A DNA stretch of 64,000 nucleotides from Alphaproteobacteria bacterium (GCA_009784235.1 WRCC01000002.1:89687-153686); one strand, 5' to 3'; positions 1-64,000 are shown, counted from the stretch's first letter. Translations and numbers: made by a program. The notes: generated from the letters alone by a model not told the origin.

Positions 1-1
1 T

Positions 2-544
2 TTGCGCTTCTTTTATTTTATTGGTTTCTGCATAAATTTGGCCACGAATAAATGCACGCCAAGAATCATTGCCGCGCAAAGAATCAATAAATTTCAGCGC
101 GGCGGGCGCATTTCCCGTTGCGACCGCTGACCAAATCCGCACGGGCGCGATTAATTGTGAATCATTGTTTTTGAATTTATTATAAAGCGTTTTCCAATCG
201 TCTTTTTGCACCAGATAAGCGGCATAGGCAACCTGGGCGGCCAGACCGGGTTCATTTGCCAAAATGCCGGCTGAATCATCAATTTGGCCGGCAACAAATT
301 TTGCAATCGCGCGACTATTTCGTACAGATGGAATATCAACATTTTGCAGTCGGTCGGCAAACCGTGCGACCGCATTAAAATCATCCACATGCATTGCGTG
401 TTGTGCCGCCAAGAAATTACCGAAATCAGTATCCGGAAATGCCGCACGTGCGGGCATGGCGGAATCATGCGCAACACGTATGCCCAGCGATACAGCTAAT
501 GCCGCCGCGGCCACGAACGACACAATCATACCTGTGCGTTGCAT
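2..544 (-). CDS. Hypothetical secreted protein, N-terminal 181 aa in window; gene continues past position 1
   Basis: Hand translation of the minus frame. ATG at 542-544 gives MQRTGMIVSFVAAAALAVSLG..., a signal-peptide-like N-terminus. No stop was found down to position 2. The frame is absent from the ORF track because it has no in-window stop. The rest is Ala-rich and TPR-like. Confidence 0.4.
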   Translation of the reverse strand, partial: MQRTGMIVSFVAAAALAVSLGIRVAHDSAMPARAAFPDTDFGNFLAAQHAMHVDDFNAVARFADRLQNVDIPSVRNSRAIAKFVAGQIDDSAGILANEPGLAAQVAYAAYLVQKDDWKTLYNKFKNNDSQLIAPVRIWSAVATGNAPAALKFIDSLRGNDSWRAFIRGQIYAETNKIKEAQ

Positions 545-594
545 TGTTTTTATTTCTGGATGTTTTTTTGCAGATGTTTTCATCATATGTTATA

Positions 595-1167
595 ATGATG
601 CAAATGGACATAGAAGTCAAATTTTCAATATATGAAAAAATGCTGCGCGAATGGAATTCGCGGATGAACTTGGTCGCGCCCAGTACTTTGGCCGATGTGC
701 GCATACGCCATATCGATGATTCACTGCAATTGGCGGAATATATTCCAATGAATACGCACGTTATAGATTTGGGCAGTGGCGCTGGATTCCCAGCGGTTGT
801 TTTAGCGATACTTGGGTATAATGTTACATGCATTGAATCAATTTCAAAAAAATGTGCGTTTTTAAATGCGCTGAAATCCGAATTGAATTTGCCGAATTTA
901 ACAATCATAAACGACCGTATTGAAAATTTTGTAAAAACAATGCGCTGCGGCAAATCTGTGGTGTTCACGGCACGCGCATTCGCATCTTTGGAAAAGATTT
1001 TTGATATGACGGGACGCGTCGGCGCACCATACGCTTTGTTAAAAGGTGAAAATATTGACGCCGAAATTACAACTGCGCGCGAAAAATATAAATTTGAAGA
1101 TAGGTTACATCCATCAAAAACTGGACCTGGTTTTATATTTTTATCTGGTCCGGTCAAATTAATATAG
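595..1167 (+). CDS. rsmG: 16S rRNA (guanine527-N7)-methyltransferase RsmG (GidB)
   Basis: HIDDSLQLAEY...IDLGSGAGFPAVVLAI motif region. The ATG at 595 (or 598/604) lies downstream of a TATAAT. The longer ORF from 394 overlaps the divergent gene and is unlikely. Confidence 0.85.
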   Translation: MMQMDIEVKFSIYEKMLREWNSRMNLVAPSTLADVRIRHIDDSLQLAEYIPMNTHVIDLGSGAGFPAVVLAILGYNVTCIESISKKCAFLNALKSELNLPNLTIINDRIENFVKTMRCGKSVVFTARAFASLEKIFDMTGRVGAPYALLKGENIDAEITTAREKYKFEDRLHPSKTGPGFIFLSGPVKLI

Positions 1168-1256
1168 TTTCGCTCGATGCTTCACATCTGCGCGTATCCT
1201 CATGGTTGCTCGAATTTCGCTGTGCTCGTTCTTGCATACTCGGATTCCGGCCGAAT
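1168..1256. repeat. Dispersed ~80 bp repeat R-F, copy 1 (rsmG-parA intergenic)
   Basis: Same as copy 2. 14-mer CTGCGCGTATCCTC is identical. Ends in the T-arm-like CTCGGATTC. Confidence 0.7.
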
Positions 1257-1441
1257 CGCACATTTTTATATGTCATTTTGCCGGCCTTTTTGATGTTTTT
1301 TATCGATTCGGCCGGTAATTTTGAACAACATTATTTTTCATACGAACTTTTTGGTAACTAATTGATTTTCCGCATTTTATAAAAATCTCTTGACCGAATC
1401 GGTCAATAGCGCCATTATTTCATATGAACAAAGGAAGACAA

Positions 1442-2206
1442 ATGGCGAAAATTATTGCATTTGCGAATCAGAAAGGCGGCGTTGGAAAAACCACAACGGC
1501 GATAAATATTGGCGCATCTTTGGCCGCAACAAACAATCGTGTTTTGTTGATTGACCTGGACCCCCAAGGCAATGCCGGTACGGGATTGGGCTTTGTTCGC
1601 AACGCGCATACGCAATCGGTCTACCCGGTGATAATGGGGCGCGAATCGGCTGCAAATAATATACTTTCGACGGCGGTCAAAGGCATGCATATTATGCCGG
1701 CATCAATGCAGTTATCAGGGGCCGAGGTCGAATTGTTAGATGCCGATAACCGCGAATATCGTCTGCGCGATGCCTTGGTGCCGATTGCCAGCCATTATGA
1801 CTATATTTTGCTGGATTGTCCGCCTGCCCTGGGTTTTTTGACTATAAATGCGCTGTGTGCGGCAAAATGGTTGGTTGTGCCATTGCAGTGCGAATTCTTT
1901 GCGCTGGAAGGATTACAGCAATTAATCAACAGCACGCAAAAAATCCGTGAAAAATGGAATCCGGAATTGGAATTACTGGGCGTATTATTAACCATGTACG
2001 ACCGGCGGAATAACCTGTCGCGCGCAATCGAGGACGACGTGCGCACCGCATTCGGCGACAAAGTGTTTAAAACCGTAGTGCCACGGAACGTAAGGGTCAG
2101 CGAGGCACCATCACATGGCCAGCCCGCCCTGTTCTATGATTTTAATTCACCCGGCGCCCAGGCGTATCTGCGGATTGCAACGGAATTAATAGGAGCATCA
2201 TCATGA
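1442..2206 (+). CDS. parA: Chromosome partitioning ATPase ParA/Soj
   Basis: MAKIIAFANQKGGVGKTTTAINIGASLA P-loop. AAGGAAG ribosome-binding site before the ATG at 1442. Positioned between rsmG and parB. Confidence 0.9.
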   Translation: MAKIIAFANQKGGVGKTTTAINIGASLAATNNRVLLIDLDPQGNAGTGLGFVRNAHTQSVYPVIMGRESAANNILSTAVKGMHIMPASMQLSGAEVELLDADNREYRLRDALVPIASHYDYILLDCPPALGFLTINALCAAKWLVVPLQCEFFALEGLQQLINSTQKIREKWNPELELLGVLLTMYDRRNNLSRAIEDDVRTAFGDKVFKTVVPRNVRVSEAPSHGQPALFYDFNSPGAQAYLRIATELIGASS

Positions 2207-3072
2207 GTAAATTTGGACTTGGCAAGGGTTTGGCAGATTTAAAGGCGGAAATGGGTGCACCGGTGGAATTGGGCGTTTTGGCCGGGGGTGAACGCGTTGT
2301 TGTTAAACAAATCTCAATTTCGCAGATTATTCCAAATCCGGACCAGCCGCGTAAAACATTCGCACCGGCCGAATTAAATGATTTGGCGGCATCAATCAAA
2401 GAAAAAGGCGTGTTACAGCCTATTTTGCTGCGCATGGGTAAAAATGGCCAATATGAAATTGTTGCGGGCGAACGGCGTTGGCGCGCATCACAAATCGCCG
2501 GCCTTTCTGACATTCCGGCATTGGTTAAAACTCTGTCGGATTCGAATACGATGGAAATCGCGCTGATTGAAAATGTCCAGCGCGAAAACCTGAACCCGAT
2601 GGAAGAATCGGCCGCGTATGTAAATTTAATTTCGGCCTGTGCGTACCAGATTTCCGACGTTTCACGCATTATTGGCAAATCGGAAAGCTATGTCCGGAAT
2701 ATCATGCGTCTGGACGCCCTGCCTGAATCTGTAAAAGAACTGGTCCGGTCGGGCGAACTGTCATCATCACATGCGCGTGCGATTTTGGTGGCTGAAAACC
2801 CGGCCGAATTAGCAAAAAAGATTCTGGATGCCAAGATATCCGTAAGCGATACTGAAAAAATGGTAAAAAACGTCGCGCGTTCGTCAAGTTCCCGGTCTTT
2901 TCGACCAAATTTGGTCTCGGACAAAGAAATTTGTCAATATCAGAAACAAATTGGCAAAGCAATCGGCGCACCGGTCAAATTCAAAATGCGCAAAGGTGGG
3001 GCAGGGGACATAATCATCCGATTCGAAACCAAAATCCAAATGGATAAATTAATTGAAAAATTATCTAAGTAA
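2203..3072 (+). CDS. parB: Chromosome partitioning protein ParB/Spo0J
   Basis: ParB box IVAGERRWRASQIAG. ATGA overlap with parA. Confidence 0.9.
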   Translation: MSKFGLGKGLADLKAEMGAPVELGVLAGGERVVVKQISISQIIPNPDQPRKTFAPAELNDLAASIKEKGVLQPILLRMGKNGQYEIVAGERRWRASQIAGLSDIPALVKTLSDSNTMEIALIENVQRENLNPMEESAAYVNLISACAYQISDVSRIIGKSESYVRNIMRLDALPESVKELVRSGELSSSHARAILVAENPAELAKKILDAKISVSDTEKMVKNVARSSSSRSFRPNLVSDKEICQYQKQIGKAIGAPVKFKMRKGGAGDIIIRFETKIQMDKLIEKLSK

Positions 3073-3095
3073 TCAAAACTAAAAAGGAGTAAAAT

Positions 3096-3440
3096 ATGAG
3101 AAAAATACTACTGTCTACTGTCTGCTGTCTACTGCTTGCCGCGTGCGGTGGGATATCTGCGGGCAAGGGTTCAGAAAATCTGGTTAAATTTAATAACGAA
3201 CCGACAGAATGCAGATTTTTGCATCGCATAGATGTTGATGTGTCGGCTTATAATGCCGAAGATGCGAATCAGTTCCTGCGTAATCGTATCGCGGCGCAAC
3301 CGGTTCACGGCAATGCATACTGGATTGTGTCAGAGCGTACCCGCCGGAACGAAGGCGCAGTATTTGGTCCAAAGAATACGTTCTATTTCACCGCGAATGT
3401 TTATGACTGCCCAAGTTCGGTCTTATATGGCAGGAAATAA
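3096..3440 (+). CDS. Small lipoprotein, paralogue 1
   Basis: MRKILLSTVCCLLLAACGG lipobox. Paralogous to the ORF at 3622..4014. The signal-peptide hydrophobic region is encoded by a CTACTGT heptamer array at 3108..3136. Confidence 0.6.
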   Translation: MRKILLSTVCCLLLAACGGISAGKGSENLVKFNNEPTECRFLHRIDVDVSAYNAEDANQFLRNRIAAQPVHGNAYWIVSERTRRNEGAVFGPKNTFYFTANVYDCPSSVLYGRK

Positions 3441-3445
3441 AATAA

Positions 3446-3566
3446 GTTCCCCTCCTTTGGAGGGGTGTTTTTTACGCGCAGCGTAAAAAATGGGGTGGTT
3501 TACCAAACTATCGGATGCACCGTAAACCACCCCGGCCTGCGGCCACCCCTCCAAAGGAGGGGAACT
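3446..3566. repeat. Palindromic element family P-A (full copy, nested hairpin)
   Basis: GTTCCCCTCCTTTGGAGGGGTG at 3446-3467 pairs with CCACCCCTCCAAAGGAGGGGAAC at 3544-3566. An inner GGGTGGTTTAC / GTAAACCACCC pair sits inside. A related partial copy lies inside mnmG at 35471..35514. Confidence 0.8.
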
Positions 3567-3621
3567 TTGACTTGTTGGAATCATAAAAACATGGTAAAAT
3601 ACAGCCAATAGAGGATTAATT

Positions 3622-4014
3622 ATGAAAAAGATTTTAATGCTGTTGGCCGCAGCTGCCATCGCTGGTTGTGCGAATACCGTCGCGCCGACGAATGCGTCGC
3701 ATGGGCTGGTGAAATTGACGGGGGAGCCGATAAATTGCCAATTCTTGTACAGATTGGAAAACGAAGTTTCGGTTTACGGCGTTGATGATGCGGAACAGCA
3801 CTTGCGCAATAAAATCGCCGACCAAGTTCGCGGCGGCAATGCTTATTGGGTCGTATCAACACGCACCCGCCCGAATGAATGGGTGGTCTTTGGCCCCGAA
3901 CGCGCATTTGTCCAAGTCGCGAATGTTTATTCATGCCCGGATACACGAAATATCCAAACGCGCCAGCCGATGCAAGTGGTACAAGAATGTCCCCGCGACA
4001 TCGCATGTTATTAA
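3622..4014 (+). CDS. Small lipoprotein, paralogue 2
   Basis: MKKILMLLAAAAIAGCANT lipobox. Paralogous to the first lipoprotein (shared NCQFLYRLENEVSVYGVDDAEQHLRNKIA...GNAYWVVSTRTRPNE). Confidence 0.6.
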   Translation: MKKILMLLAAAAIAGCANTVAPTNASHGLVKLTGEPINCQFLYRLENEVSVYGVDDAEQHLRNKIADQVRGGNAYWVVSTRTRPNEWVVFGPERAFVQVANVYSCPDTRNIQTRQPMQVVQECPRDIACY

Positions 4015-4036
4015 AAACCGCCGTTCGGCGGTTTTT
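4013..4036. terminator. Bidirectional rho-independent terminator
   Basis: AAAAACCGCCGTTCGGCGGTTTTT hairpin flanked by A and T runs, between convergent lipoprotein 2 and infC. Confidence 0.7.
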
Positions 4037-4619
4037 ATTTCGTTGGGGCGATAATAATCGACTTTGTTCGCTCGTCCGGTTTGGATTTTGTTTCCAAAAT
4101 GCCTTTGTCGCCGATGATTGAAATTATACGGTCGAACAAAACCGGCACGGTATCACGGCCGCGCGCCAAGACTTTTTTACTGCCCTTTGTCATAACTGAA
4201 ATTTTAACCTTGTCGCCGTCGGCCAAAAATTCAAAAACCTTTTTCATCTTGATATTCATATCGTTTTCTTCGATAAATGGTTTTATCCAGACTTCTTTCA
4301 GTTCATTGGTTTTTTGGTTTTTGCGCTGTTCGGCGGCTTTTTTCTTTTGGTCATATTTGAATTTGCCGAAATCCATAATTTTTACAATCGGTGGCACATT
4401 GGTCGCATTAATTTCGACCAGGTCCATGTCAGCATCCATTGCAATCTGCAAAGCCGCCGGTGTCGGCATAATGCCCAGATTGGCGCCGGCGGCATCAATC
4501 ACTTGGACGCTTTTGGCGAAAATTTTATTGTTTATACGCGGGCCCATGTCCCGGCGGTTATCACGGTTGAATGGCGGTTTAATGTTAAGCTCCTTTGATT
4601 GCTTTGCCTGTATTTTCAA
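4035..4619 (-). CDS. infC: Translation initiation factor IF-3
   Basis: IF-3 signature: VQVIDAAGANLGIMPTPAALQIAMDADMDLVEINATNVPPIVKIMDFGKFKY. The true start may be internal, since infC classically uses AUU/AUA. Confidence 0.8.
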   Translation of the reverse strand: MKIQAKQSKELNIKPPFNRDNRRDMGPRINNKIFAKSVQVIDAAGANLGIMPTPAALQIAMDADMDLVEINATNVPPIVKIMDFGKFKYDQKKKAAEQRKNQKTNELKEVWIKPFIEENDMNIKMKKVFEFLADGDKVKISVMTKGSKKVLARGRDTVPVLFDRIISIIGDKGILETKSKPDERTKSIIIAPTK

Positions 4620-4625
4620 CTATTT

Positions 4626-5435
4626 TTATGCATTTTGCAACAATTTTTGCAAATTTTGCAACGCATCCCAAACATCGCGCTTGGAATCGGGTTTCAGCAG
4701 CATATAGTTCGGGTGCCAGATTGGGATAGTTCGAAATTCGAAATTCGAAATTCGAGATTCGAAAACTTTCCCATGGTCGGTGGGCAGTTTGGCGCTGGCG
4801 ATTTCTGTTGCGGCCAATGTCCCAAGGGTTAAAATTTTTTTTGCGTCGACCAATTCAATCGCGCGATTAACGAACGGTCGGCATAAATCCAATTCTTCGC
4901 GCGATGGCGTGCGTCCGCCTGGTGTTCGCCAGAATAACAATGGAATAATCGTGACCATATTGCGCTTGATTCCAATAGAGGATAACATTTTATCCAATAA
5001 TTCGCCCGCCGCACCCGTCATAATTTTTCCGGCCGCATCGTCGTCAGAAGAGGGCAGGTCGGTGATAATGGTGATTGGTGGTTGGTGCTGGTGGCTGGTG
5101 GTTGAAAATTGTGGTGGTACGAAATTAGCAAATGATGATAATGGATGGTTGTAATTTTTAATTGCGGCGCACAGTGATTCAAAATCCGCGCATGCGGATG
5201 CAGCTGCGTCCGCGGCGTCCAGCGCAGCATTGGTTGGTGTAACGGGAATAGGGGCAACCACAAAATCGCCTGGCGATTTTGTGGAGAGTTTAGAGTTGAA
5301 AGTTGAGATTTGAGAGTCATTGCTGCCTTTATCTAAACTCTTAGCCCTTAACTCTAAACTCTCCGGCGAGGCCGGCTCATCCAACTCCCACTTGATTCCG
5401 GCCAGTGCCAAATCCAACAAAGAATATTTTCCCAT
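4626..5435 (-). CDS. Uracil-DNA glycosylase family 4 (phage-polymerase-associated type) with N-terminal extension
   Basis: GxAGELLDKML...VTIIPLLFWRTPGGRTPSREELDLCRPFVNRAIEL...IWHPNYML motifs. ~120 aa low-complexity N-terminal extension. Contains TTCGAAA heptamer array H2. Confidence 0.7.
   Translation of the reverse strand: MGKYSLLDLALAGIKWELDEPASPESLELRAKSLDKGSNDSQISTFNSKLSTKSPGDFVVAPIPVTPTNAALDAADAAASACADFESLCAAIKNYNHPLSSFANFVPPQFSTTSHQHQPPITIITDLPSSDDDAAGKIMTGAAGELLDKMLSSIGIKRNMVTIIPLLFWRTPGGRTPSREELDLCRPFVNRAIELVDAKKILTLGTLAATEIASAKLPTDHGKVFESRISNFEFRTIPIWHPNYMLLKPDSKRDVWDALQNLQKLLQNA
4730..4764. repeat. Heptamer tandem array H2 (TTCGAAA x5) inside the UDG coding sequence
   Basis: ttcgaaa ttcgaaa ttcgaaa ttcgaga ttcgaaa. 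Translated in frame as FESRISNFEFRT. The reverse-complement array lies in mrcA at 53821..53855. Confidence 0.85.
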
Positions 5436-5510
5436 TATAGTTTTCCTTGCAATTTCAATAAATTTGAGTTAGAATAACGGGCGAGACACAAAAATACAAG
5501 GGAGTATTTC

Positions 5511-5930
5511 ATGAAAATTAGAAATTATGCAATGATGCTTTGCGCGGCCGGTCTTTTGGCAGCGTGCGGCGGTTCCAGCAAGGTCACAGAAATCGACCCG
5601 GCGACAAACCCAATGGTTTTCTTTGCGTTCGATAAATCAGACATAACCGAAGAAGCACGTCACAACCTGCTTGGCCAAGCGTTGTACATGAAGAACAATC
5701 CAAGCACGGAAATCATGATTGCCGGTAATGCTGACGAACGTGGCACGGTTGAATATAACTTGGCACTGGGCGCACGTCGCGCGAACGCCGCGAAAAACGT
5801 GATTGTTCGCGATGGTGTCGATGCAAACCGTATCCAAACGATTTCTTATGGTAAAGAACGCCCATTCAAATTGGGCACAGGCGAAGAAGTCTGGAAATGG
5901 AATCGTAACGCCACAACCACGAAAAAATAA
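5511..5930 (+). CDS. pal: Peptidoglycan-associated lipoprotein Pal (OmpA family)
   Basis: Lipobox LLAACGG. VFFAFDKSDI...NADERGTVEYNLALGARRANA OmpA-like motif. Confidence 0.85.
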   Translation: MKIRNYAMMLCAAGLLAACGGSSKVTEIDPATNPMVFFAFDKSDITEEARHNLLGQALYMKNNPSTEIMIAGNADERGTVEYNLALGARRANAAKNVIVRDGVDANRIQTISYGKERPFKLGTGEEVWKWNRNATTTKK

Positions 5931-5956
5931 AAAATGCCCCGTTCGGGGCGTTTTTC
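5931..5956 (+). terminator. Rho-independent terminator after pal
   Basis: GCCCCGTTCGGGGC hairpin followed by TTTTTCTT. Confidence 0.65.
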
Positions 5957-5962
5957 TTGTGT

Positions 5963-6015
5963 ATAGGGGCGCATACTTGCGCCCTTTTGTTTTGGGCGCG
6001 AATACGCGCCCCTAC
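5963..6015. repeat. Palindromic element family P-C (intergenic copy, double hairpin)
   Basis: ATAGGGGCGCATACTTGCGCCC ttttgtttt GGGCGCGAATACGCGCCCCTAC. Two internal hairpins plus an outer TAGGGG/CCCCTA pairing. Copies also lie in metG (7493..7538) and mnmG (34925..34990). Confidence 0.8.
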
Positions 6016-6060
6016 AATTTTTATTGCAACGTAATAAAATCCTGTTATAATCCCCGGCAC

Positions 6061-6137
6061 GGACGCGTAGCTCAGTTGGTTAGAGTATCTCCTTGACATG
6101 GAGGGGGTCGGAAGTTCGAGTCTTCTCGCGTCCACCA
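6061..6137 (+). tRNA. tRNA-Val (anticodon GAC)
   Basis: Cloverleaf folded by hand. Acceptor stem GGACGCG/CGCGTCC. Anticodon loop TTGACAT. T-loop TTCGAGT. 3' CCA encoded. Confidence 0.85.
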
Positions 6138-6199
6138 CAATTTGGGATGAAAGATGAATGTTTCATCTTTCGCCCTTTTATTTTTTTACGGGTGAAATT

Positions 6200-7957
6200 A
6201 TGGCCAAAAAATACCTTATATCTTCTGCATTACCTTATGTGAACAATATTCCACATATCGGGAATTTTGTGGGCAGTGTTTTGCCCGCCGATGTATATGC
6301 GCGGTTTATGCGCGCGCGTCATGGTGCGGAAAATGTCTTGTTTGTATGCGGCGCGGACGCGCACGGCACGCCGATTATTGTCAGCGCGAAAAAAGAGAGT
6401 ATGTCGGTCGAAGCATTAGTTGAAAAATACCACGCGATGCATTCCAAGATTTTTAATGATTTCAAAGTTTCTTTTGATGGTGGATATGGTTCGACACATA
6501 CGGAATTGCAGACAAAATTGGTTCATGATTTATTTACTGCGCTGGATAAAAATGGATTTGTCGAAGAAAAGACTACAATTCAGCCATTTTCAATCGATGA
6601 TAATATGTTTTTGGCTGACCGCCAGATAGAAGGTACTTGCCCGAAATGCGGCGACCCGCGTGCACGCGGCGACCAGTGTGATAAATGTGGCGAACTGCTG
6701 GACCCGGCGGATTTGATAAATCCATGTGTTGCGGATACAGGCAGCAAAAACATCGAAATGCGGGAAACAAAAAATCTTTTTTACCGTGCAGATTTGGTCA
6801 AAGATGACGTGAAAAAATGGGTTTTGGATACGGCCGAAAAAAATAAATGGTCACCGTCCGCGATTTCCGCCACGAAAAAGTATTTAACCGAAGATGTGCC
6901 AAATCCGTCGATTACACGCGATTTGCCATGGGGAATTCCGGTGAATAAACCCGGATATGAAAATAAAGTATTTTATGTCTGGTTTGATGCGCCATGGGGC
7001 TATATCTCGATTTCACAAGCAGCGCGACCAATCGCGCCGGAGCAAGGCGAAGGCGGAGAATCGCGCCGTAGCGATAGTGTAGGCGGATGGGCGGATTGGT
7101 GGCATGGCGGTGATAATTGCCATTATGCGCAATTTATGGGCAAAGATAATATAAAGTTTCATTCGCTGTTTTTCCCGGGGCAAGAGATTGCATGGCGGGA
7201 CGGAAATTGGAAAAAAGTCGATTTGTTAAAAGGACTTAATTTCCTGAATTTCGAAGGCGCGAAGATTTCAAAGTCCGCGGGTCACGGAATATTTTTGGAC
7301 GCGGCATTGGTGGATGCGCCGTCGGATGCATGGCGTTATGCTTTGATGGCAAGCGCGCCCGAAAGCGATGATACAGATTTCACAATCCAGCGATTTGCGG
7401 ATATCGTGAACAAAGACCTGAACGGGATGCTGGGCAATTTTGTGTCGCGTGCAACGAAATTGAGCGAGAAAAATTTTGGGAATACAGTTCCCGTAGGGGC
7501 GCATAGTTGCGCCCCAGGGCGCGAATACGCGCCCCTACGGGAATTGGAACAATCAATCAATTTCCGTCTGGCTGAATTAACTGATGCGTTGGAATCTTGC
7601 GAATTTCGTAAATCCGTGAACGCTTTGCGCGAATTATGGGCCGTCGGAAATGAATTTATGGCGAAAATGGAACCGTGGTCTATGGTCAAAAACGGCGATA
7701 TAGATGGTGCGGCGGCGGTTCTGAATGAATGTTTCCAATTGATAGATTTATATGCACGCGTATCTGCGCCGTTCATACCGGATGCAGCGACAAAAATGCA
7801 AAATATATTCGGCACTAAACGCGATTTGTCATGGCCGATTGAATACGAGCGCCGTGTTGAATCCGGCGAATTGTTCACCATTCCGGAAAACCTTTTTGAA
7901 AGAATCGACACCGATAAGGTCGAAAGCATGACCGCGAAATATGTTAAAAAATCATAA
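6200..7957 (+). CDS. metG: Methionyl-tRNA synthetase
   Basis: ISSALPYVNNIPHIGNFVGSVLPADVYARF class-I HIGH region. Zn-binding CPKCG...CDKCG knuckle. Carries an in-frame P-C palindromic insertion at 7493..7538 encoding VGAHSCAPGREYAPLR. Confidence 0.9.
   Translation: MAKKYLISSALPYVNNIPHIGNFVGSVLPADVYARFMRARHGAENVLFVCGADAHGTPIIVSAKKESMSVEALVEKYHAMHSKIFNDFKVSFDGGYGSTHTELQTKLVHDLFTALDKNGFVEEKTTIQPFSIDDNMFLADRQIEGTCPKCGDPRARGDQCDKCGELLDPADLINPCVADTGSKNIEMRETKNLFYRADLVKDDVKKWVLDTAEKNKWSPSAISATKKYLTEDVPNPSITRDLPWGIPVNKPGYENKVFYVWFDAPWGYISISQAARPIAPEQGEGGESRRSDSVGGWADWWHGGDNCHYAQFMGKDNIKFHSLFFPGQEIAWRDGNWKKVDLLKGLNFLNFEGAKISKSAGHGIFLDAALVDAPSDAWRYALMASAPESDDTDFTIQRFADIVNKDLNGMLGNFVSRATKLSEKNFGNTVPVGAHSCAPGREYAPLRELEQSINFRLAELTDALESCEFRKSVNALRELWAVGNEFMAKMEPWSMVKNGDIDGAAAVLNECFQLIDLYARVSAPFIPDAATKMQNIFGTKRDLSWPIEYERRVESGELFTIPENLFERIDTDKVESMTAKYVKKS
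7493..7538. repeat. P-C palindromic element inserted in-frame in metG
   Basis: GTAGGGGCGCATAGTTGCGCCCCAGGGCGCGAATACGCGCCCCTAC with extended flanks ttccc.../...gggaa. Near-identical to the intergenic copy at 5963..6015. Confidence 0.8.
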
Positions 7958-8492
7958 ATCAGAAATCATAAATCAGAAATTAGTTTTAATGTCATGTTGT
8001 GCGCCATGCAGCGCCGGTGCGATTGAGCAATTAAAAGGGCAGGGTGCAGATTTTTGCATCTTGTTTTACAACCCCAATATTTTCCCCGATACCGAATATC
8101 AAAAACGCCTTGCGGAACAAATAAAATTATGCGAATTGCTGGGCGTAAAATATCATGTCGGGGATTACAATCATGACGAATGGTTAAATTGCGTGCGCAG
8201 CATGGAAAATGAACCAGAACGGGGGTTGCGTTGCAGCGAATGTTTCAAAATGCGAATCAAATGGGGCGCGGATTGGGCACGTGCAAATGGATATGATGCA
8301 ATTGCGACCGTATTCGGCGTGTCGAAACATAAAGACCAAGCGCAAGTTGATGCCGCGGCACTTGCCGCTATTTGCGATTTAGAATATATCCCAATCAATA
8401 ACCAACCACCGCTACCCGCCACCAGTCACCAGAAGTTCTATCGCCAAAATTATTGCGGCTGTGAATACTCGATGAAAAAAAACGTGGGATAA
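7941..8492 (+). CDS. queH: Epoxyqueuosine reductase QueH (DUF208)
   Basis: LVLMSCCAPCSAG N-terminal motif. YRQNYCGCEYS at the C-terminus. Start uncertain: 7941 overlaps metG, or 7989. Confidence 0.65.
   Translation: MLKNHKSEIINQKLVLMSCCAPCSAGAIEQLKGQGADFCILFYNPNIFPDTEYQKRLAEQIKLCELLGVKYHVGDYNHDEWLNCVRSMENEPERGLRCSECFKMRIKWGADWARANGYDAIATVFGVSKHKDQAQVDAAALAAICDLEYIPINNQPPLPATSHQKFYRQNYCGCEYSMKKNVG
7949..7983. repeat. Heptamer tandem array H1 (AAATCAK x5) at the metG-queH junction
   Basis: aaatcat aaatcag aaatcat aaatcag aaattag. Contains the metG TAA stop at 7955-7957. Lies within the putative 5' end of the next ORF. Confidence 0.85.
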
Positions 8493-8504
8493 TTCCCACC
8501 GTTT

Positions 8505-8789
8505 TTATTTAACCATTCCGAATCTGGCGCCCTTGAAAAATTCGCTGATTACCCCGTTTGTCATGTATCTGCTCATGCTGGATACTTTGCCAGCGTCTCT
8601 CTTTTGAATTTCTGTTATCTTGCGATAGAATTTGGCGTCGTTGCCGGTTGCTATCCATAAATTCAGGCAACTTCCAATATTATTGCCTTCGTTGCATTTG
8701 GGACCCTGGCATATGGATTCTTGGCGCAGGCACAGGCTGATGGGCGCGCGCAGATTTTGATTCGCTTCTTTTTTCATGTTTTGCATCCT
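8505..8789 (-). CDS. Hypothetical small Cys-containing protein
   Basis: ORF containing MQNMKK...CLRQESICQGPKCNEGNNIGSC. No recognisable family. Start chosen at an internal Met. Confidence 0.25.
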   Translation of the reverse strand, partial: RMQNMKKEANQNLRAPISLCLRQESICQGPKCNEGNNIGSCLNLWIATGNDAKFYRKITEIQKRDAGKVSSMSRYMTNGVISEFFKGARFGMVK

Positions 8790-8909
8790 TTGTTTTAATT
8801 GCGGGAACGCATCATAATACAATATTATTCGTTTTGTCAATCGGCCGATTAATGATTGATAATCGTATCGCGTTGGGCTATAATCGGGACACAAAAAAAG
8901 GAGTCTGCT

Positions 8910-9824
8910 ATGTCATCCATTTTTATATTCCCCGGCCAAGGGTCGCAAACCGTCGGCATGGGCAAAGAGTTGTTCGATAATCATACTGCCGCGCGCGCGG
9001 TATTTGATGAAGTCGATGATGCGTTAAACCAAAAATTATCCAAAATCATTTTCGAAGGTCCGATGGAAGAATTAACCATGACGGCCAATGTCCAGCCGGC
9101 GATTTTCACGGTATCTGCCGCAATGCTAGCCGTATACGCCCATGAAAACATGGACAAAGGCATCATCGAACCAAAATACGTCGCGGGACATTCTTTGGGC
9201 GAATATTCCGCACTTTATTATGCAGGCGCAATGACACTTGCCGACACGGCAAAACTTTTACGTCTGCGTGGCGATTCTATGCAGCGGGCGGTGCCGGTTG
9301 GAACCGGCGCAATGGCCGTTGTAATGGGGCTGTCTATCGATGTGTTGGCCGCAGTATGCAAAGACGCTGAATCACAAATTCCGGGCGTATGCGATATTGC
9401 AAACGACAACGCGCCGGGCCAGATTGTTATATCGGGCAGTAATACGACGATACTTCGTGCAATGGAATTGGCCAAGGACGCGGGTGCCAAGCGTGCGATG
9501 TTATTACCATTGTCTGTGCCGCCGCATTCGCGCCTGATGGCGCCGGTGGCGGATGATATGCGCGAAGCATTATCAAAGATTGATATGAAATCGCCGTCAG
9601 TTCCGTTGATTTCAAATAAAACGTGCGCGCCGATGACAGATGTTAATGAAATCAAAGAAGCATTGGTTTATCAGATTACACATGGTGTGCGCTGGCGCGA
9701 AACTGTATTGGCGTTGCCGGCATTGGGCATCACAGAAACCGTTGAAATCGGCCCGGGCAGTATTTTGACTGGCCTGACCGACCGTATAGTGCCGGAAATG
9801 ACAGCAAGGAAATTGGAGATATAA
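8910..9824 (+). CDS. fabD: Malonyl-CoA:ACP transacylase
   Basis: FIFPGQGSQTVGMGKELFD and GHSLGEYSALY active-site Ser motif. AGGAG ribosome-binding site before the ATG at 8910. Confidence 0.9.
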   Translation: MSSIFIFPGQGSQTVGMGKELFDNHTAARAVFDEVDDALNQKLSKIIFEGPMEELTMTANVQPAIFTVSAAMLAVYAHENMDKGIIEPKYVAGHSLGEYSALYYAGAMTLADTAKLLRLRGDSMQRAVPVGTGAMAVVMGLSIDVLAAVCKDAESQIPGVCDIANDNAPGQIVISGSNTTILRAMELAKDAGAKRAMLLPLSVPPHSRLMAPVADDMREALSKIDMKSPSVPLISNKTCAPMTDVNEIKEALVYQITHGVRWRETVLALPALGITETVEIGPGSILTGLTDRIVPEMTARKLEI

Positions 9825-9825
9825 A

Positions 9826-10548
9826 ATGATATTAAAAGACAAAGTTGCATTGGTTACCGGTGCGACCGGCGGAATTGGTGAATCGATTGCAAAATCTTTT
9901 CGTGATATGGGCGCGACGGTTGTTATTACCGGACGCAATGTTGCGAAACTGAACGAGCTTGGGACCGGATTTATTGCAATTCCGGCAGACTTGGGCGTTC
10001 CGGGCGAAGCAGAACGCCTGATAAAGGAAACAGTCGAACGTGCCGGTAAAATCGATATCCTGGTTAACAATGCTGGCCTTACCCGCGATACATTGATGAT
10101 GCGAATGACGGACGAACAATTCGACGAGGTCATGGACGTTAATGTCCGCGCCACATTCCAATTATGCCGCGCAGCGATTACACCGATGATGCGCGCGCGT
10201 ACCGGTCGCATAATAAATATCACATCCATCGTCGGACATATTGGCCAAGCAGGCCAGGTTAATTATGCGGCGTCCAAGGGCGCGATTACCGCGATGACAA
10301 AATCGATTGCGGCCGAAGTCGCATCGCGCGGAATAACCGCGAATTGTATCGCGCCGGGATTTATCAAAACCGCGATGACAGATGTATTGCCGGATGAATT
10401 AAAAGACGCGTATATGAAACAAATTCCAGCGGGTCGTTTTGGTGAACCAGACGATATCGCGAATGCGTGCTTATTCTTGGCATCCGATATGTCGTCTTAT
10501 ATCACTGGTCAGACGCTGCACGTAAATGGCGGATTGGGGCGATTCTAA
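9826..10548 (+). CDS. fabG: 3-oxoacyl-ACP reductase
   Basis: LKDKVALVTGATGGIGESIA Rossmann motif. SDR catalytic YxxxK (NYAASKGAI). Confidence 0.9.
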   Translation: MILKDKVALVTGATGGIGESIAKSFRDMGATVVITGRNVAKLNELGTGFIAIPADLGVPGEAERLIKETVERAGKIDILVNNAGLTRDTLMMRMTDEQFDEVMDVNVRATFQLCRAAITPMMRARTGRIINITSIVGHIGQAGQVNYAASKGAITAMTKSIAAEVASRGITANCIAPGFIKTAMTDVLPDELKDAYMKQIPAGRFGEPDDIANACLFLASDMSSYITGQTLHVNGGLGRF

Positions 10549-10620
10549 GTAGGAAGTTTGAAGGTTGAAGTAGGAAGATTATTAATAATTTCTTCAAGCC
10601 TCAACCTTACTACTTCAAAC
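10547..10620. repeat. Long imperfect inverted repeat with AAGTTTG-like motifs, likely a terminator after fabG
   Basis: GTAGGAAGTTTGAAGGTTGAAGTAGGAAGA...TCTTCAAGCCTCAACCTTACTACTTCAAACTTT. The motif matches heptamer family H4. Confidence 0.5.
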
Positions 10621-10626
10621 TTTATT

Positions 10627-10842
10627 ATGTCAAAAATACTCTTATCTTTAATCGAGTTCTATCAAATTTGTATATCGCCCATATTCGGCGGGCGGATGGC
10701 ATGTCGTTTCACGCCGACTTGCAGCGAATATGCGAAGGCTGCAATTGAAAAACATGGTTCGTTAAAGGGTACAAAAATGGCCGCCAGCCGCATTTGCCGA
10801 TGCCGTCCCGGTGGTGGGTTTGGGTACGACCCAGTTGAATAA
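10627..10842 (+). CDS. yidD: Membrane protein insertion efficiency factor YidD
   Basis: LIEFYQICISPIFGGRMACRFTPTCSEYAKAAIEKHG...RICRCRPGGGFGYDPV (PF01809 pattern). Confidence 0.7.
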   Translation: MSKILLSLIEFYQICISPIFGGRMACRFTPTCSEYAKAAIEKHGSLKGTKMAASRICRCRPGGGFGYDPVE

Positions 10843-10905
10843 TTTTTTGACTTGGATGCAATTTTTGCTACCATAAACGTCAGAGAGAAACTCAAAAGGA
10901 ATTTT

Positions 10906-11361
10906 ATGTCAGCCAAGACAATCGAAAAAATGTCCAAAATGATGGACAAAATGGGATTGACCGAATTAAAAACAGAAAGCAGTTTTTTATTCGGCGTATT
11001 CCGCAAAGAAATCCACCTGTCAAAGCAGCAAAATATAATAGCCGCCGCCGCGCCACAACAATTTACCGCGAATGCCGCATCTGCTGCGCCGCTTGCCGCA
11101 ACGAATGATGCGCCTGTTGCACCTGCTGCAAATGCACTTCGTTCACCAATGGTTGGTGTTGCGTACCTGTCGCCTGAACCCGGTGCATTGCCGTTTATTG
11201 AAATCGGTAAAAAAGTCAAAGCAGGTGATACGCTGGTACTGATTGAAGCCATGAAAACATTTAATCCGGTCAAGGCCGACAAGGATGGCACCATCAAAGA
11301 AATCTTGATTAAAGATGGTCAAGCGGTCGAATTCGATACGCCATTGGTTGTCGTTGGATAA
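10906..11361 (+). CDS. accB: Biotin carboxyl carrier protein of acetyl-CoA carboxylase
   Basis: C-terminal biotinyl domain LIEAMKTFNPVKADKDGTIKEILIKDGQAVEFDTPLVVV. Ala/Pro linker. Confidence 0.85.
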   Translation: MSAKTIEKMSKMMDKMGLTELKTESSFLFGVFRKEIHLSKQQNIIAAAAPQQFTANAASAAPLAATNDAPVAPAANALRSPMVGVAYLSPEPGALPFIEIGKKVKAGDTLVLIEAMKTFNPVKADKDGTIKEILIKDGQAVEFDTPLVVVG

Positions 11362-11364
11362 GCC

Positions 11365-12720
11365 ATGCCACAAATTAGAAAAATCTTGATTGCAAATCGT
11401 GGTGAAATCGCATTGCGTATTATACGCGCGTGTCGTGATATGGGCATACGTTCCGTTGCGGTATATTCCACGATTGATAAAAATTCCGCGCACGTTCATC
11501 TGGCCGATGAATCTGTATGTATTGGGCCTGCGTCGGCCCGTGAATCTTACTTGAATGAATCTGCGATACTGACCGCGGCATTATTGACCAATGCGGACGC
11601 AATTCATCCGGGATATGGATTTTTATCGGAACGCGCCGGGTTTGTCGATAAAGTTGAACAACACGGTATTATCTGGATTGGGCCGACGTCGAAATTAATC
11701 GCCAAAATGGGCGATAAGGTTGAAGCAAAAAAGACCGCAATCAAATGCGGATTGCCTGTGGTTCCGGGGTCGGATGGTTCGGTTGATAATTTGTCGGACG
11801 CATTGGAATGGGCGAATAAAATCGGGTATCCGGTTATGCTGAAAGCGGCGGCCGGTGGCGGCGGCAAAGGCATGCGTCCAGTATTTGCAGAATCGGAAAT
11901 GGCCGAAGCATTCCAGATGACGCGGGCCGAAGCAAAAAACGGATTCGGCGATGATACCTTGTACATGGAAAAATTGCTGACGCATCCGCGGCATATTGAA
12001 TTCCAAGTCTTGGCCGACCAACATGGCAATGTCGTGATATTCGGCGAACGCGATTGTTCTTTGCAGCGTAAAAATCAAAAAGTTATGGAAGAATGCCCGG
12101 CCGCTGCACTGACCCAAAAACAGCGCGACGATATGATTGAAACGTGCAAGAAAGCCGTCAAGAAAATGAAATATACAAATGCTGGCACGTTGGAATTCAT
12201 GTTTGAAGACGGGAAATTTTATTTCTTGGAAATGAATACGCGTCTGCAAGTGGAACATCCAGCGACTGAAATGGTATACGGTGTCGATTTAGTGCGCGAA
12301 CAGATTCGCGTCGCATCCGGTGAAGAATTGGGATACACCCAATCAAATGTTATTCCAAACGGTCATGCGATTGAATTTCGTATTAATGCCGAAGACCCGG
12401 AAACTTTCGTTCCAAATCCCGGCACGATTACACAATACTCTGTTCCCGGCGGCCTGGGCATACGCGTTGATTCGGCGTGTTACCCCGGATATAAAATTCC
12501 ACCGACATACGATTCTTTGATTGCGAAACTGATTGTCTGGGCGCCAAATCGTCCGGCATGCATCATGCGTGCCCAACGTGCATTGGACGAATTTGTAATT
12601 GACGGTGTGAAAACCACGATTCCATTGCAACAAAGATTGTTGGGCAACAAAGACGTCCGGAATTTAAATATCGATAATACTTGGTTGGAAAAGTTTTTGG
12701 CTGCCAGTAAAAATGATTAA
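11365..12720 (+). CDS. accC: Biotin carboxylase
   Basis: MPQIRKILIANRGEIALRIIRAC...GYPVMLKAAAGGGGKGMR ATP-grasp. Confidence 0.9.
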   Translation: MPQIRKILIANRGEIALRIIRACRDMGIRSVAVYSTIDKNSAHVHLADESVCIGPASARESYLNESAILTAALLTNADAIHPGYGFLSERAGFVDKVEQHGIIWIGPTSKLIAKMGDKVEAKKTAIKCGLPVVPGSDGSVDNLSDALEWANKIGYPVMLKAAAGGGGKGMRPVFAESEMAEAFQMTRAEAKNGFGDDTLYMEKLLTHPRHIEFQVLADQHGNVVIFGERDCSLQRKNQKVMEECPAAALTQKQRDDMIETCKKAVKKMKYTNAGTLEFMFEDGKFYFLEMNTRLQVEHPATEMVYGVDLVREQIRVASGEELGYTQSNVIPNGHAIEFRINAEDPETFVPNPGTITQYSVPGGLGIRVDSACYPGYKIPPTYDSLIAKLIVWAPNRPACIMRAQRALDEFVIDGVKTTIPLQQRLLGNKDVRNLNIDNTWLEKFLAASKND

Positions 12721-12750
12721 AAATGCCGCAAATGCGGCGTTTTTATTTTT
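12721..12750. terminator. Bidirectional terminator between accC and sspB
   Basis: GCCGCAAATGCGGC hairpin followed by a T run. Confidence 0.6.
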
Positions 12751-13204
12751 TATTCTTCTTGAAATCTTCCAGGCTGACAATTCTTTTTTCATCCGCTGTG
12801 GGTGATTTATCGCCGACCAGGGGTAATTCCAAATCATTTCCTGCACGTTGAGTCTTGGGATGAAATTGCATCATAAAATCGGTCGATGGGTCCTTGAACT
12901 CCATCAGTGAATCGTATGGAATTCGGATATAAAACGGCCGACCATCGAATGTCAGTGTTACGCCGAATTCATTTTCCGCAACGTTCAGGTTCGAAAAAGA
13001 ATGCTGCAAAACAATCGTCATCATTTCTGGATATCGCATCCGCAAAAAATCAGGAATAACAACGCCTGCGTCGCGCGTGCGGAACGTGATATAAAAATGC
13101 GTCCCATCGCCCAGGCCGTTGATTTGCGCATATCGCAGCGCATCGCGCACTACATTCATCAATGCGCCGTCCAGTAATTGTTTGTAATCAAGCTTTGGTG
13201 CCAT
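12743..13204 (-). CDS. sspB: ClpXP adaptor SspB (alphaproteobacterial type)
   Basis: LDGALMNVVRDAL...HFYITFRT...YPEMMTIVLQHSF...FGVTLTFDGRP...FKDPSTDF matches the SspB family pattern. Confidence 0.65.
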   Translation of the reverse strand: MAPKLDYKQLLDGALMNVVRDALRYAQINGLGDGTHFYITFRTRDAGVVIPDFLRMRYPEMMTIVLQHSFSNLNVAENEFGVTLTFDGRPFYIRIPYDSLMEFKDPSTDFMMQFHPKTQRAGNDLELPLVGDKSPTADEKRIVSLEDFKKNKK

Positions 13205-13210
13205 AATTCA

Positions 13211-14257
13211 TTATTGCTGAATCGTACCGGCGGTGCAACCAATAAATATAGCATTCGGTACACCGATAAAAGATTCTGGTTCAATGCCAGTCATCCACAC
13301 TTGGGCATCTGCTTTGCCCAGTTCCATAAACAAGTGCGTGCGCGCATTTTTATCCAGATGCGCGGCAACTTCGTCCAGTAATATTATGGGTGATTTGCCG
13401 GTTTTGGCACGAATTAACTTCGCATGTGCGATTGATAGTGCCAGCAAGGCGGATTTCTGCTGGCCTGTTGATGTCATTGCCACAGGCATATCCAGCGCAG
13501 CATTAAACATACCGAAATCAGTTCGATGTGCACCATCGATATTCATTTTATCCGCGACCAGAAACCGATTCGCCGCCAAATATTCCGCGTATTCGCGTTC
13601 TGTGTTCGCAGACATATTTTGTTCCAGCCAACCAGAAATCGATATCGCGTAATTTTCCAAGAAATAATTAATTTCGCCCGCGTATGTCACGCGCGCGGCG
13701 GCGATGGCGGTTGCTGCACTTGCAATTTGTGCATCCAGTCCGGCAATCCAATTATTATCTGCGCGGCTTTTCAGCGCAAATGTTCGTTCGGATAATAATT
13801 TGGAAAGTCGTGCAGTGCGCCCAGAATGCGCCGGGTCAAACCCGGCCACCAATCGGTCAAAGAAAGCCCGCCGGTCGGACGCAGTTTCAACAAACAGTCG
13901 GTCTTCGCGCGGTGTAATCCAGATTATACGCAAATGCCGCGCCAAATCTGATAATGGCACTGCATCGCCGTCAATCATTACACGCCGCCGCGCATCGCCA
14001 TTTGTCCACGACACGGATATATTTGTTTCATTATCCAATTCCGCAACAACACCAAAATCATTTGCACCGATTTGAACCAGTTCCGCTGGGGCGCCACCAC
14101 GCAGTGTTCCGGATGCGGACATAATGCTGACTGCTTCCAGAATACTGGTCTTGCCGCTGCCGTTCGGGCCAGTGACAACAATATTCTTTGCGTCCGATGT
14201 TTTTATCCGGCTGGCCGAATGATTACGAAAATTGGAAAATGTCAGGACAGAAATCAT
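13211..14257 (-). CDS. recF: DNA replication and repair protein RecF
   Basis: MISVLTFSNFRNH start. VVTGPNGSGKTSILEAVS Walker A. ABC/SMC-like C-terminal region. Confidence 0.85.
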   Translation of the reverse strand: MISVLTFSNFRNHSASRIKTSDAKNIVVTGPNGSGKTSILEAVSIMSASGTLRGGAPAELVQIGANDFGVVAELDNETNISVSWTNGDARRRVMIDGDAVPLSDLARHLRIIWITPREDRLFVETASDRRAFFDRLVAGFDPAHSGRTARLSKLLSERTFALKSRADNNWIAGLDAQIASAATAIAAARVTYAGEINYFLENYAISISGWLEQNMSANTEREYAEYLAANRFLVADKMNIDGAHRTDFGMFNAALDMPVAMTSTGQQKSALLALSIAHAKLIRAKTGKSPIILLDEVAAHLDKNARTHLFMELGKADAQVWMTGIEPESFIGVPNAIFIGCTAGTIQQ

Positions 14258-14269
14258 AATAAAAAACAG

Positions 14270-14343
14270 TGGAGGCCTGGGTCGGAATCGAACCGGCATA
14301 GACGGATTTGCAATCCGCTGCATAACCACTCTGCCACCAGGCC
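14270..14343 (-). tRNA. tRNA-Cys (anticodon GCA)
   Basis: GGCCTGG...TTGCAAA anticodon loop. Discriminator U + CCA. Near-identical to E. coli tRNA-Cys through the anticodon and T arms. Confidence 0.85.
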
Positions 14344-14442
14344 ACCGTTGGCATAACATAGGGCATTAAACCCTACTTTTCAACTTAAAAATTTCTGGAA
14401 ATTCGTTTTTTATGATATAATATTCAAGCCGAGAGAATTTTC

Positions 14443-15777
14443 ATGAAAAAGACAATAATATTATCACTTGCCGTTTGTTTGTTGCCGGCTTTTGCGGCGC
14501 ACGCCAAAAAAAATGACTGCAACACGCGTAAAAATCCGCCATCCGGCGAAGTTACGTTGCAGCAAGTCATCGAACTGGGCCTGTGCCGAAATCCGAATAC
14601 TGCGGCGGCTTATCTGTCTGCGGAATCTGCGCGTCTGTCCAAAAACGCCGCCTATGCGCCGTATTTACCATCTGTAAATGCGTCGGTTGATGGAACAAAA
14701 CGATTACGCAACAAAGAGTGGTCCGATTGGCAATCTGGCGCGTCTTTGTCTGCATCATGGTTATTGTTTGATTTTGGAAAACGTCTGGCTGATTTAAACG
14801 CGATGGCGGCCATGTGGCGTGCGACCGGATTTGATTACAGTAATACGGTGCAAAATTTCGTGTATGAAATGGTTGCGGCTTATTATGGAATGCTAGGCGC
14901 AGATGCAGAAGTTCGCGTTGCAGAATATCTGGTCGATGTTGCGCGTGGCGCCAGGGATACAGCATCGAAAAAACACAGTGCCGGTTCGGTCGCGCGGGCG
15001 GACGTGTTGCGGGCGGACACAACGCTGGCATTACGTGAATTGGAATTACAGCGTGCAAATGGAAATCGCGAAATTGCAAAGGGTCGCTTGCTGTATTTAT
15101 TGTCATTTACCCAAGACCAAGAATTAAAAATTGCCGATATGCCGGCGCAATTCGGGTCACAAAATGAATCCAAGGCAATCGAAGATTTAATCGAACGCGC
15201 GCGCCGGCAACGCCCGGATTTATTATCCGCGGGCGAAAGCAAAAATGCTGCGTGGCATCGGCGAAATTCTGCGTTCTTGCGCAATTTGCCGTCTATTTCC
15301 GCATCCGGCACATTATATTACGATTTCAATAATAATTATGACGATTTTGGCGCCGGACCAAATGACCGCATGGGTGCGTCGATTGGTTTGCGTGCATCAA
15401 TGCCGATATTTGCCGGATTCGCGAATGCTTATAATTTACGTGCATCCCAAGCAAATTATGAACGCAGCGATGAACAAATGCGCGCGCGCGATGATAATGT
15501 TCAGATGGACGTCTGGACTGCATTTCAAAATTACCAAACTGCACAGAAAGTATTGGTTCAATCCGAAGCATTGCTGAAATCCGCCACTGAATCAGAACGT
15601 GTTGTTGCTGGGATGTACCGCGTTGGACGTGCGACCATGTTAGATTGGCAAACCCAGCAAGCAGATTTGGCATCTGCCCAGCGTCAAAATATTACGGCAA
15701 AATATGATTTGTTTGTACGGCGTGCGGCATTGGCATTGGCCGCCGGCGAATTGACCGAAGCATTAGAGAGTGAATAA
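14443..15777 (+). CDS. TolC-family outer membrane efflux protein
   Basis: Signal peptide. Two OEP-repeat halves. LQQVIELGLCRNPNTAAAYLSAESAR... pattern. Confidence 0.75.
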   Translation: MKKTIILSLAVCLLPAFAAHAKKNDCNTRKNPPSGEVTLQQVIELGLCRNPNTAAAYLSAESARLSKNAAYAPYLPSVNASVDGTKRLRNKEWSDWQSGASLSASWLLFDFGKRLADLNAMAAMWRATGFDYSNTVQNFVYEMVAAYYGMLGADAEVRVAEYLVDVARGARDTASKKHSAGSVARADVLRADTTLALRELELQRANGNREIAKGRLLYLLSFTQDQELKIADMPAQFGSQNESKAIEDLIERARRQRPDLLSAGESKNAAWHRRNSAFLRNLPSISASGTLYYDFNNNYDDFGAGPNDRMGASIGLRASMPIFAGFANAYNLRASQANYERSDEQMRARDDNVQMDVWTAFQNYQTAQKVLVQSEALLKSATESERVVAGMYRVGRATMLDWQTQQADLASAQRQNITAKYDLFVRRAALALAAGELTEALESE

Positions 15778-15778
15778 A

Positions 15779-17077
15779 ATGAAGAAAGAAAAAAACATAC
15801 CAGAGCCAAAAATATCAAAATTGTCCGTTGTAATGGACAAAGTTCGTCCGGCCATGGCATGGGTTTGGCGAAAAAAATGGTGGGCCGCTGGCGTGATTGT
15901 TATCTTGATTGGTGCGGCTTATATCTTGACGCCCAGCAATCGAGGCGCGCCACAATTTGCAACCACGCCGGTAACACGTGGGACTTTGCGCCAAGTTGTC
16001 ACCGCAACCGGCGAAATCCGCCCAGTGAATACAATTAGAGTGGGCAGCCAGGTGTCCGGAATTATTGAAGATATATTTGTCGATTTTAATGACGTTGTTA
16101 AAAAGGGCGACGTATTGCTCAAAATCGACCCGTCTGTATTACAGGCGCGTGTTGATGAAACCCGCGCGGCACTGGAATCAGCCGAAGCAACAATGCGCAA
16201 AGCGCGCAGCGATTTCAACCGCAGCCGCACCTTGTTCGCCGAAGGATTCATTGCAAAATCCGAATTGGAAAATGACGAAACAAATTTTAAAACATCCGAA
16301 CAACGCGTGAACCAAGCGCGTTCGCAATTCGACCAGGCCAATGTCAACTTGGGATATGCCACGATTATATCGCCTGTTGATGGTACGGTTATTTCACGCA
16401 AGGTTGACCGTGGACAAACAGTTGCGGCCAGTTTCCAAGCACCAGATTTATTCGAAATCGCCGAAGATTTACGATTAATGCAGATTCAGACAGCGGTTTC
16501 TGAAGCAGACATCGGCATGATAAAAGACAAACAGAAAGTAACATTTACGGTTGATGCGTATCCGAATCAGACTTTCGATGGATACGTGCAACAGATTCGA
16601 CTGTCGCCCACAACGACGCAAAATGTGGTTGTTTATACGGTTATTATCGAAGTCGATAACAGCGACCTGCGCCTGATGCCGGGTATGACTGCATTTGTGA
16701 CGATATTAATCGAAGAACGCGATGATGTATGGAAAGCGGCAAATTCCGCGTTCCTGGTGCGTGATTTAAAGGCATTGTCCGATGACCCGCGTGTGCAATC
16801 GGGTGAAATGACCGGCCGTAACACGTTGTTAATCGAACGTGACAAACCACGCGCGCGTCGCGATGGCACTGGCGACAATTTCGACCTGGTCCTGGTGCCG
16901 TTTAGGCGCGGCCTGACGACGGCCACAGAAACAGAAATAGTTCCGTTAGATGGGGCAGAATTGCACAAAGGCGACCGTGTTGTAACCGGCCGCACCGGCG
17001 TTACAGTTCGTCCGAATGTTCAGATGGGTCCGGGTGGTGGCGGTCAGAACAGGCCAGGCGGCGGAATGGGAAGATAA
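15779..17077 (+). CDS. HlyD/MacA-family periplasmic adaptor subunit
   Basis: N-terminal TM. Coiled-coil and lipoyl/beta-barrel domains (VDGTVISRKVDRGQTV...). Gly-rich C-terminal tail. Overlaps the tolC-like stop. Confidence 0.75.
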   Translation: MKKEKNIPEPKISKLSVVMDKVRPAMAWVWRKKWWAAGVIVILIGAAYILTPSNRGAPQFATTPVTRGTLRQVVTATGEIRPVNTIRVGSQVSGIIEDIFVDFNDVVKKGDVLLKIDPSVLQARVDETRAALESAEATMRKARSDFNRSRTLFAEGFIAKSELENDETNFKTSEQRVNQARSQFDQANVNLGYATIISPVDGTVISRKVDRGQTVAASFQAPDLFEIAEDLRLMQIQTAVSEADIGMIKDKQKVTFTVDAYPNQTFDGYVQQIRLSPTTTQNVVVYTVIIEVDNSDLRLMPGMTAFVTILIEERDDVWKAANSAFLVRDLKALSDDPRVQSGEMTGRNTLLIERDKPRARRDGTGDNFDLVLVPFRRGLTTATETEIVPLDGAELHKGDRVVTGRTGVTVRPNVQMGPGGGGQNRPGGGMGR

Positions 17078-17104
17078 AAAATGCGCCACCCGGCGCATTT
17101 TTTA
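17076..17104. terminator. Bidirectional terminator
   Basis: AAAAAATGCGCCACCCGGCGCATTTTTT. Confidence 0.7.
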
Positions 17105-17824
17105 TTAGATTGCCTTTACCACCCGACAAAATACAATTCCATAAACTGCTTTCGCGCCGGATTTTTTCAGCGTGCGACGCAATTCTGAAAAAGTCGCGCC
17201 GGTTGTCATAACATCATCAACCAATAAAATCGTTTTGCCGCGGATGTTGCCCGGTCGCGAAACTGTAAATACACCGCGAATGTTGTCGACGCGCGCACGA
17301 TAATTTTTATGTCCCATATCGGGTCGATGTTTTCGGCGGACAGATGCAGTATCAATCGGCGCATGCAAATGCCGCGCAATTGGTCGGGCCAGCAATGCTG
17401 CTTGGTTATATCCGCGTTTAAATAATCGGCGCCAAGACAATGGCACTGGCATAATTACGTCAATTTCTGTATCCAATTCGCGAAGTGATGCAATCATCGC
17501 ACGCGACATCAAATCACGATATTTAAGTGCAGACGCGTGTTTAAACGGCAGCATAACATTTTTCGATGCATCATCATAAATGCATGCCGCCCGCATCCAA
17601 TCCAATTCATTCTTGTCTGCGGCGCATATCGGGCACATCGGCCGCGACCCCAAATCCAAATTTGCTGGAAACGGATATCCGCAGATACAGCATTTCGGGT
17701 CAGAAATCCAATCAAAATTCGCCCAACACGATGCACACAGCATGCCATTTGTCGATACTGATGCGCTGCACACTGGACATGCGGGCGGAAATATAAAATC
17801 TAAGATTTTGGAAAATACTACCAA
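17105..17824 (-). CDS. comF: ComF-family phosphoribosyltransferase-like protein
   Basis: N-terminal Cys4 zinc ribbon (CPVCSAS...CASCW...CCICGYPF). C-terminal PRTase motif ILLVDDVMTTGATF. Confidence 0.7.
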   Translation of the reverse strand: MVVFSKILDFIFPPACPVCSASVSTNGMLCASCWANFDWISDPKCCICGYPFPANLDLGSRPMCPICAADKNELDWMRAACIYDDASKNVMLPFKHASALKYRDLMSRAMIASLRELDTEIDVIMPVPLSWRRLFKRGYNQAALLARPIARHLHAPIDTASVRRKHRPDMGHKNYRARVDNIRGVFTVSRPGNIRGKTILLVDDVMTTGATFSELRRTLKKSGAKAVYGIVFCRVVKAI

Positions 17825-19260
17825 CTCATACTGCGATAAGTTTTGCTGGAAATCGTATCGCCGAATATATCGCGTTGGGCATCAACCAATGTTTGATGCA
17901 AATCGCTGGAAATCACGCGCAAGACAAACGAATCATCGGCGCGGTCGGACAGTACCGGGATTATGCGACTGTCTGAAACGCCTGTATCGCGCAAGACTTG
18001 TTCAATGATGGCCAGGCGGCGTGCAGCCAATTTTCGTCCGTCATAACTGCGCGTGGCGCGTTCGGGAATGGATACTTGGATTGCACGTTTTGGATTTGCA
18101 ACAACAATCCCGGCATATTCGGAAAGCAGGTTGAAATTATCACGCGACAATGCCGAATCGTTTCCGCGGAATCCAATTTTTATTTCCAGTGGTCGTATGC
18201 CACCCGCTTCGGACAAATCGCGACGTGAATCAAATCCAGCCATTTGGATACTTAAATCGCTGGCCACATCAAATGGGTCATCGATGCGATACGTTGATAA
18301 ATGTTTGTTTTCAGAAATATAAGTTTTCTGGAATGCGCGTTTCAGCTGCATCGGCGACATTTGTGTCAACGGAACGTCTTCGCTGTGCGCATTGCGCGCG
18401 ACGCGCGTATCGGCGGCGCGAACAGCAACTGGTTCGTCGAAATAGTCGTCCGCGGGCACAACAACGCGGCGTACAAATACATCATCGTTGTTTGTTGCGC
18501 GTGCTTGGGGTTGCTGCGTTGCAACGCGTTGCGTGGGAACAAACCGATTTTCAATTGTGGATGCTTGGCGAACTGCGACACGTGGCGTTGGTTCTTCGAA
18601 TTCAATCACGCGCGCAGGCATCGGTTGTGCAACGCGTTCTGGGACAGGCGCAGGTGCGGGCGCAGCAGCGCGCAGCGGCACAGATGCAATTCCAGCGCCA
18701 CGGCTACCCGCGAATAATTCAGCATCATTGTTGCGACGTGCATTTTGCTGCATCCGGACGATTTGTGTATCCAGCGATTCTTCGGGCAATATAAAGTCAT
18801 CGCGCAACATTGCGAATTCATGTGATTCTGGCATGCGAAGCGGCGTGGGTGCGGCAACATTTGATGCGCGTGCGATTGTTGGTATCGCCGGTTCACTGGA
18901 CCGGGCCCAAATATTTCCATTTGGTCGGTTGGGCATCAAGATATCGCCGATCGCGGCCGGACGTGCGGCAACCTTTGGTGCCGAAGCAGCACGTTGTTCA
19001 GAAACAGGGGTTGGTTTCGCAATGGCAATCGGTTGCGCGGGTGCGGTTGCAACAGGTGCTTCGCCAAACAGCGCACGTGCGGAAACGGCATTTCCACTGT
19101 TCACAACTGGCAGACGGGCGTTCGCAAAAGCGCCGCCGAAACACGCGGAAATCAGCGCAAATATCGATATAGCGCGGGATGTATTACGCAAATTGACCCT
19201 TCCTTTGCCATAATGATAGAACAAATGGCAGAAGGCGGGCAAGGGAAAAGTGATGGTCAA
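17818..19260 (-). CDS. Pro/Ala-rich envelope protein with degenerate OmpA-like C-terminal domain
   Basis: Signal-like segment AISIFALISACFGGAFANA. Long low-complexity P/A/V/R-rich middle. C-terminal LEIKIGFRGNDSALSRDNFNLLSEYAGIV...RLAIIEQVL resembles a peptidoglycan-binding OmpA/MotB domain. Markedly GC-rich relative to the surroundings. Confidence 0.35.
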   Translation of the reverse strand: MTITFPLPAFCHLFYHYGKGRVNLRNTSRAISIFALISACFGGAFANARLPVVNSGNAVSARALFGEAPVATAPAQPIAIAKPTPVSEQRAASAPKVAARPAAIGDILMPNRPNGNIWARSSEPAIPTIARASNVAAPTPLRMPESHEFAMLRDDFILPEESLDTQIVRMQQNARRNNDAELFAGSRGAGIASVPLRAAAPAPAPVPERVAQPMPARVIEFEEPTPRVAVRQASTIENRFVPTQRVATQQPQARATNNDDVFVRRVVVPADDYFDEPVAVRAADTRVARNAHSEDVPLTQMSPMQLKRAFQKTYISENKHLSTYRIDDPFDVASDLSIQMAGFDSRRDLSEAGGIRPLEIKIGFRGNDSALSRDNFNLLSEYAGIVVANPKRAIQVSIPERATRSYDGRKLAARRLAIIEQVLRDTGVSDSRIIPVLSDRADDSFVLRVISSDLHQTLVDAQRDIFGDTISSKTYRSMSW

Positions 19261-21311
19261 ATAATCAAAAATTTGCGAGCGACTTTTTTAATACCCTTGT
19301 CCTTGAATGCAACAGTAACGATATCATCACCGGCGATATCAGCAATAACGACGCCAGTGCCCAGGTCTTCATGTCCGACCAATTGTCCAACCATTGTTGC
19401 TGGTCGTGATGCACGTGGTTTTATGATTTGTCGCGCGGCTGGCTCGTAATTTATTCGATGTGGCTCTTCCTTGAATTCTGGGTCAATTTCGCCGATGAAT
19501 TGCGATGGTATATTGTTTTGAAATTTGCCAAACACCATGCGTGATGTGGCGCGCGATATTGTGCAATGTTTTCGCGCACGTGTTATCGCAACGTATGCCA
19601 GACGTCGTTCTTCTTCGATATTTCCATCGTCAATTGCCATTTGGTTTGGAAATATCCCTTGTTCCCATGCGGGCAAGAAAACAGTATCGAATTCCAAGCC
19701 CTTGGCCGCGTGCATTGTCATAATTGATACGGCGTCCGCGGAATTATTTTGCTGGTCATCGTCGGTCATCATCAGTGCGGCATGTTCCAGAAATTCGTGC
19801 AAAGAATCATATTTGGCAATAACACCGGTGATTAATTCATTGATGTTTTGCAATCGGTCCGGCGCGTCCAGTTCCTTGGATTCGCGCCAAATATTCATGT
19901 ATTTCGAATTTTCCAATAATTGCGTTGCGGACGTTGCCGTGGGCATTCCGTTCCAATCGAAATCAAATGCAGATAAAAATTCGTCTGCGGCATTGCGCTG
20001 TTTGCCTGGCAATTTTGCATCGCGCAAGGCATCCATTAAATTTTTTCCAGTTGCGCGCAGGGCACCGATTGCTTTGTCGCCAAAGCCACGCCGCGGCTTT
20101 GAAATAATCCGCAAGAAAGATAAATCATCAAATGGATATACCAATAGACGAATATATGCAATCGCGTCGCGGATTTCCATTCGGTCATAGAATTTTGTTG
20201 CGCCAACCAATCGATATGGAATATGGCGCGCGGCCAATGCTTCTTCGATTTTTCGCGACAATGAACCCGCGCGAATAAGTATTGCGGTATTTTTGTAATT
20301 ATCTGGATTAATTGCGCTGGCGATTTCGCGTGATTCCGATAAATCCGAATCATACACGCGAATTTTTATTTTATCGCCTGCATTGGTGGATGGTGCGGGC
20401 CGTAAATCTTTGCCCAATCGGCCGCGATTATGCCGGATTAATGAATTCGCTGCGGCCAGTATATTGCCGGTCGAACGATAATTCGTCTCCAACCGGATAA
20501 TTTCTGCGCCCGGATATTCGGACGTAAAATTCAAAATATTTTTTATTTCTGCGCCGCGCCAAGAATAAATTGATTGGTCATCATCGCCGACGCAGCATAT
20601 ATTTCCATGTCCGCCCGCCAACATGCGGATTAATTGATATTGCGCGGCATTAGTATCTTGATATTCATCGACCATTACATATTTAAATTGATGTTGATAT
20701 TTTTCCAGGATTTCTGGATGTTGGGCGAATAATTCCAAAGTCTTTAAAATCAAATCGCCGAAGTCAACAGCGCCCAGCCGTGCCAGTTCGGCATTATATG
20801 CATCATAGATTTTTTTAATGTGCGCCGATGGATTGTGGCCAAGCCCTTTGTCTTTTATCGCGGAAATTTTATCAACCCAATCGGCCGGCGGATAATTTTT
20901 TATATCCAGGTTCAGATTGGTGATGACCGTTTTCAAAACTGCTTTCTGTTCATCTTCACCGAAAATCAAAAAATCATTGCGCAATCCGGCGGCCGCGGAA
21001 TTGTAACGCAGTATCCGCAAAGCAATTGAATGAAATGTTCCGGCAACGGTTGGCGGAACTTCAATACCGCGCGAACGAAGCCGTTCTTTCATTTCATTCG
21101 CGGCTTTATTTGTGAATGTTACAGCCAATACTTCCCACGGTTTTGCCAAGGCATTGTTTATTATGTATGCCGCGCGTTCAATCAAAACAGTTGTTTTTCC
21201 TGTCCCCGCGCCAGACAAGACCAAAACCGCGCCGTCGGTTGTTTGCACAGCGCGCGTTTGTTCATCATTCAATTTTCCTGGCAATATATTCACAGTGTTG
21301 TTATGATACAC
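19257..21311 (-). CDS. uvrD: ATP-dependent DNA helicase UvrD/PcrA
   Basis: LNDEQTRAV...VLVLSGAGTGKTTVL Walker A. UvrD helicase motifs throughout. Confidence 0.9.
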   Translation of the reverse strand: MYHNNTVNILPGKLNDEQTRAVQTTDGAVLVLSGAGTGKTTVLIERAAYIINNALAKPWEVLAVTFTNKAANEMKERLRSRGIEVPPTVAGTFHSIALRILRYNSAAAGLRNDFLIFGEDEQKAVLKTVITNLNLDIKNYPPADWVDKISAIKDKGLGHNPSAHIKKIYDAYNAELARLGAVDFGDLILKTLELFAQHPEILEKYQHQFKYVMVDEYQDTNAAQYQLIRMLAGGHGNICCVGDDDQSIYSWRGAEIKNILNFTSEYPGAEIIRLETNYRSTGNILAAANSLIRHNRGRLGKDLRPAPSTNAGDKIKIRVYDSDLSESREIASAINPDNYKNTAILIRAGSLSRKIEEALAARHIPYRLVGATKFYDRMEIRDAIAYIRLLVYPFDDLSFLRIISKPRRGFGDKAIGALRATGKNLMDALRDAKLPGKQRNAADEFLSAFDFDWNGMPTATSATQLLENSKYMNIWRESKELDAPDRLQNINELITGVIAKYDSLHEFLEHAALMMTDDDQQNNSADAVSIMTMHAAKGLEFDTVFLPAWEQGIFPNQMAIDDGNIEEERRLAYVAITRARKHCTISRATSRMVFGKFQNNIPSQFIGEIDPEFKEEPHRINYEPAARQIIKPRASRPATMVGQLVGHEDLGTGVVIADIAGDDIVTVAFKDKGIKKVARKFLII

Positions 21312-21325
21312 AAAATGGATTGGAA

Positions 21326-22021
21326 ATGAACAGAATAATTTGCTTTGACACTGAAACCACTGGATTTAATTATTCGGGCGGCGACCGTGTAATTGAAATT
21401 GGCGCGGTTGAAATTCTGGACGGAAAAATCACTGGCAATAATTTTCATGCATATATTAACCCCGAAGGCAAAATGATTCCGCCCGATGCCTATATGGTGC
21501 ATAAATTGTCGAATGAATTCCTGGGTGACAAGCCAACAATGCGCGAAACCGCACCAAAATTATTGGATTTTATCGGCGAATCGATGGTTGTTGCGCATAA
21601 TGGATTTGATTTTGACTTTCCTTTTATTAATCATGAATTGTCCAAATTAGGGTTACCGACAATTCCGCGAAATCGGCAAGACGATACGATTGTAATCGCG
21701 CGAAACCGCGTGTTTGGGCCCAAAGAATTTTCGCTGGACGCATTGGCCAAATGGTTTGGAATATCGACCGCCGCACGTGCCGAAGCCCATGGTGCATTAA
21801 TCGATGCAGAAATTTTGGCGCGACTTTATTTAGAGCTGGCCACTGTCGCACCATCTGAATCAATTGAAGACATAATTGAAAAACATGCGGCGGCATGCGC
21901 CATGCATCCAAAAATCGGTGCTGATTTTCCGCGGCGTAATTTCATACCGACGGATACGGAACTGGAAGTGCACGATGATTTTGTAAAGAATAATATTAAA
22001 GATTCAATTTGGTTAAATTAA
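21326..22021 (+). CDS. dnaQ: DNA polymerase III epsilon subunit (3'-5' exonuclease)
   Basis: Exo I motif IICFDTETTGFN. Exo II VVAHNGFDFDFPFI. Exo III HGALIDAEILARLY. Confidence 0.85.
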   Translation: MNRIICFDTETTGFNYSGGDRVIEIGAVEILDGKITGNNFHAYINPEGKMIPPDAYMVHKLSNEFLGDKPTMRETAPKLLDFIGESMVVAHNGFDFDFPFINHELSKLGLPTIPRNRQDDTIVIARNRVFGPKEFSLDALAKWFGISTAARAEAHGALIDAEILARLYLELATVAPSESIEDIIEKHAAACAMHPKIGADFPRRNFIPTDTELEVHDDFVKNNIKDSIWLN

Positions 22022-22026
22022 AACTC

Positions 22027-22070
22027 AGTTGTCATTGCTTCGCGTTCGCTCGCAATGACAACTCTTTTTA
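22027..22070. repeat. Palindromic element family P-D (short copy), also a dnaQ terminator
   Basis: AGTTGTCATTGCTTCGCGTTCGCTCGCAATGACAACT followed by a T run. Shares the TGTCATTGC...GCAATGACA arms with 40243..40393 and 48353..48445. Confidence 0.7.
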
Positions 22071-22090
22071 TGACGAGGATAATATCAGAT

Positions 22091-22112
22091 AAAACGCCCC
22101 GAAGGGCGTTTT
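22091..22112. terminator. Terminator downstream of rpmA
   Basis: AAAACGCCCCGAAGGGCGTTTT. Confidence 0.7.
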
Positions 22113-22117
22113 ATTTC

Positions 22118-22372
22118 TTATTCTGCGGTGACGTGGACCGTTTTACGATTACCCATGCTGCGCTTGAATGCGACCATGCCATCGATTTTAGAGAAAATCG
22201 TGTGGTCTTTACCAATGCCGCAATTTGCACCCGGATGGATTTTTGTTCCGCGTTGACGGACAATGATATTCCCAGCGATGACCCGTTGGCCGCCGCCTTT
22301 TTTAACGCCAAGACGGCGTCCGGCCGAATCGCGTCCGTTGGTTGTTGAACCGCCACCCTTCTTTGTTGCCAT
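22118..22372 (-). CDS. rpmA: 50S ribosomal protein L27
   Basis: [24 protein letters not shown]...[16 protein letters not shown]. Confidence 0.92.
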
Positions 22373-22375
22373 GAC

Positions 22376-22675
22376 TTACCCCTTTATTTCCGTAATTTTA
22401 ACGACCGTCAATTGCTGGCGGTGACCTTTGGTCCGTCTGTAATTATGACGGCGTTTTTTCTTGAATACAATGATTTTGTCGGCGCGTGTCTGTTCGACGA
22501 TTTCGGCCAATACTTTGGCGCCCGTAACCGTCGGATTGCCGATTTTATCGCCAACCATCAAGACATGGTCGAATTCAACCTTGCCTTCACCTTTGATTTT
22601 TTCCAGTTTCAAAATATCGCCAGCCTTGGCCCGATATTGTTTTCCACCGGATTGAAATATTGCATAATCTGCCAT
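22376..22675 (-). CDS. rplU: 50S ribosomal protein L21
   Basis: MADYAIFQSGGKQYRAKAGDILKLEKI... Confidence 0.92.
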   Translation of the reverse strand: MADYAIFQSGGKQYRAKAGDILKLEKIKGEGKVEFDHVLMVGDKIGNPTVTGAKVLAEIVEQTRADKIIVFKKKRRHNYRRTKGHRQQLTVVKITEIKG

Positions 22676-22805
22676 GTTTTACCCCTGTTTGTAAAAAACT
22701 TTATGCAATAATGGCATTTTTCAACCAAAAGTCAAGAAAAATTACAACTGATTCACAATATTGTTTTATTTGCAATATGGATTCCTGCGTTTTATACTTG
22801 CCCGG

Positions 22806-23885
22806 ATGGGAATTCTTAACAAATATTTCACAAAACAATTGGCGGCGTTTTTTATAATGCTGATGCTGGTATTGGCGGGATTGGCTTGGATGATGCAGAT
22901 TTTGACCATGCTGAAATTCTTGGTCCAATACGGTATTGATTTATGGGGATTTCTGGGCCTGACCATTTTAATGATTCCGTTCATCATATCCATCATTATG
23001 CCGTTTGTAATATTTATTGCGGTTTTGTTTATTTATAACAAGTTTATCGCAGACCGTGAAATTACCACAATGGCGGCCAGTGGCATATCGCCATTTCGTA
23101 TTGCAATGCCGGCAATCAAGTTGGCCGCGGTTATGACCGCAATACATTTGGCGCTGAATATTTGGATTGTGCCGGCGACCCAAGTAAAGTTTTATGATAC
23201 CCAATGGGAAATGCGATATGGATTGGCGCACTTGAAATTACAAGAAGCCACGTTCACACAAATGGCACCGGGTTTGGTTGTATTTGTTGAAAATGTTGCC
23301 GGACATGATTTGTCGAATTTAATGCTTTATGATAATCGTGGCGCGCGCGGCCAGATGGTTATTACGGCCGAAAAAGGCAAATTGGTGAATACTATCCGCG
23401 GTCTTTCGATTGTGATGAGTGGCGGCAGTATTCAGTACAGAGATGATAATTTCACCGTCGGAACATTTGATACATTTGATATGGATATGAATATGGCCGA
23501 CCGCGGCCAGAACAATGCGTTCCGCGTGCGTCGGGTATCAACCGGTGATTTAATCAGTTTGGCCGCGCACCCAAAAGGTTTATCGCCGCGCGAATTAAAA
23601 TCGATTATGGCCGAAGTTACGGCACGGTTCTTGGGTCCATTGATGAACATAATTTTGGTGCTTATTTGTATGGTTTTCATGTTAAAAACGTCACTGCTGC
23701 GCCGGGCCAGTTTTAATATGGCTGCACCGATGGCCGTGGGTGCAATGGCGGTGGCACAAACCGGATTTATGGCGATGTCGGATGCCGTTTTGGCGGTGCC
23801 GCATATATTAACACTGGGGGCCGCACAGATTATTGCAATCATAATGCTGTTTTACATATTGAAAAGTGACAGATTCCAATCATGA
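22806..23885 (+). CDS. LPS export ABC permease LptF/LptG family
   Basis: YjgP/YjgQ-type six-TM permease (KYFTKQLAAFFIMLMLVLAGLAWMMQ...). ATGA overlap with lptD. Confidence 0.75.
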   Translation: MGILNKYFTKQLAAFFIMLMLVLAGLAWMMQILTMLKFLVQYGIDLWGFLGLTILMIPFIISIIMPFVIFIAVLFIYNKFIADREITTMAASGISPFRIAMPAIKLAAVMTAIHLALNIWIVPATQVKFYDTQWEMRYGLAHLKLQEATFTQMAPGLVVFVENVAGHDLSNLMLYDNRGARGQMVITAEKGKLVNTIRGLSIVMSGGSIQYRDDNFTVGTFDTFDMDMNMADRGQNNAFRVRRVSTGDLISLAAHPKGLSPRELKSIMAEVTARFLGPLMNIILVLICMVFMLKTSLLRRASFNMAAPMAVGAMAVAQTGFMAMSDAVLAVPHILTLGAAQIIAIIMLFYILKSDRFQS

Positions 23886-25912
23886 AAAAATTAATCTATG
23901 CCTTATGCATTACGCCTTATGCCTTGGCTGCGCAAGCAGGCCTTATCGATATGAATGTGCCCAAAACAATTGTTGCAGAAAAAGTCGAATATGACGTACG
24001 TACACGGTCGGTTCAAACAAAGGGCGATACAACTGTATCAAATGAAACGGGCCAGCGTATGACATTGCGTGACGCATATATGGATGAAACCGGATTGCGC
24101 GCTGGCGGCGGAAATTTGGATTTAATACTGGGCTATCGCACGCGTGTGACGGCGCGGACTTTGCACAAAGATGCGCATATCACGACCGCCGAAGATGCGA
24201 CATATACCGCGTGTTATGCATGTGATGTCGATGTTAATGCCTGGGAAATATCCGCATCAGAATTCCGGCATGATAACGAGGCGCATTTGATGCATTTTGA
24301 TAATCCAGTATTTTGGGCGTATGGATTGCCGATATTTTGGGCGCCGTATTTGTCATATCCAGACCCGACGATTAAGCGCAAAAGTGGCTTGCTGATGCCG
24401 TATATGAACACAACAAATCAAATGGGAACCCAGTTTAATTTTCCGCTGTATTTGGCATTTTCGGATTATCATGACGCAACGTTGACGTCATCTTATCTGA
24501 CGGCTGAAAATCCATTATTTCAATTGGAACATCGATTGAATTATGACCGGTCGTCGTTCCGTACAACCGGGTCTTTTACCAAGAACAGGGAAGGGGACGA
24601 GCGATGGCATATATTCAACAAAGACCTGATTGAAATGGGCGACAATGTTCGCGCAAATGTTTTTGTTGAACGTACATCGGATAAATTATACCTGCAAAAA
24701 TATGGATTTTATGATTCGCGGCCGTATTTGGATTCCGGTGCGCGTGTCGAAGTATTTGGCGAATCCGCGTACGTTGTGGCCGACGCACACATATTCCAAG
24801 AACTTCGTTCAACGCCGTACAGCAATGTTTCAAATCCGTCCGGCGATATTTTGCCGAATATTCGCGGAACATTGCAATCAGACCCATTTTGGATGGATAC
24901 TTATTTTACATTAACCGGCGATATTATTGGAATCAGCAATATGGATAACAATGCCGCGGCACAGCGTATGCTGGGTATTGCGCGGGTCACATCGCCATGG
25001 ACGATATGGCTTGGTCAAAAATTAACATTGTCCGCGTCTGTTCGATATGACGTTTATCATTTTATGAATACAGATATGTTGGATGGTACGACAGACTTTA
25101 CGGGCGTGCGTGCACGGTTTTTGCCATCTGGTTATGCCGATTGGTCGTGGCCGTTTATGAAATCTGGCGATGATTGGATTCATGTCGTGGAACCACGTGT
25201 GCGTGTTACGGTAAAAAATACACTCGATTCGCCGGCGTTTGCGAATATCGATTCGTCGGGTTCGTTATTATCCGATGCAACTTTGTTTGCGGATAATCGT
25301 TTGTCCGGTTATGACTTGTGGGAAAACGGCAGCTATATAGATTACGGTATGGGATGGACGGCTTATTCAAATGATGCGATAACGCTGTCTGCGTTCGCCG
25401 GCCAATCGTATGATTTCGCACCGCCAATTGATTTGGACCCGAATTCCGGATTCCATGATGGCGCATCTGATTATGTTGGACGGTTGTCAGCGGATTATCG
25501 CGGATTGCTTTCTGTAAATAACCGGTTCCGATTCGCACAACGAGATTTGACATTGCGTCACCTTGAATCAGTCGGTAAAATCGGTGGACGCAATTATGTC
25601 GAAGTTGGGTACATCCGCGCGACACAATTATTGGACGCGGTTACAATTGATAAAGTTAATAACGAAATTGTCGGCGGGTTCGGCATTGGATTTACCGAAC
25701 GGTTGTCATTACAGGCACGCACGATATACAACGTGACCGATAATCGTATTCAACAGCAAAGTGCCAGCTTGTATTACGACCATCCGTGTTATATAGTCCA
25801 GCTGGGCTATTCCAAAGACGGCGCGGTTCGGTATAATGTTGATGGTTCAAACTATGTTGGCCGTACGACATTCCATCTGCGGTTTGCTTTGAAGATTACA
25901 GAAACTAAATAG
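23882..25912 (+). CDS. lptD: LPS assembly outer-membrane protein LptD
   Basis: Signal peptide. OstA N-terminal domain. Large beta-barrel C-terminal domain (OstA_C-like). Gene order lptF-lptD-surA. Confidence 0.8.
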   Translation: MKKLIYALCITPYALAAQAGLIDMNVPKTIVAEKVEYDVRTRSVQTKGDTTVSNETGQRMTLRDAYMDETGLRAGGGNLDLILGYRTRVTARTLHKDAHITTAEDATYTACYACDVDVNAWEISASEFRHDNEAHLMHFDNPVFWAYGLPIFWAPYLSYPDPTIKRKSGLLMPYMNTTNQMGTQFNFPLYLAFSDYHDATLTSSYLTAENPLFQLEHRLNYDRSSFRTTGSFTKNREGDERWHIFNKDLIEMGDNVRANVFVERTSDKLYLQKYGFYDSRPYLDSGARVEVFGESAYVVADAHIFQELRSTPYSNVSNPSGDILPNIRGTLQSDPFWMDTYFTLTGDIIGISNMDNNAAAQRMLGIARVTSPWTIWLGQKLTLSASVRYDVYHFMNTDMLDGTTDFTGVRARFLPSGYADWSWPFMKSGDDWIHVVEPRVRVTVKNTLDSPAFANIDSSGSLLSDATLFADNRLSGYDLWENGSYIDYGMGWTAYSNDAITLSAFAGQSYDFAPPIDLDPNSGFHDGASDYVGRLSADYRGLLSVNNRFRFAQRDLTLRHLESVGKIGGRNYVEVGYIRATQLLDAVTIDKVNNEIVGGFGIGFTERLSLQARTIYNVTDNRIQQQSASLYYDHPCYIVQLGYSKDGAVRYNVDGSNYVGRTTFHLRFALKITETK

Positions 25913-25921
25913 GAAACGGGC

Positions 25922-26755
25922 ATGAAGAAATTATTGTGGACTTTTTACTTTTTACTTTTTGCTGTGCCTGCAAATGCAGGTACAGTTGTTGCATCCATAA
26001 ACGGTACGCCGATTACGGATACGGATGTGACCGCGCGCACGCGACTGATGTCTTTCCAAGGGCAATCCGGAACGGATAATCGCCGCCGCGCGCTATCGAA
26101 TATTATCGATGACCATATTAAATTGGCATACGCGGAAAGCATGCGCATTGTCCCAGCGGACAGCGATGTAAAAACTGAATTCGAAGGCATTCAGCGCAGC
26201 GGGTTTGACGCATCAAAATTGACGGCCAGTGATACTGCAATGCTGACCACCGCTGTGCGTGCTAATATCGCGTGGCAAATGGTAATTGGTCGCACAATTA
26301 TGCCAACCATTGATGTTACCGATGAAGACATTGCGACCGAACGCCGTGAATTGGCCCGTGAACGCGGATTGCCGATTGAAATGACATTTATTCGCCTGGT
26401 TGATATACCAACGGATGTTGCATCGCGTCTGACGCGCCCATCATCTTGTGACGGCGCGATGGATATGGCGCGTGATTTGGGTGGCTGGCCACAGCGTATG
26501 ACTGTGCTGCAATACGAATTGTCTGCGGATGTGCGCACCGTTTTGGTTGATTTGGCGCCGATGACTTGGTCGCGCCGGATTGATGGCAATGTATTCTTGG
26601 TATGCAGCACAAAAAGAACCAAAGAATGGGGACAATTGGACGACATTATAAAACAAAACGCGATGTTTCGCCGTGCATCATTCCAAGCAGACCAGCAATT
26701 AAAACAATTGCGCCGCCGCGCAGTAATAGTAATCACTGATGACAGATATAAATAA
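25922..26755 (+). CDS. SurA N-terminal-domain chaperone-like protein (no obvious PPIase domain)
   Basis: Signal peptide. SurA_N-like region (INGTPITDTDV...). Short at 277 aa. Position downstream of lptD. Confidence 0.55.
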   Translation: MKKLLWTFYFLLFAVPANAGTVVASINGTPITDTDVTARTRLMSFQGQSGTDNRRRALSNIIDDHIKLAYAESMRIVPADSDVKTEFEGIQRSGFDASKLTASDTAMLTTAVRANIAWQMVIGRTIMPTIDVTDEDIATERRELARERGLPIEMTFIRLVDIPTDVASRLTRPSSCDGAMDMARDLGGWPQRMTVLQYELSADVRTVLVDLAPMTWSRRIDGNVFLVCSTKRTKEWGQLDDIIKQNAMFRRASFQADQQLKQLRRRAVIVITDDRYK

Positions 26756-27800
26756 ACCAATTTTATTCAATATGTCGGCGGGCGAACTGGAACAGTTTGT
26801 TGTCGGATTGGCCCAGCCTAAATTCCGCGCAAAACAAATCGCGGAATGGCTGGGCCGTGGTGCACCGGATTTTTCAGTTATGAAAAATCTGCCGGAAAAT
26901 TTGCGAAAAGATTTGGATGCAGCCGCGCGTACAATGCCCGTCGAAATTGTTAAAAAACTGGAATCATCAGACGGCGCGACAACAAAGTTTTTATTAAAAC
27001 TGAATGATAATGAACAAATTGAAACTGTTCTGATGCGGACGACGTATGGTAACAGCGTATGTGTATCGTCCCAGGCCGGATGTGCAATGGGGTGCAAATT
27101 CTGTGCATCAACATTGCTGGGCCTGCGTCGAAATTTAACAATGAATGAAATGATTGCCCAGGTTTTGGTTGCACAATGGGTGTTGCGTACAAATCACGAC
27201 ATTAAACCAAACGGCGACGCAAATAATAACGATGTATCGCATATTGTCGTTATGGGTACAGGCGAACCATTGCAGAATATGGAAAATCTGAAAGGGTTTT
27301 TGGAATACGCGAATTCAAAACTGGGTATTTCTTGGCGGCGGATGACAATATCAACATGTGGCATTGTGCCAGGTATCAATGAATTGACACAGTGGGGTCG
27401 GCCGGTAAACCTGGCTATTTCATTGCACGCACCAAATGATGAATTGCGCACCAAATTAATGCCAATTAATAACAAATATAAAATTAGTGATGTTATGGAT
27501 GCGGCATACGCACACGCAGACAAAACCGGTCGCCAATTGATGATTGAATATATATTATTGGCCAGCGTAAATGATTCCCAAGAAATCGCCGAAGAATTGT
27601 CCGCTCTGCTGGCTGGAAAGAATGTTATGGTGAATATAATTCCATGGAATGCGGTAACCGAACGCGAATTCAGCGCACCGTCGGGCAATGCAGTTCACCG
27701 GTTCCAAGATATTTTAATCAAAAATAAAATTCACACGCGGATTCGCCGTGAACGTGGTGCTGATATCGGTTCGGCTTGCGGCCAGTTGCGTATTAAATAA
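26739..27800 (+). CDS. rlmN: 23S rRNA m2A2503 / tRNA m2A37 methyltransferase RlmN (radical SAM)
   Basis: CVSSQAGCAMGCKFCAS radical-SAM cluster motif. RlmN-specific flanks. Confidence 0.85.
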   Translation: MTDINKPILFNMSAGELEQFVVGLAQPKFRAKQIAEWLGRGAPDFSVMKNLPENLRKDLDAAARTMPVEIVKKLESSDGATTKFLLKLNDNEQIETVLMRTTYGNSVCVSSQAGCAMGCKFCASTLLGLRRNLTMNEMIAQVLVAQWVLRTNHDIKPNGDANNNDVSHIVVMGTGEPLQNMENLKGFLEYANSKLGISWRRMTISTCGIVPGINELTQWGRPVNLAISLHAPNDELRTKLMPINNKYKISDVMDAAYAHADKTGRQLMIEYILLASVNDSQEIAEELSALLAGKNVMVNIIPWNAVTEREFSAPSGNAVHRFQDILIKNKIHTRIRRERGADIGSACGQLRIK

Positions 27801-28646
27801 TTATTTATAAACCATCAATCGATAAGTTTTGCCAATATGGAATAAAATACGTCTGAAAAATCCACCACGATGGCGCAGATGTAACGGTGCACGCTTTAAT
27901 ATGGTCAAATCTAAATCGGGATAGCCTAATTCAACCAAATGTTTGCGCAATTGTTCGCCCGTATATGTTTTTCCGCGTTTCCACATCCGGTTCGAAACAT
28001 TTTTACCGTTGATTATTTGTAATCCGCCGCCGCCGGGTAACAATATCATCGGATGTTCATATCGTACGCGAGTATGAATTTCACGCACCCCCAATGTTAA
28101 AATATTCCGATAATCATTTTTGGTCGTCACGTAAGCCAGACCCATCGAATTCGCAATAAAATCAAACGGTGTTGTCATATATTTATCCGGACCGATTCGT
28201 TGGGCAACAGTGATTTTTGGTATACTGATTGCAAAACCGGCGAATTCCGGCCGCAAAAACCGGCGCAAATTCGCAACGAAATCAACCGGCAGTGCGTCAT
28301 CATTATCAATCCGGAAATTTATTGTGACGCCATTTTCGAACGTGACATCGTTCGGCGACGGCCGCGCATATTTTTCATCACCATCTTTTATCCATACATT
28401 ATGCAAAAATGGGAATTCGCGCGCCAAATCGTTCATAATGTCTTTGAAGTTCTGTGGCGCATCATCGGAATGATATAAAAATACATTAAAGTCTTTATCT
28501 GTTTGCGCCAAGAATGATTTCAAAGTAATTTCACGGAACAGTTTCAACCGATAATTCATAAAATCAGGCGCGAATATATTCTGGCGGTCCGCGAACGGAT
28601 GCTTCATTGAATATTGAATAACGCAATTGATTGTGGTTTTTGTCAT
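27801..28646 (-). CDS. Glycosyltransferase-like protein (GT2-like, putative rhamnosyltransferase family)
   Basis: NFRIDNDDALPVDF DXD-like motif. Overall GT-A-like pattern. Family assignment from memory only. Confidence 0.3.
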   Translation of the reverse strand: MTKTTINCVIQYSMKHPFADRQNIFAPDFMNYRLKLFREITLKSFLAQTDKDFNVFLYHSDDAPQNFKDIMNDLAREFPFLHNVWIKDGDEKYARPSPNDVTFENGVTINFRIDNDDALPVDFVANLRRFLRPEFAGFAISIPKITVAQRIGPDKYMTTPFDFIANSMGLAYVTTKNDYRNILTLGVREIHTRVRYEHPMILLPGGGGLQIINGKNVSNRMWKRGKTYTGEQLRKHLVELGYPDLDLTILKRAPLHLRHRGGFFRRILFHIGKTYRLMVYK

Positions 28647-28741
28647 GGCGCGATTATAAATGATTGTTCGACAAAAATCAAACACGCATTGCGGTCTTTT
28701 ATCCTATGGCGCACCCGTTTTTATCAGGTTAAAATCGCGGC

Positions 28742-28939
28742 ATGACATTCAAAGAATTTATTGAAATTATTGCCGCTTTGCTTACCATATTTATATCCTT
28801 GATTGCGTTATATGGAATTTTCATCGCGCACAAACGCGGATTTTTCAAAGCGTTTCGGAATATATCTGAATCTTATCATGACATCATTGAACATATAAAA
28901 ATCGATGGTAAAAAGAAAAAACCAAAGAACAATGCTTAA
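28742..28939 (+). CDS. Small predicted membrane protein
   Basis: Single hydrophobic helix IIAALLTIFISLIALYGIFIA followed by a Lys-rich tail. No family recognised. Confidence 0.2.
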   Translation: MTFKEFIEIIAALLTIFISLIALYGIFIAHKRGFFKAFRNISESYHDIIEHIKIDGKKKKPKNNA

Positions 28940-29017
28940 ATTCCCAGGCATTCTATCCTGACGAAAACTCCTTTGAATTAAGATAAAATGAAAATCGGAA
29001 ACACAAAGGAGAAAATC

Positions 29018-29560
29018 ATGAAGAAGCTTTCCATTCTGGTATCCGTTTTGGCCGTTACCGCGGTCCTGGGCGGATGTTCATCCAGTAACGAGCCAAAAAC
29101 CGGCGAATTCGTTCAAACGCACCAACGCGATAATATTACAGAGGTCAGCGCACGTATAGTCCAAGTACGCGGCGAACAAACAACACGCCTGGGCGAAGTT
29201 CGTTTCCGTGAACGTGAAAGCGGATTGCAAATGCTGGCCGATTTGAATAACCTGCGTGCGAATACCGAATATCGTTTTGTCGTGTATAACTTGGTCGATT
29301 GCACTGTTCCAGGCGCCGTGAAAAAAGATGAAAAGTGTCCGGATAACAAAAAGACCGCCGCCAAGAAAGACTGTGAAAAAGAACGTTCCGATATTCGCTT
29401 GCCCGCATTCCATGCCGATGCGAATGGCCGTGCGAACATATCGTTCTTGGCGAATGGTGTGACCGCGGCTGAGCTGAACAATACCAAAATCGGCCTGACC
29501 CGTGGTGGCGTCAAAGTCGGTCATGGTATGTTGACAGAGCGTAATTGGCTGGGCCTGTAA
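29018..29560 (+). CDS. Lipoprotein, possibly Cu/Zn-SOD-like fold without metal ligands
   Basis: Lipobox VLGGCSS. AAGGAG ribosome-binding site. Weak SodC-like spacing of conserved Gly/Asp. No His ligands. Confidence 0.4.
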   Translation: MKKLSILVSVLAVTAVLGGCSSSNEPKTGEFVQTHQRDNITEVSARIVQVRGEQTTRLGEVRFRERESGLQMLADLNNLRANTEYRFVVYNLVDCTVPGAVKKDEKCPDNKKTAAKKDCEKERSDIRLPAFHADANGRANISFLANGVTAAELNNTKIGLTRGGVKVGHGMLTERNWLGL

Positions 29561-29575
29561 AGACACAATGTTATA

Positions 29576-29605
29576 AAAACACGGAACGATTGTTCCGTGT
29601 TTTTA
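29576..29605 (+). terminator. Rho-independent terminator
   Basis: AAAAACACGGAACGATTGTTCCGTGTTTTT. Confidence 0.75.
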
Positions 29606-29643
29606 TTTATGGATTTTTATTTTATGGTTGATATTATTTATTC

Positions 29644-30159
29644 ATGAAAATATCAAATTCCATTGAAATGATAAACAGCGATGTGTGTTTCCAGACGGGT
29701 GATTGCCGCCGGTTTCGCTTGCGCGCGGCTGCAATCATTATCGAAGACGGATGTGTTCTGTTCGCCGGAAACGATTCGGAAAAGTACTATTATTCCATCG
29801 GCGGCGCGATAGAATTGGGCGAAACTGCGGAATCCGCAGTCCTGCGCGAAGTGTTGGAAGAAACTGGCGTTCCGTACGAAATCGACCGTCTGGCATTTAT
29901 ACAAGAAAACTTTTTCCGGCGTGATGACGGAATGTTGAATGGGTTGGCGTGTCATGAAATTACTTTTTATTTCCTGATGAAGCCGTGTGGAACGCGGGAA
30001 TTAAACAGCAACAGCAAGACGCTGAATGATACGATTCCAGAGCACATGTACTGGCTGCCTATTGATAAAATGTCCGAATACGAAGCATATCCGAAATTTT
30101 TCCGGGAAAAATTAAAAGATTTAAAACCATACGTCGAACACATCGTAACGATACAATAA
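29644..30159 (+). CDS. NUDIX hydrolase
   Basis: Nudix box GGAIELGETAESAVLREVLEETGV. Confidence 0.7.
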   Translation: MKISNSIEMINSDVCFQTGDCRRFRLRAAAIIIEDGCVLFAGNDSEKYYYSIGGAIELGETAESAVLREVLEETGVPYEIDRLAFIQENFFRRDDGMLNGLACHEITFYFLMKPCGTRELNSNSKTLNDTIPEHMYWLPIDKMSEYEAYPKFFREKLKDLKPYVEHIVTIQ

Positions 30160-30160
30160 A

Positions 30161-30182
30161 AAAACCGCCATCCGGCGGTTTG
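30161..30182 (+). terminator. Terminator after the NUDIX gene
   Basis: AAAAACCGCCATCCGGCGGTTT. Confidence 0.7.
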
Positions 30183-30263
30183 AATTTTGGTGGAAGATAT
30201 TACACGAAGTTCGAACTTCCACGCCCTTTGATTTCGTCAGCTTAGTAAAACAAATCAAATCCT

Positions 30264-30923
30264 TCAAGGAGAAACATAATTGTAAAACCCGCGCCCCTTA
30301 GGAATGTGTTTTAATATTTCGTTTAAATATTCATATCTTGTTTTTGCAAATTTAAATAGTTCATCTAAAGAAATCCAAAAAAACTTACTATCTATGTTAT
30401 TAGACAAGTCTATTTTAGAAAGGATTACAGAAAAATCACCACCGAACCCCATGTTACCTGACCAGCTAGCACAATACGATTCTTTCCTACTACCAATTTT
30501 TAAATTGACCGGATGGGCTGAAAAAATTGCTCTAATTTCTTTAAAGTAAGCATTGTCATCTTCTACATGTATCAACTTATTGAGAAATATGCTATTGTCA
30601 CCTTTAAAAGGTACAGTATCTTTATTAATAAAAACTCTATGTAATTGAGTTATGCTTTCTAAAAGAATATCAATACTTGATATAAGTAATATCATTTTTC
30701 TACTGTTATCCAATCCGCCCGTTGGTTTGAAATTCTTTTTATCACAATCAATCCCACCCACGGCGACAGTAATCCAGTCCATAACCGAACAAATTACACT
30801 CCAATGGGCTTTCCCTTCAACACACCCATATTTTCCAATCATAGCAGTTGGATTCTCATTTATCCTATTACGAAAATTATCAATAAGACTTGTATTTAGA
30901 GAGCTGCACATTTTTTTATCCAT
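30264..30923 (-). CDS. Hypothetical protein in AT-rich islet next to tRNA-Val(UAC)
   Basis: 219 aa with no recognisable motif. Local GC clearly lower than flanks. Palindrome GTTGTCCACTATAGTGGACAAC sits ~55 bp upstream. Confidence 0.4.
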   Translation of the reverse strand: MDKKMCSSLNTSLIDNFRNRINENPTAMIGKYGCVEGKAHWSVICSVMDWITVAVGGIDCDKKNFKPTGGLDNSRKMILLISSIDILLESITQLHRVFINKDTVPFKGDNSIFLNKLIHVEDDNAYFKEIRAIFSAHPVNLKIGSRKESYCASWSGNMGFGGDFSVILSKIDLSNNIDSKFFWISLDELFKFAKTRYEYLNEILKHIPKGRGFYNYVSP

Positions 30924-30977
30924 TTAAACTCTTTTTTATTCTCATAACGATATAAGTATATATTTTCCAAAAATCAA

Positions 30978-30999
30978 GTTGTCCACTATAGTGGACAAC
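30978..30999. promoter_or_regulatory. Perfect 22 bp palindrome P-E upstream of the islet gene (candidate operator)
   Basis: GTTGTCCACTATAGTGGACAAC. Near-copy AAGTTGTCTGCTATAGTAGACAACTT at 40327..40352 sits inside a MITE-like element. Confidence 0.4.
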
Positions 31000-31146
31000 G
31001 GATTCTAATCGTCAGAAAGGCTTCAAAATCCAAGGGCTGGTTCGAACTGGGGCGAAAAACAGCCTTTTTTAATAATTGTGAGTTCGAGCCGGGCGAAAGC
31101 CAGGGCAGCAATGAAAAACCGCACGAAAATCGTGCGGCAGTGTAAT

Positions 31147-31222
31147 ATGGTGGATGCTGAGGGACTCGAACCCCCGACCTACTGGATGTAAACCAGACGC
31201 TCTACCAACTGAGCTAAGCATC
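31147..31222 (-). tRNA. tRNA-Val (anticodon UAC)
   Basis: GGATGCT acceptor. Anticodon loop TTTACAT. T-loop TTCGAGT. CCA encoded. One T-T mismatch at pair 27-43. Confidence 0.8.
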
Positions 31223-31379
31223 CATAACTTTTCCATATACTATCAAGTACAGAGAAAAAATCAATAATAATGGTGTGGATACTGCGTATTGCGAAATTTT
31301 TGCGATGGGAGTGTATATGAAATACATGACCGGAGCAAAAATGAGCAAACGCAAAGTAGGCGCGCCATTATTATTGATT

Positions 31380-31679
31380 TTATTCAGGCATTGGCATGCC
31401 GGCGGTCGCATCCCCCATCACTTTATCGATAAGCGCGTCCGCTTTGGATTTCGCATCGTTAAATGCGGCCGAAATCATTGCCGTAACCGTTTCTAAATCT
31501 TCCGTCATTAAATCCGGATTGATGGTCAGTTTAACCAAATCGTACTTGCCTGTCAATTCAACAATCACCATCCCGTTGCCGGCGATGCCTTTGACCGTCG
31601 ATTGGCCCAAGCTTTCTTGCGCGGCGGCAACCTTGCCCTGCAATTGTTTCGCTTGCTCCATTAATGCTTTCATGTCCAT
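31380..31679 (-). CDS. ybaB: Nucleoid-associated protein YbaB/EbfC
   Basis: MDMKALMEQAKQLQGKVAAAQESL...GNGMVIVELTGKYDLVKLTINPDL. Confidence 0.85.
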   Translation of the reverse strand: MDMKALMEQAKQLQGKVAAAQESLGQSTVKGIAGNGMVIVELTGKYDLVKLTINPDLMTEDLETVTAMISAAFNDAKSKADALIDKVMGDATAGMPMPE

Positions 31680-31752
31680 GTGATGCTCCCTTGAAATCTA
31701 CGAGGTCCTGCAAAATTCTGCATTCGCAGAATTTATGCGGGATGACACTCTT

Positions 31753-33924
31753 TTATTTCTTCTTTTCTTCGCCGGTTTTCTGGTCAATTCCAACCATGCT
31801 GAAACGCGTTTTTCCGCGTTTATCAACGCCCAGATATTTCACGAATACCTTGTCGCCTTCTTTCAATTTAGCATCTTCGATTTTAGCCAATCTTTCGCCG
31901 GTGATTTCAGAAATATGAACCAAAGATTCAAATGTTCCGTTCATGATTTTCACGAAAATTCCGAAATCTTTCATACCGGATATGACGCCTTCGTAAATCA
32001 TGCCGACTTCTGGTTCTGCAACGATGGCTTTGATTTTTTCGACTGCCAAATCTTTGTCCGCAATGTCTGTGTACATGATTTTCACAGTACCATCATCCGA
32101 CAAATCAATGGTGGTATTGGTTTCAGCGGTCAATGCTTTGATAACTGAACCACCTTTACCAATTACTTCGCGGATTTTGTCCGGATGGATTTTCATGAGG
32201 TATGCCTGTGGTGCGTGTTCAGACAATTCTTTGCGTGGTGCTTTGATTGTCTTGTTCATGACACCCAGGATGTGCATGCGGCCTTCTTTTGCTTGGGCCA
32301 ATGCTTTTTCCATGATTTCGAATGTAATCGATGTGATTTTAATATCCATCTGCAACGAAGTGATACCTTTGTCTGTACCGGCAACCTTGAAATCCATGTC
32401 GCCCAAGTGGTCTTCGTCGCCCATAATATCAGACAAGACTTCGTATTCGTTGCCTTCCTTGATAAGGCCCATCGCGATACCCGCAACCGGACGCATCATC
32501 GGAACGCCACCGTCCATCAGCGCCAATGTTGCGCCACAGACCGTCGCCATCGAAGACGAACCATTAGATTCCAGAACATCCGACACGATGCGAATTGTAT
32601 AATCAAAATCAGACTTTGCCGGCAACATCGGTGATACCGCGCGCCATGCCAGGTTTCCATGACCCAATTCGCGGCGTTTCGGCGCACCAATGCGGCCGGT
32701 TTCGCCAACCGAAAACGGCGGGAAATTATAGTTCAAGATAAATGGCTGTTCCGATTTGCCGTCCATCAAATCCAATGGCAATGCATCCGACGCACCGCCC
32801 AGGGTCACTGTGACCAGGGCTTGCGTTTCGCCGCGTGTGAACAGCGCGGAACCGTGCGTGCGCGGCAATACGCCGACTTCGCATTCAATTGCGCGAACAG
32901 TTTTGGAATCACGGCCGTCGATACGTGGCTTTTTATCCAATATCGCGCGACGCATGATGCGCGCGGTAATCGATTCGCAGATTTCGTTCGAATATGCTTT
33001 CAACAAATTTTTATCGCCATCTGGGAATACGGTTAATGCTTTTTCTAATGCTTTGGCTTTCACAGCATCCAGCGCAGAATAACGGTCTTGTTTAATGGCA
33101 ATAGACAATCCAGCGGCAATTTCGTCCGCAAATTGTTCTAATTCAGATGTCAGCGCGACGTATTCCGGTGCGCGTTCGCGGACCGCCCATTTTTCTTTGC
33201 CGACTTTGGATGCAAGCTCGTTAATTGCGGCAATTACCGGCTGAATCGCGTCGAAACCGAATTTGACAGCTTCCAATGTAACTTTTTCATCCAATTCGCC
33301 GATTTCAGATTCAACCATCAAAACGCCGTCTTTGGTTCCGGCAACGACCAAGTCCATTTCCAAATCGCCAATTGTTTTGACGGCTGGATTCAAGATAAAT
33401 TTGCCATCTGCATATCCAACGCGTGCGGCACCAATCGGGCCCAAGAACGGAACACCGGAAATCGCCAATGCGGCAGATGATGCAATCATTGCGATAATGT
33501 CGGGTGAATGCTTTTTATCGTATGAAAAACAAGTCGCGACAATCTGTGTGTCATTCGTGAATGTTTCCGGGAACAGCGGACGTATCGGTCGGTCAATCAT
33601 GCGCGCAGTTAAAACTTCGTGCAATGCGGATTTGCCTTCGCGGCGGTCGCGTGAACCCGGGATTTTGCCGGCCGCAGAAAATTTTTCGACATAATCAACG
33701 GTCAGCGGGAACCAGTCTTGGCCTTCGACAACATTTTTCGATGACACAACAGTCGCCAAGACCATGGTTTCGCCGATTGTCGCCATAACAGAACCGGTGG
33801 CTTGCTTTGCAAAGCGGCCAGTTTCCAGCGTTAATTTTTCGCCGCCAAAGTCCAATGACACGGAAACGGGATTGTTCAAAGCGTTTTTATTGGCCGCCTT
33901 GTCGCCAAAAAGTCCAAATAACAT
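31753..33924 (-). CDS. pnp: Polynucleotide phosphorylase
   Basis: Two RNase PH domains, KH and S1 at the C-terminus (GKGGSVIKALTAETNTTIDL...). No rpsO upstream. Confidence 0.9.
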   Translation of the reverse strand: MLFGLFGDKAANKNALNNPVSVSLDFGGEKLTLETGRFAKQATGSVMATIGETMVLATVVSSKNVVEGQDWFPLTVDYVEKFSAAGKIPGSRDRREGKSALHEVLTARMIDRPIRPLFPETFTNDTQIVATCFSYDKKHSPDIIAMIASSAALAISGVPFLGPIGAARVGYADGKFILNPAVKTIGDLEMDLVVAGTKDGVLMVESEIGELDEKVTLEAVKFGFDAIQPVIAAINELASKVGKEKWAVRERAPEYVALTSELEQFADEIAAGLSIAIKQDRYSALDAVKAKALEKALTVFPDGDKNLLKAYSNEICESITARIMRRAILDKKPRIDGRDSKTVRAIECEVGVLPRTHGSALFTRGETQALVTVTLGGASDALPLDLMDGKSEQPFILNYNFPPFSVGETGRIGAPKRRELGHGNLAWRAVSPMLPAKSDFDYTIRIVSDVLESNGSSSMATVCGATLALMDGGVPMMRPVAGIAMGLIKEGNEYEVLSDIMGDEDHLGDMDFKVAGTDKGITSLQMDIKITSITFEIMEKALAQAKEGRMHILGVMNKTIKAPRKELSEHAPQAYLMKIHPDKIREVIGKGGSVIKALTAETNTTIDLSDDGTVKIMYTDIADKDLAVEKIKAIVAEPEVGMIYEGVISGMKDFGIFVKIMNGTFESLVHISEITGERLAKIEDAKLKEGDKVFVKYLGVDKRGKTRFSMVGIDQKTGEEKKK

Positions 33925-34086
33925 TTGGTTTTCTCCATATAAAAGTTAATTTTATGCAGAGAAAAATCATTCAATTCTGCGCGAATATTTTGCGCACAAC
34001 AGAATAATCTTTATCCCTGCGAACGCTATTATAGACATTTGAAATCGGATTATCAAGCACAGATGGAAAATTTAATTTTTAACTTT

Positions 34087-34112
34087 TCATTTTTGATTTT
34101 TCATTTATGATA
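34087..34112. repeat. Heptamer array H1 (reverse orientation, ATTTNTG x4) just upstream of rnpA
   Basis: atttttg atttttc atttatg at... Confidence 0.6.
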
Positions 34113-34117
34113 CGTGT

Positions 34118-34465
34118 GTGAGAAACACGATAAAACAACATAAAGACTTCCTGATACCGGACGATGCGCCGCGCTTTGTCACGGATTTTTTTATCGTAAA
34201 ATCGCGCCCGACAAAATGGCCGAATGACGCACGATATGGTTTGACGGCGACAAAAAGAACATTCAAATTGGCGCATGACCGCAATCGTGCAAAGCGTCTG
34301 GTTCGTGCATGGCTGCGCGAATGCGAATCTTTGATGTCGCCGGAAATGGATTATGTTTTTATTATGCGTGCACCGATTCTGGTCGCGAAAAAACCCGATG
34401 GTATCGCGCAAATTACGCGCGCACTGAAAAGGCTAGCCATTATTGGTGCGCCGAACCCGGCGTAA
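34118..34465 (+). CDS. rnpA: RNase P protein component
   Basis: KRTFKLAHDRNRAKRLVRAWLRE core motif. GTG start at 34118. Not preceded by rpmH. The 3' end overlaps the mnmG 3' end convergently by ~33 bp. Confidence 0.75.
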   Translation: MRNTIKQHKDFLIPDDAPRFVTDFFIVKSRPTKWPNDARYGLTATKRTFKLAHDRNRAKRLVRAWLRECESLMSPEMDYVFIMRAPILVAKKPDGIAQITRALKRLAIIGAPNPA

Positions 34466-36280
34466 AATATTTATAATGCCCGCGGGCGTTATGCCTGGAA
34501 TACGTGATAATGCGGCGATTGTTTCCGGACGCGCGGCCGATAATTTTTCTTTCAGTTCATTGGTCAATCCGGACATTGCAGCATAATCAAAACCCATCGG
34601 AATTTTAATATCTTTATCGCGGTTATATCGTTCAATTTCACGTTGCGCCCGCGCAATATATCCAGCGTAAAATCTATCATTTTGATTTATGATTTCGGCC
34701 TTTTCAGCGATATTTTTTTCATAATGTTCGCCTGTAATCAATCCGGCTGCAACCGCCATTGGTCCCAGGCGCGTGATTGCATTATCCGCGCGCAGGCTCA
34801 ATCGGTATTCCGCGCGGGATGTGAACATTCGATAAGGTTCATCTACGCCCAGCGTCGTAATATCATCGATTAGTACACCGATATATGAATTGGTTCGGTC
34901 GATTTGTAGGGGTGCGCACCCACCCATTGAAATCGCAGATTTCAATGGGACCCGGGATTCGCGCCCCAGGGCGCAAGTATGCGCCCCTACAAAAGCCGCG
35001 GCGTTCGCACCCGCGACGATACCTTGGGCTGCGGCTTCTTCGTACCCCGATGTACCATTAATTTGCCCAGCGAAAAATAATCCCGGAATGTCTTTGGATT
35101 CCAATGTTGACTTTAACACACGCGCATCAATCGCATCGTATTCGATTGCATATCCATATCGTTCGATACGGGCGTTTTCCAGGCTTGGAACACTGCGAAT
35201 AAATTTATCTTGGACTGCCGCGGACATACTGGTCGATAAACCATTTGGATAAATTAATTTGCCATTTGCTGTCTCTGGCTCCAAAAATATTTGGTGTGAA
35301 CTGTGTTCTGGGAATCGCATAACTTTGTCTTCCAAGGATGGGCAATACCGCGGCCCGGTACCAACAATTTCACCGTTATACATCGGCGCGTCGGTAATAG
35401 TATCGCGAATAATTTGGTGCGTTTCAGATGTAGTGCGGGTGATATAGCAATTGGTCGGTCCAAAGTTTGGGTAAACCACCCCGCCCTTTGGGCATCCCTC
35501 CAAAGGGGGGGAACTAAACCACGGATGATTCGTATCCCCTGGCTGTGCCTCGCACACCGAAAAGTCAATACTGTCCGCATAAATACGCGCGGGTGTTCCG
35601 GTTTTCAGACGTAATAATTTGAATCCGGCGCGTTCAAGCGTCGCGGAAATATTTTTATCGGCCGTCTGATATGTGCCGTCGTCTTGCAATCGGCCAGATT
35701 CGATTTTTTCGCATCCGCGATGGACCAAACCCCGCAAAAAAGTCCCGGTCGTAATAACAATTGCCGTCGCACGATATTTTCCGTTTATGATTTTGTTTTC
35801 GATATCCAAAGTTTCGACGGATTCATAAATTATTTCGGGATAGACTATATCTCCCCCTCCTTGAGGGGGGCCGTCTGCGAAGCAGATCGGGGGGAGCTCC
35901 CCCTCGTCGCCCTTTGGGCGACACTCCCCCTCAAGGAGGGGGAGATATAGTCCGAGCAGATTTTTCACTGCATCCCGATACTTATCCCGATCGATTTGTG
36001 CGCGTAATGCCTGGGTCGCGGGGCCGTGCGAAGCATTTAAAACACGGAAATGAATACCGGCCATATCGGCGGCACGCGGCATTATTCCGCCCAAGGCGCC
36101 CAATTCCGCAACCAATTGCGATTTTCCAGGCCCACCAATCGATGGATTGCAAGACAGCGCGCCCAAATCATCCGGCGATTTGGTCAAAAGCAGGGTGGCC
36201 GCACCCATACGTGCTGCTGCCGCGGCTGCTTCGACCCCGGCATGTCCGCCGCCAATAACAATTACATCAAATTCTTTCAT
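34433..36280 (-). CDS. mnmG: tRNA uridine-5-carboxymethylaminomethyl synthesis enzyme MnmG (GidA)
   Basis: MKEFDVIVIGGGHAGVEAAAAAARMG FAD motif. GPRYCPSLEDKVMRF. Carries three in-frame palindromic-element insertions (P-C, P-A partial, P-B). Confidence 0.9.
   Translation of the reverse strand: MKEFDVIVIGGGHAGVEAAAAAARMGAATLLLTKSPDDLGALSCNPSIGGPGKSQLVAELGALGGIMPRAADMAGIHFRVLNASHGPATQALRAQIDRDKYRDAVKNLLGLYLPLLEGECRPKGDEGELPPICFADGPPQGGGDIVYPEIIYESVETLDIENKIINGKYRATAIVITTGTFLRGLVHRGCEKIESGRLQDDGTYQTADKNISATLERAGFKLLRLKTGTPARIYADSIDFSVCEAQPGDTNHPWFSSPPLEGCPKGGVVYPNFGPTNCYITRTTSETHQIIRDTITDAPMYNGEIVGTGPRYCPSLEDKVMRFPEHSSHQIFLEPETANGKLIYPNGLSTSMSAAVQDKFIRSVPSLENARIERYGYAIEYDAIDARVLKSTLESKDIPGLFFAGQINGTSGYEEAAAQGIVAGANAAAFVGAHTCALGRESRVPLKSAISMGGCAPLQIDRTNSYIGVLIDDITTLGVDEPYRMFTSRAEYRLSLRADNAITRLGPMAVAAGLITGEHYEKNIAEKAEIINQNDRFYAGYIARAQREIERYNRDKDIKIPMGFDYAAMSGLTNELKEKLSAARPETIAALSRIPGITPAGIINILRRVRRTNNG
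34925..34990. repeat. P-C palindromic element (variant) inserted in-frame in mnmG
   Basis: CCCATTGAAATCGCAGATTTCAATGGG + GCGCCCCAGGGCGCAAGTATGCGCCCCTAC. Encodes VGAHTCALGRESRVPLKSAISMGGCAP, compared with VGAHSCAPGREYAPLR in metG. Confidence 0.75.
35471..35514. repeat. P-A palindromic element (partial) inserted in-frame in mnmG
   Basis: GTAAACCACCCCGCCCTTTGGGCATCCCTCCAAAGGGGGGGAAC. Encodes SSPPLEGCPKGGVVY in the FS...CYIT loop. Confidence 0.75.
35846..35950. repeat. P-B palindromic element (105 bp) inserted in-frame in mnmG
   Basis: TATATCTCCCCCTCCTTGAGGGGG...CGTCGCCCTTTGGGCGAC...CCCCCTCAAGGAGGGGGAGATATA. Encodes ~35 extra residues (LPLLEGECRPKGDEGELPPICFADGPPQGGGDI). Confidence 0.8.
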
Positions 36281-36443
36281 GGGGGTAAATATATAATAAA
36301 AAAACTGGAAATCCATAAAAACTTGTACTATAATTGGCGCTATGTACAACAAGAACATAATTATTAGAGGATAACTGGCAGACGCGCTTTGCAGTTATTC
36401 CTGTGGGCGCATCGGCGTCCATTTTTTTATCAAAGGCATCAAA

Positions 36444-39400
36444 ATGAAATACCCAGAAACAAAACCAAAGGCAAATTTTCCGGAAATGGAACACCAGATT
36501 TTAAAATTCTGGCGTGACCATGATATTTTCCACAAATCTTTGGATGCAACGGCGAACGGCGCGCCGTTCACTTTCTATGATGGTCCGCCATTTGGAAATG
36601 GGTTGCCGCATTGGGGGCATTTGGGTGTTTCGGCCGTCAAAGACATGGTTCATCGTTATCAAACAATGCGCGGTCGTCACGTGGAACGCGAATTGGGTTG
36701 GGATTGTCATGGGTTGCCGGCGGAAAATTCAGTTGAAAAAGCACAAAATCGCAAATCCAAGGATATCGTTGAATCCGATGGCATGGCGGCGTTCTGTGAG
36801 ATGTGTCGCGTTGATGTGCAAACGTACGTCAAAGAATGGGAACGCTTTATTGAACGCATGGGTCGTTGGGTGGATATTGGTGATGATTTGGGATACCGCA
36901 CAATGGATAAAAATTATATGGAATCCATGCTGTGGACCATCAAGGAATTGCGTAACAAAGGTTTGCTGTACAAAGATTATCGCGTGAATCCGTTCGATTG
37001 GGTAAATGGCACGGTGCTGAGCAATTCCGAAGCATCCAGCGATTACCGAGAAGTGATTGATGACGCGATAACAGTCTGGTTTGAATTGATGGATGGTCGT
37101 CGCATTTTGGCATGGACAACAACGCCGTGGACTTTGCCGGGAAATTCAGCATTGGCTGTAAATCCGAAATTAACGTATGCCGTGATGCGCGATAGCGATG
37201 GTGCGGAATATATCATCGCAGAATCACGTTTGGGGAATTACGAAAAACAATTGGCGAATGCCGAACGTGTCGGCACGGTTATGGGCGCGGATTTGGTTGG
37301 TTTAAAATATAAACCGCTGTTTGATTATTATAACGATGCAAAATTGCATAACATTATCGCGGGCGGATTTGTGTCGGACGATTCGGGTACCGGTATCGTT
37401 CATATCGCGCCGGCGTTCGGTGAAGACGATTTCTGGGCGCTGAAAGACAATGACCCAGAATTTCCAGTAATTGTTAATGTTGATAATTATGGAAATTTTG
37501 ATGCGACTGTGCGTGATTTTTCGGGTGAAAATATTTTTGCCGCAAATCCAAAAATTATTGCTAACTTGAAAGAACGCGGGCACCTGGTTAAAAAAGAACA
37601 ATACAAGCACGCATATCCGTATGGCGACCGCAGTAAAGAAAAATTAATCTATCGCGCGACGGAATCCTGGTACATCAATGTTCCGAAAATTAAAGACAAA
37701 TTATTAATAAATAATGAATTGGTTACATGGACATCGGCCGGCGAACGTTTCCGCGCTTGGATTGAAAACGCGCGGCCTTGGTCGATTTCGCGCAATCGTT
37801 TCTGGGGCGTGCCATTGCCAATTTGGGCGCGCGGCGATGAATATAAAATATTTGGTTCAATCGCTGAATTGCAGGAATTTTTTGGCGTTGAAATTCACGA
37901 CCTGCATCGGCCGACGATGGATGCTTTGACCAAAGACGGCTGGACGCGTATTCCAGATGTTCTGGATTGCTGGGTCGAGTCCGGTTCAATGCCGTGGGCG
38001 TCGCTGCATTATCCGTTTGACCCATCATCGCACAGTGATTTCGATGCTGAATTACCAAAAAACTTTCCGGCAGATTATATTATCGAAGGCCAAGACCAAA
38101 CCCGTGGATGGTTTTATTCGCTGATGGTCCTTGCGACCGCATTGTTCGATAAACCCGCGTTCATAACCGTGTCTGCGAACGGCATGGTTGTTGATGAACA
38201 CAAGAAAAAGTTTTCAAAATCCGTTGGCAATTATGTAAACCCAGAACAACAGATTGAACAGTTCGGCGCGGATGCGATTCGCTTGTTTATACTGGGTTCC
38301 AATTTTATGAAAGCCGAACCAGTTCCAATGGATAAAGAAGGCAAAGTGTTTGGTGAGCCAACAAAAAATATCCTGGTGCCGCTGTGGAATGCTTATCATT
38401 TCTTTACGCTTTACGCCAACGCCGGCGCGGTAACCGCGCAGGAGACAGTAGACAGTAGACAGTCAGAAAATGTTCTGGATAAATACATATTGGCCGAACT
38501 TAACGACTTGACTGGCGTGGTGCGTGGTGCGCTGGATGAATATAAACCGGACGCTGCGCTGCGCGGCATGACGTCGTTCTTGGAAATCTTAAATAATTGG
38601 TATATCCGTCGTTCGCGGGAGCGTTTCTGGAACGAAGAACAATCCGCGTTCGACACACTGCATTTCGTGTTGGTCAAATTCACAAAATTACTGGCACCAT
38701 TTGCACCATTTGTAAGTGACCATATTTTCAGAAACTTAACGGACCCGGAAAATAAAAAAATGGATACTTCCGTGCATCTTGAAAAATTCCCGGAAAATGA
38801 ATCACATGCATTTGACAGCAAGGAATCATTCATTCTGGATACAATGCGATATATTCAGCAAATTGTTTCAGTTGGAAAACAGCTGCGTGAAAAACATGCA
38901 CTAAGAAACAGGTTGCCGTTAAATAATATTTCAATTTATGGCACATCGATAAATCTTGGCGATTATGCACTGGATATAATCAAAGGCGAATTGAATGTAA
39001 AAAATGCTGAAAATAAAACTACTGGTCTGGAAAACGTTGCTGATTCGTTTGTATATCTTATCACGCCGAAAATCGGTGCGCGGTTGGGTGCAGGCTTAAA
39101 AGAAATCATGACTGCATCAAAACAGCCAGGATTTGACCCGGTGGCACATGGATTGTTGCCCGATGAATACGAAATGCGCCTGACCGTAAAACCCGGAATC
39201 ACCGGGGCGGCGCTGCCGGATAATACCGCGGTGGTTGTTTTGGATACAAATGTGACACCGGAATTATTGGCGACAGGATTGGCCAACGATGCACTTCGTT
39301 TTATCCAAGATACGCGCAAAGCAATGGACTTGGATGTTTCCGACCGGATAACTTTGACCGTGTCGGGCGATATGGAATTGTTGACCGCGCTGGATACACA

Positions 39401-39515
39401 CAAAGTACGCATCATGGCGGACGCCTTGATTACCGATATGCACCGCGGCACGGCGGATGAATTCCACACAGAAATCGAAGGTCATAAATTTGGAATAAAG
39501 ATTACGAAAGTATGA
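36444..39515 (+). CDS. ileS: Isoleucyl-tRNA synthetase (type 2, eukaryote-like)
   Basis: PFTFYDGPPFGNGLPHWGHLG HIGH region. KMSKS as KFSKSVGNY. 1023 aa. GACAGTA heptamer array at 38444..38464 in frame. Confidence 0.9.
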   Translation: MKYPETKPKANFPEMEHQILKFWRDHDIFHKSLDATANGAPFTFYDGPPFGNGLPHWGHLGVSAVKDMVHRYQTMRGRHVERELGWDCHGLPAENSVEKAQNRKSKDIVESDGMAAFCEMCRVDVQTYVKEWERFIERMGRWVDIGDDLGYRTMDKNYMESMLWTIKELRNKGLLYKDYRVNPFDWVNGTVLSNSEASSDYREVIDDAITVWFELMDGRRILAWTTTPWTLPGNSALAVNPKLTYAVMRDSDGAEYIIAESRLGNYEKQLANAERVGTVMGADLVGLKYKPLFDYYNDAKLHNIIAGGFVSDDSGTGIVHIAPAFGEDDFWALKDNDPEFPVIVNVDNYGNFDATVRDFSGENIFAANPKIIANLKERGHLVKKEQYKHAYPYGDRSKEKLIYRATESWYINVPKIKDKLLINNELVTWTSAGERFRAWIENARPWSISRNRFWGVPLPIWARGDEYKIFGSIAELQEFFGVEIHDLHRPTMDALTKDGWTRIPDVLDCWVESGSMPWASLHYPFDPSSHSDFDAELPKNFPADYIIEGQDQTRGWFYSLMVLATALFDKPAFITVSANGMVVDEHKKKFSKSVGNYVNPEQQIEQFGADAIRLFILGSNFMKAEPVPMDKEGKVFGEPTKNILVPLWNAYHFFTLYANAGAVTAQETVDSRQSENVLDKYILAELNDLTGVVRGALDEYKPDAALRGMTSFLEILNNWYIRRSRERFWNEEQSAFDTLHFVLVKFTKLLAPFAPFVSDHIFRNLTDPENKKMDTSVHLEKFPENESHAFDSKESFILDTMRYIQQIVSVGKQLREKHALRNRLPLNNISIYGTSINLGDYALDIIKGELNVKNAENKTTGLENVADSFVYLITPKIGARLGAGLKEIMTASKQPGFDPVAHGLLPDEYEMRLTVKPGITGAALPDNTAVVVLDTNVTPELLATGLANDALRFIQDTRKAMDLDVSDRITLTVSGDMELLTALDTHKVRIMADALITDMHRGTADEFHTEIEGHKFGIKITKV
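38444..38464. repeat. Heptamer array H3 (GACAGTA x3) in-frame in ileS
   Basis: gacagta gacagta gacagtc. Encodes ETVDSRQS. Confidence 0.8.
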
Positions 39516-40240
39516 AGTTAACACCAAATATTTACTTCACCAAAGTTCCGCCGGCGCTGGATATGTCTATCCGGTCGGAATTGTATTATACCAACGAATT
39601 TACCTTCGCGGTGGCGGTGATTTTGTCGGCGCAAGCCACCGATAAAAAAGTCAACGAAGTCACGCCGGCGTTATTCGAAATTGCCGACACACCGGAAAAA
39701 ATGTTTGCGCTGGGCATCGACGGCCTACGCGAACATATCAAAGTAATTTCGTTTTTTAATAACAAAGCGAAAAATATTATTGGGTCGAGCAAGATGCTTG
39801 TCTCCCCCTCCTTGAGGGGGAGTGTCGCCCAAAGGGCGACGAGGGGGAGCTCCCCCCAGTCGGCTATGCCGACAGCCCCCCTCAAAAAGGGGGGCACAGG
39901 AGAATGGTTCTTCCCTACCAAATACCACAACCGCGATGAATTGTTGAAACTGCCGGGCATTGGCCAAAAGACTGCAAATGTTATTATGAATGTTTTATGG
40001 GGTGCGCCGCTGATTGGCGTTGATACTCATGTTTATCGTAACGCGCATCGATATGGGTGGGTTGCGGAATCCGATAATACGCCGGAAAAAGTCGAAGTGA
40101 AATTATTACAAATTATTCCAAAGAAATATCACGGAATTGTGAATCACGTTATGGTCTTGCACGGGCGGTATATTTGCAAAGCGCTGCGTCCGTTGTGTGA
40201 CCAATGTCCCGTTGCGAAATATTGCCCTGTCCGGAAGTAA
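39512..40240 (+). CDS. nth: Endonuclease III (Nth) with in-frame P-B insertion
   Basis: HhH-GPD motifs LPGIGQKTANVIMNV. Fe-S cluster C-x6-C-x2-C-x5-C (CKALRPLCDQCPVAKYC). ~32 aa insertion before the HhH. Confidence 0.85.
   Translation: MKLTPNIYFTKVPPALDMSIRSELYYTNEFTFAVAVILSAQATDKKVNEVTPALFEIADTPEKMFALGIDGLREHIKVISFFNNKAKNIIGSSKMLVSPSLRGSVAQRATRGSSPQSAMPTAPLKKGGTGEWFFPTKYHNRDELLKLPGIGQKTANVIMNVLWGAPLIGVDTHVYRNAHRYGWVAESDNTPEKVEVKLLQIIPKKYHGIVNHVMVLHGRYICKALRPLCDQCPVAKYCPVRK
39801..39896. repeat. P-B palindromic element (96 bp) inserted in-frame in nth
   Basis: TCTCCCCCTCCTTGAGGGGGAGTGTCGCCCAAAGGGCGACGAGGGGGAGCTCCCC... The first 57 bp are identical to the reverse complement of the mnmG copy. 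Confidence 0.8.
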
Positions 40241-40242
40241 AA

Positions 40243-40393
40243 CTGTCATTGCGAGGAACATAGTGACGAAGCAATCCAATAAATAATATACTTGTTCATT
40301 ATAATGGACATCACATCTATGTTTTAAAGTTGTCTGCTATAGTAGACAACTTTTTAAATTACTGGATTGCTTCGCATGCGCTCGCAATGACAG
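40243..40393. mobile_element. MITE-like element (family P-D)
   Basis: ~35 bp terminal inverted repeats CTGTCATTGCGAGGAACATAGTGACGAAGCAATCCA / TGGATTGCTTCGCATGCGCTCGCAATGACAG flank an AT-rich 85 bp core. The core contains palindrome AAGTTGTCTGCTATAGTAGACAACTT. No coding capacity. Confidence 0.6.
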
Positions 40394-40396
40394 CTA

Positions 40397-41626
40397 TTAT
40401 TCATATCTCAGCGAATCAATCGGATTCAACCGCGCGGCTTTCAGTGCCGGAAACACACCCGATGCAATACCAACGACCACGGCGACGATTACGGATAGTA
40501 TTACCGCATATATACTTATCGGTGCGGTATAATTCAATAACATTGGCACGAATATTTTTGATAATACAATGCCCAGTACCATGCCGAACATACTGCCCAT
40601 AAATGAAATCAAAACCGATTCGGACAAGAATTGAACAATTATGTGTTTTTCTTTGGCGCCGATGGCTTTCCTGATTCCGATTTCGCGTGTGCGTTCTGCG
40701 ACCGACACCAGCATCATATTCATAATCCCAATTGACCCAACCAACAGCGATACTGACGCAATCGACACCAACAACATCCGCATAAATCCGGCGATGGTGT
40801 TCATTGTTTCCATAACCTGGCGCATGTCCATAATCTGAAAATCATCTGGTTCATCATCACGCAATCTGTGACGTTCGCGCAGTATCGTCGTAATCTGTTC
40901 AGTTACCAAATGATTGTCCGCGTCCGGAAATAATCGCAGCATAATCATTTGGACCGCGTCCGGAAAACGTCCACCCCATATACGTTTGGTCAGCGTGGTC
41001 AGCGGGATAATAAGCATATCATCTTGGGAACCCATCATAGAATCGCCGCGTTCGCGCAGCATGCCAATAATAACAAACGGTACGTTGTTAACACGTACGG
41101 TTTGTCCGACTGGATTTTCCGGCAAATCAAGTTCGGCGGCAGTCTTTGGCCCGATTACAGCAAACGTTGATGCATTGCGAAGCGCGCTTTGGTCGAAAAA
41201 AGTACCGTATTCCATTTCAACATTTTGCACTGTTGCCCAATCTGGATGTGTTCCGATAACCTGGGTTGTCCAGTTGCGGTTACCGAACACGGCCTGGGTT
41301 GAAATTTGACGCACTGGTGCGACCGCGTTAACATCAGGCAAACGGCCCAGCACGGCCGCAGATTGCACGGTAAGGGTTTGACGCATGCCGGTGCGAATGC
41401 CACCGGTTTGCGCCGCGCCTGCGCGAACGATAATTGTATTAGTGCCCAGCGAAGAAAACTGGTCATCGATTTGTTTCTGAACCGTTTCGCCAAGTGTCAC
41501 CATGACCACAACGGCCATAACACCAATAATAATGCCCAGAATTGTTAATATGGAACGAACTTTGTTGCCGGAAATCGACAACCATGATTCTTTGAGTATA
41601 TCGTTGAATGTCATTGCTCTCTCCAT
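40397..41626 (-). CDS. ABC transporter permease (MacB/FtsX family, standalone permease)
   Basis: N-terminal TM. Large periplasmic domain. Three C-terminal TMs (FtsX). The start codon lies inside an H1 heptamer array. Confidence 0.75.
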   Translation of the reverse strand: MERAMTFNDILKESWLSISGNKVRSILTILGIIIGVMAVVVMVTLGETVQKQIDDQFSSLGTNTIIVRAGAAQTGGIRTGMRQTLTVQSAAVLGRLPDVNAVAPVRQISTQAVFGNRNWTTQVIGTHPDWATVQNVEMEYGTFFDQSALRNASTFAVIGPKTAAELDLPENPVGQTVRVNNVPFVIIGMLRERGDSMMGSQDDMLIIPLTTLTKRIWGGRFPDAVQMIMLRLFPDADNHLVTEQITTILRERHRLRDDEPDDFQIMDMRQVMETMNTIAGFMRMLLVSIASVSLLVGSIGIMNMMLVSVAERTREIGIRKAIGAKEKHIIVQFLSESVLISFMGSMFGMVLGIVLSKIFVPMLLNYTAPISIYAVILSVIVAVVVGIASGVFPALKAARLNPIDSLRYE

Positions 41627-41708
41627 TTATGATTTCTGATTTATGATTTATGGTTGCATAGGCTGATACAGCGTCAAACCAAATCATAAATCAGAAATCA
41701 GAAATCTT
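41625..41708. repeat. Inverted pair of H1 heptamer arrays at a same-strand gene junction
   Basis: atttatg atttctg atttatg atttatg (41625-41652), 27 bp near-palindromic spacer, then aaatcat aaatcag aaatcag aaatctt (41681-41708). Contains the permease ATG and the thioesterase stop. Confidence 0.85.
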
Positions 41709-42428
41709 CTCCCACTCACAAATCATCACTGCATTTATTTCTTCATTTGATTTTATAATATGCCGACTGGTTGCGCCATCTAATTTTGATTCGACTGTAA
41801 CCGCAGGCACACCGGCCGGGATTTCTTTTTTGAAATTTATGGAAAGGCCGCGTAATTTATGTGCATTGCGGAATTCAAAGCCCAGCGCTTCGGTCGCCCA
41901 GACGGCATAAACCGCGTTATTAATATGCTGATTCAAATCGATATCATCAAAACGTAGCAGTGCGGCCATTGAAACATCTGCATCAAAATCTGGAAATTTA
42001 TCAAATGTCCGGTCCAATGCGCGTTCGGAAATTATGCCCCATCCGGACATAATATCGTCCAGGCGCAACGGCCGCCGTGCCGCCGCATCGATAAGAATCC
42101 ATTGCGATGTGGCGCGTACCAATTCGCGGCCCGTGGCGACATCCGTAATACGAAAATCGCGTATTGCGCGCACCGCGTCACGTCCCGATGGCCATGTGGA
42201 TATTTCGATTTCTTGGCCTTCGCCCGGCATTTCATTTATTTCAATCAGGTAATGCGTAACAACCCATGCGCAATTTTTATCCATGCAATATGTGCGTCCG
42301 CGGTCTAAATCTTCGGCATGAGTATCTGCGACTGCTTGCAATTCATTCATCAGCATAATCGGCCGCAGCAGTCCATGCCGGTCCATCTGATAAGTTTTTG
42401 GTTTGCGAATTTCAATATGCTTGTGCAT
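41691..42428 (-). CDS. Acyl-ACP thioesterase (double hotdog)
   Basis: PF01643-like pattern (DIDLNQHINNAVYAVWATE). TAATG overlap with the valS stop. Confidence 0.65.
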   Translation of the reverse strand: MHKHIEIRKPKTYQMDRHGLLRPIMLMNELQAVADTHAEDLDRGRTYCMDKNCAWVVTHYLIEINEMPGEGQEIEISTWPSGRDAVRAIRDFRITDVATGRELVRATSQWILIDAAARRPLRLDDIMSGWGIISERALDRTFDKFPDFDADVSMAALLRFDDIDLNQHINNAVYAVWATEALGFEFRNAHKLRGLSINFKKEIPAGVPAVTVESKLDGATSRHIIKSNEEINAVMICEWEKISDF

Positions 42429-44833
42429 TATTGCGCCTTTACAATTATTTCGACTTTGTCGGATTGCGCGCGGTCGATTTCCAGCGCGTCGCTGCGCGTG
42501 CCGGAACATATAACGCCATGCAGCATGGCCGGAACATCGAAATTCACAATGACTTTGTCCAATTTCGCGCCGTTGCCGATTTTACGGTCCGTGCGCAGAC
42601 CGCGAACGGATTTTATTATATCCATTGCGATTTCCATTTGCGATACGTCTGTATTCCTGTCGGCATGGATGGCCGGATATTCGGTTATGTGCAATGTTTG
42701 CGATGATTCAAATTGTTTGTAAATTTTTTGCCACAGCTCTTCGGTAACAAACGGCACGAACGGCGCGTACAGTCCGATGATTGCACGTAATACTTCGAAC
42801 AGCGTCCATTGTGCGGATAGTTTCGAATCGGTGCCGTATTTTTCCGCCGACCAGAATCGGTCCTTGATATATTCCAAATATTGGTCGCAGAATACGCCGA
42901 AAAAGAATCCGTCGATTTCTTCGCGCGCATTGAAAGTATCATATTTATCCATATGCTTGCGCACTTCGCCAATCGTTTTATTTAATTCAGACAATATCCA
43001 TCGGTCTTCGATAAATCGTTCCGATATCGGCATTGTGTCCGCAGATGCTGGTTCGAAGTCATCCAAATTGCCAAGTGTATATTTCGATGCATTCCAAAGT
43101 TTGGTAATTAATTTTGTGCCGCGTTTAACTTCGTCTTCGGAATAGCGAATGTCTGTACCAGTTGGTGCGGTGGATATCCAATAGCGCAACGCATCCGCAC
43201 CGTATTTTTCAACCGCGTCCAATGGGTCGATGCCGTTACCGATTGTTTTTGACATTTTGCGGCCTAATTTATCGCGGACTATGCCATGGATATTGACCGT
43301 TTTGAATGGCATTTTGCCCGTGGCATACATACCCATCATTGCCATGCGCGCAACCCAGAAAAATATTATATCAACGCCAGTATTCAGATAATCGTTCGGA
43401 TAATATTTTGCCATTTCCGGTGTATTATCCGGCCAATCCATTAATGAAAATGGCAACAGGGCAGATGAAAACCAAGTATCCAAAACGGCCATATCCCGCG
43501 TTAATTTTTTTCCGCCAGATTGTGCGATTGCATCGTCTTCAGTTGAAGCAACATATACATTGCCATCGTTGTCATACCATGCCGGGATTTGATGGCCCCA
43601 CCAAAGCTGGCGCGAAATGGACCATTCATGAATATCCTTCATCCATGCCATAAATAAATTATAACGATGTTCCGGTAAGAATTTTGTATCGCCGCGCATG
43701 GTGGCCGCGATGACTGGTTCGGCCAATTTTTTTGCATCAACAAACCATTCTTCGCGCAGCATGTATTCGATAACGCAATTGCCGCGCTGGGAATAGGGCA
43801 CCGGAATTGTCTTGTCTTCGATTTTTGTAATCAGCCCGGCCGCATCCAAATCGGCGATAACCGCATCGCGTGCTTTATACCTGTCCAAACCGCGATATTT
43901 TTCCAGGACTGCCGGCACATCCAGCATTTTTGCATCGTTCGTTAAAATGCATAATGGTTCCAGATTGTGGCGCTTGGATACTTCCCAGTCGTCCATATCA
44001 TGTGCGGGCGTAATTTTAACGGCGCCGGTGCCTTTGTCCGGGTCGGCGTGTTCGTCCGCGATAATCGGGATTTCAATTGTGGTCAGCGGGATGACAGCGG
44101 TTTTACCAATCAGGTGTTTTAATTTTTCATTTTCCGGATGGATTGCGATTGCCTGGTCGCCGAACATCGTTTCGGGCCGCGTGGTTGCGATTTCGACAAA
44201 TCCGCCATCCTTTACCGGATATTTGAAATAGTAAAATTTACCCTTTTCTTCGCGCGATTCAACTTCCAAATCAGACACGGTCGTCATCTGTTTTGGGCAC
44301 CAATTGACCAGACGTTTTGCGCGGTAAATAATTCCTTCGCCATACATTTTTACGAATAATGTTATAACGGCGCGTGATAATCCATCATCCATTGTGAATC
44401 GCATCCGCGACCAAGCGGGTGTTATGCCCAGTGTATGAAACTGATGCACAATCTGGCCGCCTTTGTCATTTTTCCATGCCCATGCATGTTCCAATAATTC
44501 ATCTTTGGACAATGTTCGCGGATTAATTCCGCGTTTGGATAAATCACGTTCGACCAATAATTGCGTTGCGATGGATGCATGGTCTGTGCTGGGCTGCCAC
44601 AACACATCAAACCCGCACATGCGTTTGTATCGTGCGATGAAATCTGTCTGGGCGTTTTCAAGTGCATGCCCCATGTGCAAATTGCCCGTAACATTCGGTG
44701 GCGGCATAATTGTGCAGAATGCCGGTTTGCCCGAATTTACATCATTTTCCCAGAATTTGTTTTCATCCCAGAATTTTTGGATTTTTGTTTCTAATTCGCG
44801 CGCGGCGATATTGCTGCCAAGTTCTATGTGCAT
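42428..44833 (-). CDS. valS: Valyl-tRNA synthetase (short, archaeal-type)
   Basis: PPPNVTGNLHMGHALE HIGH region. KMSKTIGN KMSKS. 801 aa, lacking the long C-terminal coiled coil. Confidence 0.88.
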   Translation of the reverse strand: MHIELGSNIAARELETKIQKFWDENKFWENDVNSGKPAFCTIMPPPNVTGNLHMGHALENAQTDFIARYKRMCGFDVLWQPSTDHASIATQLLVERDLSKRGINPRTLSKDELLEHAWAWKNDKGGQIVHQFHTLGITPAWSRMRFTMDDGLSRAVITLFVKMYGEGIIYRAKRLVNWCPKQMTTVSDLEVESREEKGKFYYFKYPVKDGGFVEIATTRPETMFGDQAIAIHPENEKLKHLIGKTAVIPLTTIEIPIIADEHADPDKGTGAVKITPAHDMDDWEVSKRHNLEPLCILTNDAKMLDVPAVLEKYRGLDRYKARDAVIADLDAAGLITKIEDKTIPVPYSQRGNCVIEYMLREEWFVDAKKLAEPVIAATMRGDTKFLPEHRYNLFMAWMKDIHEWSISRQLWWGHQIPAWYDNDGNVYVASTEDDAIAQSGGKKLTRDMAVLDTWFSSALLPFSLMDWPDNTPEMAKYYPNDYLNTGVDIIFFWVARMAMMGMYATGKMPFKTVNIHGIVRDKLGRKMSKTIGNGIDPLDAVEKYGADALRYWISTAPTGTDIRYSEDEVKRGTKLITKLWNASKYTLGNLDDFEPASADTMPISERFIEDRWILSELNKTIGEVRKHMDKYDTFNAREEIDGFFFGVFCDQYLEYIKDRFWSAEKYGTDSKLSAQWTLFEVLRAIIGLYAPFVPFVTEELWQKIYKQFESSQTLHITEYPAIHADRNTDVSQMEIAMDIIKSVRGLRTDRKIGNGAKLDKVIVNFDVPAMLHGVICSGTRSDALEIDRAQSDKVEIIVKAQ

Positions 44834-44936
44834 TTTATTACCTTTTGCTTTCGATTTTACTATTTATGGTTTGTGAAATCAAATAAAAGTGCTGTCCTTT
44901 GGACAGCACTGCGAAACGCGTAAATACACGTTTCGC

Positions 44937-45449
44937 TTACCAACGAACTACTTCCCATGCCGATACGTCCAGATTGCGCAGGTCGGCGGGCAAATCAGAT
45001 GTTGGTACCGCATGCCATACTTGCGTGCGTCCGAATGGTCCGATTTGACCGCGAACGTTCAAGCGCGTATCATCATTTTCATCAATCCAAAGCCGTGCGC
45101 GGTATATACTGCCACTCTTTGGGTCCATAATCCGGCCGTCGCGCCATTCATTTCGGCGTGCATCCCAAGACATGTCCCAAATTATATCCAGTCCGTCATA
45201 GAACGGCTTGCCCGCCAGTTTTTCCGCAACGCGAATCGGTTTTGATATTGTTTCAGCGATGGTTTTACCATCTTCTTCGAACAGCGCAACAATACGGCCG
45301 CACAATTCATTTCCGCATTCGTAAATGCGCACGATGGTTTTTGCTTTGTTGGTTGTGTCATCAACGGTCTTGAAAAAGCCGAATACAGACGCGTCGGCTG
45401 CGCTGACAGTCAATAGTCCAAAGCCCAAAACCCATAGTAATTTTTTCAT
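44937..45449 (-). CDS. DUF2147-family periplasmic protein
   Basis: Signal peptide. GRIVALFEEDG...DGLDIIWDMSW...WRDGRIMDPKSGSIYRARLW...LNVRGQIGPFGRTQVW pattern. Confidence 0.6.
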   Translation of the reverse strand: MKKLLWVLGFGLLTVSAADASVFGFFKTVDDTTNKAKTIVRIYECGNELCGRIVALFEEDGKTIAETISKPIRVAEKLAGKPFYDGLDIIWDMSWDARRNEWRDGRIMDPKSGSIYRARLWIDENDDTRLNVRGQIGPFGRTQVWHAVPTSDLPADLRNLDVSAWEVVRW

Positions 45450-45581
45450 AATATTTTCCTTTCTCGTTTTATATTGGACGATGAAAATTTTAGCATATAA
45501 AAAACAAAAAGCGCAAAGGAATAAATGCATCGTAACTGCTATTATTTTGCGCGTTCTGATTTTTATGGTATAATATTATCT

Positions 45582-46301
45582 ATGACCAAGCAGCCGCCAA
45601 TAATTTCATTTAAAAAAATAAACAAAGATTTTCCGCTGGAAATCGGCGGGATTCAGCGTGTCTTATATGATTTGTCGTTTGATATAAAGGCCGGGGAATT
45701 TGTATCAATCATGGGGCCGTCGGGTTCCGGAAAATCGACATGTATGAATATAATCGGCGTACTGGATGTACCGACCAACGGCACATACGAACTATATGGC
45801 CACGACGTATCCAAAATGACCACAGATGAACAAGCAACTGCGCGTAACGAATACATTGGTTTTGTGTTTCAAAGTTTTAATTTGCTGGCCAAACGTACCG
45901 TGTTGGACAATATCATGTTGCCGCTGATGTACCGCGGATTGCCCATGTCCGAACGTGTGGGCCGTGCGCGCGAAATGCTGCGTCGCGTGGGACTTGAAAA
46001 GTTTGAATCCTATTTGCCCACCCAATTATCCGGCGGGATGAAGCAACGTGTTGCAATTGCCCGTGCATTGGCTGGTGACCCGAAATTAATCTTGGCGGAC
46101 GAACCGACCGGTGCCCTTGATTCCAAAATGGGGCATGAAATTCTGCAATTATTTAAAAAATTAAATAAAGAACTGGGCATAACCGTTGTAACAATCACCC
46201 ATGAATTTGATATTGCGAAATACTCGCAAAGACTGATTCACATACGCGACGGCCGGATAAATTATGACGGCGTGGTACCGAAAGATAATCGGAAGTTATA
46301 A
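45582..46301 (+). CDS. ABC transporter ATP-binding protein (MacB/LolD-like)
   Basis: Walker A GPSGSGKST. LSGGMKQRVAIARAL signature. Walker B LILADEPTGALD. Confidence 0.8.
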   Translation: MTKQPPIISFKKINKDFPLEIGGIQRVLYDLSFDIKAGEFVSIMGPSGSGKSTCMNIIGVLDVPTNGTYELYGHDVSKMTTDEQATARNEYIGFVFQSFNLLAKRTVLDNIMLPLMYRGLPMSERVGRAREMLRRVGLEKFESYLPTQLSGGMKQRVAIARALAGDPKLILADEPTGALDSKMGHEILQLFKKLNKELGITVVTITHEFDIAKYSQRLIHIRDGRINYDGVVPKDNRKL

Positions 46302-46326
46302 AAATGCCGCATTCGCGGCGTTTTTG
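46301..46326. terminator. Bidirectional terminator
   Basis: AAAATGCCGCATTCGCGGCGTTTTTG. Confidence 0.7.
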
Positions 46327-47031
46327 TTATTGGCCTTTGATACGTGTTCGAAATATTTGATTGCCAATTTTTTGAATCTGTAATTTATCTTCGATACTTC
46401 CCAATTTTTCATGCTCTGCATTTATATCGATTTGTCCAGGGGCAGATATGCATAAATTATATAAATACGCCATCAATCTATCCGGATAAAAGATTTCATC
46501 ATTGGAAGAAATCAGCGAATAATCCGGATTCAGACCAACGCGCCAAAAATCCGATAAGTCACAGGTATTCATTTGCCGAACGGCCAAATCATTTGGCATA
46601 TTTGCACGAGCATTTGCGATATCATAATTATTTTTCGGCGGCTGGAAATGAAAAATTTTACACTCATATTCCATTTCATTAATCTTTACCCAATCCATCA
46701 TCTGCTTGATATATTTGGGTTCTATGACATCATACACCAGATGTTTGCCTGGATTTTGTGCAAATTCCGATTCAGGCACACCGTACAGCCATTTTGGCAT
46801 GCCGCATTTCCAAATATGTTCATTAACAAACAAGGTGGTTGCGCGCGGTGTGTTATAAAAATCTGCTTCGTCCACGAAATAGTATTCGCGACCATCTTTT
46901 TCGCCATCGCGCATTGGGCGTGTGGTCATGGATTTTAATTTATAGAAAACATCCGGCATGACATGTTCGCAGAACCATCCCTTGCCAGAACCAGACAGGC
47001 CGGACAGAAAAACAAGGTGGGGCTTTTGCAT
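46327..47031 (-). CDS. Divergent guanylate-kinase-like P-loop kinase
   Basis: P-loop LSGLSGSGKG. Gmk-like substrate motif KSMTTRPMRDGEKDGREYYFV. AT-rich gene with a ~50 aa C-terminal extension. Confidence 0.5.
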   Translation of the reverse strand: MQKPHLVFLSGLSGSGKGWFCEHVMPDVFYKLKSMTTRPMRDGEKDGREYYFVDEADFYNTPRATTLFVNEHIWKCGMPKWLYGVPESEFAQNPGKHLVYDVIEPKYIKQMMDWVKINEMEYECKIFHFQPPKNNYDIANARANMPNDLAVRQMNTCDLSDFWRVGLNPDYSLISSNDEIFYPDRLMAYLYNLCISAPGQIDINAEHEKLGSIEDKLQIQKIGNQIFRTRIKGQ

Positions 47032-47116
47032 ATTGTGCGCCTTTTTGTTCCATCTCTCTCGGCGACAATATTAATATTAAGTGCACAAAAAAGCAAATTA
47101 TATAATTAATGATGAA

Positions 47117-47137
47117 AGAAAAACCCGCCGAAGCGGG
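47117..47137 (-). terminator. Terminator after rpmH
   Basis: AACCCGCTTCGGCGGGTTTTT on the minus strand. Confidence 0.7.
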
Positions 47138-47144
47138 TTGAAGT

Positions 47145-47297
47145 TTATCGTGCGGCAGACACGGCGACGCGCTTGCGTCCCGCGGCGCGGCGGCGATTCA
47201 ATACATCGCGGCCAGATTTGGTCGCCATTTTCGCGCGGAATCCGTGCGTTTTTACGCGGCGGCAATTCGACGGTTGATAAGTTCTTTTCGTTGACAT
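47145..47297 (-). CDS. rpmH: 50S ribosomal protein L34
   Basis: Hand translation gives [50 protein letters not shown] (50 aa). Absent from the ORF track because it is below the size cutoff. Confidence 0.88.
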
Positions 47298-47371
47298 GAT
47301 ATGTACCTTTATTTAACTTGCCCGCGCATTTAATCATGGATTTCATCGGAAAGCAAATATTTATTGATTTC

Positions 47372-47390
47372 TGGTTGGGGTGCCTGGATT
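47372..47390. repeat. Direct repeat of the tRNA-Gln 3' end (att-like remnant)
   Basis: TGGTTGGGGTGCCTGGATT is identical to the plus-strand image of tRNA-Gln positions 56-74 at 47533-47551, ~140 bp away. Confidence 0.65.
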
Positions 47391-47465
47391 TGCTCGCCCT
47401 TTGGGCTGCGCGTATCCTCGTATTTATTCGAACTGCGCTTTGCTTGTTCTCATATACTCGGATTC
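47390..47465. repeat. Dispersed ~80 bp repeat R-F, copy 2
   Basis: Shares ...GCTCG...CTGCGCGTATCCTC...TTCGAA...CGCT.TGCT.GTTCT.CATA.CTCGGATTC with 1168..1256. Confidence 0.7.
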
Positions 47466-47532
47466 GAACAGCTGGTTCTCATCTCATACCCCCTGCAACC
47501 AAATTAAAACCCGCAAAAGGCGCGTTTGAATT

Positions 47533-47606
47533 TGGTTGGGGTGCCTGGATTCGAACCAAGATAAACGGAACCAAAATCCGTTGTCCTACCATTAGACGAC
47601 ACCCCA
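47533..47606 (-). tRNA. tRNA-Gln (anticodon UUG)
   Basis: UGGGGUG acceptor. Anticodon loop TTTTGGT. T-loop TTCGAAT. CCA encoded. Closely resembles E. coli tRNA-Gln. Confidence 0.88.
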
Positions 47607-47726
47607 AAAGCCAGCCAATTATATACATGTCGAATAAAAAATCAAGAAATATAAACACAATATAGTTTTTTAACTGGATTTTTTGGTGGCGCCAGATATA
47701 ATCGTCGAAGTCCAAAGGGTATTAAA

Positions 47727-48347
47727 TTGAAAAAGATTATTTTGGCAATTGCCATGTCATTTTTTGTGTTTTCATCGGCCATTGCAGATGATGCGTCCGT
47801 ATTCAACCCAATGTTTGGCGGTAATCGGCATCAGATTCACGTCATGCTGGGCCAAGGGTTTGATTCCGGCGAATTGATTTTATTTAAAAATGCTAATCGG
47901 CCGACGCCTTATTATATGTTGGCGCTGACATATTCCCAGCCGAATACTTTTTTCCGTTTGCCGGGACGCCAATCGATAAACCTGATTAAAACCCAAGGCA
48001 CCGGGTCACGTCGTGCCGGTGATTATGATGGCCGATGCCTGCATGGCTGGCCATGCGAATGGTATAAATATAATTCCGAAATCGCGATGCTGTCCCAGGA
48101 TGTTGTGCTGTGGTCGCCATTTGCTGGTAAATTATATTTCGGCACGGGCGCAGGATTGGGCGTCCAAGGCCGATACAACGACCGCCTGAACACTAAATTC
48201 TTAATCGGATTTCGGATGTTTGCCGGGTATAGGATGACCGAACGCTGGAACACAGAAATTATTATGCAGCATTTTTCCAACGGTGATACCGGTACGAATA
48301 ATTATGTATATGATTTTTATGGAATTGGGGTTTCTTATAGTTTTTAA
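47727..48347 (+). CDS. Lipid A 3-O-deacylase PagL-like outer-membrane protein
   Basis: Signal peptide. Small beta-barrel. C-terminal HFSNGDTGTNN...GIGVSYSF with conserved His-x-Ser as in PagL. Confidence 0.5.
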   Translation: MKKIILAIAMSFFVFSSAIADDASVFNPMFGGNRHQIHVMLGQGFDSGELILFKNANRPTPYYMLALTYSQPNTFFRLPGRQSINLIKTQGTGSRRAGDYDGRCLHGWPCEWYKYNSEIAMLSQDVVLWSPFAGKLYFGTGAGLGVQGRYNDRLNTKFLIGFRMFAGYRMTERWNTEIIMQHFSNGDTGTNNYVYDFYGIGVSYSF

Positions 48348-48352
48348 GAATT

Positions 48353-48445
48353 ACTATTCACTGGATTGCTTCGCGTACGCTCGCAATGACAAAAATAGTG
48401 TTGTCATTGCGAGGAGTGAAACGACGAAGCAATCCAGTGAATAGT
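48353..48445. repeat. P-D palindromic element (arms abutted)
   Basis: ACTATTCACTGGATTGCTTCGCGTACGCTCGCAATGACA...TGTCATTGCGAGGAGTGAAACGACGAAGCAATCCAGTGAATAGT. Same arms as the MITE-like element at 40243..40393 but with no core. Confidence 0.7.
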
Positions 48446-48472
48446 AAAAAACCGCCGATTGGCGGTTTTTAT
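48446..48472. terminator. Bidirectional terminator
   Basis: AAAAAACCGCCGATTGGCGGTTTTT. Confidence 0.7.
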
Positions 48473-49185
48473 TATATTGTCATCCCGTTGGTGACATAAA
48501 GAGTTCCATCGTCCGACCAGATTTTGCCACCCGATTCGTTTACAATCAATTCCCCGGCGGCCAATTCGGCATAATCCAATGGTTCGGACACAAATGCATC
48601 GAATTTTCCAGATGCAACCCATGCCAAATCCAGGGCGGGGCAGCCAGTAACACGAAAGTTTGAAGTTTGAAGTTTGAAGTTTGAAGTTTGGGAGTTCAAC
48701 CCAACCATCAAATCACGAGTTTCAACTTTTTCTTTGGATACATGAATTCTGGTTGAATGGAATGCATTGAAAATAAATGCACCATGCCCCAGTTCCGCAT
48801 AATACAAGCGGTCTTCAATCGGTGCATAAATCAGTGCGATTTTGGTTTCATCGTTTTGGCGCAGCGCCAACGATATCGCAAAATGTGGATTTCCGCGCAC
48901 GAAATTCGCAGCACCGGACAATGACAAAACAAATTCCGAAATCCCGCCGCCATCACGCGATACGTTCGGTGTCAAAATGCCGGCAGTCGGCCGCACCAGC
49001 GACAAATCGGATAGAATCATTTCTTCGATTCGCGTTTGTGCTTTATTTACAAAATCGGTCGCGGATTTTAATGATTGTTGCAGATTTTCAACTTCGGAAA
49101 AATCACGACGCAAACCAGTCGCAGTCCGCTGCAACGCAGCGAACATCTGGTTTAATTCCGAAGAGCCCTTGATTACATTTTCCAT
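48472..49185 (-). CDS. suhB: Inositol monophosphatase (SuhB) homologue lacking catalytic acidic residues
   Basis: IMPase fold motifs AAGELIVNESGG and DLAWVASGKFDAF retained. Metal-binding EE and DPxDGT replaced (PNVSRDGGGISE; LSLSGAANF). AAGTTTG heptamer array at 48656..48683 in frame. Confidence 0.65.
   Translation of the reverse strand: MENVIKGSSELNQMFAALQRTATGLRRDFSEVENLQQSLKSATDFVNKAQTRIEEMILSDLSLVRPTAGILTPNVSRDGGGISEFVLSLSGAANFVRGNPHFAISLALRQNDETKIALIYAPIEDRLYYAELGHGAFIFNAFHSTRIHVSKEKVETRDLMVGLNSQTSNFKLQTSNFRVTGCPALDLAWVASGKFDAFVSEPLDYAELAAGELIVNESGGKIWSDDGTLYVTNGMTI
48656..48683. repeat. Heptamer array H4 (AAGTTTG x4) in-frame in suhB
   Basis: aagtttg aagtttg aagtttg aagtttg, then degenerate ggagttc. 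Encodes the duplicated peptide QTSNFKLQTSNFR. Confidence 0.85.
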
Positions 49186-49395
49186 TTAGAATTTGAAATC
49201 GCCAAATTTCTTTTTGAATTCTGCGGCGCGTTGGCCTTTATCAACCGTTTGACGTTGACCCGTCCATGCAGAATGGTTCAAGTTATCAATAGACAAGACT
49301 TGGTTTTTCTTGACCGCGGAATACATTTTTACAGTTTTGCCGTCTGTCATTGTGACGTCAATTTCGTGATATTCCGGATGAATGTTCTTTTTCAT
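49186..49395 (-). CDS. rpmE: 50S ribosomal protein L31 (non-zinc type B)
   Basis: MKKNIHPEYHEIDVTMTDGKTVKMYSAV...FTGQRQTVDKGQRAAEFKKKFG. Confidence 0.8.
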   Translation of the reverse strand: MKKNIHPEYHEIDVTMTDGKTVKMYSAVKKNQVLSIDNLNHSAWTGQRQTVDKGQRAAEFKKKFGDFKF

Positions 49396-49725
49396 GATGT
49401 TACCTTTTATTAAAACAAGGGCGATTATACATGGAATTTGTTGGAAATCAATCGTTATTTGGATTTTCCCATCAATTTGGACCATATGTCGTTTATCCAT
49501 GACCAAAGGACCCACAGTAAAAATACATTGGCGATGCTGGCGGTCATTTTAAATCCTTTTTATTATGCGCCCGCAGCATAAGATTGATTAGTATGTTTGT
49601 CAAGATATTTGTCGGAAAAAATCGATTAAAAATATTGCATTTTTTATGGTTTTATTCTTGACCGCATCCGGCGGATTTGCTATATTTTCTGGGCAAAAAC
49701 AATATAAATAAAAAGGAAGATTTTT

Positions 49726-52425
49726 ATGTCCGAAATTAATCAGGTAACAGTTCCGCAAAGCGCCATTGAACACGAAATGCAGACGTCTTTCTTGGATTAC
49801 GCGATGAGTGTTATCGTCGGCCGCGCATTGCCAGACGTGCGCGACGGGTGCAAGCCAGTACACCGCAGAATAATGTATGTTATGGATGACGTTGCACGCG
49901 CTGGTGCCAAGCATGTTAAATCCGCGCGTATCGTCGGTGAAGTTATGGGTAAATATCACCCACATGGCGACAGCGCGATTTACGAATCAATGGTTCGCAT
50001 GGCCCAAGATTTTTCGATGGGTGAATTATTGGTCGATGGTCAGGGTAACTTTGGTTCTATGGACGGCGACAATGCCGCCGCGATGCGCTATACCGAAGCA
50101 CGCCTTACCAAATTGGCCGCACAATTAATGGACGACATGGATAAAGATACTGTTGACTGGATGCCCAGCTTTGACGGCAGTCTGGAAGAACCACGCGTAT
50201 TGCCTGCAAAATTTCCAAATTTCTTGGTCAATGGCGGTCAAGGAATCGCCGTCGGTATGGCGACGAATGTGCCGCCTTATAACCTGGGCGAAGTATGTGA
50301 TTCCGTTTTGGCCGTTTTGGACAATAAATCAATCACGGATGAATCATTGTTTCAAATAATTCCGGGTCCGGATTTCCCAACTGGTGGCATTATGATGGGT
50401 CGCGCTGGCGCATACAAAGCGCATATCGGTGGCCGTGGTTCGGTGATTGTTCGCGCAAAAACGCACTTTGAAGATTTGCGTGACCGTGTCCAGATTATCA
50501 TCGACGAAATTCCATACCAAGTGAACAAAGCGCAATTGATTATAAAAATTGCTGAATTGGTCAAAGACAAGCGAATCGAAGGCATTTCCGAAATCCGCGA
50601 CGAATCATCCAAAGAAGGCGTGCGCGTCGTTATCGAATTGAAACGCGATGCGATTGCGGACGTTGTATTGAATCACTTGTTCCAATATACGCAATTACAG
50701 AATTCTTTTCCGGTTAATATGATGGCGTTGAACCGCGGTCGGCCGATGTTGTTTAATGTGCGCGCTGTTATCGATGCGTTTATTGAATTCAGAATCGAAG
50801 TTATTCGCCGTCGTACAATATTTGAATTAAACAAGGCGCGCAATCGCGCACATACTTTACTGGGCCTGTCCGTTGCCGTTGGAAATTTGGATGAAATTAT
50901 CGCGCTTATCAAAGGTTCTGAAAACCCAGAAACCGCACGCAACGCCCTGGTCGGGCGCGGATGGAAAGCGTCTGATATCGAATCATATATTCAATTAATC
51001 GACGACCCAAATACAGAATACAAAGACGGCATGTTCCATATGTCCGAAGACCAGGCAAAGGCAATTCTGGAATTGCAATTGCATCGTTTGACCGGATTGG
51101 AACGTGAAAAAATCCATAATGATTTGGTGGAGTTGGGCGGTGTTATCAAAGGACTGTTGGAAATTTTAGGCAGCCACGAAAAAATCGTCGAAATTATCCG
51201 TACCGAAACCACGACGATACGCGATTCGTTCGCGCAACCGCGCCGCACGCAAATAAGCGACGCCGAAATCGATATCGATATGGAAGATTTAATTGCGCGC
51301 GAAGATATGGTGGTTACTGTGACCAGTACGGGCTATATCAAACGCGTTGCGCTGGATACTTACCGTGCGCAAAAACGCGGCGGCAAGGGTCGCAATGCAA
51401 TGACGACCAAAGAAGACGATTATGTCACGAATGTGTTCGTTGCGAATACGCATACCGCGCTGATGTTCTTTTCCAGCCGCGGAATTTGTTATCGTCTGAA
51501 GACTTATAAGTTACCGGAAGCAGCCGCAAATGCCAAAGGTCGCCCGCTGATTAACTTGCTGCCGTTGGCCGCGGGTGAAACGATTACGACCATATTGCCG
51601 GTGCCGGAAAATACAGAAAATTCATACATGATGTTTGCAACATCGATGGGCACGATTCGTCGTAATGATTTCAGTGACTTTGAATCAATTCGCGCGAATG
51701 GAAAAATCGCAATGAAACTGGAAGAGGGCGAAAGCCTTGTATCCGTCGCGCTGTGCGATGAATCGATGGATGTGTTTATGTCCACATATCGTGGCCGATG
51801 CATACGTTTCCCAGTATCGGAAATTAGAGTATTCCAATCGCGCAATTCAACCGGCGTGCGTGCGATTAAACTTTCCAAAGACGATGGGATTATCGGCATG
51901 GCGATGTTGGCCGGCGGTACGGAAGACCCGGCAACCCGCGCCGCATACATAAAACAATCGCGCGCGGCGCGCCGCGCCGCAACCGGTATCGAAGAAGAAG
52001 CCGGGGATGCGGATGCGGAAGACAACGCAGCCGAATCAGTTGTCTTGGACGATGCAAAAATGGCATCAATGGCTGCGGCGGAACAATTCATTTTGACCAT
52101 TTCTGAAAACGGATTTGGTAAACGCACATCGTCTTATGAATATCGCACAACGCATCGCGGCGGAATGGGATTTGCGAATATCAAGCTCGGCGGGAAAAAT
52201 ACCGCCGTGGCTGGTTCGTTCCCAATCGACGATACGCATGATATTATGATGGTAACGGATGGTGGTAAAATTATCCGCACGCCCGCATCCGACGTTCGCA
52301 TCGCGGGCCGCGCAACTGCTGGCGTAACATTATTCCGTACCGCATCGGACGAAAAAGTCATCAGCGCCGCGACGATTGAGAAAGAGGAAGAGGGCGATGA
52401 AACATCAGAGCAGGTCGCAGAATAA
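49726..52425 (+). CDS. gyrA: DNA gyrase subunit A
   Basis: QRDR-region motif [28 protein letters not shown]. Active-site Tyr region ARYTEARL. Six-bladed C-terminal domain plus acidic tail. Confidence 0.9.
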
Positions 52426-52427
52426 AA

Positions 52428-52862
52428 ATGAACGAACCGTTTGTATCAATTAATGAATTATCGAAACGTCTGGGCGTGCCGGCGCATACTTTGCGCTATT
52501 GGGAAAAGGCATTCGGGGGTGCGGTGCGTCCGACCACCGGCGCGGGTGGCCGGCGTTATTACCGCGACGAAGATGTGCAAAAAATCACGATGATTCAGGA
52601 TTTATTGTATAACCAGAAATACACAATTGCCGGTGTGAAGAAATTGTTGAATGATGGTGTCATCCCGCAGAGCCGCAAAGCGGCGAGTGCGGGACCTGGT
52701 CAAAACCAGGCGGTAGAAAATATTTTCGACGGCAAACATTTAGATGCGACCAAGTGCAACAAGGTCCCGCACAATTTTGTGTCACAAAATTTGCGGGATG
52801 ACACACAAATCAACGCTGCGCTTGATTTACTGCGACTCGCACGGGCGGAAATTTCAGAATAA
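52428..52862 (+). CDS. MerR-family transcriptional regulator
   Basis: HTH INELSKRLGVPAHTLRYWEKAFG. Confidence 0.6.
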   Translation: MNEPFVSINELSKRLGVPAHTLRYWEKAFGGAVRPTTGAGGRRYYRDEDVQKITMIQDLLYNQKYTIAGVKKLLNDGVIPQSRKAASAGPGQNQAVENIFDGKHLDATKCNKVPHNFVSQNLRDDTQINAALDLLRLARAEISE

Positions 52863-52897
52863 AAACAAAGGGCGCAAATATGCGCCCTTTGTTTTTA
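52861..52897. terminator. Bidirectional terminator
   Basis: AACAAAGGGCGCAAATATGCGCCCTTTGTT flanked by A and T runs. Confidence 0.7.
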
Positions 52898-53206
52898 TTC
52901 TGTTACACATTCGATTGTTTCAGAATCATCAATAATCAAAATCCAATCTTTGCCTTTGTTCCAGGCGACGATTGCAACGCCTTCGAACGTGCCGGCATAT
53001 CGCACGCCAGATGCACTTTCCGTTTTAATTAATGTGATTCCTTGCATATCGACGGTGGCGACAATTTTATCTTTGAATATTTTTGCCGCAATATCAAAAT
53101 CGCCACATTTCATTTTTACGGTTTCCGCTGGTTGTTCAGTGCACGCAGCCAACAAGCCCATAGCAAAAAGTCCACAGACCATAGTAAATAGTAATTGTTT
53201 TCTCAT
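52895..53206 (-). CDS. MliC-family lipoprotein (lysozyme-inhibitor-like)
   Basis: Lipobox LLAACTE. Conserved SASGVRY and WNKGKDW..C motifs of the MliC family. Confidence 0.5.
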   Translation of the reverse strand: MRKQLLFTMVCGLFAMGLLAACTEQPAETVKMKCGDFDIAAKIFKDKIVATVDMQGITLIKTESASGVRYAGTFEGVAIVAWNKGKDWILIIDDSETIECVTE

Positions 53207-53279
53207 GCCTTTCTCCTTTATATAGGAAAATAAATCAAATATGTGGCATGCGCAATAGGAATAAAAATACTATAAGTTT

Positions 53280-55382
53280 TTAAAATATTCCACCAACAAC
53301 CGCGTTATCAATTGGCATACCATCGGCATCAATGATTCCGGTGCGAACGGGTTCGTTCGGGCGCTGGCCGCTTTTGAATGCTTCCATAATAATTGTGCCG
53401 TCTGGGTCTTGGGATGCGGCGACGCCGCTCGCACGATTAACACGTATTAAATCAATTCCATCCGGCACGGAAAACGGCCGATTTGCTTCGCCTGCCAATG
53501 CCGCCGTCATAAAGTCACCAAATACGCGTGCGGCCATATATGAACCTGCGCCGCCGCCCATTGGTTTTGGTGTGTCGTATCCCATCCAGACACCAGCGAC
53601 CAAGTCTTTGGAAAATCCGACGAACCATACGTCTTTGACTTCATTTGTTGTGCCTGTTTTACCGGCGATTGTTTGGCCCGGGACGCGTGCTTGTCGGCCG
53701 GTTCCCATTTCCACCGCGCCTTGTAATATCGATACGATTTGATACAAGGACTGTGGGTCGGACAGCGGTTCGCCTGCTTCGCGTCGCGCTGGTGGATTCA
53801 AGGTTTCTGACCAATCAATATTCGAATTTCGAATTTCGAATTTCGAATTTCGGTTATCGATAACACGTCCATGGCGGTCCTGGACATAGTCAACCAGTTT
53901 CGGTCGATTGGTATGCCCGCCATTAACAAACGCAGCAAAGCCCAGCGTCAGGCGCGACAAAGTCGTTTCGCCAGAGCCAAGTGCCAATGATAAATTCATA
54001 TGCCGCATATCTTCATCATATACGCCAAACCGCTGCGCGGAACGAATTGCATTGCGTACACCGATGGATTCAACCAATCGCACAGTCGGCACGTTGCGTG
54101 ATGTTTCCAAAGAATATCGCAGCGGGATAAGTCCCATAAATTTCCGGTCGTAATTTTCCGGTTTCCACAGCGTGTTGTCTTCACGCCATCCGACAATCGG
54201 CGCATCCAACAGCAATGTTTGCGGCGTATATTTATTTGTTTCCAGCGCGGCCAGATATACAAACGGTTTGATGGTTGAACCAACCTGGCGATTTGCTTGC
54301 GTTGCGCGGTTAAACGAACTTTCTGCAAAAGAATATCCACCGGACATGGCCAATACGCGCCCGGTGTGTGGATTCATTACAATTATCGCGCCTTGCAACC
54401 GTTCCGTACGGCCGCGGTTATACGCATCCAGCGCGGTTTTAAGCGCATTCGCCGCTGCACGTTGATATTCCGGAACGATAGTGGTTTTTATGTATAACCC
54501 TTCGTTATATAATTTTTCACGGCCCAATGTATGCAGTAATTCGCGACGAACTTCTTCGGCGAAATATTGAAAATCGTCTGTCATCTGCGCCATAAATCCG
54601 CTGTTGATGTTTAATTCTTCGGCTTGGGCCATCAGCATTTCATCGCGCGAAATAAATCCTTCTTCCATCATGCGGCGCAGCACGTAATCGCGGCGGAATA
54701 CCGCGCGCGAACGGTCATTTGGTGCTTTTGGCAATGATGCCAGGAATGCAGCTTCGGACAGTGTCAATTCACCGACGGGCTTGTTAAAATACATCAAAGA
54801 CGCCGAACCAACGCCGTACGAACGTGCGCCCAAGAATATCTGGTTCAGATACAGTGTCATTATATGTTGTTTTGAAAAAGAGCGTTCCAGGCGCAGCGCC
54901 AGGATGGCTTCCTTTATCTTGCGTGATAATTTGCGTTCAGACGTTAAAAAGAAATTCTTTGCAACTTGCTGTGTAATCGTGGATGCACCGGTAAATCGTG
55001 CGCCCAAACCCAATGCATGCCGTGCATTATTCAATGTCGCGCGCGTAATGCCGAATATATCAATGCCTGGATGACGCCAGAAGTTTTTATCTTCGGCTGC
55101 GATAAATGCATTAATCAGCATTGGTGGCATATCTTCGAAATCGATAAATACGCGACGTTCTTCGGCATATTCAATCAATAATGAACCATCCGCCGCATAC
55201 AGGCGCGTTGCAACCGGCGGCGCGTATGTCGCCAATTGCCGGTAATCCGGCAAATCATTGCCGTATCGCATAACCAATAATGCAGTCGCGGCAATACCGA
55301 TAACAACCGCCCAAAACAGGCCCAGCATTATCCATTTGGCAAATTTGCGTAATTTTTGAAAAAAGGAAGTTGATGATTTCAC
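53280..55382 (-). CDS. mrcA: Penicillin-binding protein 1A (bifunctional transglycosylase/transpeptidase)
   Basis: GT51 motifs (RFTGASTITQQVAKNFFL; RKIKEAIL). Transpeptidase STIKPF and KTGTTN. Probable GTG start at 55382. H2 heptamer array at 53821..53855 in frame. Confidence 0.85.
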   Translation of the reverse strand: MKSSTSFFQKLRKFAKWIMLGLFWAVVIGIAATALLVMRYGNDLPDYRQLATYAPPVATRLYAADGSLLIEYAEERRVFIDFEDMPPMLINAFIAAEDKNFWRHPGIDIFGITRATLNNARHALGLGARFTGASTITQQVAKNFFLTSERKLSRKIKEAILALRLERSFSKQHIMTLYLNQIFLGARSYGVGSASLMYFNKPVGELTLSEAAFLASLPKAPNDRSRAVFRRDYVLRRMMEEGFISRDEMLMAQAEELNINSGFMAQMTDDFQYFAEEVRRELLHTLGREKLYNEGLYIKTTIVPEYQRAAANALKTALDAYNRGRTERLQGAIIVMNPHTGRVLAMSGGYSFAESSFNRATQANRQVGSTIKPFVYLAALETNKYTPQTLLLDAPIVGWREDNTLWKPENYDRKFMGLIPLRYSLETSRNVPTVRLVESIGVRNAIRSAQRFGVYDEDMRHMNLSLALGSGETTLSRLTLGFAAFVNGGHTNRPKLVDYVQDRHGRVIDNRNSKFEIRNSNIDWSETLNPPARREAGEPLSDPQSLYQIVSILQGAVEMGTGRQARVPGQTIAGKTGTTNEVKDVWFVGFSKDLVAGVWMGYDTPKPMGGGAGSYMAARVFGDFMTAALAGEANRPFSVPDGIDLIRVNRASGVAASQDPDGTIIMEAFKSGQRPNEPVRTGIIDADGMPIDNAVVGGIF
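53821..53855. repeat. Heptamer array H2 (TTCGAAT x5, reverse complement of the UDG copy) in-frame in mrcA
   Basis: ttcgaat ttcgaat ttcgaat ttcgaat ttcggtt. Encodes NRNSKFEIRNSNID. Confidence 0.85.
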
Positions 55383-55422
55383 GAACGCGATTATACACCG
55401 CTTAATCAGAAAATCAAGAATC

Positions 55423-57729
55423 TTATGACGTTGGTGTCGTGTGGCATGTTCCGTTGTCTGTACGCGCGGTATGTCCGGGCATACATCTGATACCAATCAT
55501 TGGACATCCGATGTTGCCGACTGGCGGGGTCCCGTCAACCACAGCGCCGGGCATCGGTGATGTGCATGTTGGGTCCAGATTGGCATTCGGCGGCGGCAGA
55601 ACACAACGGCCGTTCAAGAATCCATATCCAATATTGCACAGACATTTTTCATTCACAAAAACGCGATTCAATAATGCGGCGGCCAGCGGCGGTGTGGTCA
55701 CGTTTGGATTGGTTAATATTGAACCAGCCGATGGTACGGGCGTCCAATTGGCCGTATTAATATATTCCGAATTCGGGTCGGTGCACAGCATGGATTGATA
55801 GAACAAGCTGGATATGTTTTCGATACATGTTTCTTGCTGGGCCGTTGATGATGATATTACGTTGTTTGTGGTCGTGGTTGGGCAAGATGCGTTATCCGCA
55901 GAAAACACGGCATAAGCACACGTCAATGCCACATTACGGCACGCGCCGCGCATAACGTTATGTATGCTGGTGACAGACGCCGCGGATGACCATGCGTTGA
56001 CCTGGCTGACCTGTTGGCTGTAACAATGCGCGATGTCTTGCATACAAGTCGTTGCGAACCTGGAAATTGCGCGTTCTTGGCCGGCCTTTATATTAACCAT
56101 CGCGCGTTGAATATAATTAACAACGATATCGTTATGCGGATTGTATTTACCGCCAGCAGAGTATGAAAATTGGCGGCATTTATCCAATACCACGCGGCAC
56201 ATGCCGGATGTTGGTGATTCGCCCATGCCGATTTTGCTTTGCAAGAATCGCACGATTTCAAATCCATTGGTTGCCGTGGATAATGATATCCCAGTTGGGC
56301 AAGTGCCAGCCGCATTATTACCGGCAATTATTTCGCCGACCTTGCTGTTATCAAAGCACATCATTGTGCGGCGGATGTTATTTATATTTTGGCCCAATAC
56401 AATTTCGCCATTTTCGTCGATAAAGCGCTTCGATGGGTCCAGGCATTTGATATAATCATTTCCGCAAACCATATCGTCGGACATACATTGTTCCAGCGCG
56501 CCCAGGCAACCCTTGGCATCAAATTGATTCTGATTTTGCAGAACGGCCAGACGGGCTTTCTGTAACATTTGCGTCGCTGCGCGAACGTTGTTGCGCAGCG
56601 TGTCGTTCATACGTCCCAATCCTTGTTCAAACGCGATACAATCTTTATCAATTTCCATGTCATATCGTGCGGTGATTGCTTGGGCATTGACGCCTTGGGC
56701 GGTACAGGTATTCAGAACGTTACGGCAACGTGCTTTGGCCGCATTATGTAATTGTGTTCCACGCATATTGGAAAAAGAACCGCCGCCGCCAAACATTTCC
56801 AGCGAAAACATTTCTTCCAGACTGTCCGTATTTGTGAAATCCAAATCCAGATCCATCAGCGCGTTACCGGTGTTGGCTTCGTTCACAAATGTTTCCGGGC
56901 TGCGAATTAATTTTTCAATGGATTCCAGCATCTGGCGATTTTCGGTCGTATCCGTTTGGCCGGCCAGTGCCAATTCGGCTTCGGTTGCCGTCATAATCGC
57001 GCGGATTTCATCGGCGGACAATCCGACATAGCGAATGCGTTGGGCAACATCATTTAATTGGTTATTCGCATCGCGCACGGCACGTTCCGAACGTGTGTAA
57101 GTGTTAAGGCGCGCCGAACATGAACAGCGTTTCTGGTTCGCATCAATAACATTGCAGAATTGGTCCATGCAATCCATGTATTGCTGGCGGCATGCCTCGG
57201 TCAGGGCGTTCAGCGCGCCCAGTCGTTCGGTTGTTTCCGCAACAGATGCAGATGTTGGGCGTGCAGCGGCGCTGCGCGCGACGCGTTCGGTATTATTTAT
57301 ATTTGAACCGGTCATTGCACCGGCGGTGCCAGGAATGGTTGCGCGGCCGCCAACTTCGGCAACAGATGGGCGAAGCGTGACACCAGCGCGGCGCACGGCG
57401 GCGGATTCATTCGCGATACCTTTTTCATTTTCATTGAATGCCGCTCGCATCTCTTCGCGTTCCATTGCAGTTTGTTGCGCGCCAACGGTTGCGCGCGATA
57501 CGCCCGCACGTGCAGGCATGGGTTCAGATGCACCGCGTACAATTGATGAAGATGCCGCGCCGCGTTGGATAATTGCGGGCTGGACCGCGGCCGCTGTTTG
57601 TGCCGCCGCAACAGATGCAACCGCTGCGCGTCCGGGAACAACAGGCGCGGCTTCATCGGCGTGCAAAACCGGGGCTGATACAATCAACCCCAGTATTGTT
57701 GTTCCAATGATACGGTTCAGTGTTTTCAT
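55423..57729 (-). CDS. Cysteine-rich secreted repeat protein A (768 aa), paralogue of the upstream gene
   Basis: Signal peptide MKTLNRIIGTTILGLIVSAPVLHA. Ala-rich linker. Recurrent CRNVLNTC / CRVVLDKC / CRNVALTC motifs. Shared YMDCMDQFC...RCSC block with protein B. C-terminal EGF-like CLCNIGYGFLNGRC. Confidence 0.6.
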   Translation of the reverse strand: MKTLNRIIGTTILGLIVSAPVLHADEAAPVVPGRAAVASVAAAQTAAAVQPAIIQRGAASSSIVRGASEPMPARAGVSRATVGAQQTAMEREEMRAAFNENEKGIANESAAVRRAGVTLRPSVAEVGGRATIPGTAGAMTGSNINNTERVARSAAARPTSASVAETTERLGALNALTEACRQQYMDCMDQFCNVIDANQKRCSCSARLNTYTRSERAVRDANNQLNDVAQRIRYVGLSADEIRAIMTATEAELALAGQTDTTENRQMLESIEKLIRSPETFVNEANTGNALMDLDLDFTNTDSLEEMFSLEMFGGGGSFSNMRGTQLHNAAKARCRNVLNTCTAQGVNAQAITARYDMEIDKDCIAFEQGLGRMNDTLRNNVRAATQMLQKARLAVLQNQNQFDAKGCLGALEQCMSDDMVCGNDYIKCLDPSKRFIDENGEIVLGQNINNIRRTMMCFDNSKVGEIIAGNNAAGTCPTGISLSTATNGFEIVRFLQSKIGMGESPTSGMCRVVLDKCRQFSYSAGGKYNPHNDIVVNYIQRAMVNIKAGQERAISRFATTCMQDIAHCYSQQVSQVNAWSSAASVTSIHNVMRGACRNVALTCAYAVFSADNASCPTTTTNNVISSSTAQQETCIENISSLFYQSMLCTDPNSEYINTANWTPVPSAGSILTNPNVTTPPLAAALLNRVFVNEKCLCNIGYGFLNGRCVLPPPNANLDPTCTSPMPGAVVDGTPPVGNIGCPMIGIRCMPGHTARTDNGTCHTTPTS

Positions 57730-59768
57730 TACGGATTAATTACGCCCCAATCAGTGCCGAATGTGCGAATACTGTGGTCTGTGCCGATTGCTTGGCTGAT
57801 ACAGAATTCGCGCAGTTTCGCAGAATCCATATTCGCTCCGTACGACGGTGCAAAGCCTGCGATATTGCCCGCGCCCGTAACACCGGACAATATTTCTTGC
57901 AGTGTCACAACGTTGCGGCAAGTGTTCGTATTCCGTTCTTGGATGTTGTTACAGCTGGTGCTGTCTTGCACATCGATAACTTTGCGGAACTGTGCGGCTG
58001 ACGGGTTACATATCATCGGTTGATAACATGCCGGCGCGTTCATCATCTGGACGCAATATGTACGGATACGTGACGGTGTCCACGGTGTTGTCGTGTTACG
58101 CGTTGCTTCGAATTGTGTGCCGTAACATTCGTATATCTGGCTGATACATTCGCTGAAATTCGACATGGCAGAATTTGCTTCGGACAATATTGCGGCTTCG
58201 TCCGCTTGGGCGAATTCCAGACGCTTTGATTGCAGCAATTGTGTCGCAGCGATTTTCTGGTATTGGACGTTTTGTACCTGGCGGCGTAATTCTTCACCAT
58301 ATACGTCACAGTCCGCATTCGCATCCAGCGCATATTTTTGCAATATCGAACGACGTGCATCTGCAATCGGTCGGCGCAGCGCAGCATACGGGTCACCCGA
58401 AGTACCAGTATATCCATAGCATGCCGCAGATGTGCCCGCAGTACCCGTTCCGCCCGGCGTGACAAAATCAATGTCGTTATTATTCACTTGGATAATTGTA
58501 TTATAATTAAATGGACATTGGTTTTGGCCGGCGGGGCATCTTGTGCCTGCGCCGCCTGGGTTACCGCATGTTTCATAAATTCCGTTGAAACACGCATCCA
58601 GAACGCGGTTACAGACATTGTTATGCGCATATTGGAACAAGCTGTAACCCCAAGTATTTGCAAGAACATCGGTTGTAACTTGGCTGCCGAATATATTTCC
58701 GGTTCCGCCGCTGATTTGATTCAGTATGTCGGTTACGCTGGCCATGCTGCCCAACAAGGCATTGTCATTATTCAGCGTAATTGTATCAATGTTTTGAATC
58801 TGATTGGCGTATTGGGCCAATGCGGTCTGGATGCTGGATTCAGAACCGGAAAGTCCGCGCCACCAATTTGCACCAAGGCCGAAATTGGCTTCGGAACAAT
58901 ACTGTGGCGGTACGGTCAAGCTGCATTGCGTGGTGCCGCCGAAATACATGTGGTTTTCGCACCATGCGGTCATCTCGGCCGCGTTTCCGCGACGTTGGAC
59001 ATCATTCCAAGATGCACAGTTCATAACTTTTTCCGCATCGGTTAATGTGAACGCCGCGGTAATCTGGCGGCCGCCCGATGCGATAAACAGCGTTAATTCG
59101 CCAGAAACGCGCAACAAATCTTCGCGTGCAGATTGCAGTTGTGCTTCGACCTCGTTGAATGCGCGAACACGGCCGGCACATGCACAGCGGCGTTGACCTG
59201 GGTTACGTGCAGTACAAATTTCATCCATACATGCATAATATGAATTCAAACAATTTGCATAAGCATCTGCGGAAATAAGGCCAGTTGTTGGGTCGATAAC
59301 ATTCGTGACCGTGCCGGTATAAAGGCGATTGAACAAGTTGCCCGTGGCCGATGATTGACCGCGAATTGGCGTGCCGGACAGACTGATACGGCTTTGCATA
59401 TTTGGGGTTGTCGCAGTGCGTGCAACAACAGTACGTGCTTGATTGCCGCCGCGCGGTTGAACGGCGCGATTATTGTCAGCGCCGGCACGTGTTGTGACTG
59501 CACGACTGGGCGATTGGCCGGTTTGCTGCGTTGTGACTGGTACGGCGGCGCCTGCGCGTTGACCGGTTGCCTGTTGAACAGGAGCGGTCGGACCGGTGCG
59601 TCCGGTACGTGCGGCTTGCTGCGCTGGGCCGCCGCGCGGACTGGCAGTGGTGAAAACAGGTGCCGTTTGCGGAATTGGTTGGCCGTAAATCATACCGATT
59701 TCAGCCGTCGCAGCAAATGCGAACAATGAAAAACAGCCAGCGACCAGCAAATATTTTGTCATTCTCAT
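57729..59768 (-). CDS. Cysteine-rich secreted repeat protein B (679 aa)
   Basis: Signal peptide MRMTKYLLVAGCFSLFAFAATA. Gln/Thr/Arg-rich low-complexity linker. YYACMDEICTARNPGQRRCAC block. CNRVLDAC and CRNVVTL motifs. TAATG coupling to gene A. Confidence 0.6.
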   Translation of the reverse strand: MRMTKYLLVAGCFSLFAFAATAEIGMIYGQPIPQTAPVFTTASPRGGPAQQAARTGRTGPTAPVQQATGQRAGAAVPVTTQQTGQSPSRAVTTRAGADNNRAVQPRGGNQARTVVARTATTPNMQSRISLSGTPIRGQSSATGNLFNRLYTGTVTNVIDPTTGLISADAYANCLNSYYACMDEICTARNPGQRRCACAGRVRAFNEVEAQLQSAREDLLRVSGELTLFIASGGRQITAAFTLTDAEKVMNCASWNDVQRRGNAAEMTAWCENHMYFGGTTQCSLTVPPQYCSEANFGLGANWWRGLSGSESSIQTALAQYANQIQNIDTITLNNDNALLGSMASVTDILNQISGGTGNIFGSQVTTDVLANTWGYSLFQYAHNNVCNRVLDACFNGIYETCGNPGGAGTRCPAGQNQCPFNYNTIIQVNNNDIDFVTPGGTGTAGTSAACYGYTGTSGDPYAALRRPIADARRSILQKYALDANADCDVYGEELRRQVQNVQYQKIAATQLLQSKRLEFAQADEAAILSEANSAMSNFSECISQIYECYGTQFEATRNTTTPWTPSRIRTYCVQMMNAPACYQPMICNPSAAQFRKVIDVQDSTSCNNIQERNTNTCRNVVTLQEILSGVTGAGNIAGFAPSYGANMDSAKLREFCISQAIGTDHSIRTFGTDWGVINP

Positions 59769-59822
59769 GAAAAATCCCTTTCCTTTGATTAATTAATTAT
59801 ATCATGAAAGGGGTATAAATCC

Positions 59823-59857
59823 AAATCAGAAATCACAAACCCAAAATCATAAATCTA
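59823..59857. repeat. Heptamer array H1 at the rluD 3' end
   Basis: aaatcag aaatcac aaaccca aaatcat aaatcta. Contains the rluD TGA stop. Confidence 0.7.
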
Positions 59858-60842
59858 GGATTTCTTTCAGTTCCAGCATATCGTCGGGCAGCTTTGATTT
59901 AAATTTCATTTTTTCACCGGTAATCGGGTGCGATAATTCCAGTAATTCTGCATGCAGCATCTGCATATTATGCGTTTTTATGAATTCCAATAATTCTGGG
60001 TTTTTGACACTGCCGAACCTGGTGCTGCCGCGGCCGTATGTCGGGTCGCACAATACCGGAAATCCGTGCGCGGACAAATGCACGCGAATCTGATGCGTAC
60101 GCCCTGTGCCCAGCGTGCACCGGAATTCAGAAACACCGTTTCGCGACCAAGCATTTAAAACAACGACCGATGTGTGTGCTTCCTTGCCGCCGACCTTGAC
60201 CATTGTCATTTTTTGGCGGTTGTGTGTGCTGCGCCCGATATTGCCTGAAATATCCGCGGATTCCCAATTCGGAACGCCCCAAACAAATGCAACATATTTC
60301 CGCACCAAATCATGCGCGGCGAATGTTTTTACCAATTCGCGATACGCCGCGTCGGTTTTTGCCAAGATGACAACGCCGGATGTACCCTTGTCCAACCTGT
60401 GCACAACGCCTGGACGTGTATCGCCGCCAATATCGGCCAATGTGGTATGCGTTAAAACAGCGTGAACCAAAGTATCTGTTTCATTGCCTGCACCTGGATA
60501 CATTGCAATCCCGCGTGGTTTGTTCACGACGATGATGTCATTGTCTTCGAATAAAATTTCCAGGTCGGTATTCGGTAGACAGTAGTCAGTAGACAGTAGA
60601 GATTTATCTTGTTTTACAGGAATCGCAACCGAAAATTCATCACCGGGTTTTATTTTTTCCGACAATTTTACTGTTAACTGTCTACTGTCTACTGTCGGCT
60701 TTTTTATTTCAAATTTCTGAATTTCTGTGCGGGAAAAATCCGGCATTTGTACGGCAAGAAATTTATCCAGTCGCATTCCGGTATCATCTTCGGTAACGAT
60801 AAAATTTCTTATTTCGGCGGCCATTGTGTTATCTTGTTCCAA
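59847..60842 (-). CDS. rluD: 23S rRNA pseudouridine synthase RluD (RluA family with S4 domain)
   Basis: S4 domain (MRLDKFLA). Catalytic HRLDKGTSGVVILAKT. Two inverted GACAGTA heptamer arrays inside the coding sequence (60575..60602, 60668..60695). Confidence 0.8.
   Translation of the reverse strand: MEQDNTMAAEIRNFIVTEDDTGMRLDKFLAVQMPDFSRTEIQKFEIKKPTVDSRQLTVKLSEKIKPGDEFSVAIPVKQDKSLLSTDYCLPNTDLEILFEDNDIIVVNKPRGIAMYPGAGNETDTLVHAVLTHTTLADIGGDTRPGVVHRLDKGTSGVVILAKTDAAYRELVKTFAAHDLVRKYVAFVWGVPNWESADISGNIGRSTHNRQKMTMVKVGGKEAHTSVVVLNAWSRNGVSEFRCTLGTGRTHQIRVHLSAHGFPVLCDPTYGRGSTRFGSVKNPELLEFIKTHNMQMLHAELLELSHPITGEKMKFKSKLPDDMLELKEILDL
60575..60695. repeat. Inverted pair of H3 heptamer arrays inside rluD
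   Basis: gtagaca gtagtca gtagaca gtagaga (60575-60602) and ttactgt taactgt ctactgt ctactgt (60668-60695), ~65 bp apart. Encode KSLLSTDYCLP and PTVDSRQLTVK. Confidence 0.8.
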
Positions 60843-61309
60843 TCATCACCATGTTCGCAATTTTCCAGACGAACAATCAATCTGCCGGACATTTGTTCAA
60901 CATCGCAAGTCATTATTCCGCGTGTACGTGCTTGGGTTGCACGACTGTCTGCTTCGCGCCATGCCAATACCAATTGTGTCGGTGGCAGCAGACATGTGAC
61001 ACTCATCCGTGCATCGCGGTTTTCGAAAAATCTTTCCGTTGGGCCGACCCAAATACGGACATTTTCGGTCTGGCCATAACATGGAAATCCGTCCAAGTAA
61101 TATATTTCTGTACCAATGCTGCTGGTGCGTCGTTCCGACCCAAACCAAATATCATATGGCGCCAGACGTAATCCGGTGACGGCTTCCCAATCTGAACTGG
61201 TCGAAAATATAGACGCAATTGGACCGCAAACGGGCGGCGGCGGTGTCGCGGCATTTGCCACAGCAAAAAGTAAAAAGTAAAAGGTAAAAAGTAAATAAGT
61301 TTTCTTCAT
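60809..61309 (-). CDS. Hypothetical secreted protein
   Basis: Signal peptide MKKTYLLFTFYFLLFAVANA. Its hydrophobic region is encoded by an AAAAAGT heptamer array (61265..61299). Confidence 0.4.
   Translation of the reverse strand: MKKTYLLFTFYFLLFAVANAATPPPPVCGPIASIFSTSSDWEAVTGLRLAPYDIWFGSERRTSSIGTEIYYLDGFPCYGQTENVRIWVGPTERFFENRDARMSVTCLLPPTQLVLAWREADSRATQARTRGIMTCDVEQMSGRLIVRLENCEHGDDWNKITQWPPK
61265..61299. repeat. Heptamer array H5 (AAAAAGT x5) encoding a signal-peptide hydrophobic region
   Basis: aaaaagt aaaaagt aaaaggt aaaaagt aaataag. Confidence 0.8.
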
Positions 61310-61328
61310 CTTAAATCCTTCACAAACA

Positions 61329-61829
61329 CTAATCTGCGAAAACCACATTTGCGCGGCGGACGCTTTGCGATTTTATTTGGACTTCTTGTTTGAAATTTGC
61401 ATGTTCACCTGCGTCCAGCAACGGTGCCGGCGGCATAATTTTAATTGTTTCAATCACATCGCCGGAATCGTTTTTTAATTCCAATGCCATATCCGGAATG
61501 CCATAAATCTTGTCCGTGATATTTCGCACCGTACCCGTAACCATAAATCCATGGGCGTTGTCCTTGGATTCGGTTGGTATTATTTGAACAGATTCGATAA
61601 TCAATGGGTCCGGTGATTTTCGTGGCCTTGGCGATTTAATTGTTATAACGATTGCGAATACCAGTGTGGCCAACAATGCACATATACTGGCAAAAATCAG
61701 CAAGAAATTATTTTTGGCGCGCACGGGCGCCCATTCGTTTCCACATGCCGCGCATGCAACGCGCGTGGGCACGCCCGTAACCGAATATTCTGTTTTACAA
61801 AAAGGACAGGATGTCTTCATAGGTCGCAC
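61329..61829 (-). CDS. MJ0042-type zinc-ribbon / DUF3426 membrane protein
   Basis: CPFCKTEY...CAACGNEW zinc ribbon. TM helix. C-terminal DUF3426-like domain ending VVFAD. Confidence 0.55.
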   Translation of the reverse strand: MRPMKTSCPFCKTEYSVTGVPTRVACAACGNEWAPVRAKNNFLLIFASICALLATLVFAIVITIKSPRPRKSPDPLIIESVQIIPTESKDNAHGFMVTGTVRNITDKIYGIPDMALELKNDSGDVIETIKIMPPAPLLDAGEHANFKQEVQIKSQSVRRANVVFAD

Positions 61830-61840
61830 TCTACTATAAA

Positions 61841-63142
61841 TTAATCTAAATTCAATAAATGATATTTTGCGGTGACGCGGGTTTTAATTTCAGCAATTGC
61901 CCGTGCATAATCTGCGACCGTGGCATTGGTGTTGTTTGCAATTTGTGACATTGTTCGTTCTGTATCTGTACGCAGTGTGCCAGATTCACGGCGCACGGCG
62001 GCACGCATCATAATACCCAGGTTCGGAATGGACATATCGGATAATTCTGCGGTTTGCGCCGCCGCGTCCCAATAAAATGAATTGTTATTCGGGTCTGAAA
62101 TTTTACCGGTAACGGACAGATATGGCGTGACAGAGCCGGTAAAACCAACGAACGCAAGGCCCGCCGAAATACGTCCGCCGGTCATATCAAGATTACGGTT
62201 TATGTTCAGTGTTGCAGGCGCGCCGTCCGACCGAACAGATGCGCCATGCACATATAAATCACCGGTCCACAGTTCATTCGCGGTGACATTGTTGAACCTG
62301 GACATACCGCTGACCGTCATTCTGTTTGTTTCCAGAACACGCGAATCCGAAGATATCGCACCGTTCACATTCGCATCGGTTATCGTGAACCGACCATCCA
62401 ATGTTGGACTGTTTTCAATTACCGCGCGACTGGCCGACAAAGAATGTGTGTTCAGGAATTCGGAAAACTTTGCAACTTCGCTGAATATACTGCGCGCGCC
62501 GGTGATGGCATGCCCGCCCAGCGATATGTCGGATAACATCGTTGCATCGGACGCGGAATCAGATGGCAGGCGCCGCAAAAATTCCGTACCAAATCCAGAC
62601 GTCCGCGTAACATCCAATATTGCGTTATCGGCAAACCGCGCGTTCCAGATTGTGGCAGATGTTTCCCATGTCCCATATATACTGTGCAATTTTCCGCCGG
62701 CCGCATATCCGCCACCGGTTATTTCTGCAATTTCGCGTGTTCGCATTGGCGTCATTTCGCCGGTTTCCATAATCACGATTCCTTGCATAAATGCGCGTCC
62801 GGCGCGGTCGGCGGTTTTAATAACACGTAACTGATATTGTTCCGGACGGTTTATGTCTGTTGGGGTCAGGCCGTATGGTTCCAGGTCAGCAATATTCACA
62901 CGAAACACGCGTCGCCCGATTGTTGTTCCGAATTCTTTTTTTCGCGCATCAATATATTTTTCAAGCGCAGTGCGAACCATCGCCATATCACGCCCAGCGC
63001 GAATATTTTCAGCGCGCGCAACGCGTGCAGATTCTTGGCGCGACAAAAATGGCAACATTGCGGCGGCCAATGCCATGGCCAGCAATAATTCAATCATCAT
63101 GCGGCCAGATTGCTGTCGAAAATTTAATTTATTCTTCTTCAT
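61841..63142 (-). CDS. Large prepilin-type (class III signal) protein, putative minor pilin or pilus-associated adhesin
   Basis: MKKNKLNFRQQSG|RMMIELLLAMALAAAML: short basic leader, Gly at -1, Glu at +5, hydrophobic helix. ~400 aa Ser/Thr/Gly-rich C-terminal domain. Confidence 0.45.
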   Translation of the reverse strand: MKKNKLNFRQQSGRMMIELLLAMALAAAMLPFLSRQESARVARAENIRAGRDMAMVRTALEKYIDARKKEFGTTIGRRVFRVNIADLEPYGLTPTDINRPEQYQLRVIKTADRAGRAFMQGIVIMETGEMTPMRTREIAEITGGGYAAGGKLHSIYGTWETSATIWNARFADNAILDVTRTSGFGTEFLRRLPSDSASDATMLSDISLGGHAITGARSIFSEVAKFSEFLNTHSLSASRAVIENSPTLDGRFTITDANVNGAISSDSRVLETNRMTVSGMSRFNNVTANELWTGDLYVHGASVRSDGAPATLNINRNLDMTGGRISAGLAFVGFTGSVTPYLSVTGKISDPNNNSFYWDAAAQTAELSDMSIPNLGIMMRAAVRRESGTLRTDTERTMSQIANNTNATVADYARAIAEIKTRVTAKYHLLNLD

Positions 63143-64000
63143 GTTCACCGTTGGATTGTGTGCCTGCGCCGCGCGTTTCTTTCCATCCTTTGTTTAAAAT
63201 TTTTGCAAATTCGGCCACTGGGACATTTGAAAATTCTGGAATATTTTGGGCGGCGCCCGCACTGCGCAGGACCAATGAATTAAATCGCGGCGCCGGTGAT
63301 GTTGGAAACGACCATTGGCCCAGTCTCAGCGGCACGCCGCCGAATGTTAATTCGCTGGACACTGATACGCCGAATCCATCACCGAATCTTAAATTGGTTG
63401 CAGATAAATATGGAACAGATACAGAATAAGCCGATATTTCGGCAAAACCGGACAGCGACCCGGAATATGCCGCGCGAAAATGCAAATTGCGCCCAACATG
63501 CAATGCGTCTGTGATTGTTGCGCGGTCGGCGATTATCTGACCTTGGGCGGGCCAGCTTTGCGTGCCGCCAGTGCCGCGGAATTCATTCGCAGAAATACTG
63601 CGAAATCCGGTTATATCGCCGGATACGCGCAGATTTTGAATTGTTGCGTCTGTTGGATTCATTACGGTGCCGCTTTGAAAAATTGCATCGTCAAATGTGG
63701 CAGATTCCGAATTTACAAACCAAGCGGATACGTGTTTTGAATCCAGCATTCCGGCGCGTGCATCATCAACATTGCGCAATGAACGGCGGCCCATTAACAA
63801 ATCGCGTTCCATCGTGTTTAAAATTGTATCTTCGCCGGTGCGAATGCGGTGCAAGAAAACCGTCGAATCATCCGGTGATAAGTGCACAGATACGCGAAAT
63901 ACCAAATCGTTTTCGTGGAATGTCTCGGATTCAATTGACCAGCCGCCGCCAGCGGAAAACGCCAGGCCATTGCTGTCCGCGATTGCGGCATCAACGCCCA
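63129..64000 (-). CDS. Ser/Thr/Gly-rich protein, C-terminal part; frame open to the window end
   Basis: Hand translation shows no stop upstream to position 64000. Composition resembles the C-terminal domain of the prepilin-type protein. 20 bp overlap with the downstream gene. Confidence 0.4.
   Translation of the reverse strand, partial: GVDAAIADSNGLAFSAGGGWSIESETFHENDLVFRVSVHLSPDDSTVFLHRIRTGEDTILNTMERDLLMGRRSLRNVDDARAGMLDSKHVSAWFVNSESATFDDAIFQSGTVMNPTDATIQNLRVSGDITGFRSISANEFRGTGGTQSWPAQGQIIADRATITDALHVGRNLHFRAAYSGSLSGFAEISAYSVSVPYLSATNLRFGDGFGVSVSSELTFGGVPLRLGQWSFPTSPAPRFNSLVLRSAGAAQNIPEFSNVPVAEFAKILNKGWKETRGAGTQSNGEHEEE

Follow-up and report, generated by a model that had tools for sequence, protein, structure and literature searches.

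The edge of the window (the whole 64,000-nt stretch analyzed here, from Alphaproteobacteria bacterium GCA_009784235.1, WRCC01000002.1:89687-153686) carries the distal two-thirds of a lineage-wide operon with the gene order g0/g1-g2-g3-g4-g5-rluD. Profile comparisons indicate distant homology between the families of three of its products, g1, g2 and g3, and PilV, which is the tip adhesin on the type IVb thin pili of IncI plasmids; together with a ZitP-like factor, g4, these three tip-adhesin-type proteins are probably the attachment device of this lineage. The operon would represent a known kind of module, that of type IV pilus tips or minor pilins, in a divergent form that has gone unannotated; we infer its pilus function from the homologies described below. 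A published survey (PMC12306168) describes the order Rs-D84, which includes Candidatus Enterousia, as a widespread, never-cultured gut lineage of termites, poultry, ruminants and humans, with reduced genomes of ~1 Mb that have almost no biosynthetic capacity, lack nucleotide biosynthesis and encode no flagella; partner dependence has been proposed for these bacteria. The operon takes up ~0.5% of the ~1 Mb Rs-D84 genome, and every protein in it is annotated as hypothetical. As the apparatus that Rs-D84 uses for attachment or uptake, it is a concrete candidate.

Layout and conservation of the operon

The genes of the block that the window contains lie on the minus strand. The window ends within g2, of which it contains the C-terminal 290 codons (63129..64000) of a 428-aa PilV-like paralogue; the reading frame is open to the window edge, with no in-frame stop, its N-terminus lies past the window end, and the full gene is visible on the identical contigs L001 and L002. 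At its other end g2 overlaps the start of g3 by 14 nt. The g3 gene (61841..63142), an exact gene call in public assemblies, encodes a large 433-aa PilV-like protein that resembles type IV pilins, and it is followed by g4 (61329..61820; a 163-aa ZitP-like bitopic protein), g5 (60809..61309; a 166-aa secreted protein with a signal-peptide-like N-terminus) and g6 (59847..60824), an RluD-type pseudouridine synthase (Pfam PseudoU_synth_2, E 3.8e-29) that overlaps g5 by 16 nt and is the last gene of the conserved block. Throughout the operon the genes either overlap or are separated by 11-20 nt, and a terminator scan found no convincing internal terminator; the counts returned by the promoter and terminator scans equaled the shuffled expectation. 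Past position 64000, the sequence contains a third paralogue, g1 (481-486 aa), located upstream of g2, as well as a DUF4167-like gene, ComEC and housekeeping genes. ComEC in the window genome lies directly beyond the block and is divergently oriented.

The complete block, g0 through rluD, is found in 81/81 related loci, all of which come from Candidatus Enterousia / order Rs-D84. Each of its genes is intact in 76 to 81 of these loci, and the outer flanks vary. The g6 gene is syntenic in every one of them and also in a distant 32%-GC lineage, where the block recurs with the same Q/E/E order of +5 residues (see below), and the g1-g2-g3 trio recurs together with g0 in locus L183. The context of the block is one of chromosomal housekeeping genes (rluD, dnaX). 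These housekeeping neighbors are also compatible with an envelope role other than that of a pilus.

Class III signals and PilV homology of g1, g2 and g3

An earlier note on this DNA had described a class III, type IV pilin-like signal at the start of the gene at 61841..63142, and the residues that it named are present. The N-terminus of g3 (signal at 63038..63142), read directly from the sequence, is MKKNKLNFRQQSG/RMMIELLLAMALAAAMLPF, where the slash marks the predicted cleavage site; glycine occupies position -1, glutamate occupies position +5, and a hydrophobic stretch follows. The leader is basic, 13 residues long and Gly-ended, and it is followed by RMMIE, which supplies E+5, and by the hydrophobic first half of helix alpha1. 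An alignment of 35 homologues shows no variation at E18, P31 and F32 and at least 90% conservation of G13. Beyond the window, g2 begins with its own class III signal, MRILKKHFQREQRG/SNLMETLLAIALVAAMTPF (QRG/SNLME), and the signal of g1 is G/NFLLQ, with glutamine at position +5. The class III motif is present in 76/78 g1, 79/80 g2 and 80/81 g3 orthologues, and residue +5 is glutamine in g1 (76/76) and glutamate in both g2 (78/79) and g3 (79/80). The signal in g3 is not a chance occurrence, because G13, E18, P31 and F32 are conserved in its homologues and E+5 is retained in 79/80 loci; the earlier note had tied its type IV pilin-like reading to conservation of this glutamate in orthologues, and the reading survives because E+5 is indeed conserved.

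Generic models recognize these proteins poorly. N_methyl, Pilin_N and Shufflon_N give weak matches among the members of the g3 family, with N_methyl (PF07963 / TIGR02532) weakly matched by only 5/35 of them (best E 0.0028), and the window's g3 itself reaches no Pfam or NCBIfam threshold and has no N_methyl match. Searching with the g3 family profile gave a match (E 5e-4) to Geobacter PilA-N that covers the leader and alpha1. The remainder of the protein had been called rich in Ser/Thr/Gly; these residues are enriched, but only moderately so, at 24.7% of g3 (27% after residue 60) as compared to 18.7% in ten housekeeping proteins of the window, and no repeats were found in g3. The reading frame at 63129..>64000, which had been presented as an overlapping partner of similar composition that runs off the window, does overlap g3 and does leave the window, but it is more than such a partner, being part of a 428-aa paralogue with a class III signal. 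Judged from their sequences, g1 (~486 aa), g2 (428 aa) and g3 (433 aa) are paralogues of ancient origin; all three have a class III signal of the prepilin type and an N-terminal region of ~200-300 residues that resembles PilV.

The relationship to PilV was detected by aligning each family with a nine-sequence PilV alignment using hhalign, which over the three families yielded probabilities of 97.7-99.2% and E-values of 3.5e-19 to 2.5e-12 across 186-308 columns. The best score is that of g3 (99.2% probability, E 3.5e-19, 270 columns), followed by g1 (98.2%, E 5e-14) and g2 (97.7%, E 2.5e-12, 308 columns), and a control comparison with an ordinary small pilin gave 18% probability over 28 columns. 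Two of 35 family members come close to the Pfam model Shufflon_N (PF04917), scoring 26.9-27.0 bits against a cut-off of 27.5 over ~205 residues. When a family member was compared by tblastn to 7.3 Gb of plasmid sequence, a collection without the R64 accession AP005147, 147 records were matched, and all 45 among the matches listed fall on annotated pilV. The motif YL(W/Y/H)R...LN.M...(D/N)(M/L)GG..I is common to g1-g3 and PilV. RefSeq annotates PilV as a tip adhesin, and its role as an adhesin is documented in the literature (PMC9045228, PMC5297154, PMC5430464). The C-terminus of g3 is among its best-conserved parts, with N404, N406, T408, D411 and A415 invariant; as for a shufflon, no multi-copy inverted repeat was found at the 3' end of g3, and no recombinase gene in the flanks. 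The first search with g3 returned 57 homologues and the family extends to 751 representative proteins at E<=1e-3, each of which, where its source is checkable, comes from uncultured Alphaproteobacteria; a PilV-related superfamily that had gone unannotated is thus recognized. The earlier note's comparison with large pilin-like proteins such as MshQ was dropped as not relevant, as no evidence pointed in that direction.

AlphaFold2 predicts that g3 contains a helix spanning residues 11-66 (56 residues, pLDDT ~90), followed by a beta-sheet with strands at residues 78-82, 103-109, 118-125, 145-154 and 175-178; the N-terminal domain was modeled with a pLDDT of 78.8 and a pTM of 0.65. Foldseek searches of the PDB returned no pilin match for either model (best E-value 0.29), and PDB profile searches with g1 and g2 returned nothing.

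The ZitP-like g4, the secreted g5 and a PilS-like pilin

Immediately downstream of g3 the earlier note had placed an MJ0042 zinc-ribbon/DUF3426 membrane protein (61329..61820/61829) and a small secreted protein; both identifications proved correct, the former being clear for the family and sub-threshold for the single protein. The g4 gene starts at MKTSCPFC (61820), an upstream GTG at 61829 being less likely. Its predicted product has the architecture of ZitP: a cytoplasmic CxxC...CxxC zinc ribbon, a transmembrane helix (hydrophobic segment at approximately residues 43-65) and a periplasmic DUF3426-like domain. Among the 38 members of the family, Zn_ribbon_4 is matched by 37, DUF3426 by 16 (best E 5e-5) and Zn_ribbon_5 by 6, and all four cysteines are invariant; taken alone, the window's g4 has Pfam and NCBIfam matches that are below threshold (DUF3426, 17.6 bits against a cut-off of 27.7). 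With the family profile, the ZitP zinc finger (PDB 2nb9) is retrieved at E 0.001, in an alignment that places W33 of g4, which lies beside the second cysteine pair and is at least 90% conserved, opposite W35 of 2nb9, the residue that ZitP requires for PopZ binding (PMC5182065). ZitP is a pilus-biogenesis factor (PMC5182063). Among the matches listed in a protein-database profile search with g4, only its own family appeared. In this operon a ZitP-type DUF3426 protein is genetically linked to pilin genes.

The secreted protein g5 (166 aa, 60809..61309) is present in 81/81 loci and has four invariant cysteines and an FPCYG motif; Pfam, NCBIfam and PDB profile searches assigned it to no known family. 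A PilS-like pilin of 152 aa is encoded beside the block, 1.6 kb from it, in 66 loci that represent most sister genomes. It has G-1, E+5 and a C-terminal cysteine pair, and among 33 members 16 match Pfam PilS (PF08805, PilS_N) and 12 match N_methyl. An HMM search and a relaxed regular expression found no copy in the window or L002, nor in loci of the termite clade, and a metagenome scan with the small pilin retrieved contigs from rumen and human gut only, which had the same synteny, and none from the termite clade. NCBI names the small pilin 'type II secretion system protein', JGI names one relative a PulG-type pseudopilin, and among the matches listed in a protein-database profile search only its own family was found.

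Candidate mechanism, alternatives and known systems

The earlier note had proposed extending the sequence past 64000 in search of peptidase, secretin or ATPase genes, and the extension revealed none. The 64-kb window, contig L002, the 10 kb beyond the window and the +-10 kb around the module in ~100 related genomes yielded neither an A24 peptidase nor a PilB/PilQ-type ATPase, a PilC/PilR platform, a secretin or a PilM/O/P homologue. Both the window and all of the loci were scanned for motifs (GspE/PilB Walker A, CpaF/VirB11 P-loop, A24 GxGDxK and the secretin motif) and searched by phmmer with plasmid PilN/O/P/Q/R/S/T/U/M, for which the sole matches were the PilS-like pilin; no GspD/E/F or ComGA/GB homologue was seen in the window or the loci flanks. 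The published survey, which reports type IV pilus genes in a different gut lineage with reduced genomes, mentions none in Rs-D84 (PMC12306168). The proposal of a pilus-tip adhesin or pseudopilin module is partly supported, by the PilV homology of the three proteins and by the ZitP-like DUF3426 protein, but not by any assembly machinery nearby.

We consider it moderately probable that g1-g3 form the tip or priming complex of a type IVb-like filament with a role in attachment, and we infer that they are assembled into a pilus. The three proteins would be inserted in the inner membrane via their alpha1 helices, and a prepilin peptidase encoded elsewhere would cut them after the conserved glycine, allowing a heteromeric complex to form. 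Like the minor pilins that lack E5 elsewhere, g1, with its glutamine at +5, would take the top position, which requires no salt bridge to the subunit before it, and g2 and g3 would dock beneath it via Glu5. The shaft would be built, across most of the clade, from the PilS-like pilin of 152 aa. By analogy to ZitP and the Tad pili of Caulobacter, g4, acting via its periplasmic DUF3426 domain, would direct assembly to a defined site on the envelope or license it there, and g5 could be a periplasmic accessory factor. The likely role of the device would be attachment to a partner cell or surface, possibly with DNA capture, in bacteria whose ~1 Mb genomes leave them unable to make most building blocks.

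Several observations would also fit pilin relics put to a new use. If the machinery was lost during genome reduction, g1-g3 would remain uncleaved, as bitopic proteins of the inner membrane, and their periplasmic domains would make up a fixed structure of the envelope. This structure may be a polar scaffold or a trans-envelope contact that the ZitP-like g4 organizes, and not an extensible pilus. The lack of a machinery gene in the window, its extension and the loci flanks is consistent with this scenario, as are the silence of the survey on type IV pilus genes in Rs-D84 (PMC12306168), the universal presence of the block in ~1 Mb genomes amid housekeeping genes, C-terminal domains that are conserved rather than variable, and the finding that polarity control, not pilus assembly, is the best-conserved role of ZitP (PMC5182065). 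However, a near-perfect Gly-1/Glu+5 pair and a Q/E/E pattern that stays fixed over deep divergence would be hard to account for if there were no peptidase processing and no helix packing of the filament type, most genomes keep the canonical 152-aa PilS-like pilin beside the block, and the machinery search covered only a small part of each genome; we hold such repurposing to be rather unlikely.

A short periplasmic filament of the competence or type II secretion type, in which the trio would be a minor-pseudopilin cap that serves to bring DNA to ComEC for nucleotide scavenging or to push substrates out, with no adhesive surface pilus, appears improbable. It would agree with the position of ComEC directly beyond the block in the window genome, with the ComF-type protein encoded at 17105..17824 of the window, with the lack of nucleotide biosynthesis in Rs-D84 (PMC12306168), and with the database names given to the small pilin and one relative. 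Yet linkage to ComEC is not conserved and was rejected, because ComEC was detected in the examined flanks of only 1/81 related loci, ~7 kb from the block; the homology that can be detected points specifically to PilV tip adhesins and PilS rather than to pseudopilins of the Gsp or Com type, g1-g3 at 430-490 aa are far above typical pseudopilin size, and neither GspD/E/F nor ComGA/GB homologues were seen. That the N-termini are ordinary signal-anchor helices with a coincidental resemblance to pilins is very unlikely. The sub-threshold scores of the window protein against N_methyl and other pilin models, and the failure of Foldseek to find a pilin, would be expected of such helices, but the homology to PilV extends past the helix over 186-308 columns that include a shared motif (as compared to 28 columns in the generic-pilin control), all 45 among the plasmid matches listed fall on pilV, and G-1 and E+5 are near-invariant.

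A bolder reading, which we advance only tentatively and consider unlikely, is that Rs-D84 builds an undescribed minimal organelle derived from type IV filaments: a fixed Q/E/E PilV-like heterotrimer, placed by a miniature ZitP and assembled with highly divergent or no canonical machinery, that would be indispensable for contact in an alphaproteobacterium obligately dependent on a partner. Patescibacteria need pili for their hosts. If the proposal is true, Rs-D84 would possess a contact organelle that is analogous to these pili and of independent origin.

Among known systems, the GspH-I-J-K and FimU-PilVWX minor-pilin complexes each contain one member without Glu5, a principle of the Glu5-less cap that holds for type II secretion systems and type IVa pili. 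The operon resembles them in its tandem pilin-like genes, one of which always lacks Glu5 (here g1), but it has three members rather than four, and the heteromer of g1-g3 is putative. Like the large type IVb minor pilins CofB and TcpB, g1-g3 are large multidomain proteins in which a predicted pilin domain is followed by predicted beta-rich C-terminal domains, and CofB sits at the pilus tip (as cited in PMC9045228). No sequence or structural match between g1-g3 and any of these minor pilins was obtained. As compared to PilS and other type IVb major pilins, the Enterousia 152-aa pilin matches PilS_N and N_methyl, but its leader is very short, only 5-6 residues. ZitP, the bipolar zinc-finger regulator of pilus assembly and motility in Caulobacter crescentus, which has rickettsial orthologues, shares with g4 its domain order, the W35-equivalent tryptophan and its occurrence in Alphaproteobacteria (PMC5182063, PMC5182065). 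In contrast, g4 is about half as long (163-175 aa versus 311 aa) with a much shorter linker (PMC5182063), its cysteine pairs are 14-17 residues apart versus 19, and it shares an operon with pilin-like genes, whereas ZitP works on the Tad (type IVc) pilus via CpaM, and neither CpaM nor Tad genes turned up here. The closest comparison is with PilV itself (IncI1/IncI2 plasmids R64, R721 and TP114; PAPI-1 PilV2). PilV is a single gene, whereas here three fixed paralogues (Q/E/E at +5) are chromosomal, vertically conserved in an alphaproteobacterial order and located outside any pilL-pilU assembly cluster; they have no shufflon or rci recombinase, their C-termini are conserved rather than variable, and they score just below or far below the Pfam threshold. 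What they share with PilV is the class III signal, a size near its ~410-495 aa, homologous N-terminal ~200-300 residues that include the YLYR...ELNRM.T.IDMGGNDI motif and, in sister genomes, a PilS-type major pilin as companion. PilV-type adhesins would thus not be confined to conjugative plasmids.

Gene order and conservation of the block

The final 4 kb of the window carry five closely packed minus-strand genes: g2 (from beyond 64000 to 63129), whose 428-aa product is partly encoded beyond the window; g3 (63142..61841; 433 aa); g4 (61820..61329; 163 aa, zinc-ribbon/DUF3426); g5 (61309..60809; 166 aa, secreted); and an RluD-type pseudouridine synthase gene (60824..59847). The g2 stop and g3 start overlap by 14 nt and g5 and rluD by 16 nt, and the g3-g4 and g4-g5 spacers are each ~20 nt. 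An exact-sequence look-up recovered the same DNA on public contigs, one of 498 kb, with 100% identity across the 10 kb compared. A third gene, g1 (481-486 aa), lies upstream of g2. No prepilin peptidase, secretin or ATPase gene, which the earlier note proposed to seek beyond 64000, was found there; outward from g1 the extension gave g0, ComEC, TruA, Fmt, Def, RmuC and MurG. The small gene g0 (public contig L002 6796..7086, minus strand) is divergent from g1. The C-terminus of its protein of ~100 aa (96 aa) is an acidic tail that finishes in GFPDFI, and the protein shows a weak match to DUF4167 that is sub-threshold but consistent (E 1e-4 to 9e-4).

Scanning one genome per species identified 207 relatives; the 80 best all belong to uncultured gut Alphaproteobacteria of GTDB order Rs-D84 (PMC12306168), namely Candidatus Enterousia, 'Rickettsiales bacterium' and termite, chicken, ruminant and human MAGs. 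The block, divergent g0 followed by g1-g2-g3-g4-g5-rluD, is collinear and present in 81/81 loci, each gene being intact in 76 to 81 of them (early contig ends cut g0 or g1), and the outer flanks vary, with PBP1A in the flanks examined of 1/81 related loci only. At 76/81 related loci g0 adjoins g1, a linkage to the g1-g2-g3 trio as tight as any gene's. In a lineage with 32% GC the trio persists in unchanged Q/E/E order, and beyond four inserted genes the zinc-ribbon protein, rluD and a g5-like protein are retained as well; a further lineage has g0 and the trio, but with RecO downstream. A full HMM search returned 751 representative proteins at E<=1e-3, including relatives of 500-650 aa and ~1000-1200 aa with the N-terminal 250-300 residues in common; ten relatives were checked for source, four of them named, all uncultured MAGs (three labelled Alphaproteobacteria), and the other six metagenome sequences.

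Several further observations concern these loci. Relatives of ~1000-1230 aa (P0143, P0144, P0157 and P0186; L178 10001..13702) share the pilin-like N-terminus QKG/SMMVEALAMLGLI (slash, boundary between positions -1 and +1), a long Gly/Ser/Thr/Asn-rich middle and a strongly conserved C-terminal block, YQVNPAYTSVMHDIKLTTRGGARLSDILPDFINKGIY ... CPPGY ... CYFER; at L178 the long gene is solitary, not in a trio, with a BigA-like giant adhesin nearby. Two distant lineages have dnaA 6-9 kb away from the module (L180 147..1496; L182 113..1462), and the window holds gidB-parA-parB at 394..3072 and mnmG at 34433..36358; by these positions, the module tends to be origin-proximal in these small chromosomes. 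The longest recF ORF (13211..14359, minus strand; 382 aa) overlaps at its 5' end a tRNA-Cys gene (14270..14343, minus strand), which puts the true recF start further downstream.

Class III signals and the relationship to PilV

The N-terminus of g3, MKKNKLNFRQQSG/RMMIELLLAMALAAAMLPF, bears the class III signal exactly as the earlier note described it; g2, seen beyond the window, begins MRILKKHFQREQRG/SNLMETLLAIALVAAMTPF, and g1 begins ...SESG/NFLLQALLAVSLVIAFMPW. BLASTP relates the first 60-220 residues of the three, making them distant paralogues. Among 35 aligned g3 homologues (34-55% identical), E18 (+5), P31 and F32 never vary and G13 (-1) almost never does, and across ~80 genomes position +5 is Q in 76/76 g1, E in 78/79 g2 and E in 79/80 g3 proteins; the loss of E+5 in orthologues that the note named as evidence against its reading is thus not seen. 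The leader and alpha1 of the g3 profile align with Geobacter PilA-N (RNKKG/FTLIELL; E 5e-4 vs PDB). The Ser/Thr/Gly-richness claimed for g3 holds only as a modest enrichment (24.7%, and 27% past residue 60, vs 18.7% in the window's housekeeping proteins), and no repeats occur in g3.

In the full-length g3 model (pLDDT 69), a helix (14-66) is followed by an alpha/beta domain (78-178); residues 234-366 are predicted as beta structure at low confidence, and residues 373-429 as a C-terminal domain of three helices. Modelled alone, the N-terminal 220 residues (pLDDT 78.8, pTM 0.65) have the same topology, so that the predicted N-terminal region has the 'lollipop' shape that a pilin should show. A Foldseek search of the PDB found no significant match to either model.

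Two g3 homologues score 26.9-27.0 bits over ~205 residues against Pfam Shufflon_N (cut-off 27.5). With one of them as the tblastn query, 7.3 Gb of plasmids yielded 147 weak matches, and among the matches listed, best to weakest, 45/45 fall on annotated pilV ('shufflon system plasmid conjugative transfer pilus tip adhesin'). Nine PilV sequences from plasmids of Escherichia, Xanthomonas, Pseudomonas, Enterobacter, Stenotrophomonas, Pantoea, Citrobacter and Arsenophonus formed the reference alignment, to which hhalign matched g3 (probability 99.2%, E 3.5e-19, 270 columns), g1 (98.2%, E 5.1e-14, 186 columns) and g2 (97.7%, E 2.5e-12, 308 columns). A small canonical pilin, used as control against g3, gave 18% (E 1.3e-3, 28 columns), and the g3-PilV match is therefore more than a common hydrophobic helix. 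The PilV-homologous region ends in DYLYR..VPG.PELNRM.T.IDMGGNDINN in PilV and EYLWRLPSD...DATM.S.LNLGGHDI in g3, with clear counterparts in g1 and g2. Judged by sequence, all three are PilV-like proteins.

Neighbouring envelope proteins and a PilS-like pilin

The zinc-ribbon DUF3426 membrane protein that had been noted immediately downstream of g3 is g4, in which four Cys are invariant and a transmembrane helix precedes the periplasmic domain; its 38-member family matches Zn_ribbon_4 in 37/38, DUF3426 in 16/38 and Zn_ribbon_5 in 6/38. Its profile matches PDB 2nb9, identified by its sequence (CxxC-X19-CxxC, W35) as the zinc finger of ZitP (PMC5182065), which in Caulobacter is polar and bitopic, and a Trp equivalent to ZitP W35 is at least 90% conserved in g4. 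The small secreted protein noted beyond it is g5, with a signal peptide, four invariant Cys and an FPCYG motif, and family and profile searches matched it to nothing known.

Directly downstream of rluD, two adjacent genes (55423..57729 and 57729..59768, both minus strand) encode large, Cys-rich secreted proteins (768 and 679 aa). The two are distantly paralogous (BLASTP E 2e-9), with the common motif CxxxYxxCMDxxC...RCxC and no family match. In other lineages, different large secreted Cys-rich proteins occupy the equivalent position in L006 (1058 aa) and L182 (1239 aa), and one of 714 aa lies near the trio in L180; these are possibly surface proteins with a functional link to the module. Within the 5' part of the rluD coding region (60568..60696) are imperfect inverted repeats (arms 24-35 nt, 77-90% complementary, 49-77 nt apart) made of tandem GTAGACA/GTAGTCA heptamers.

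A 152-aa pilin is encoded 1.6 kb upstream of the block in 66 loci, in the order OmpH, OmpA, pilin, dnaX, g0 (Enterousia genomes; in L006 at 4936..5388, minus strand, between the OmpA-family gene and dnaX). It begins M..ESG/RSLIE.. and has a C-terminal Cys pair, and we term it PilS-like because its 33-member family matches Pfam PilS_N in 16/33 and N_methyl in 12/33. None was found in the window, L002 or the termite-clade loci.

Assembly models and comparison with known pili

No A24 peptidase, secretin/PilN, PilM/O/P, PilB/PilQ/PilT/CpaF-type ATPase or PilC/PilR platform gene was found in the window, L002 and +-10 kb of ~100 related loci, a negative that applies to the sequence examined and need not extend to whole genomes; the remaining window content is housekeeping (gidB, parAB, metG, fabDG, accC, recF, tolC/hlyD/macB, comF, uvrD, lptFG/D, pnp, mnmG, ileS, valS, gyrA, PBP1A). 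The one comparative study (PMC12306168) describes type IV pilus genes in another lineage but reports none for Rs-D84, a warning sign against a pilus model. A static scaffold for the envelope or for polarity, built from relic pilins, would agree with this absence but is hard to square with the near-uniform +5 residues; we consider this unlikely, if worth keeping in mind. A competence or T2SS-like pseudopilus appears improbable: a ComEC/Rec2 DNA-uptake channel gene with DUF4131 and Competence domains directly adjoins the block in this genome, just past the window end (L002 4756..6765, minus strand), and this and a ComF-type gene (17105..17824, minus strand; double zinc ribbon plus PRTase) would hint at uptake of DNA. 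Conservation of the ComEC linkage is lacking, however: among the 81 related loci, the flanks examined showed ComEC in a single case (~7 kb away). That the pilin resemblance arose by coincidence is scarcely credible beside the PilV alignments.

The data show a deeply conserved operon encoding three PilV-homologous proteins with class III signals, a protein of ZitP architecture encoded within the same block, and a PilS-like pilin adjoining the block in most of the clade. E5-less cap pilins exist in T2SS and T4aP systems, and PilS is the natural shaft partner of PilV. In our preferred pilus model, g1-g3 would be processed by a prepilin peptidase and, by analogy with those cap pilins, could assemble as a heteromeric tip or priming complex topped by g1, which lacks Glu5; the shaft would be built from the PilS-like pilin, and g4 might provide positioning. 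For a partner-dependent organism, such a structure could serve attachment, or capture of DNA or nutrients.

The kind of system is already known, comprising type IV minor pilins/tip adhesins and a ZitP-type factor. New here is a module that is universal in a genome-reduced uncultured order and invisible to current family models; it differs from the known kind in its chromosomal location and vertical inheritance, its triplication with a fixed Q/E/E pattern at +5, its conserved C-termini without a shufflon, and its physical coupling to a ZitP-like gene.
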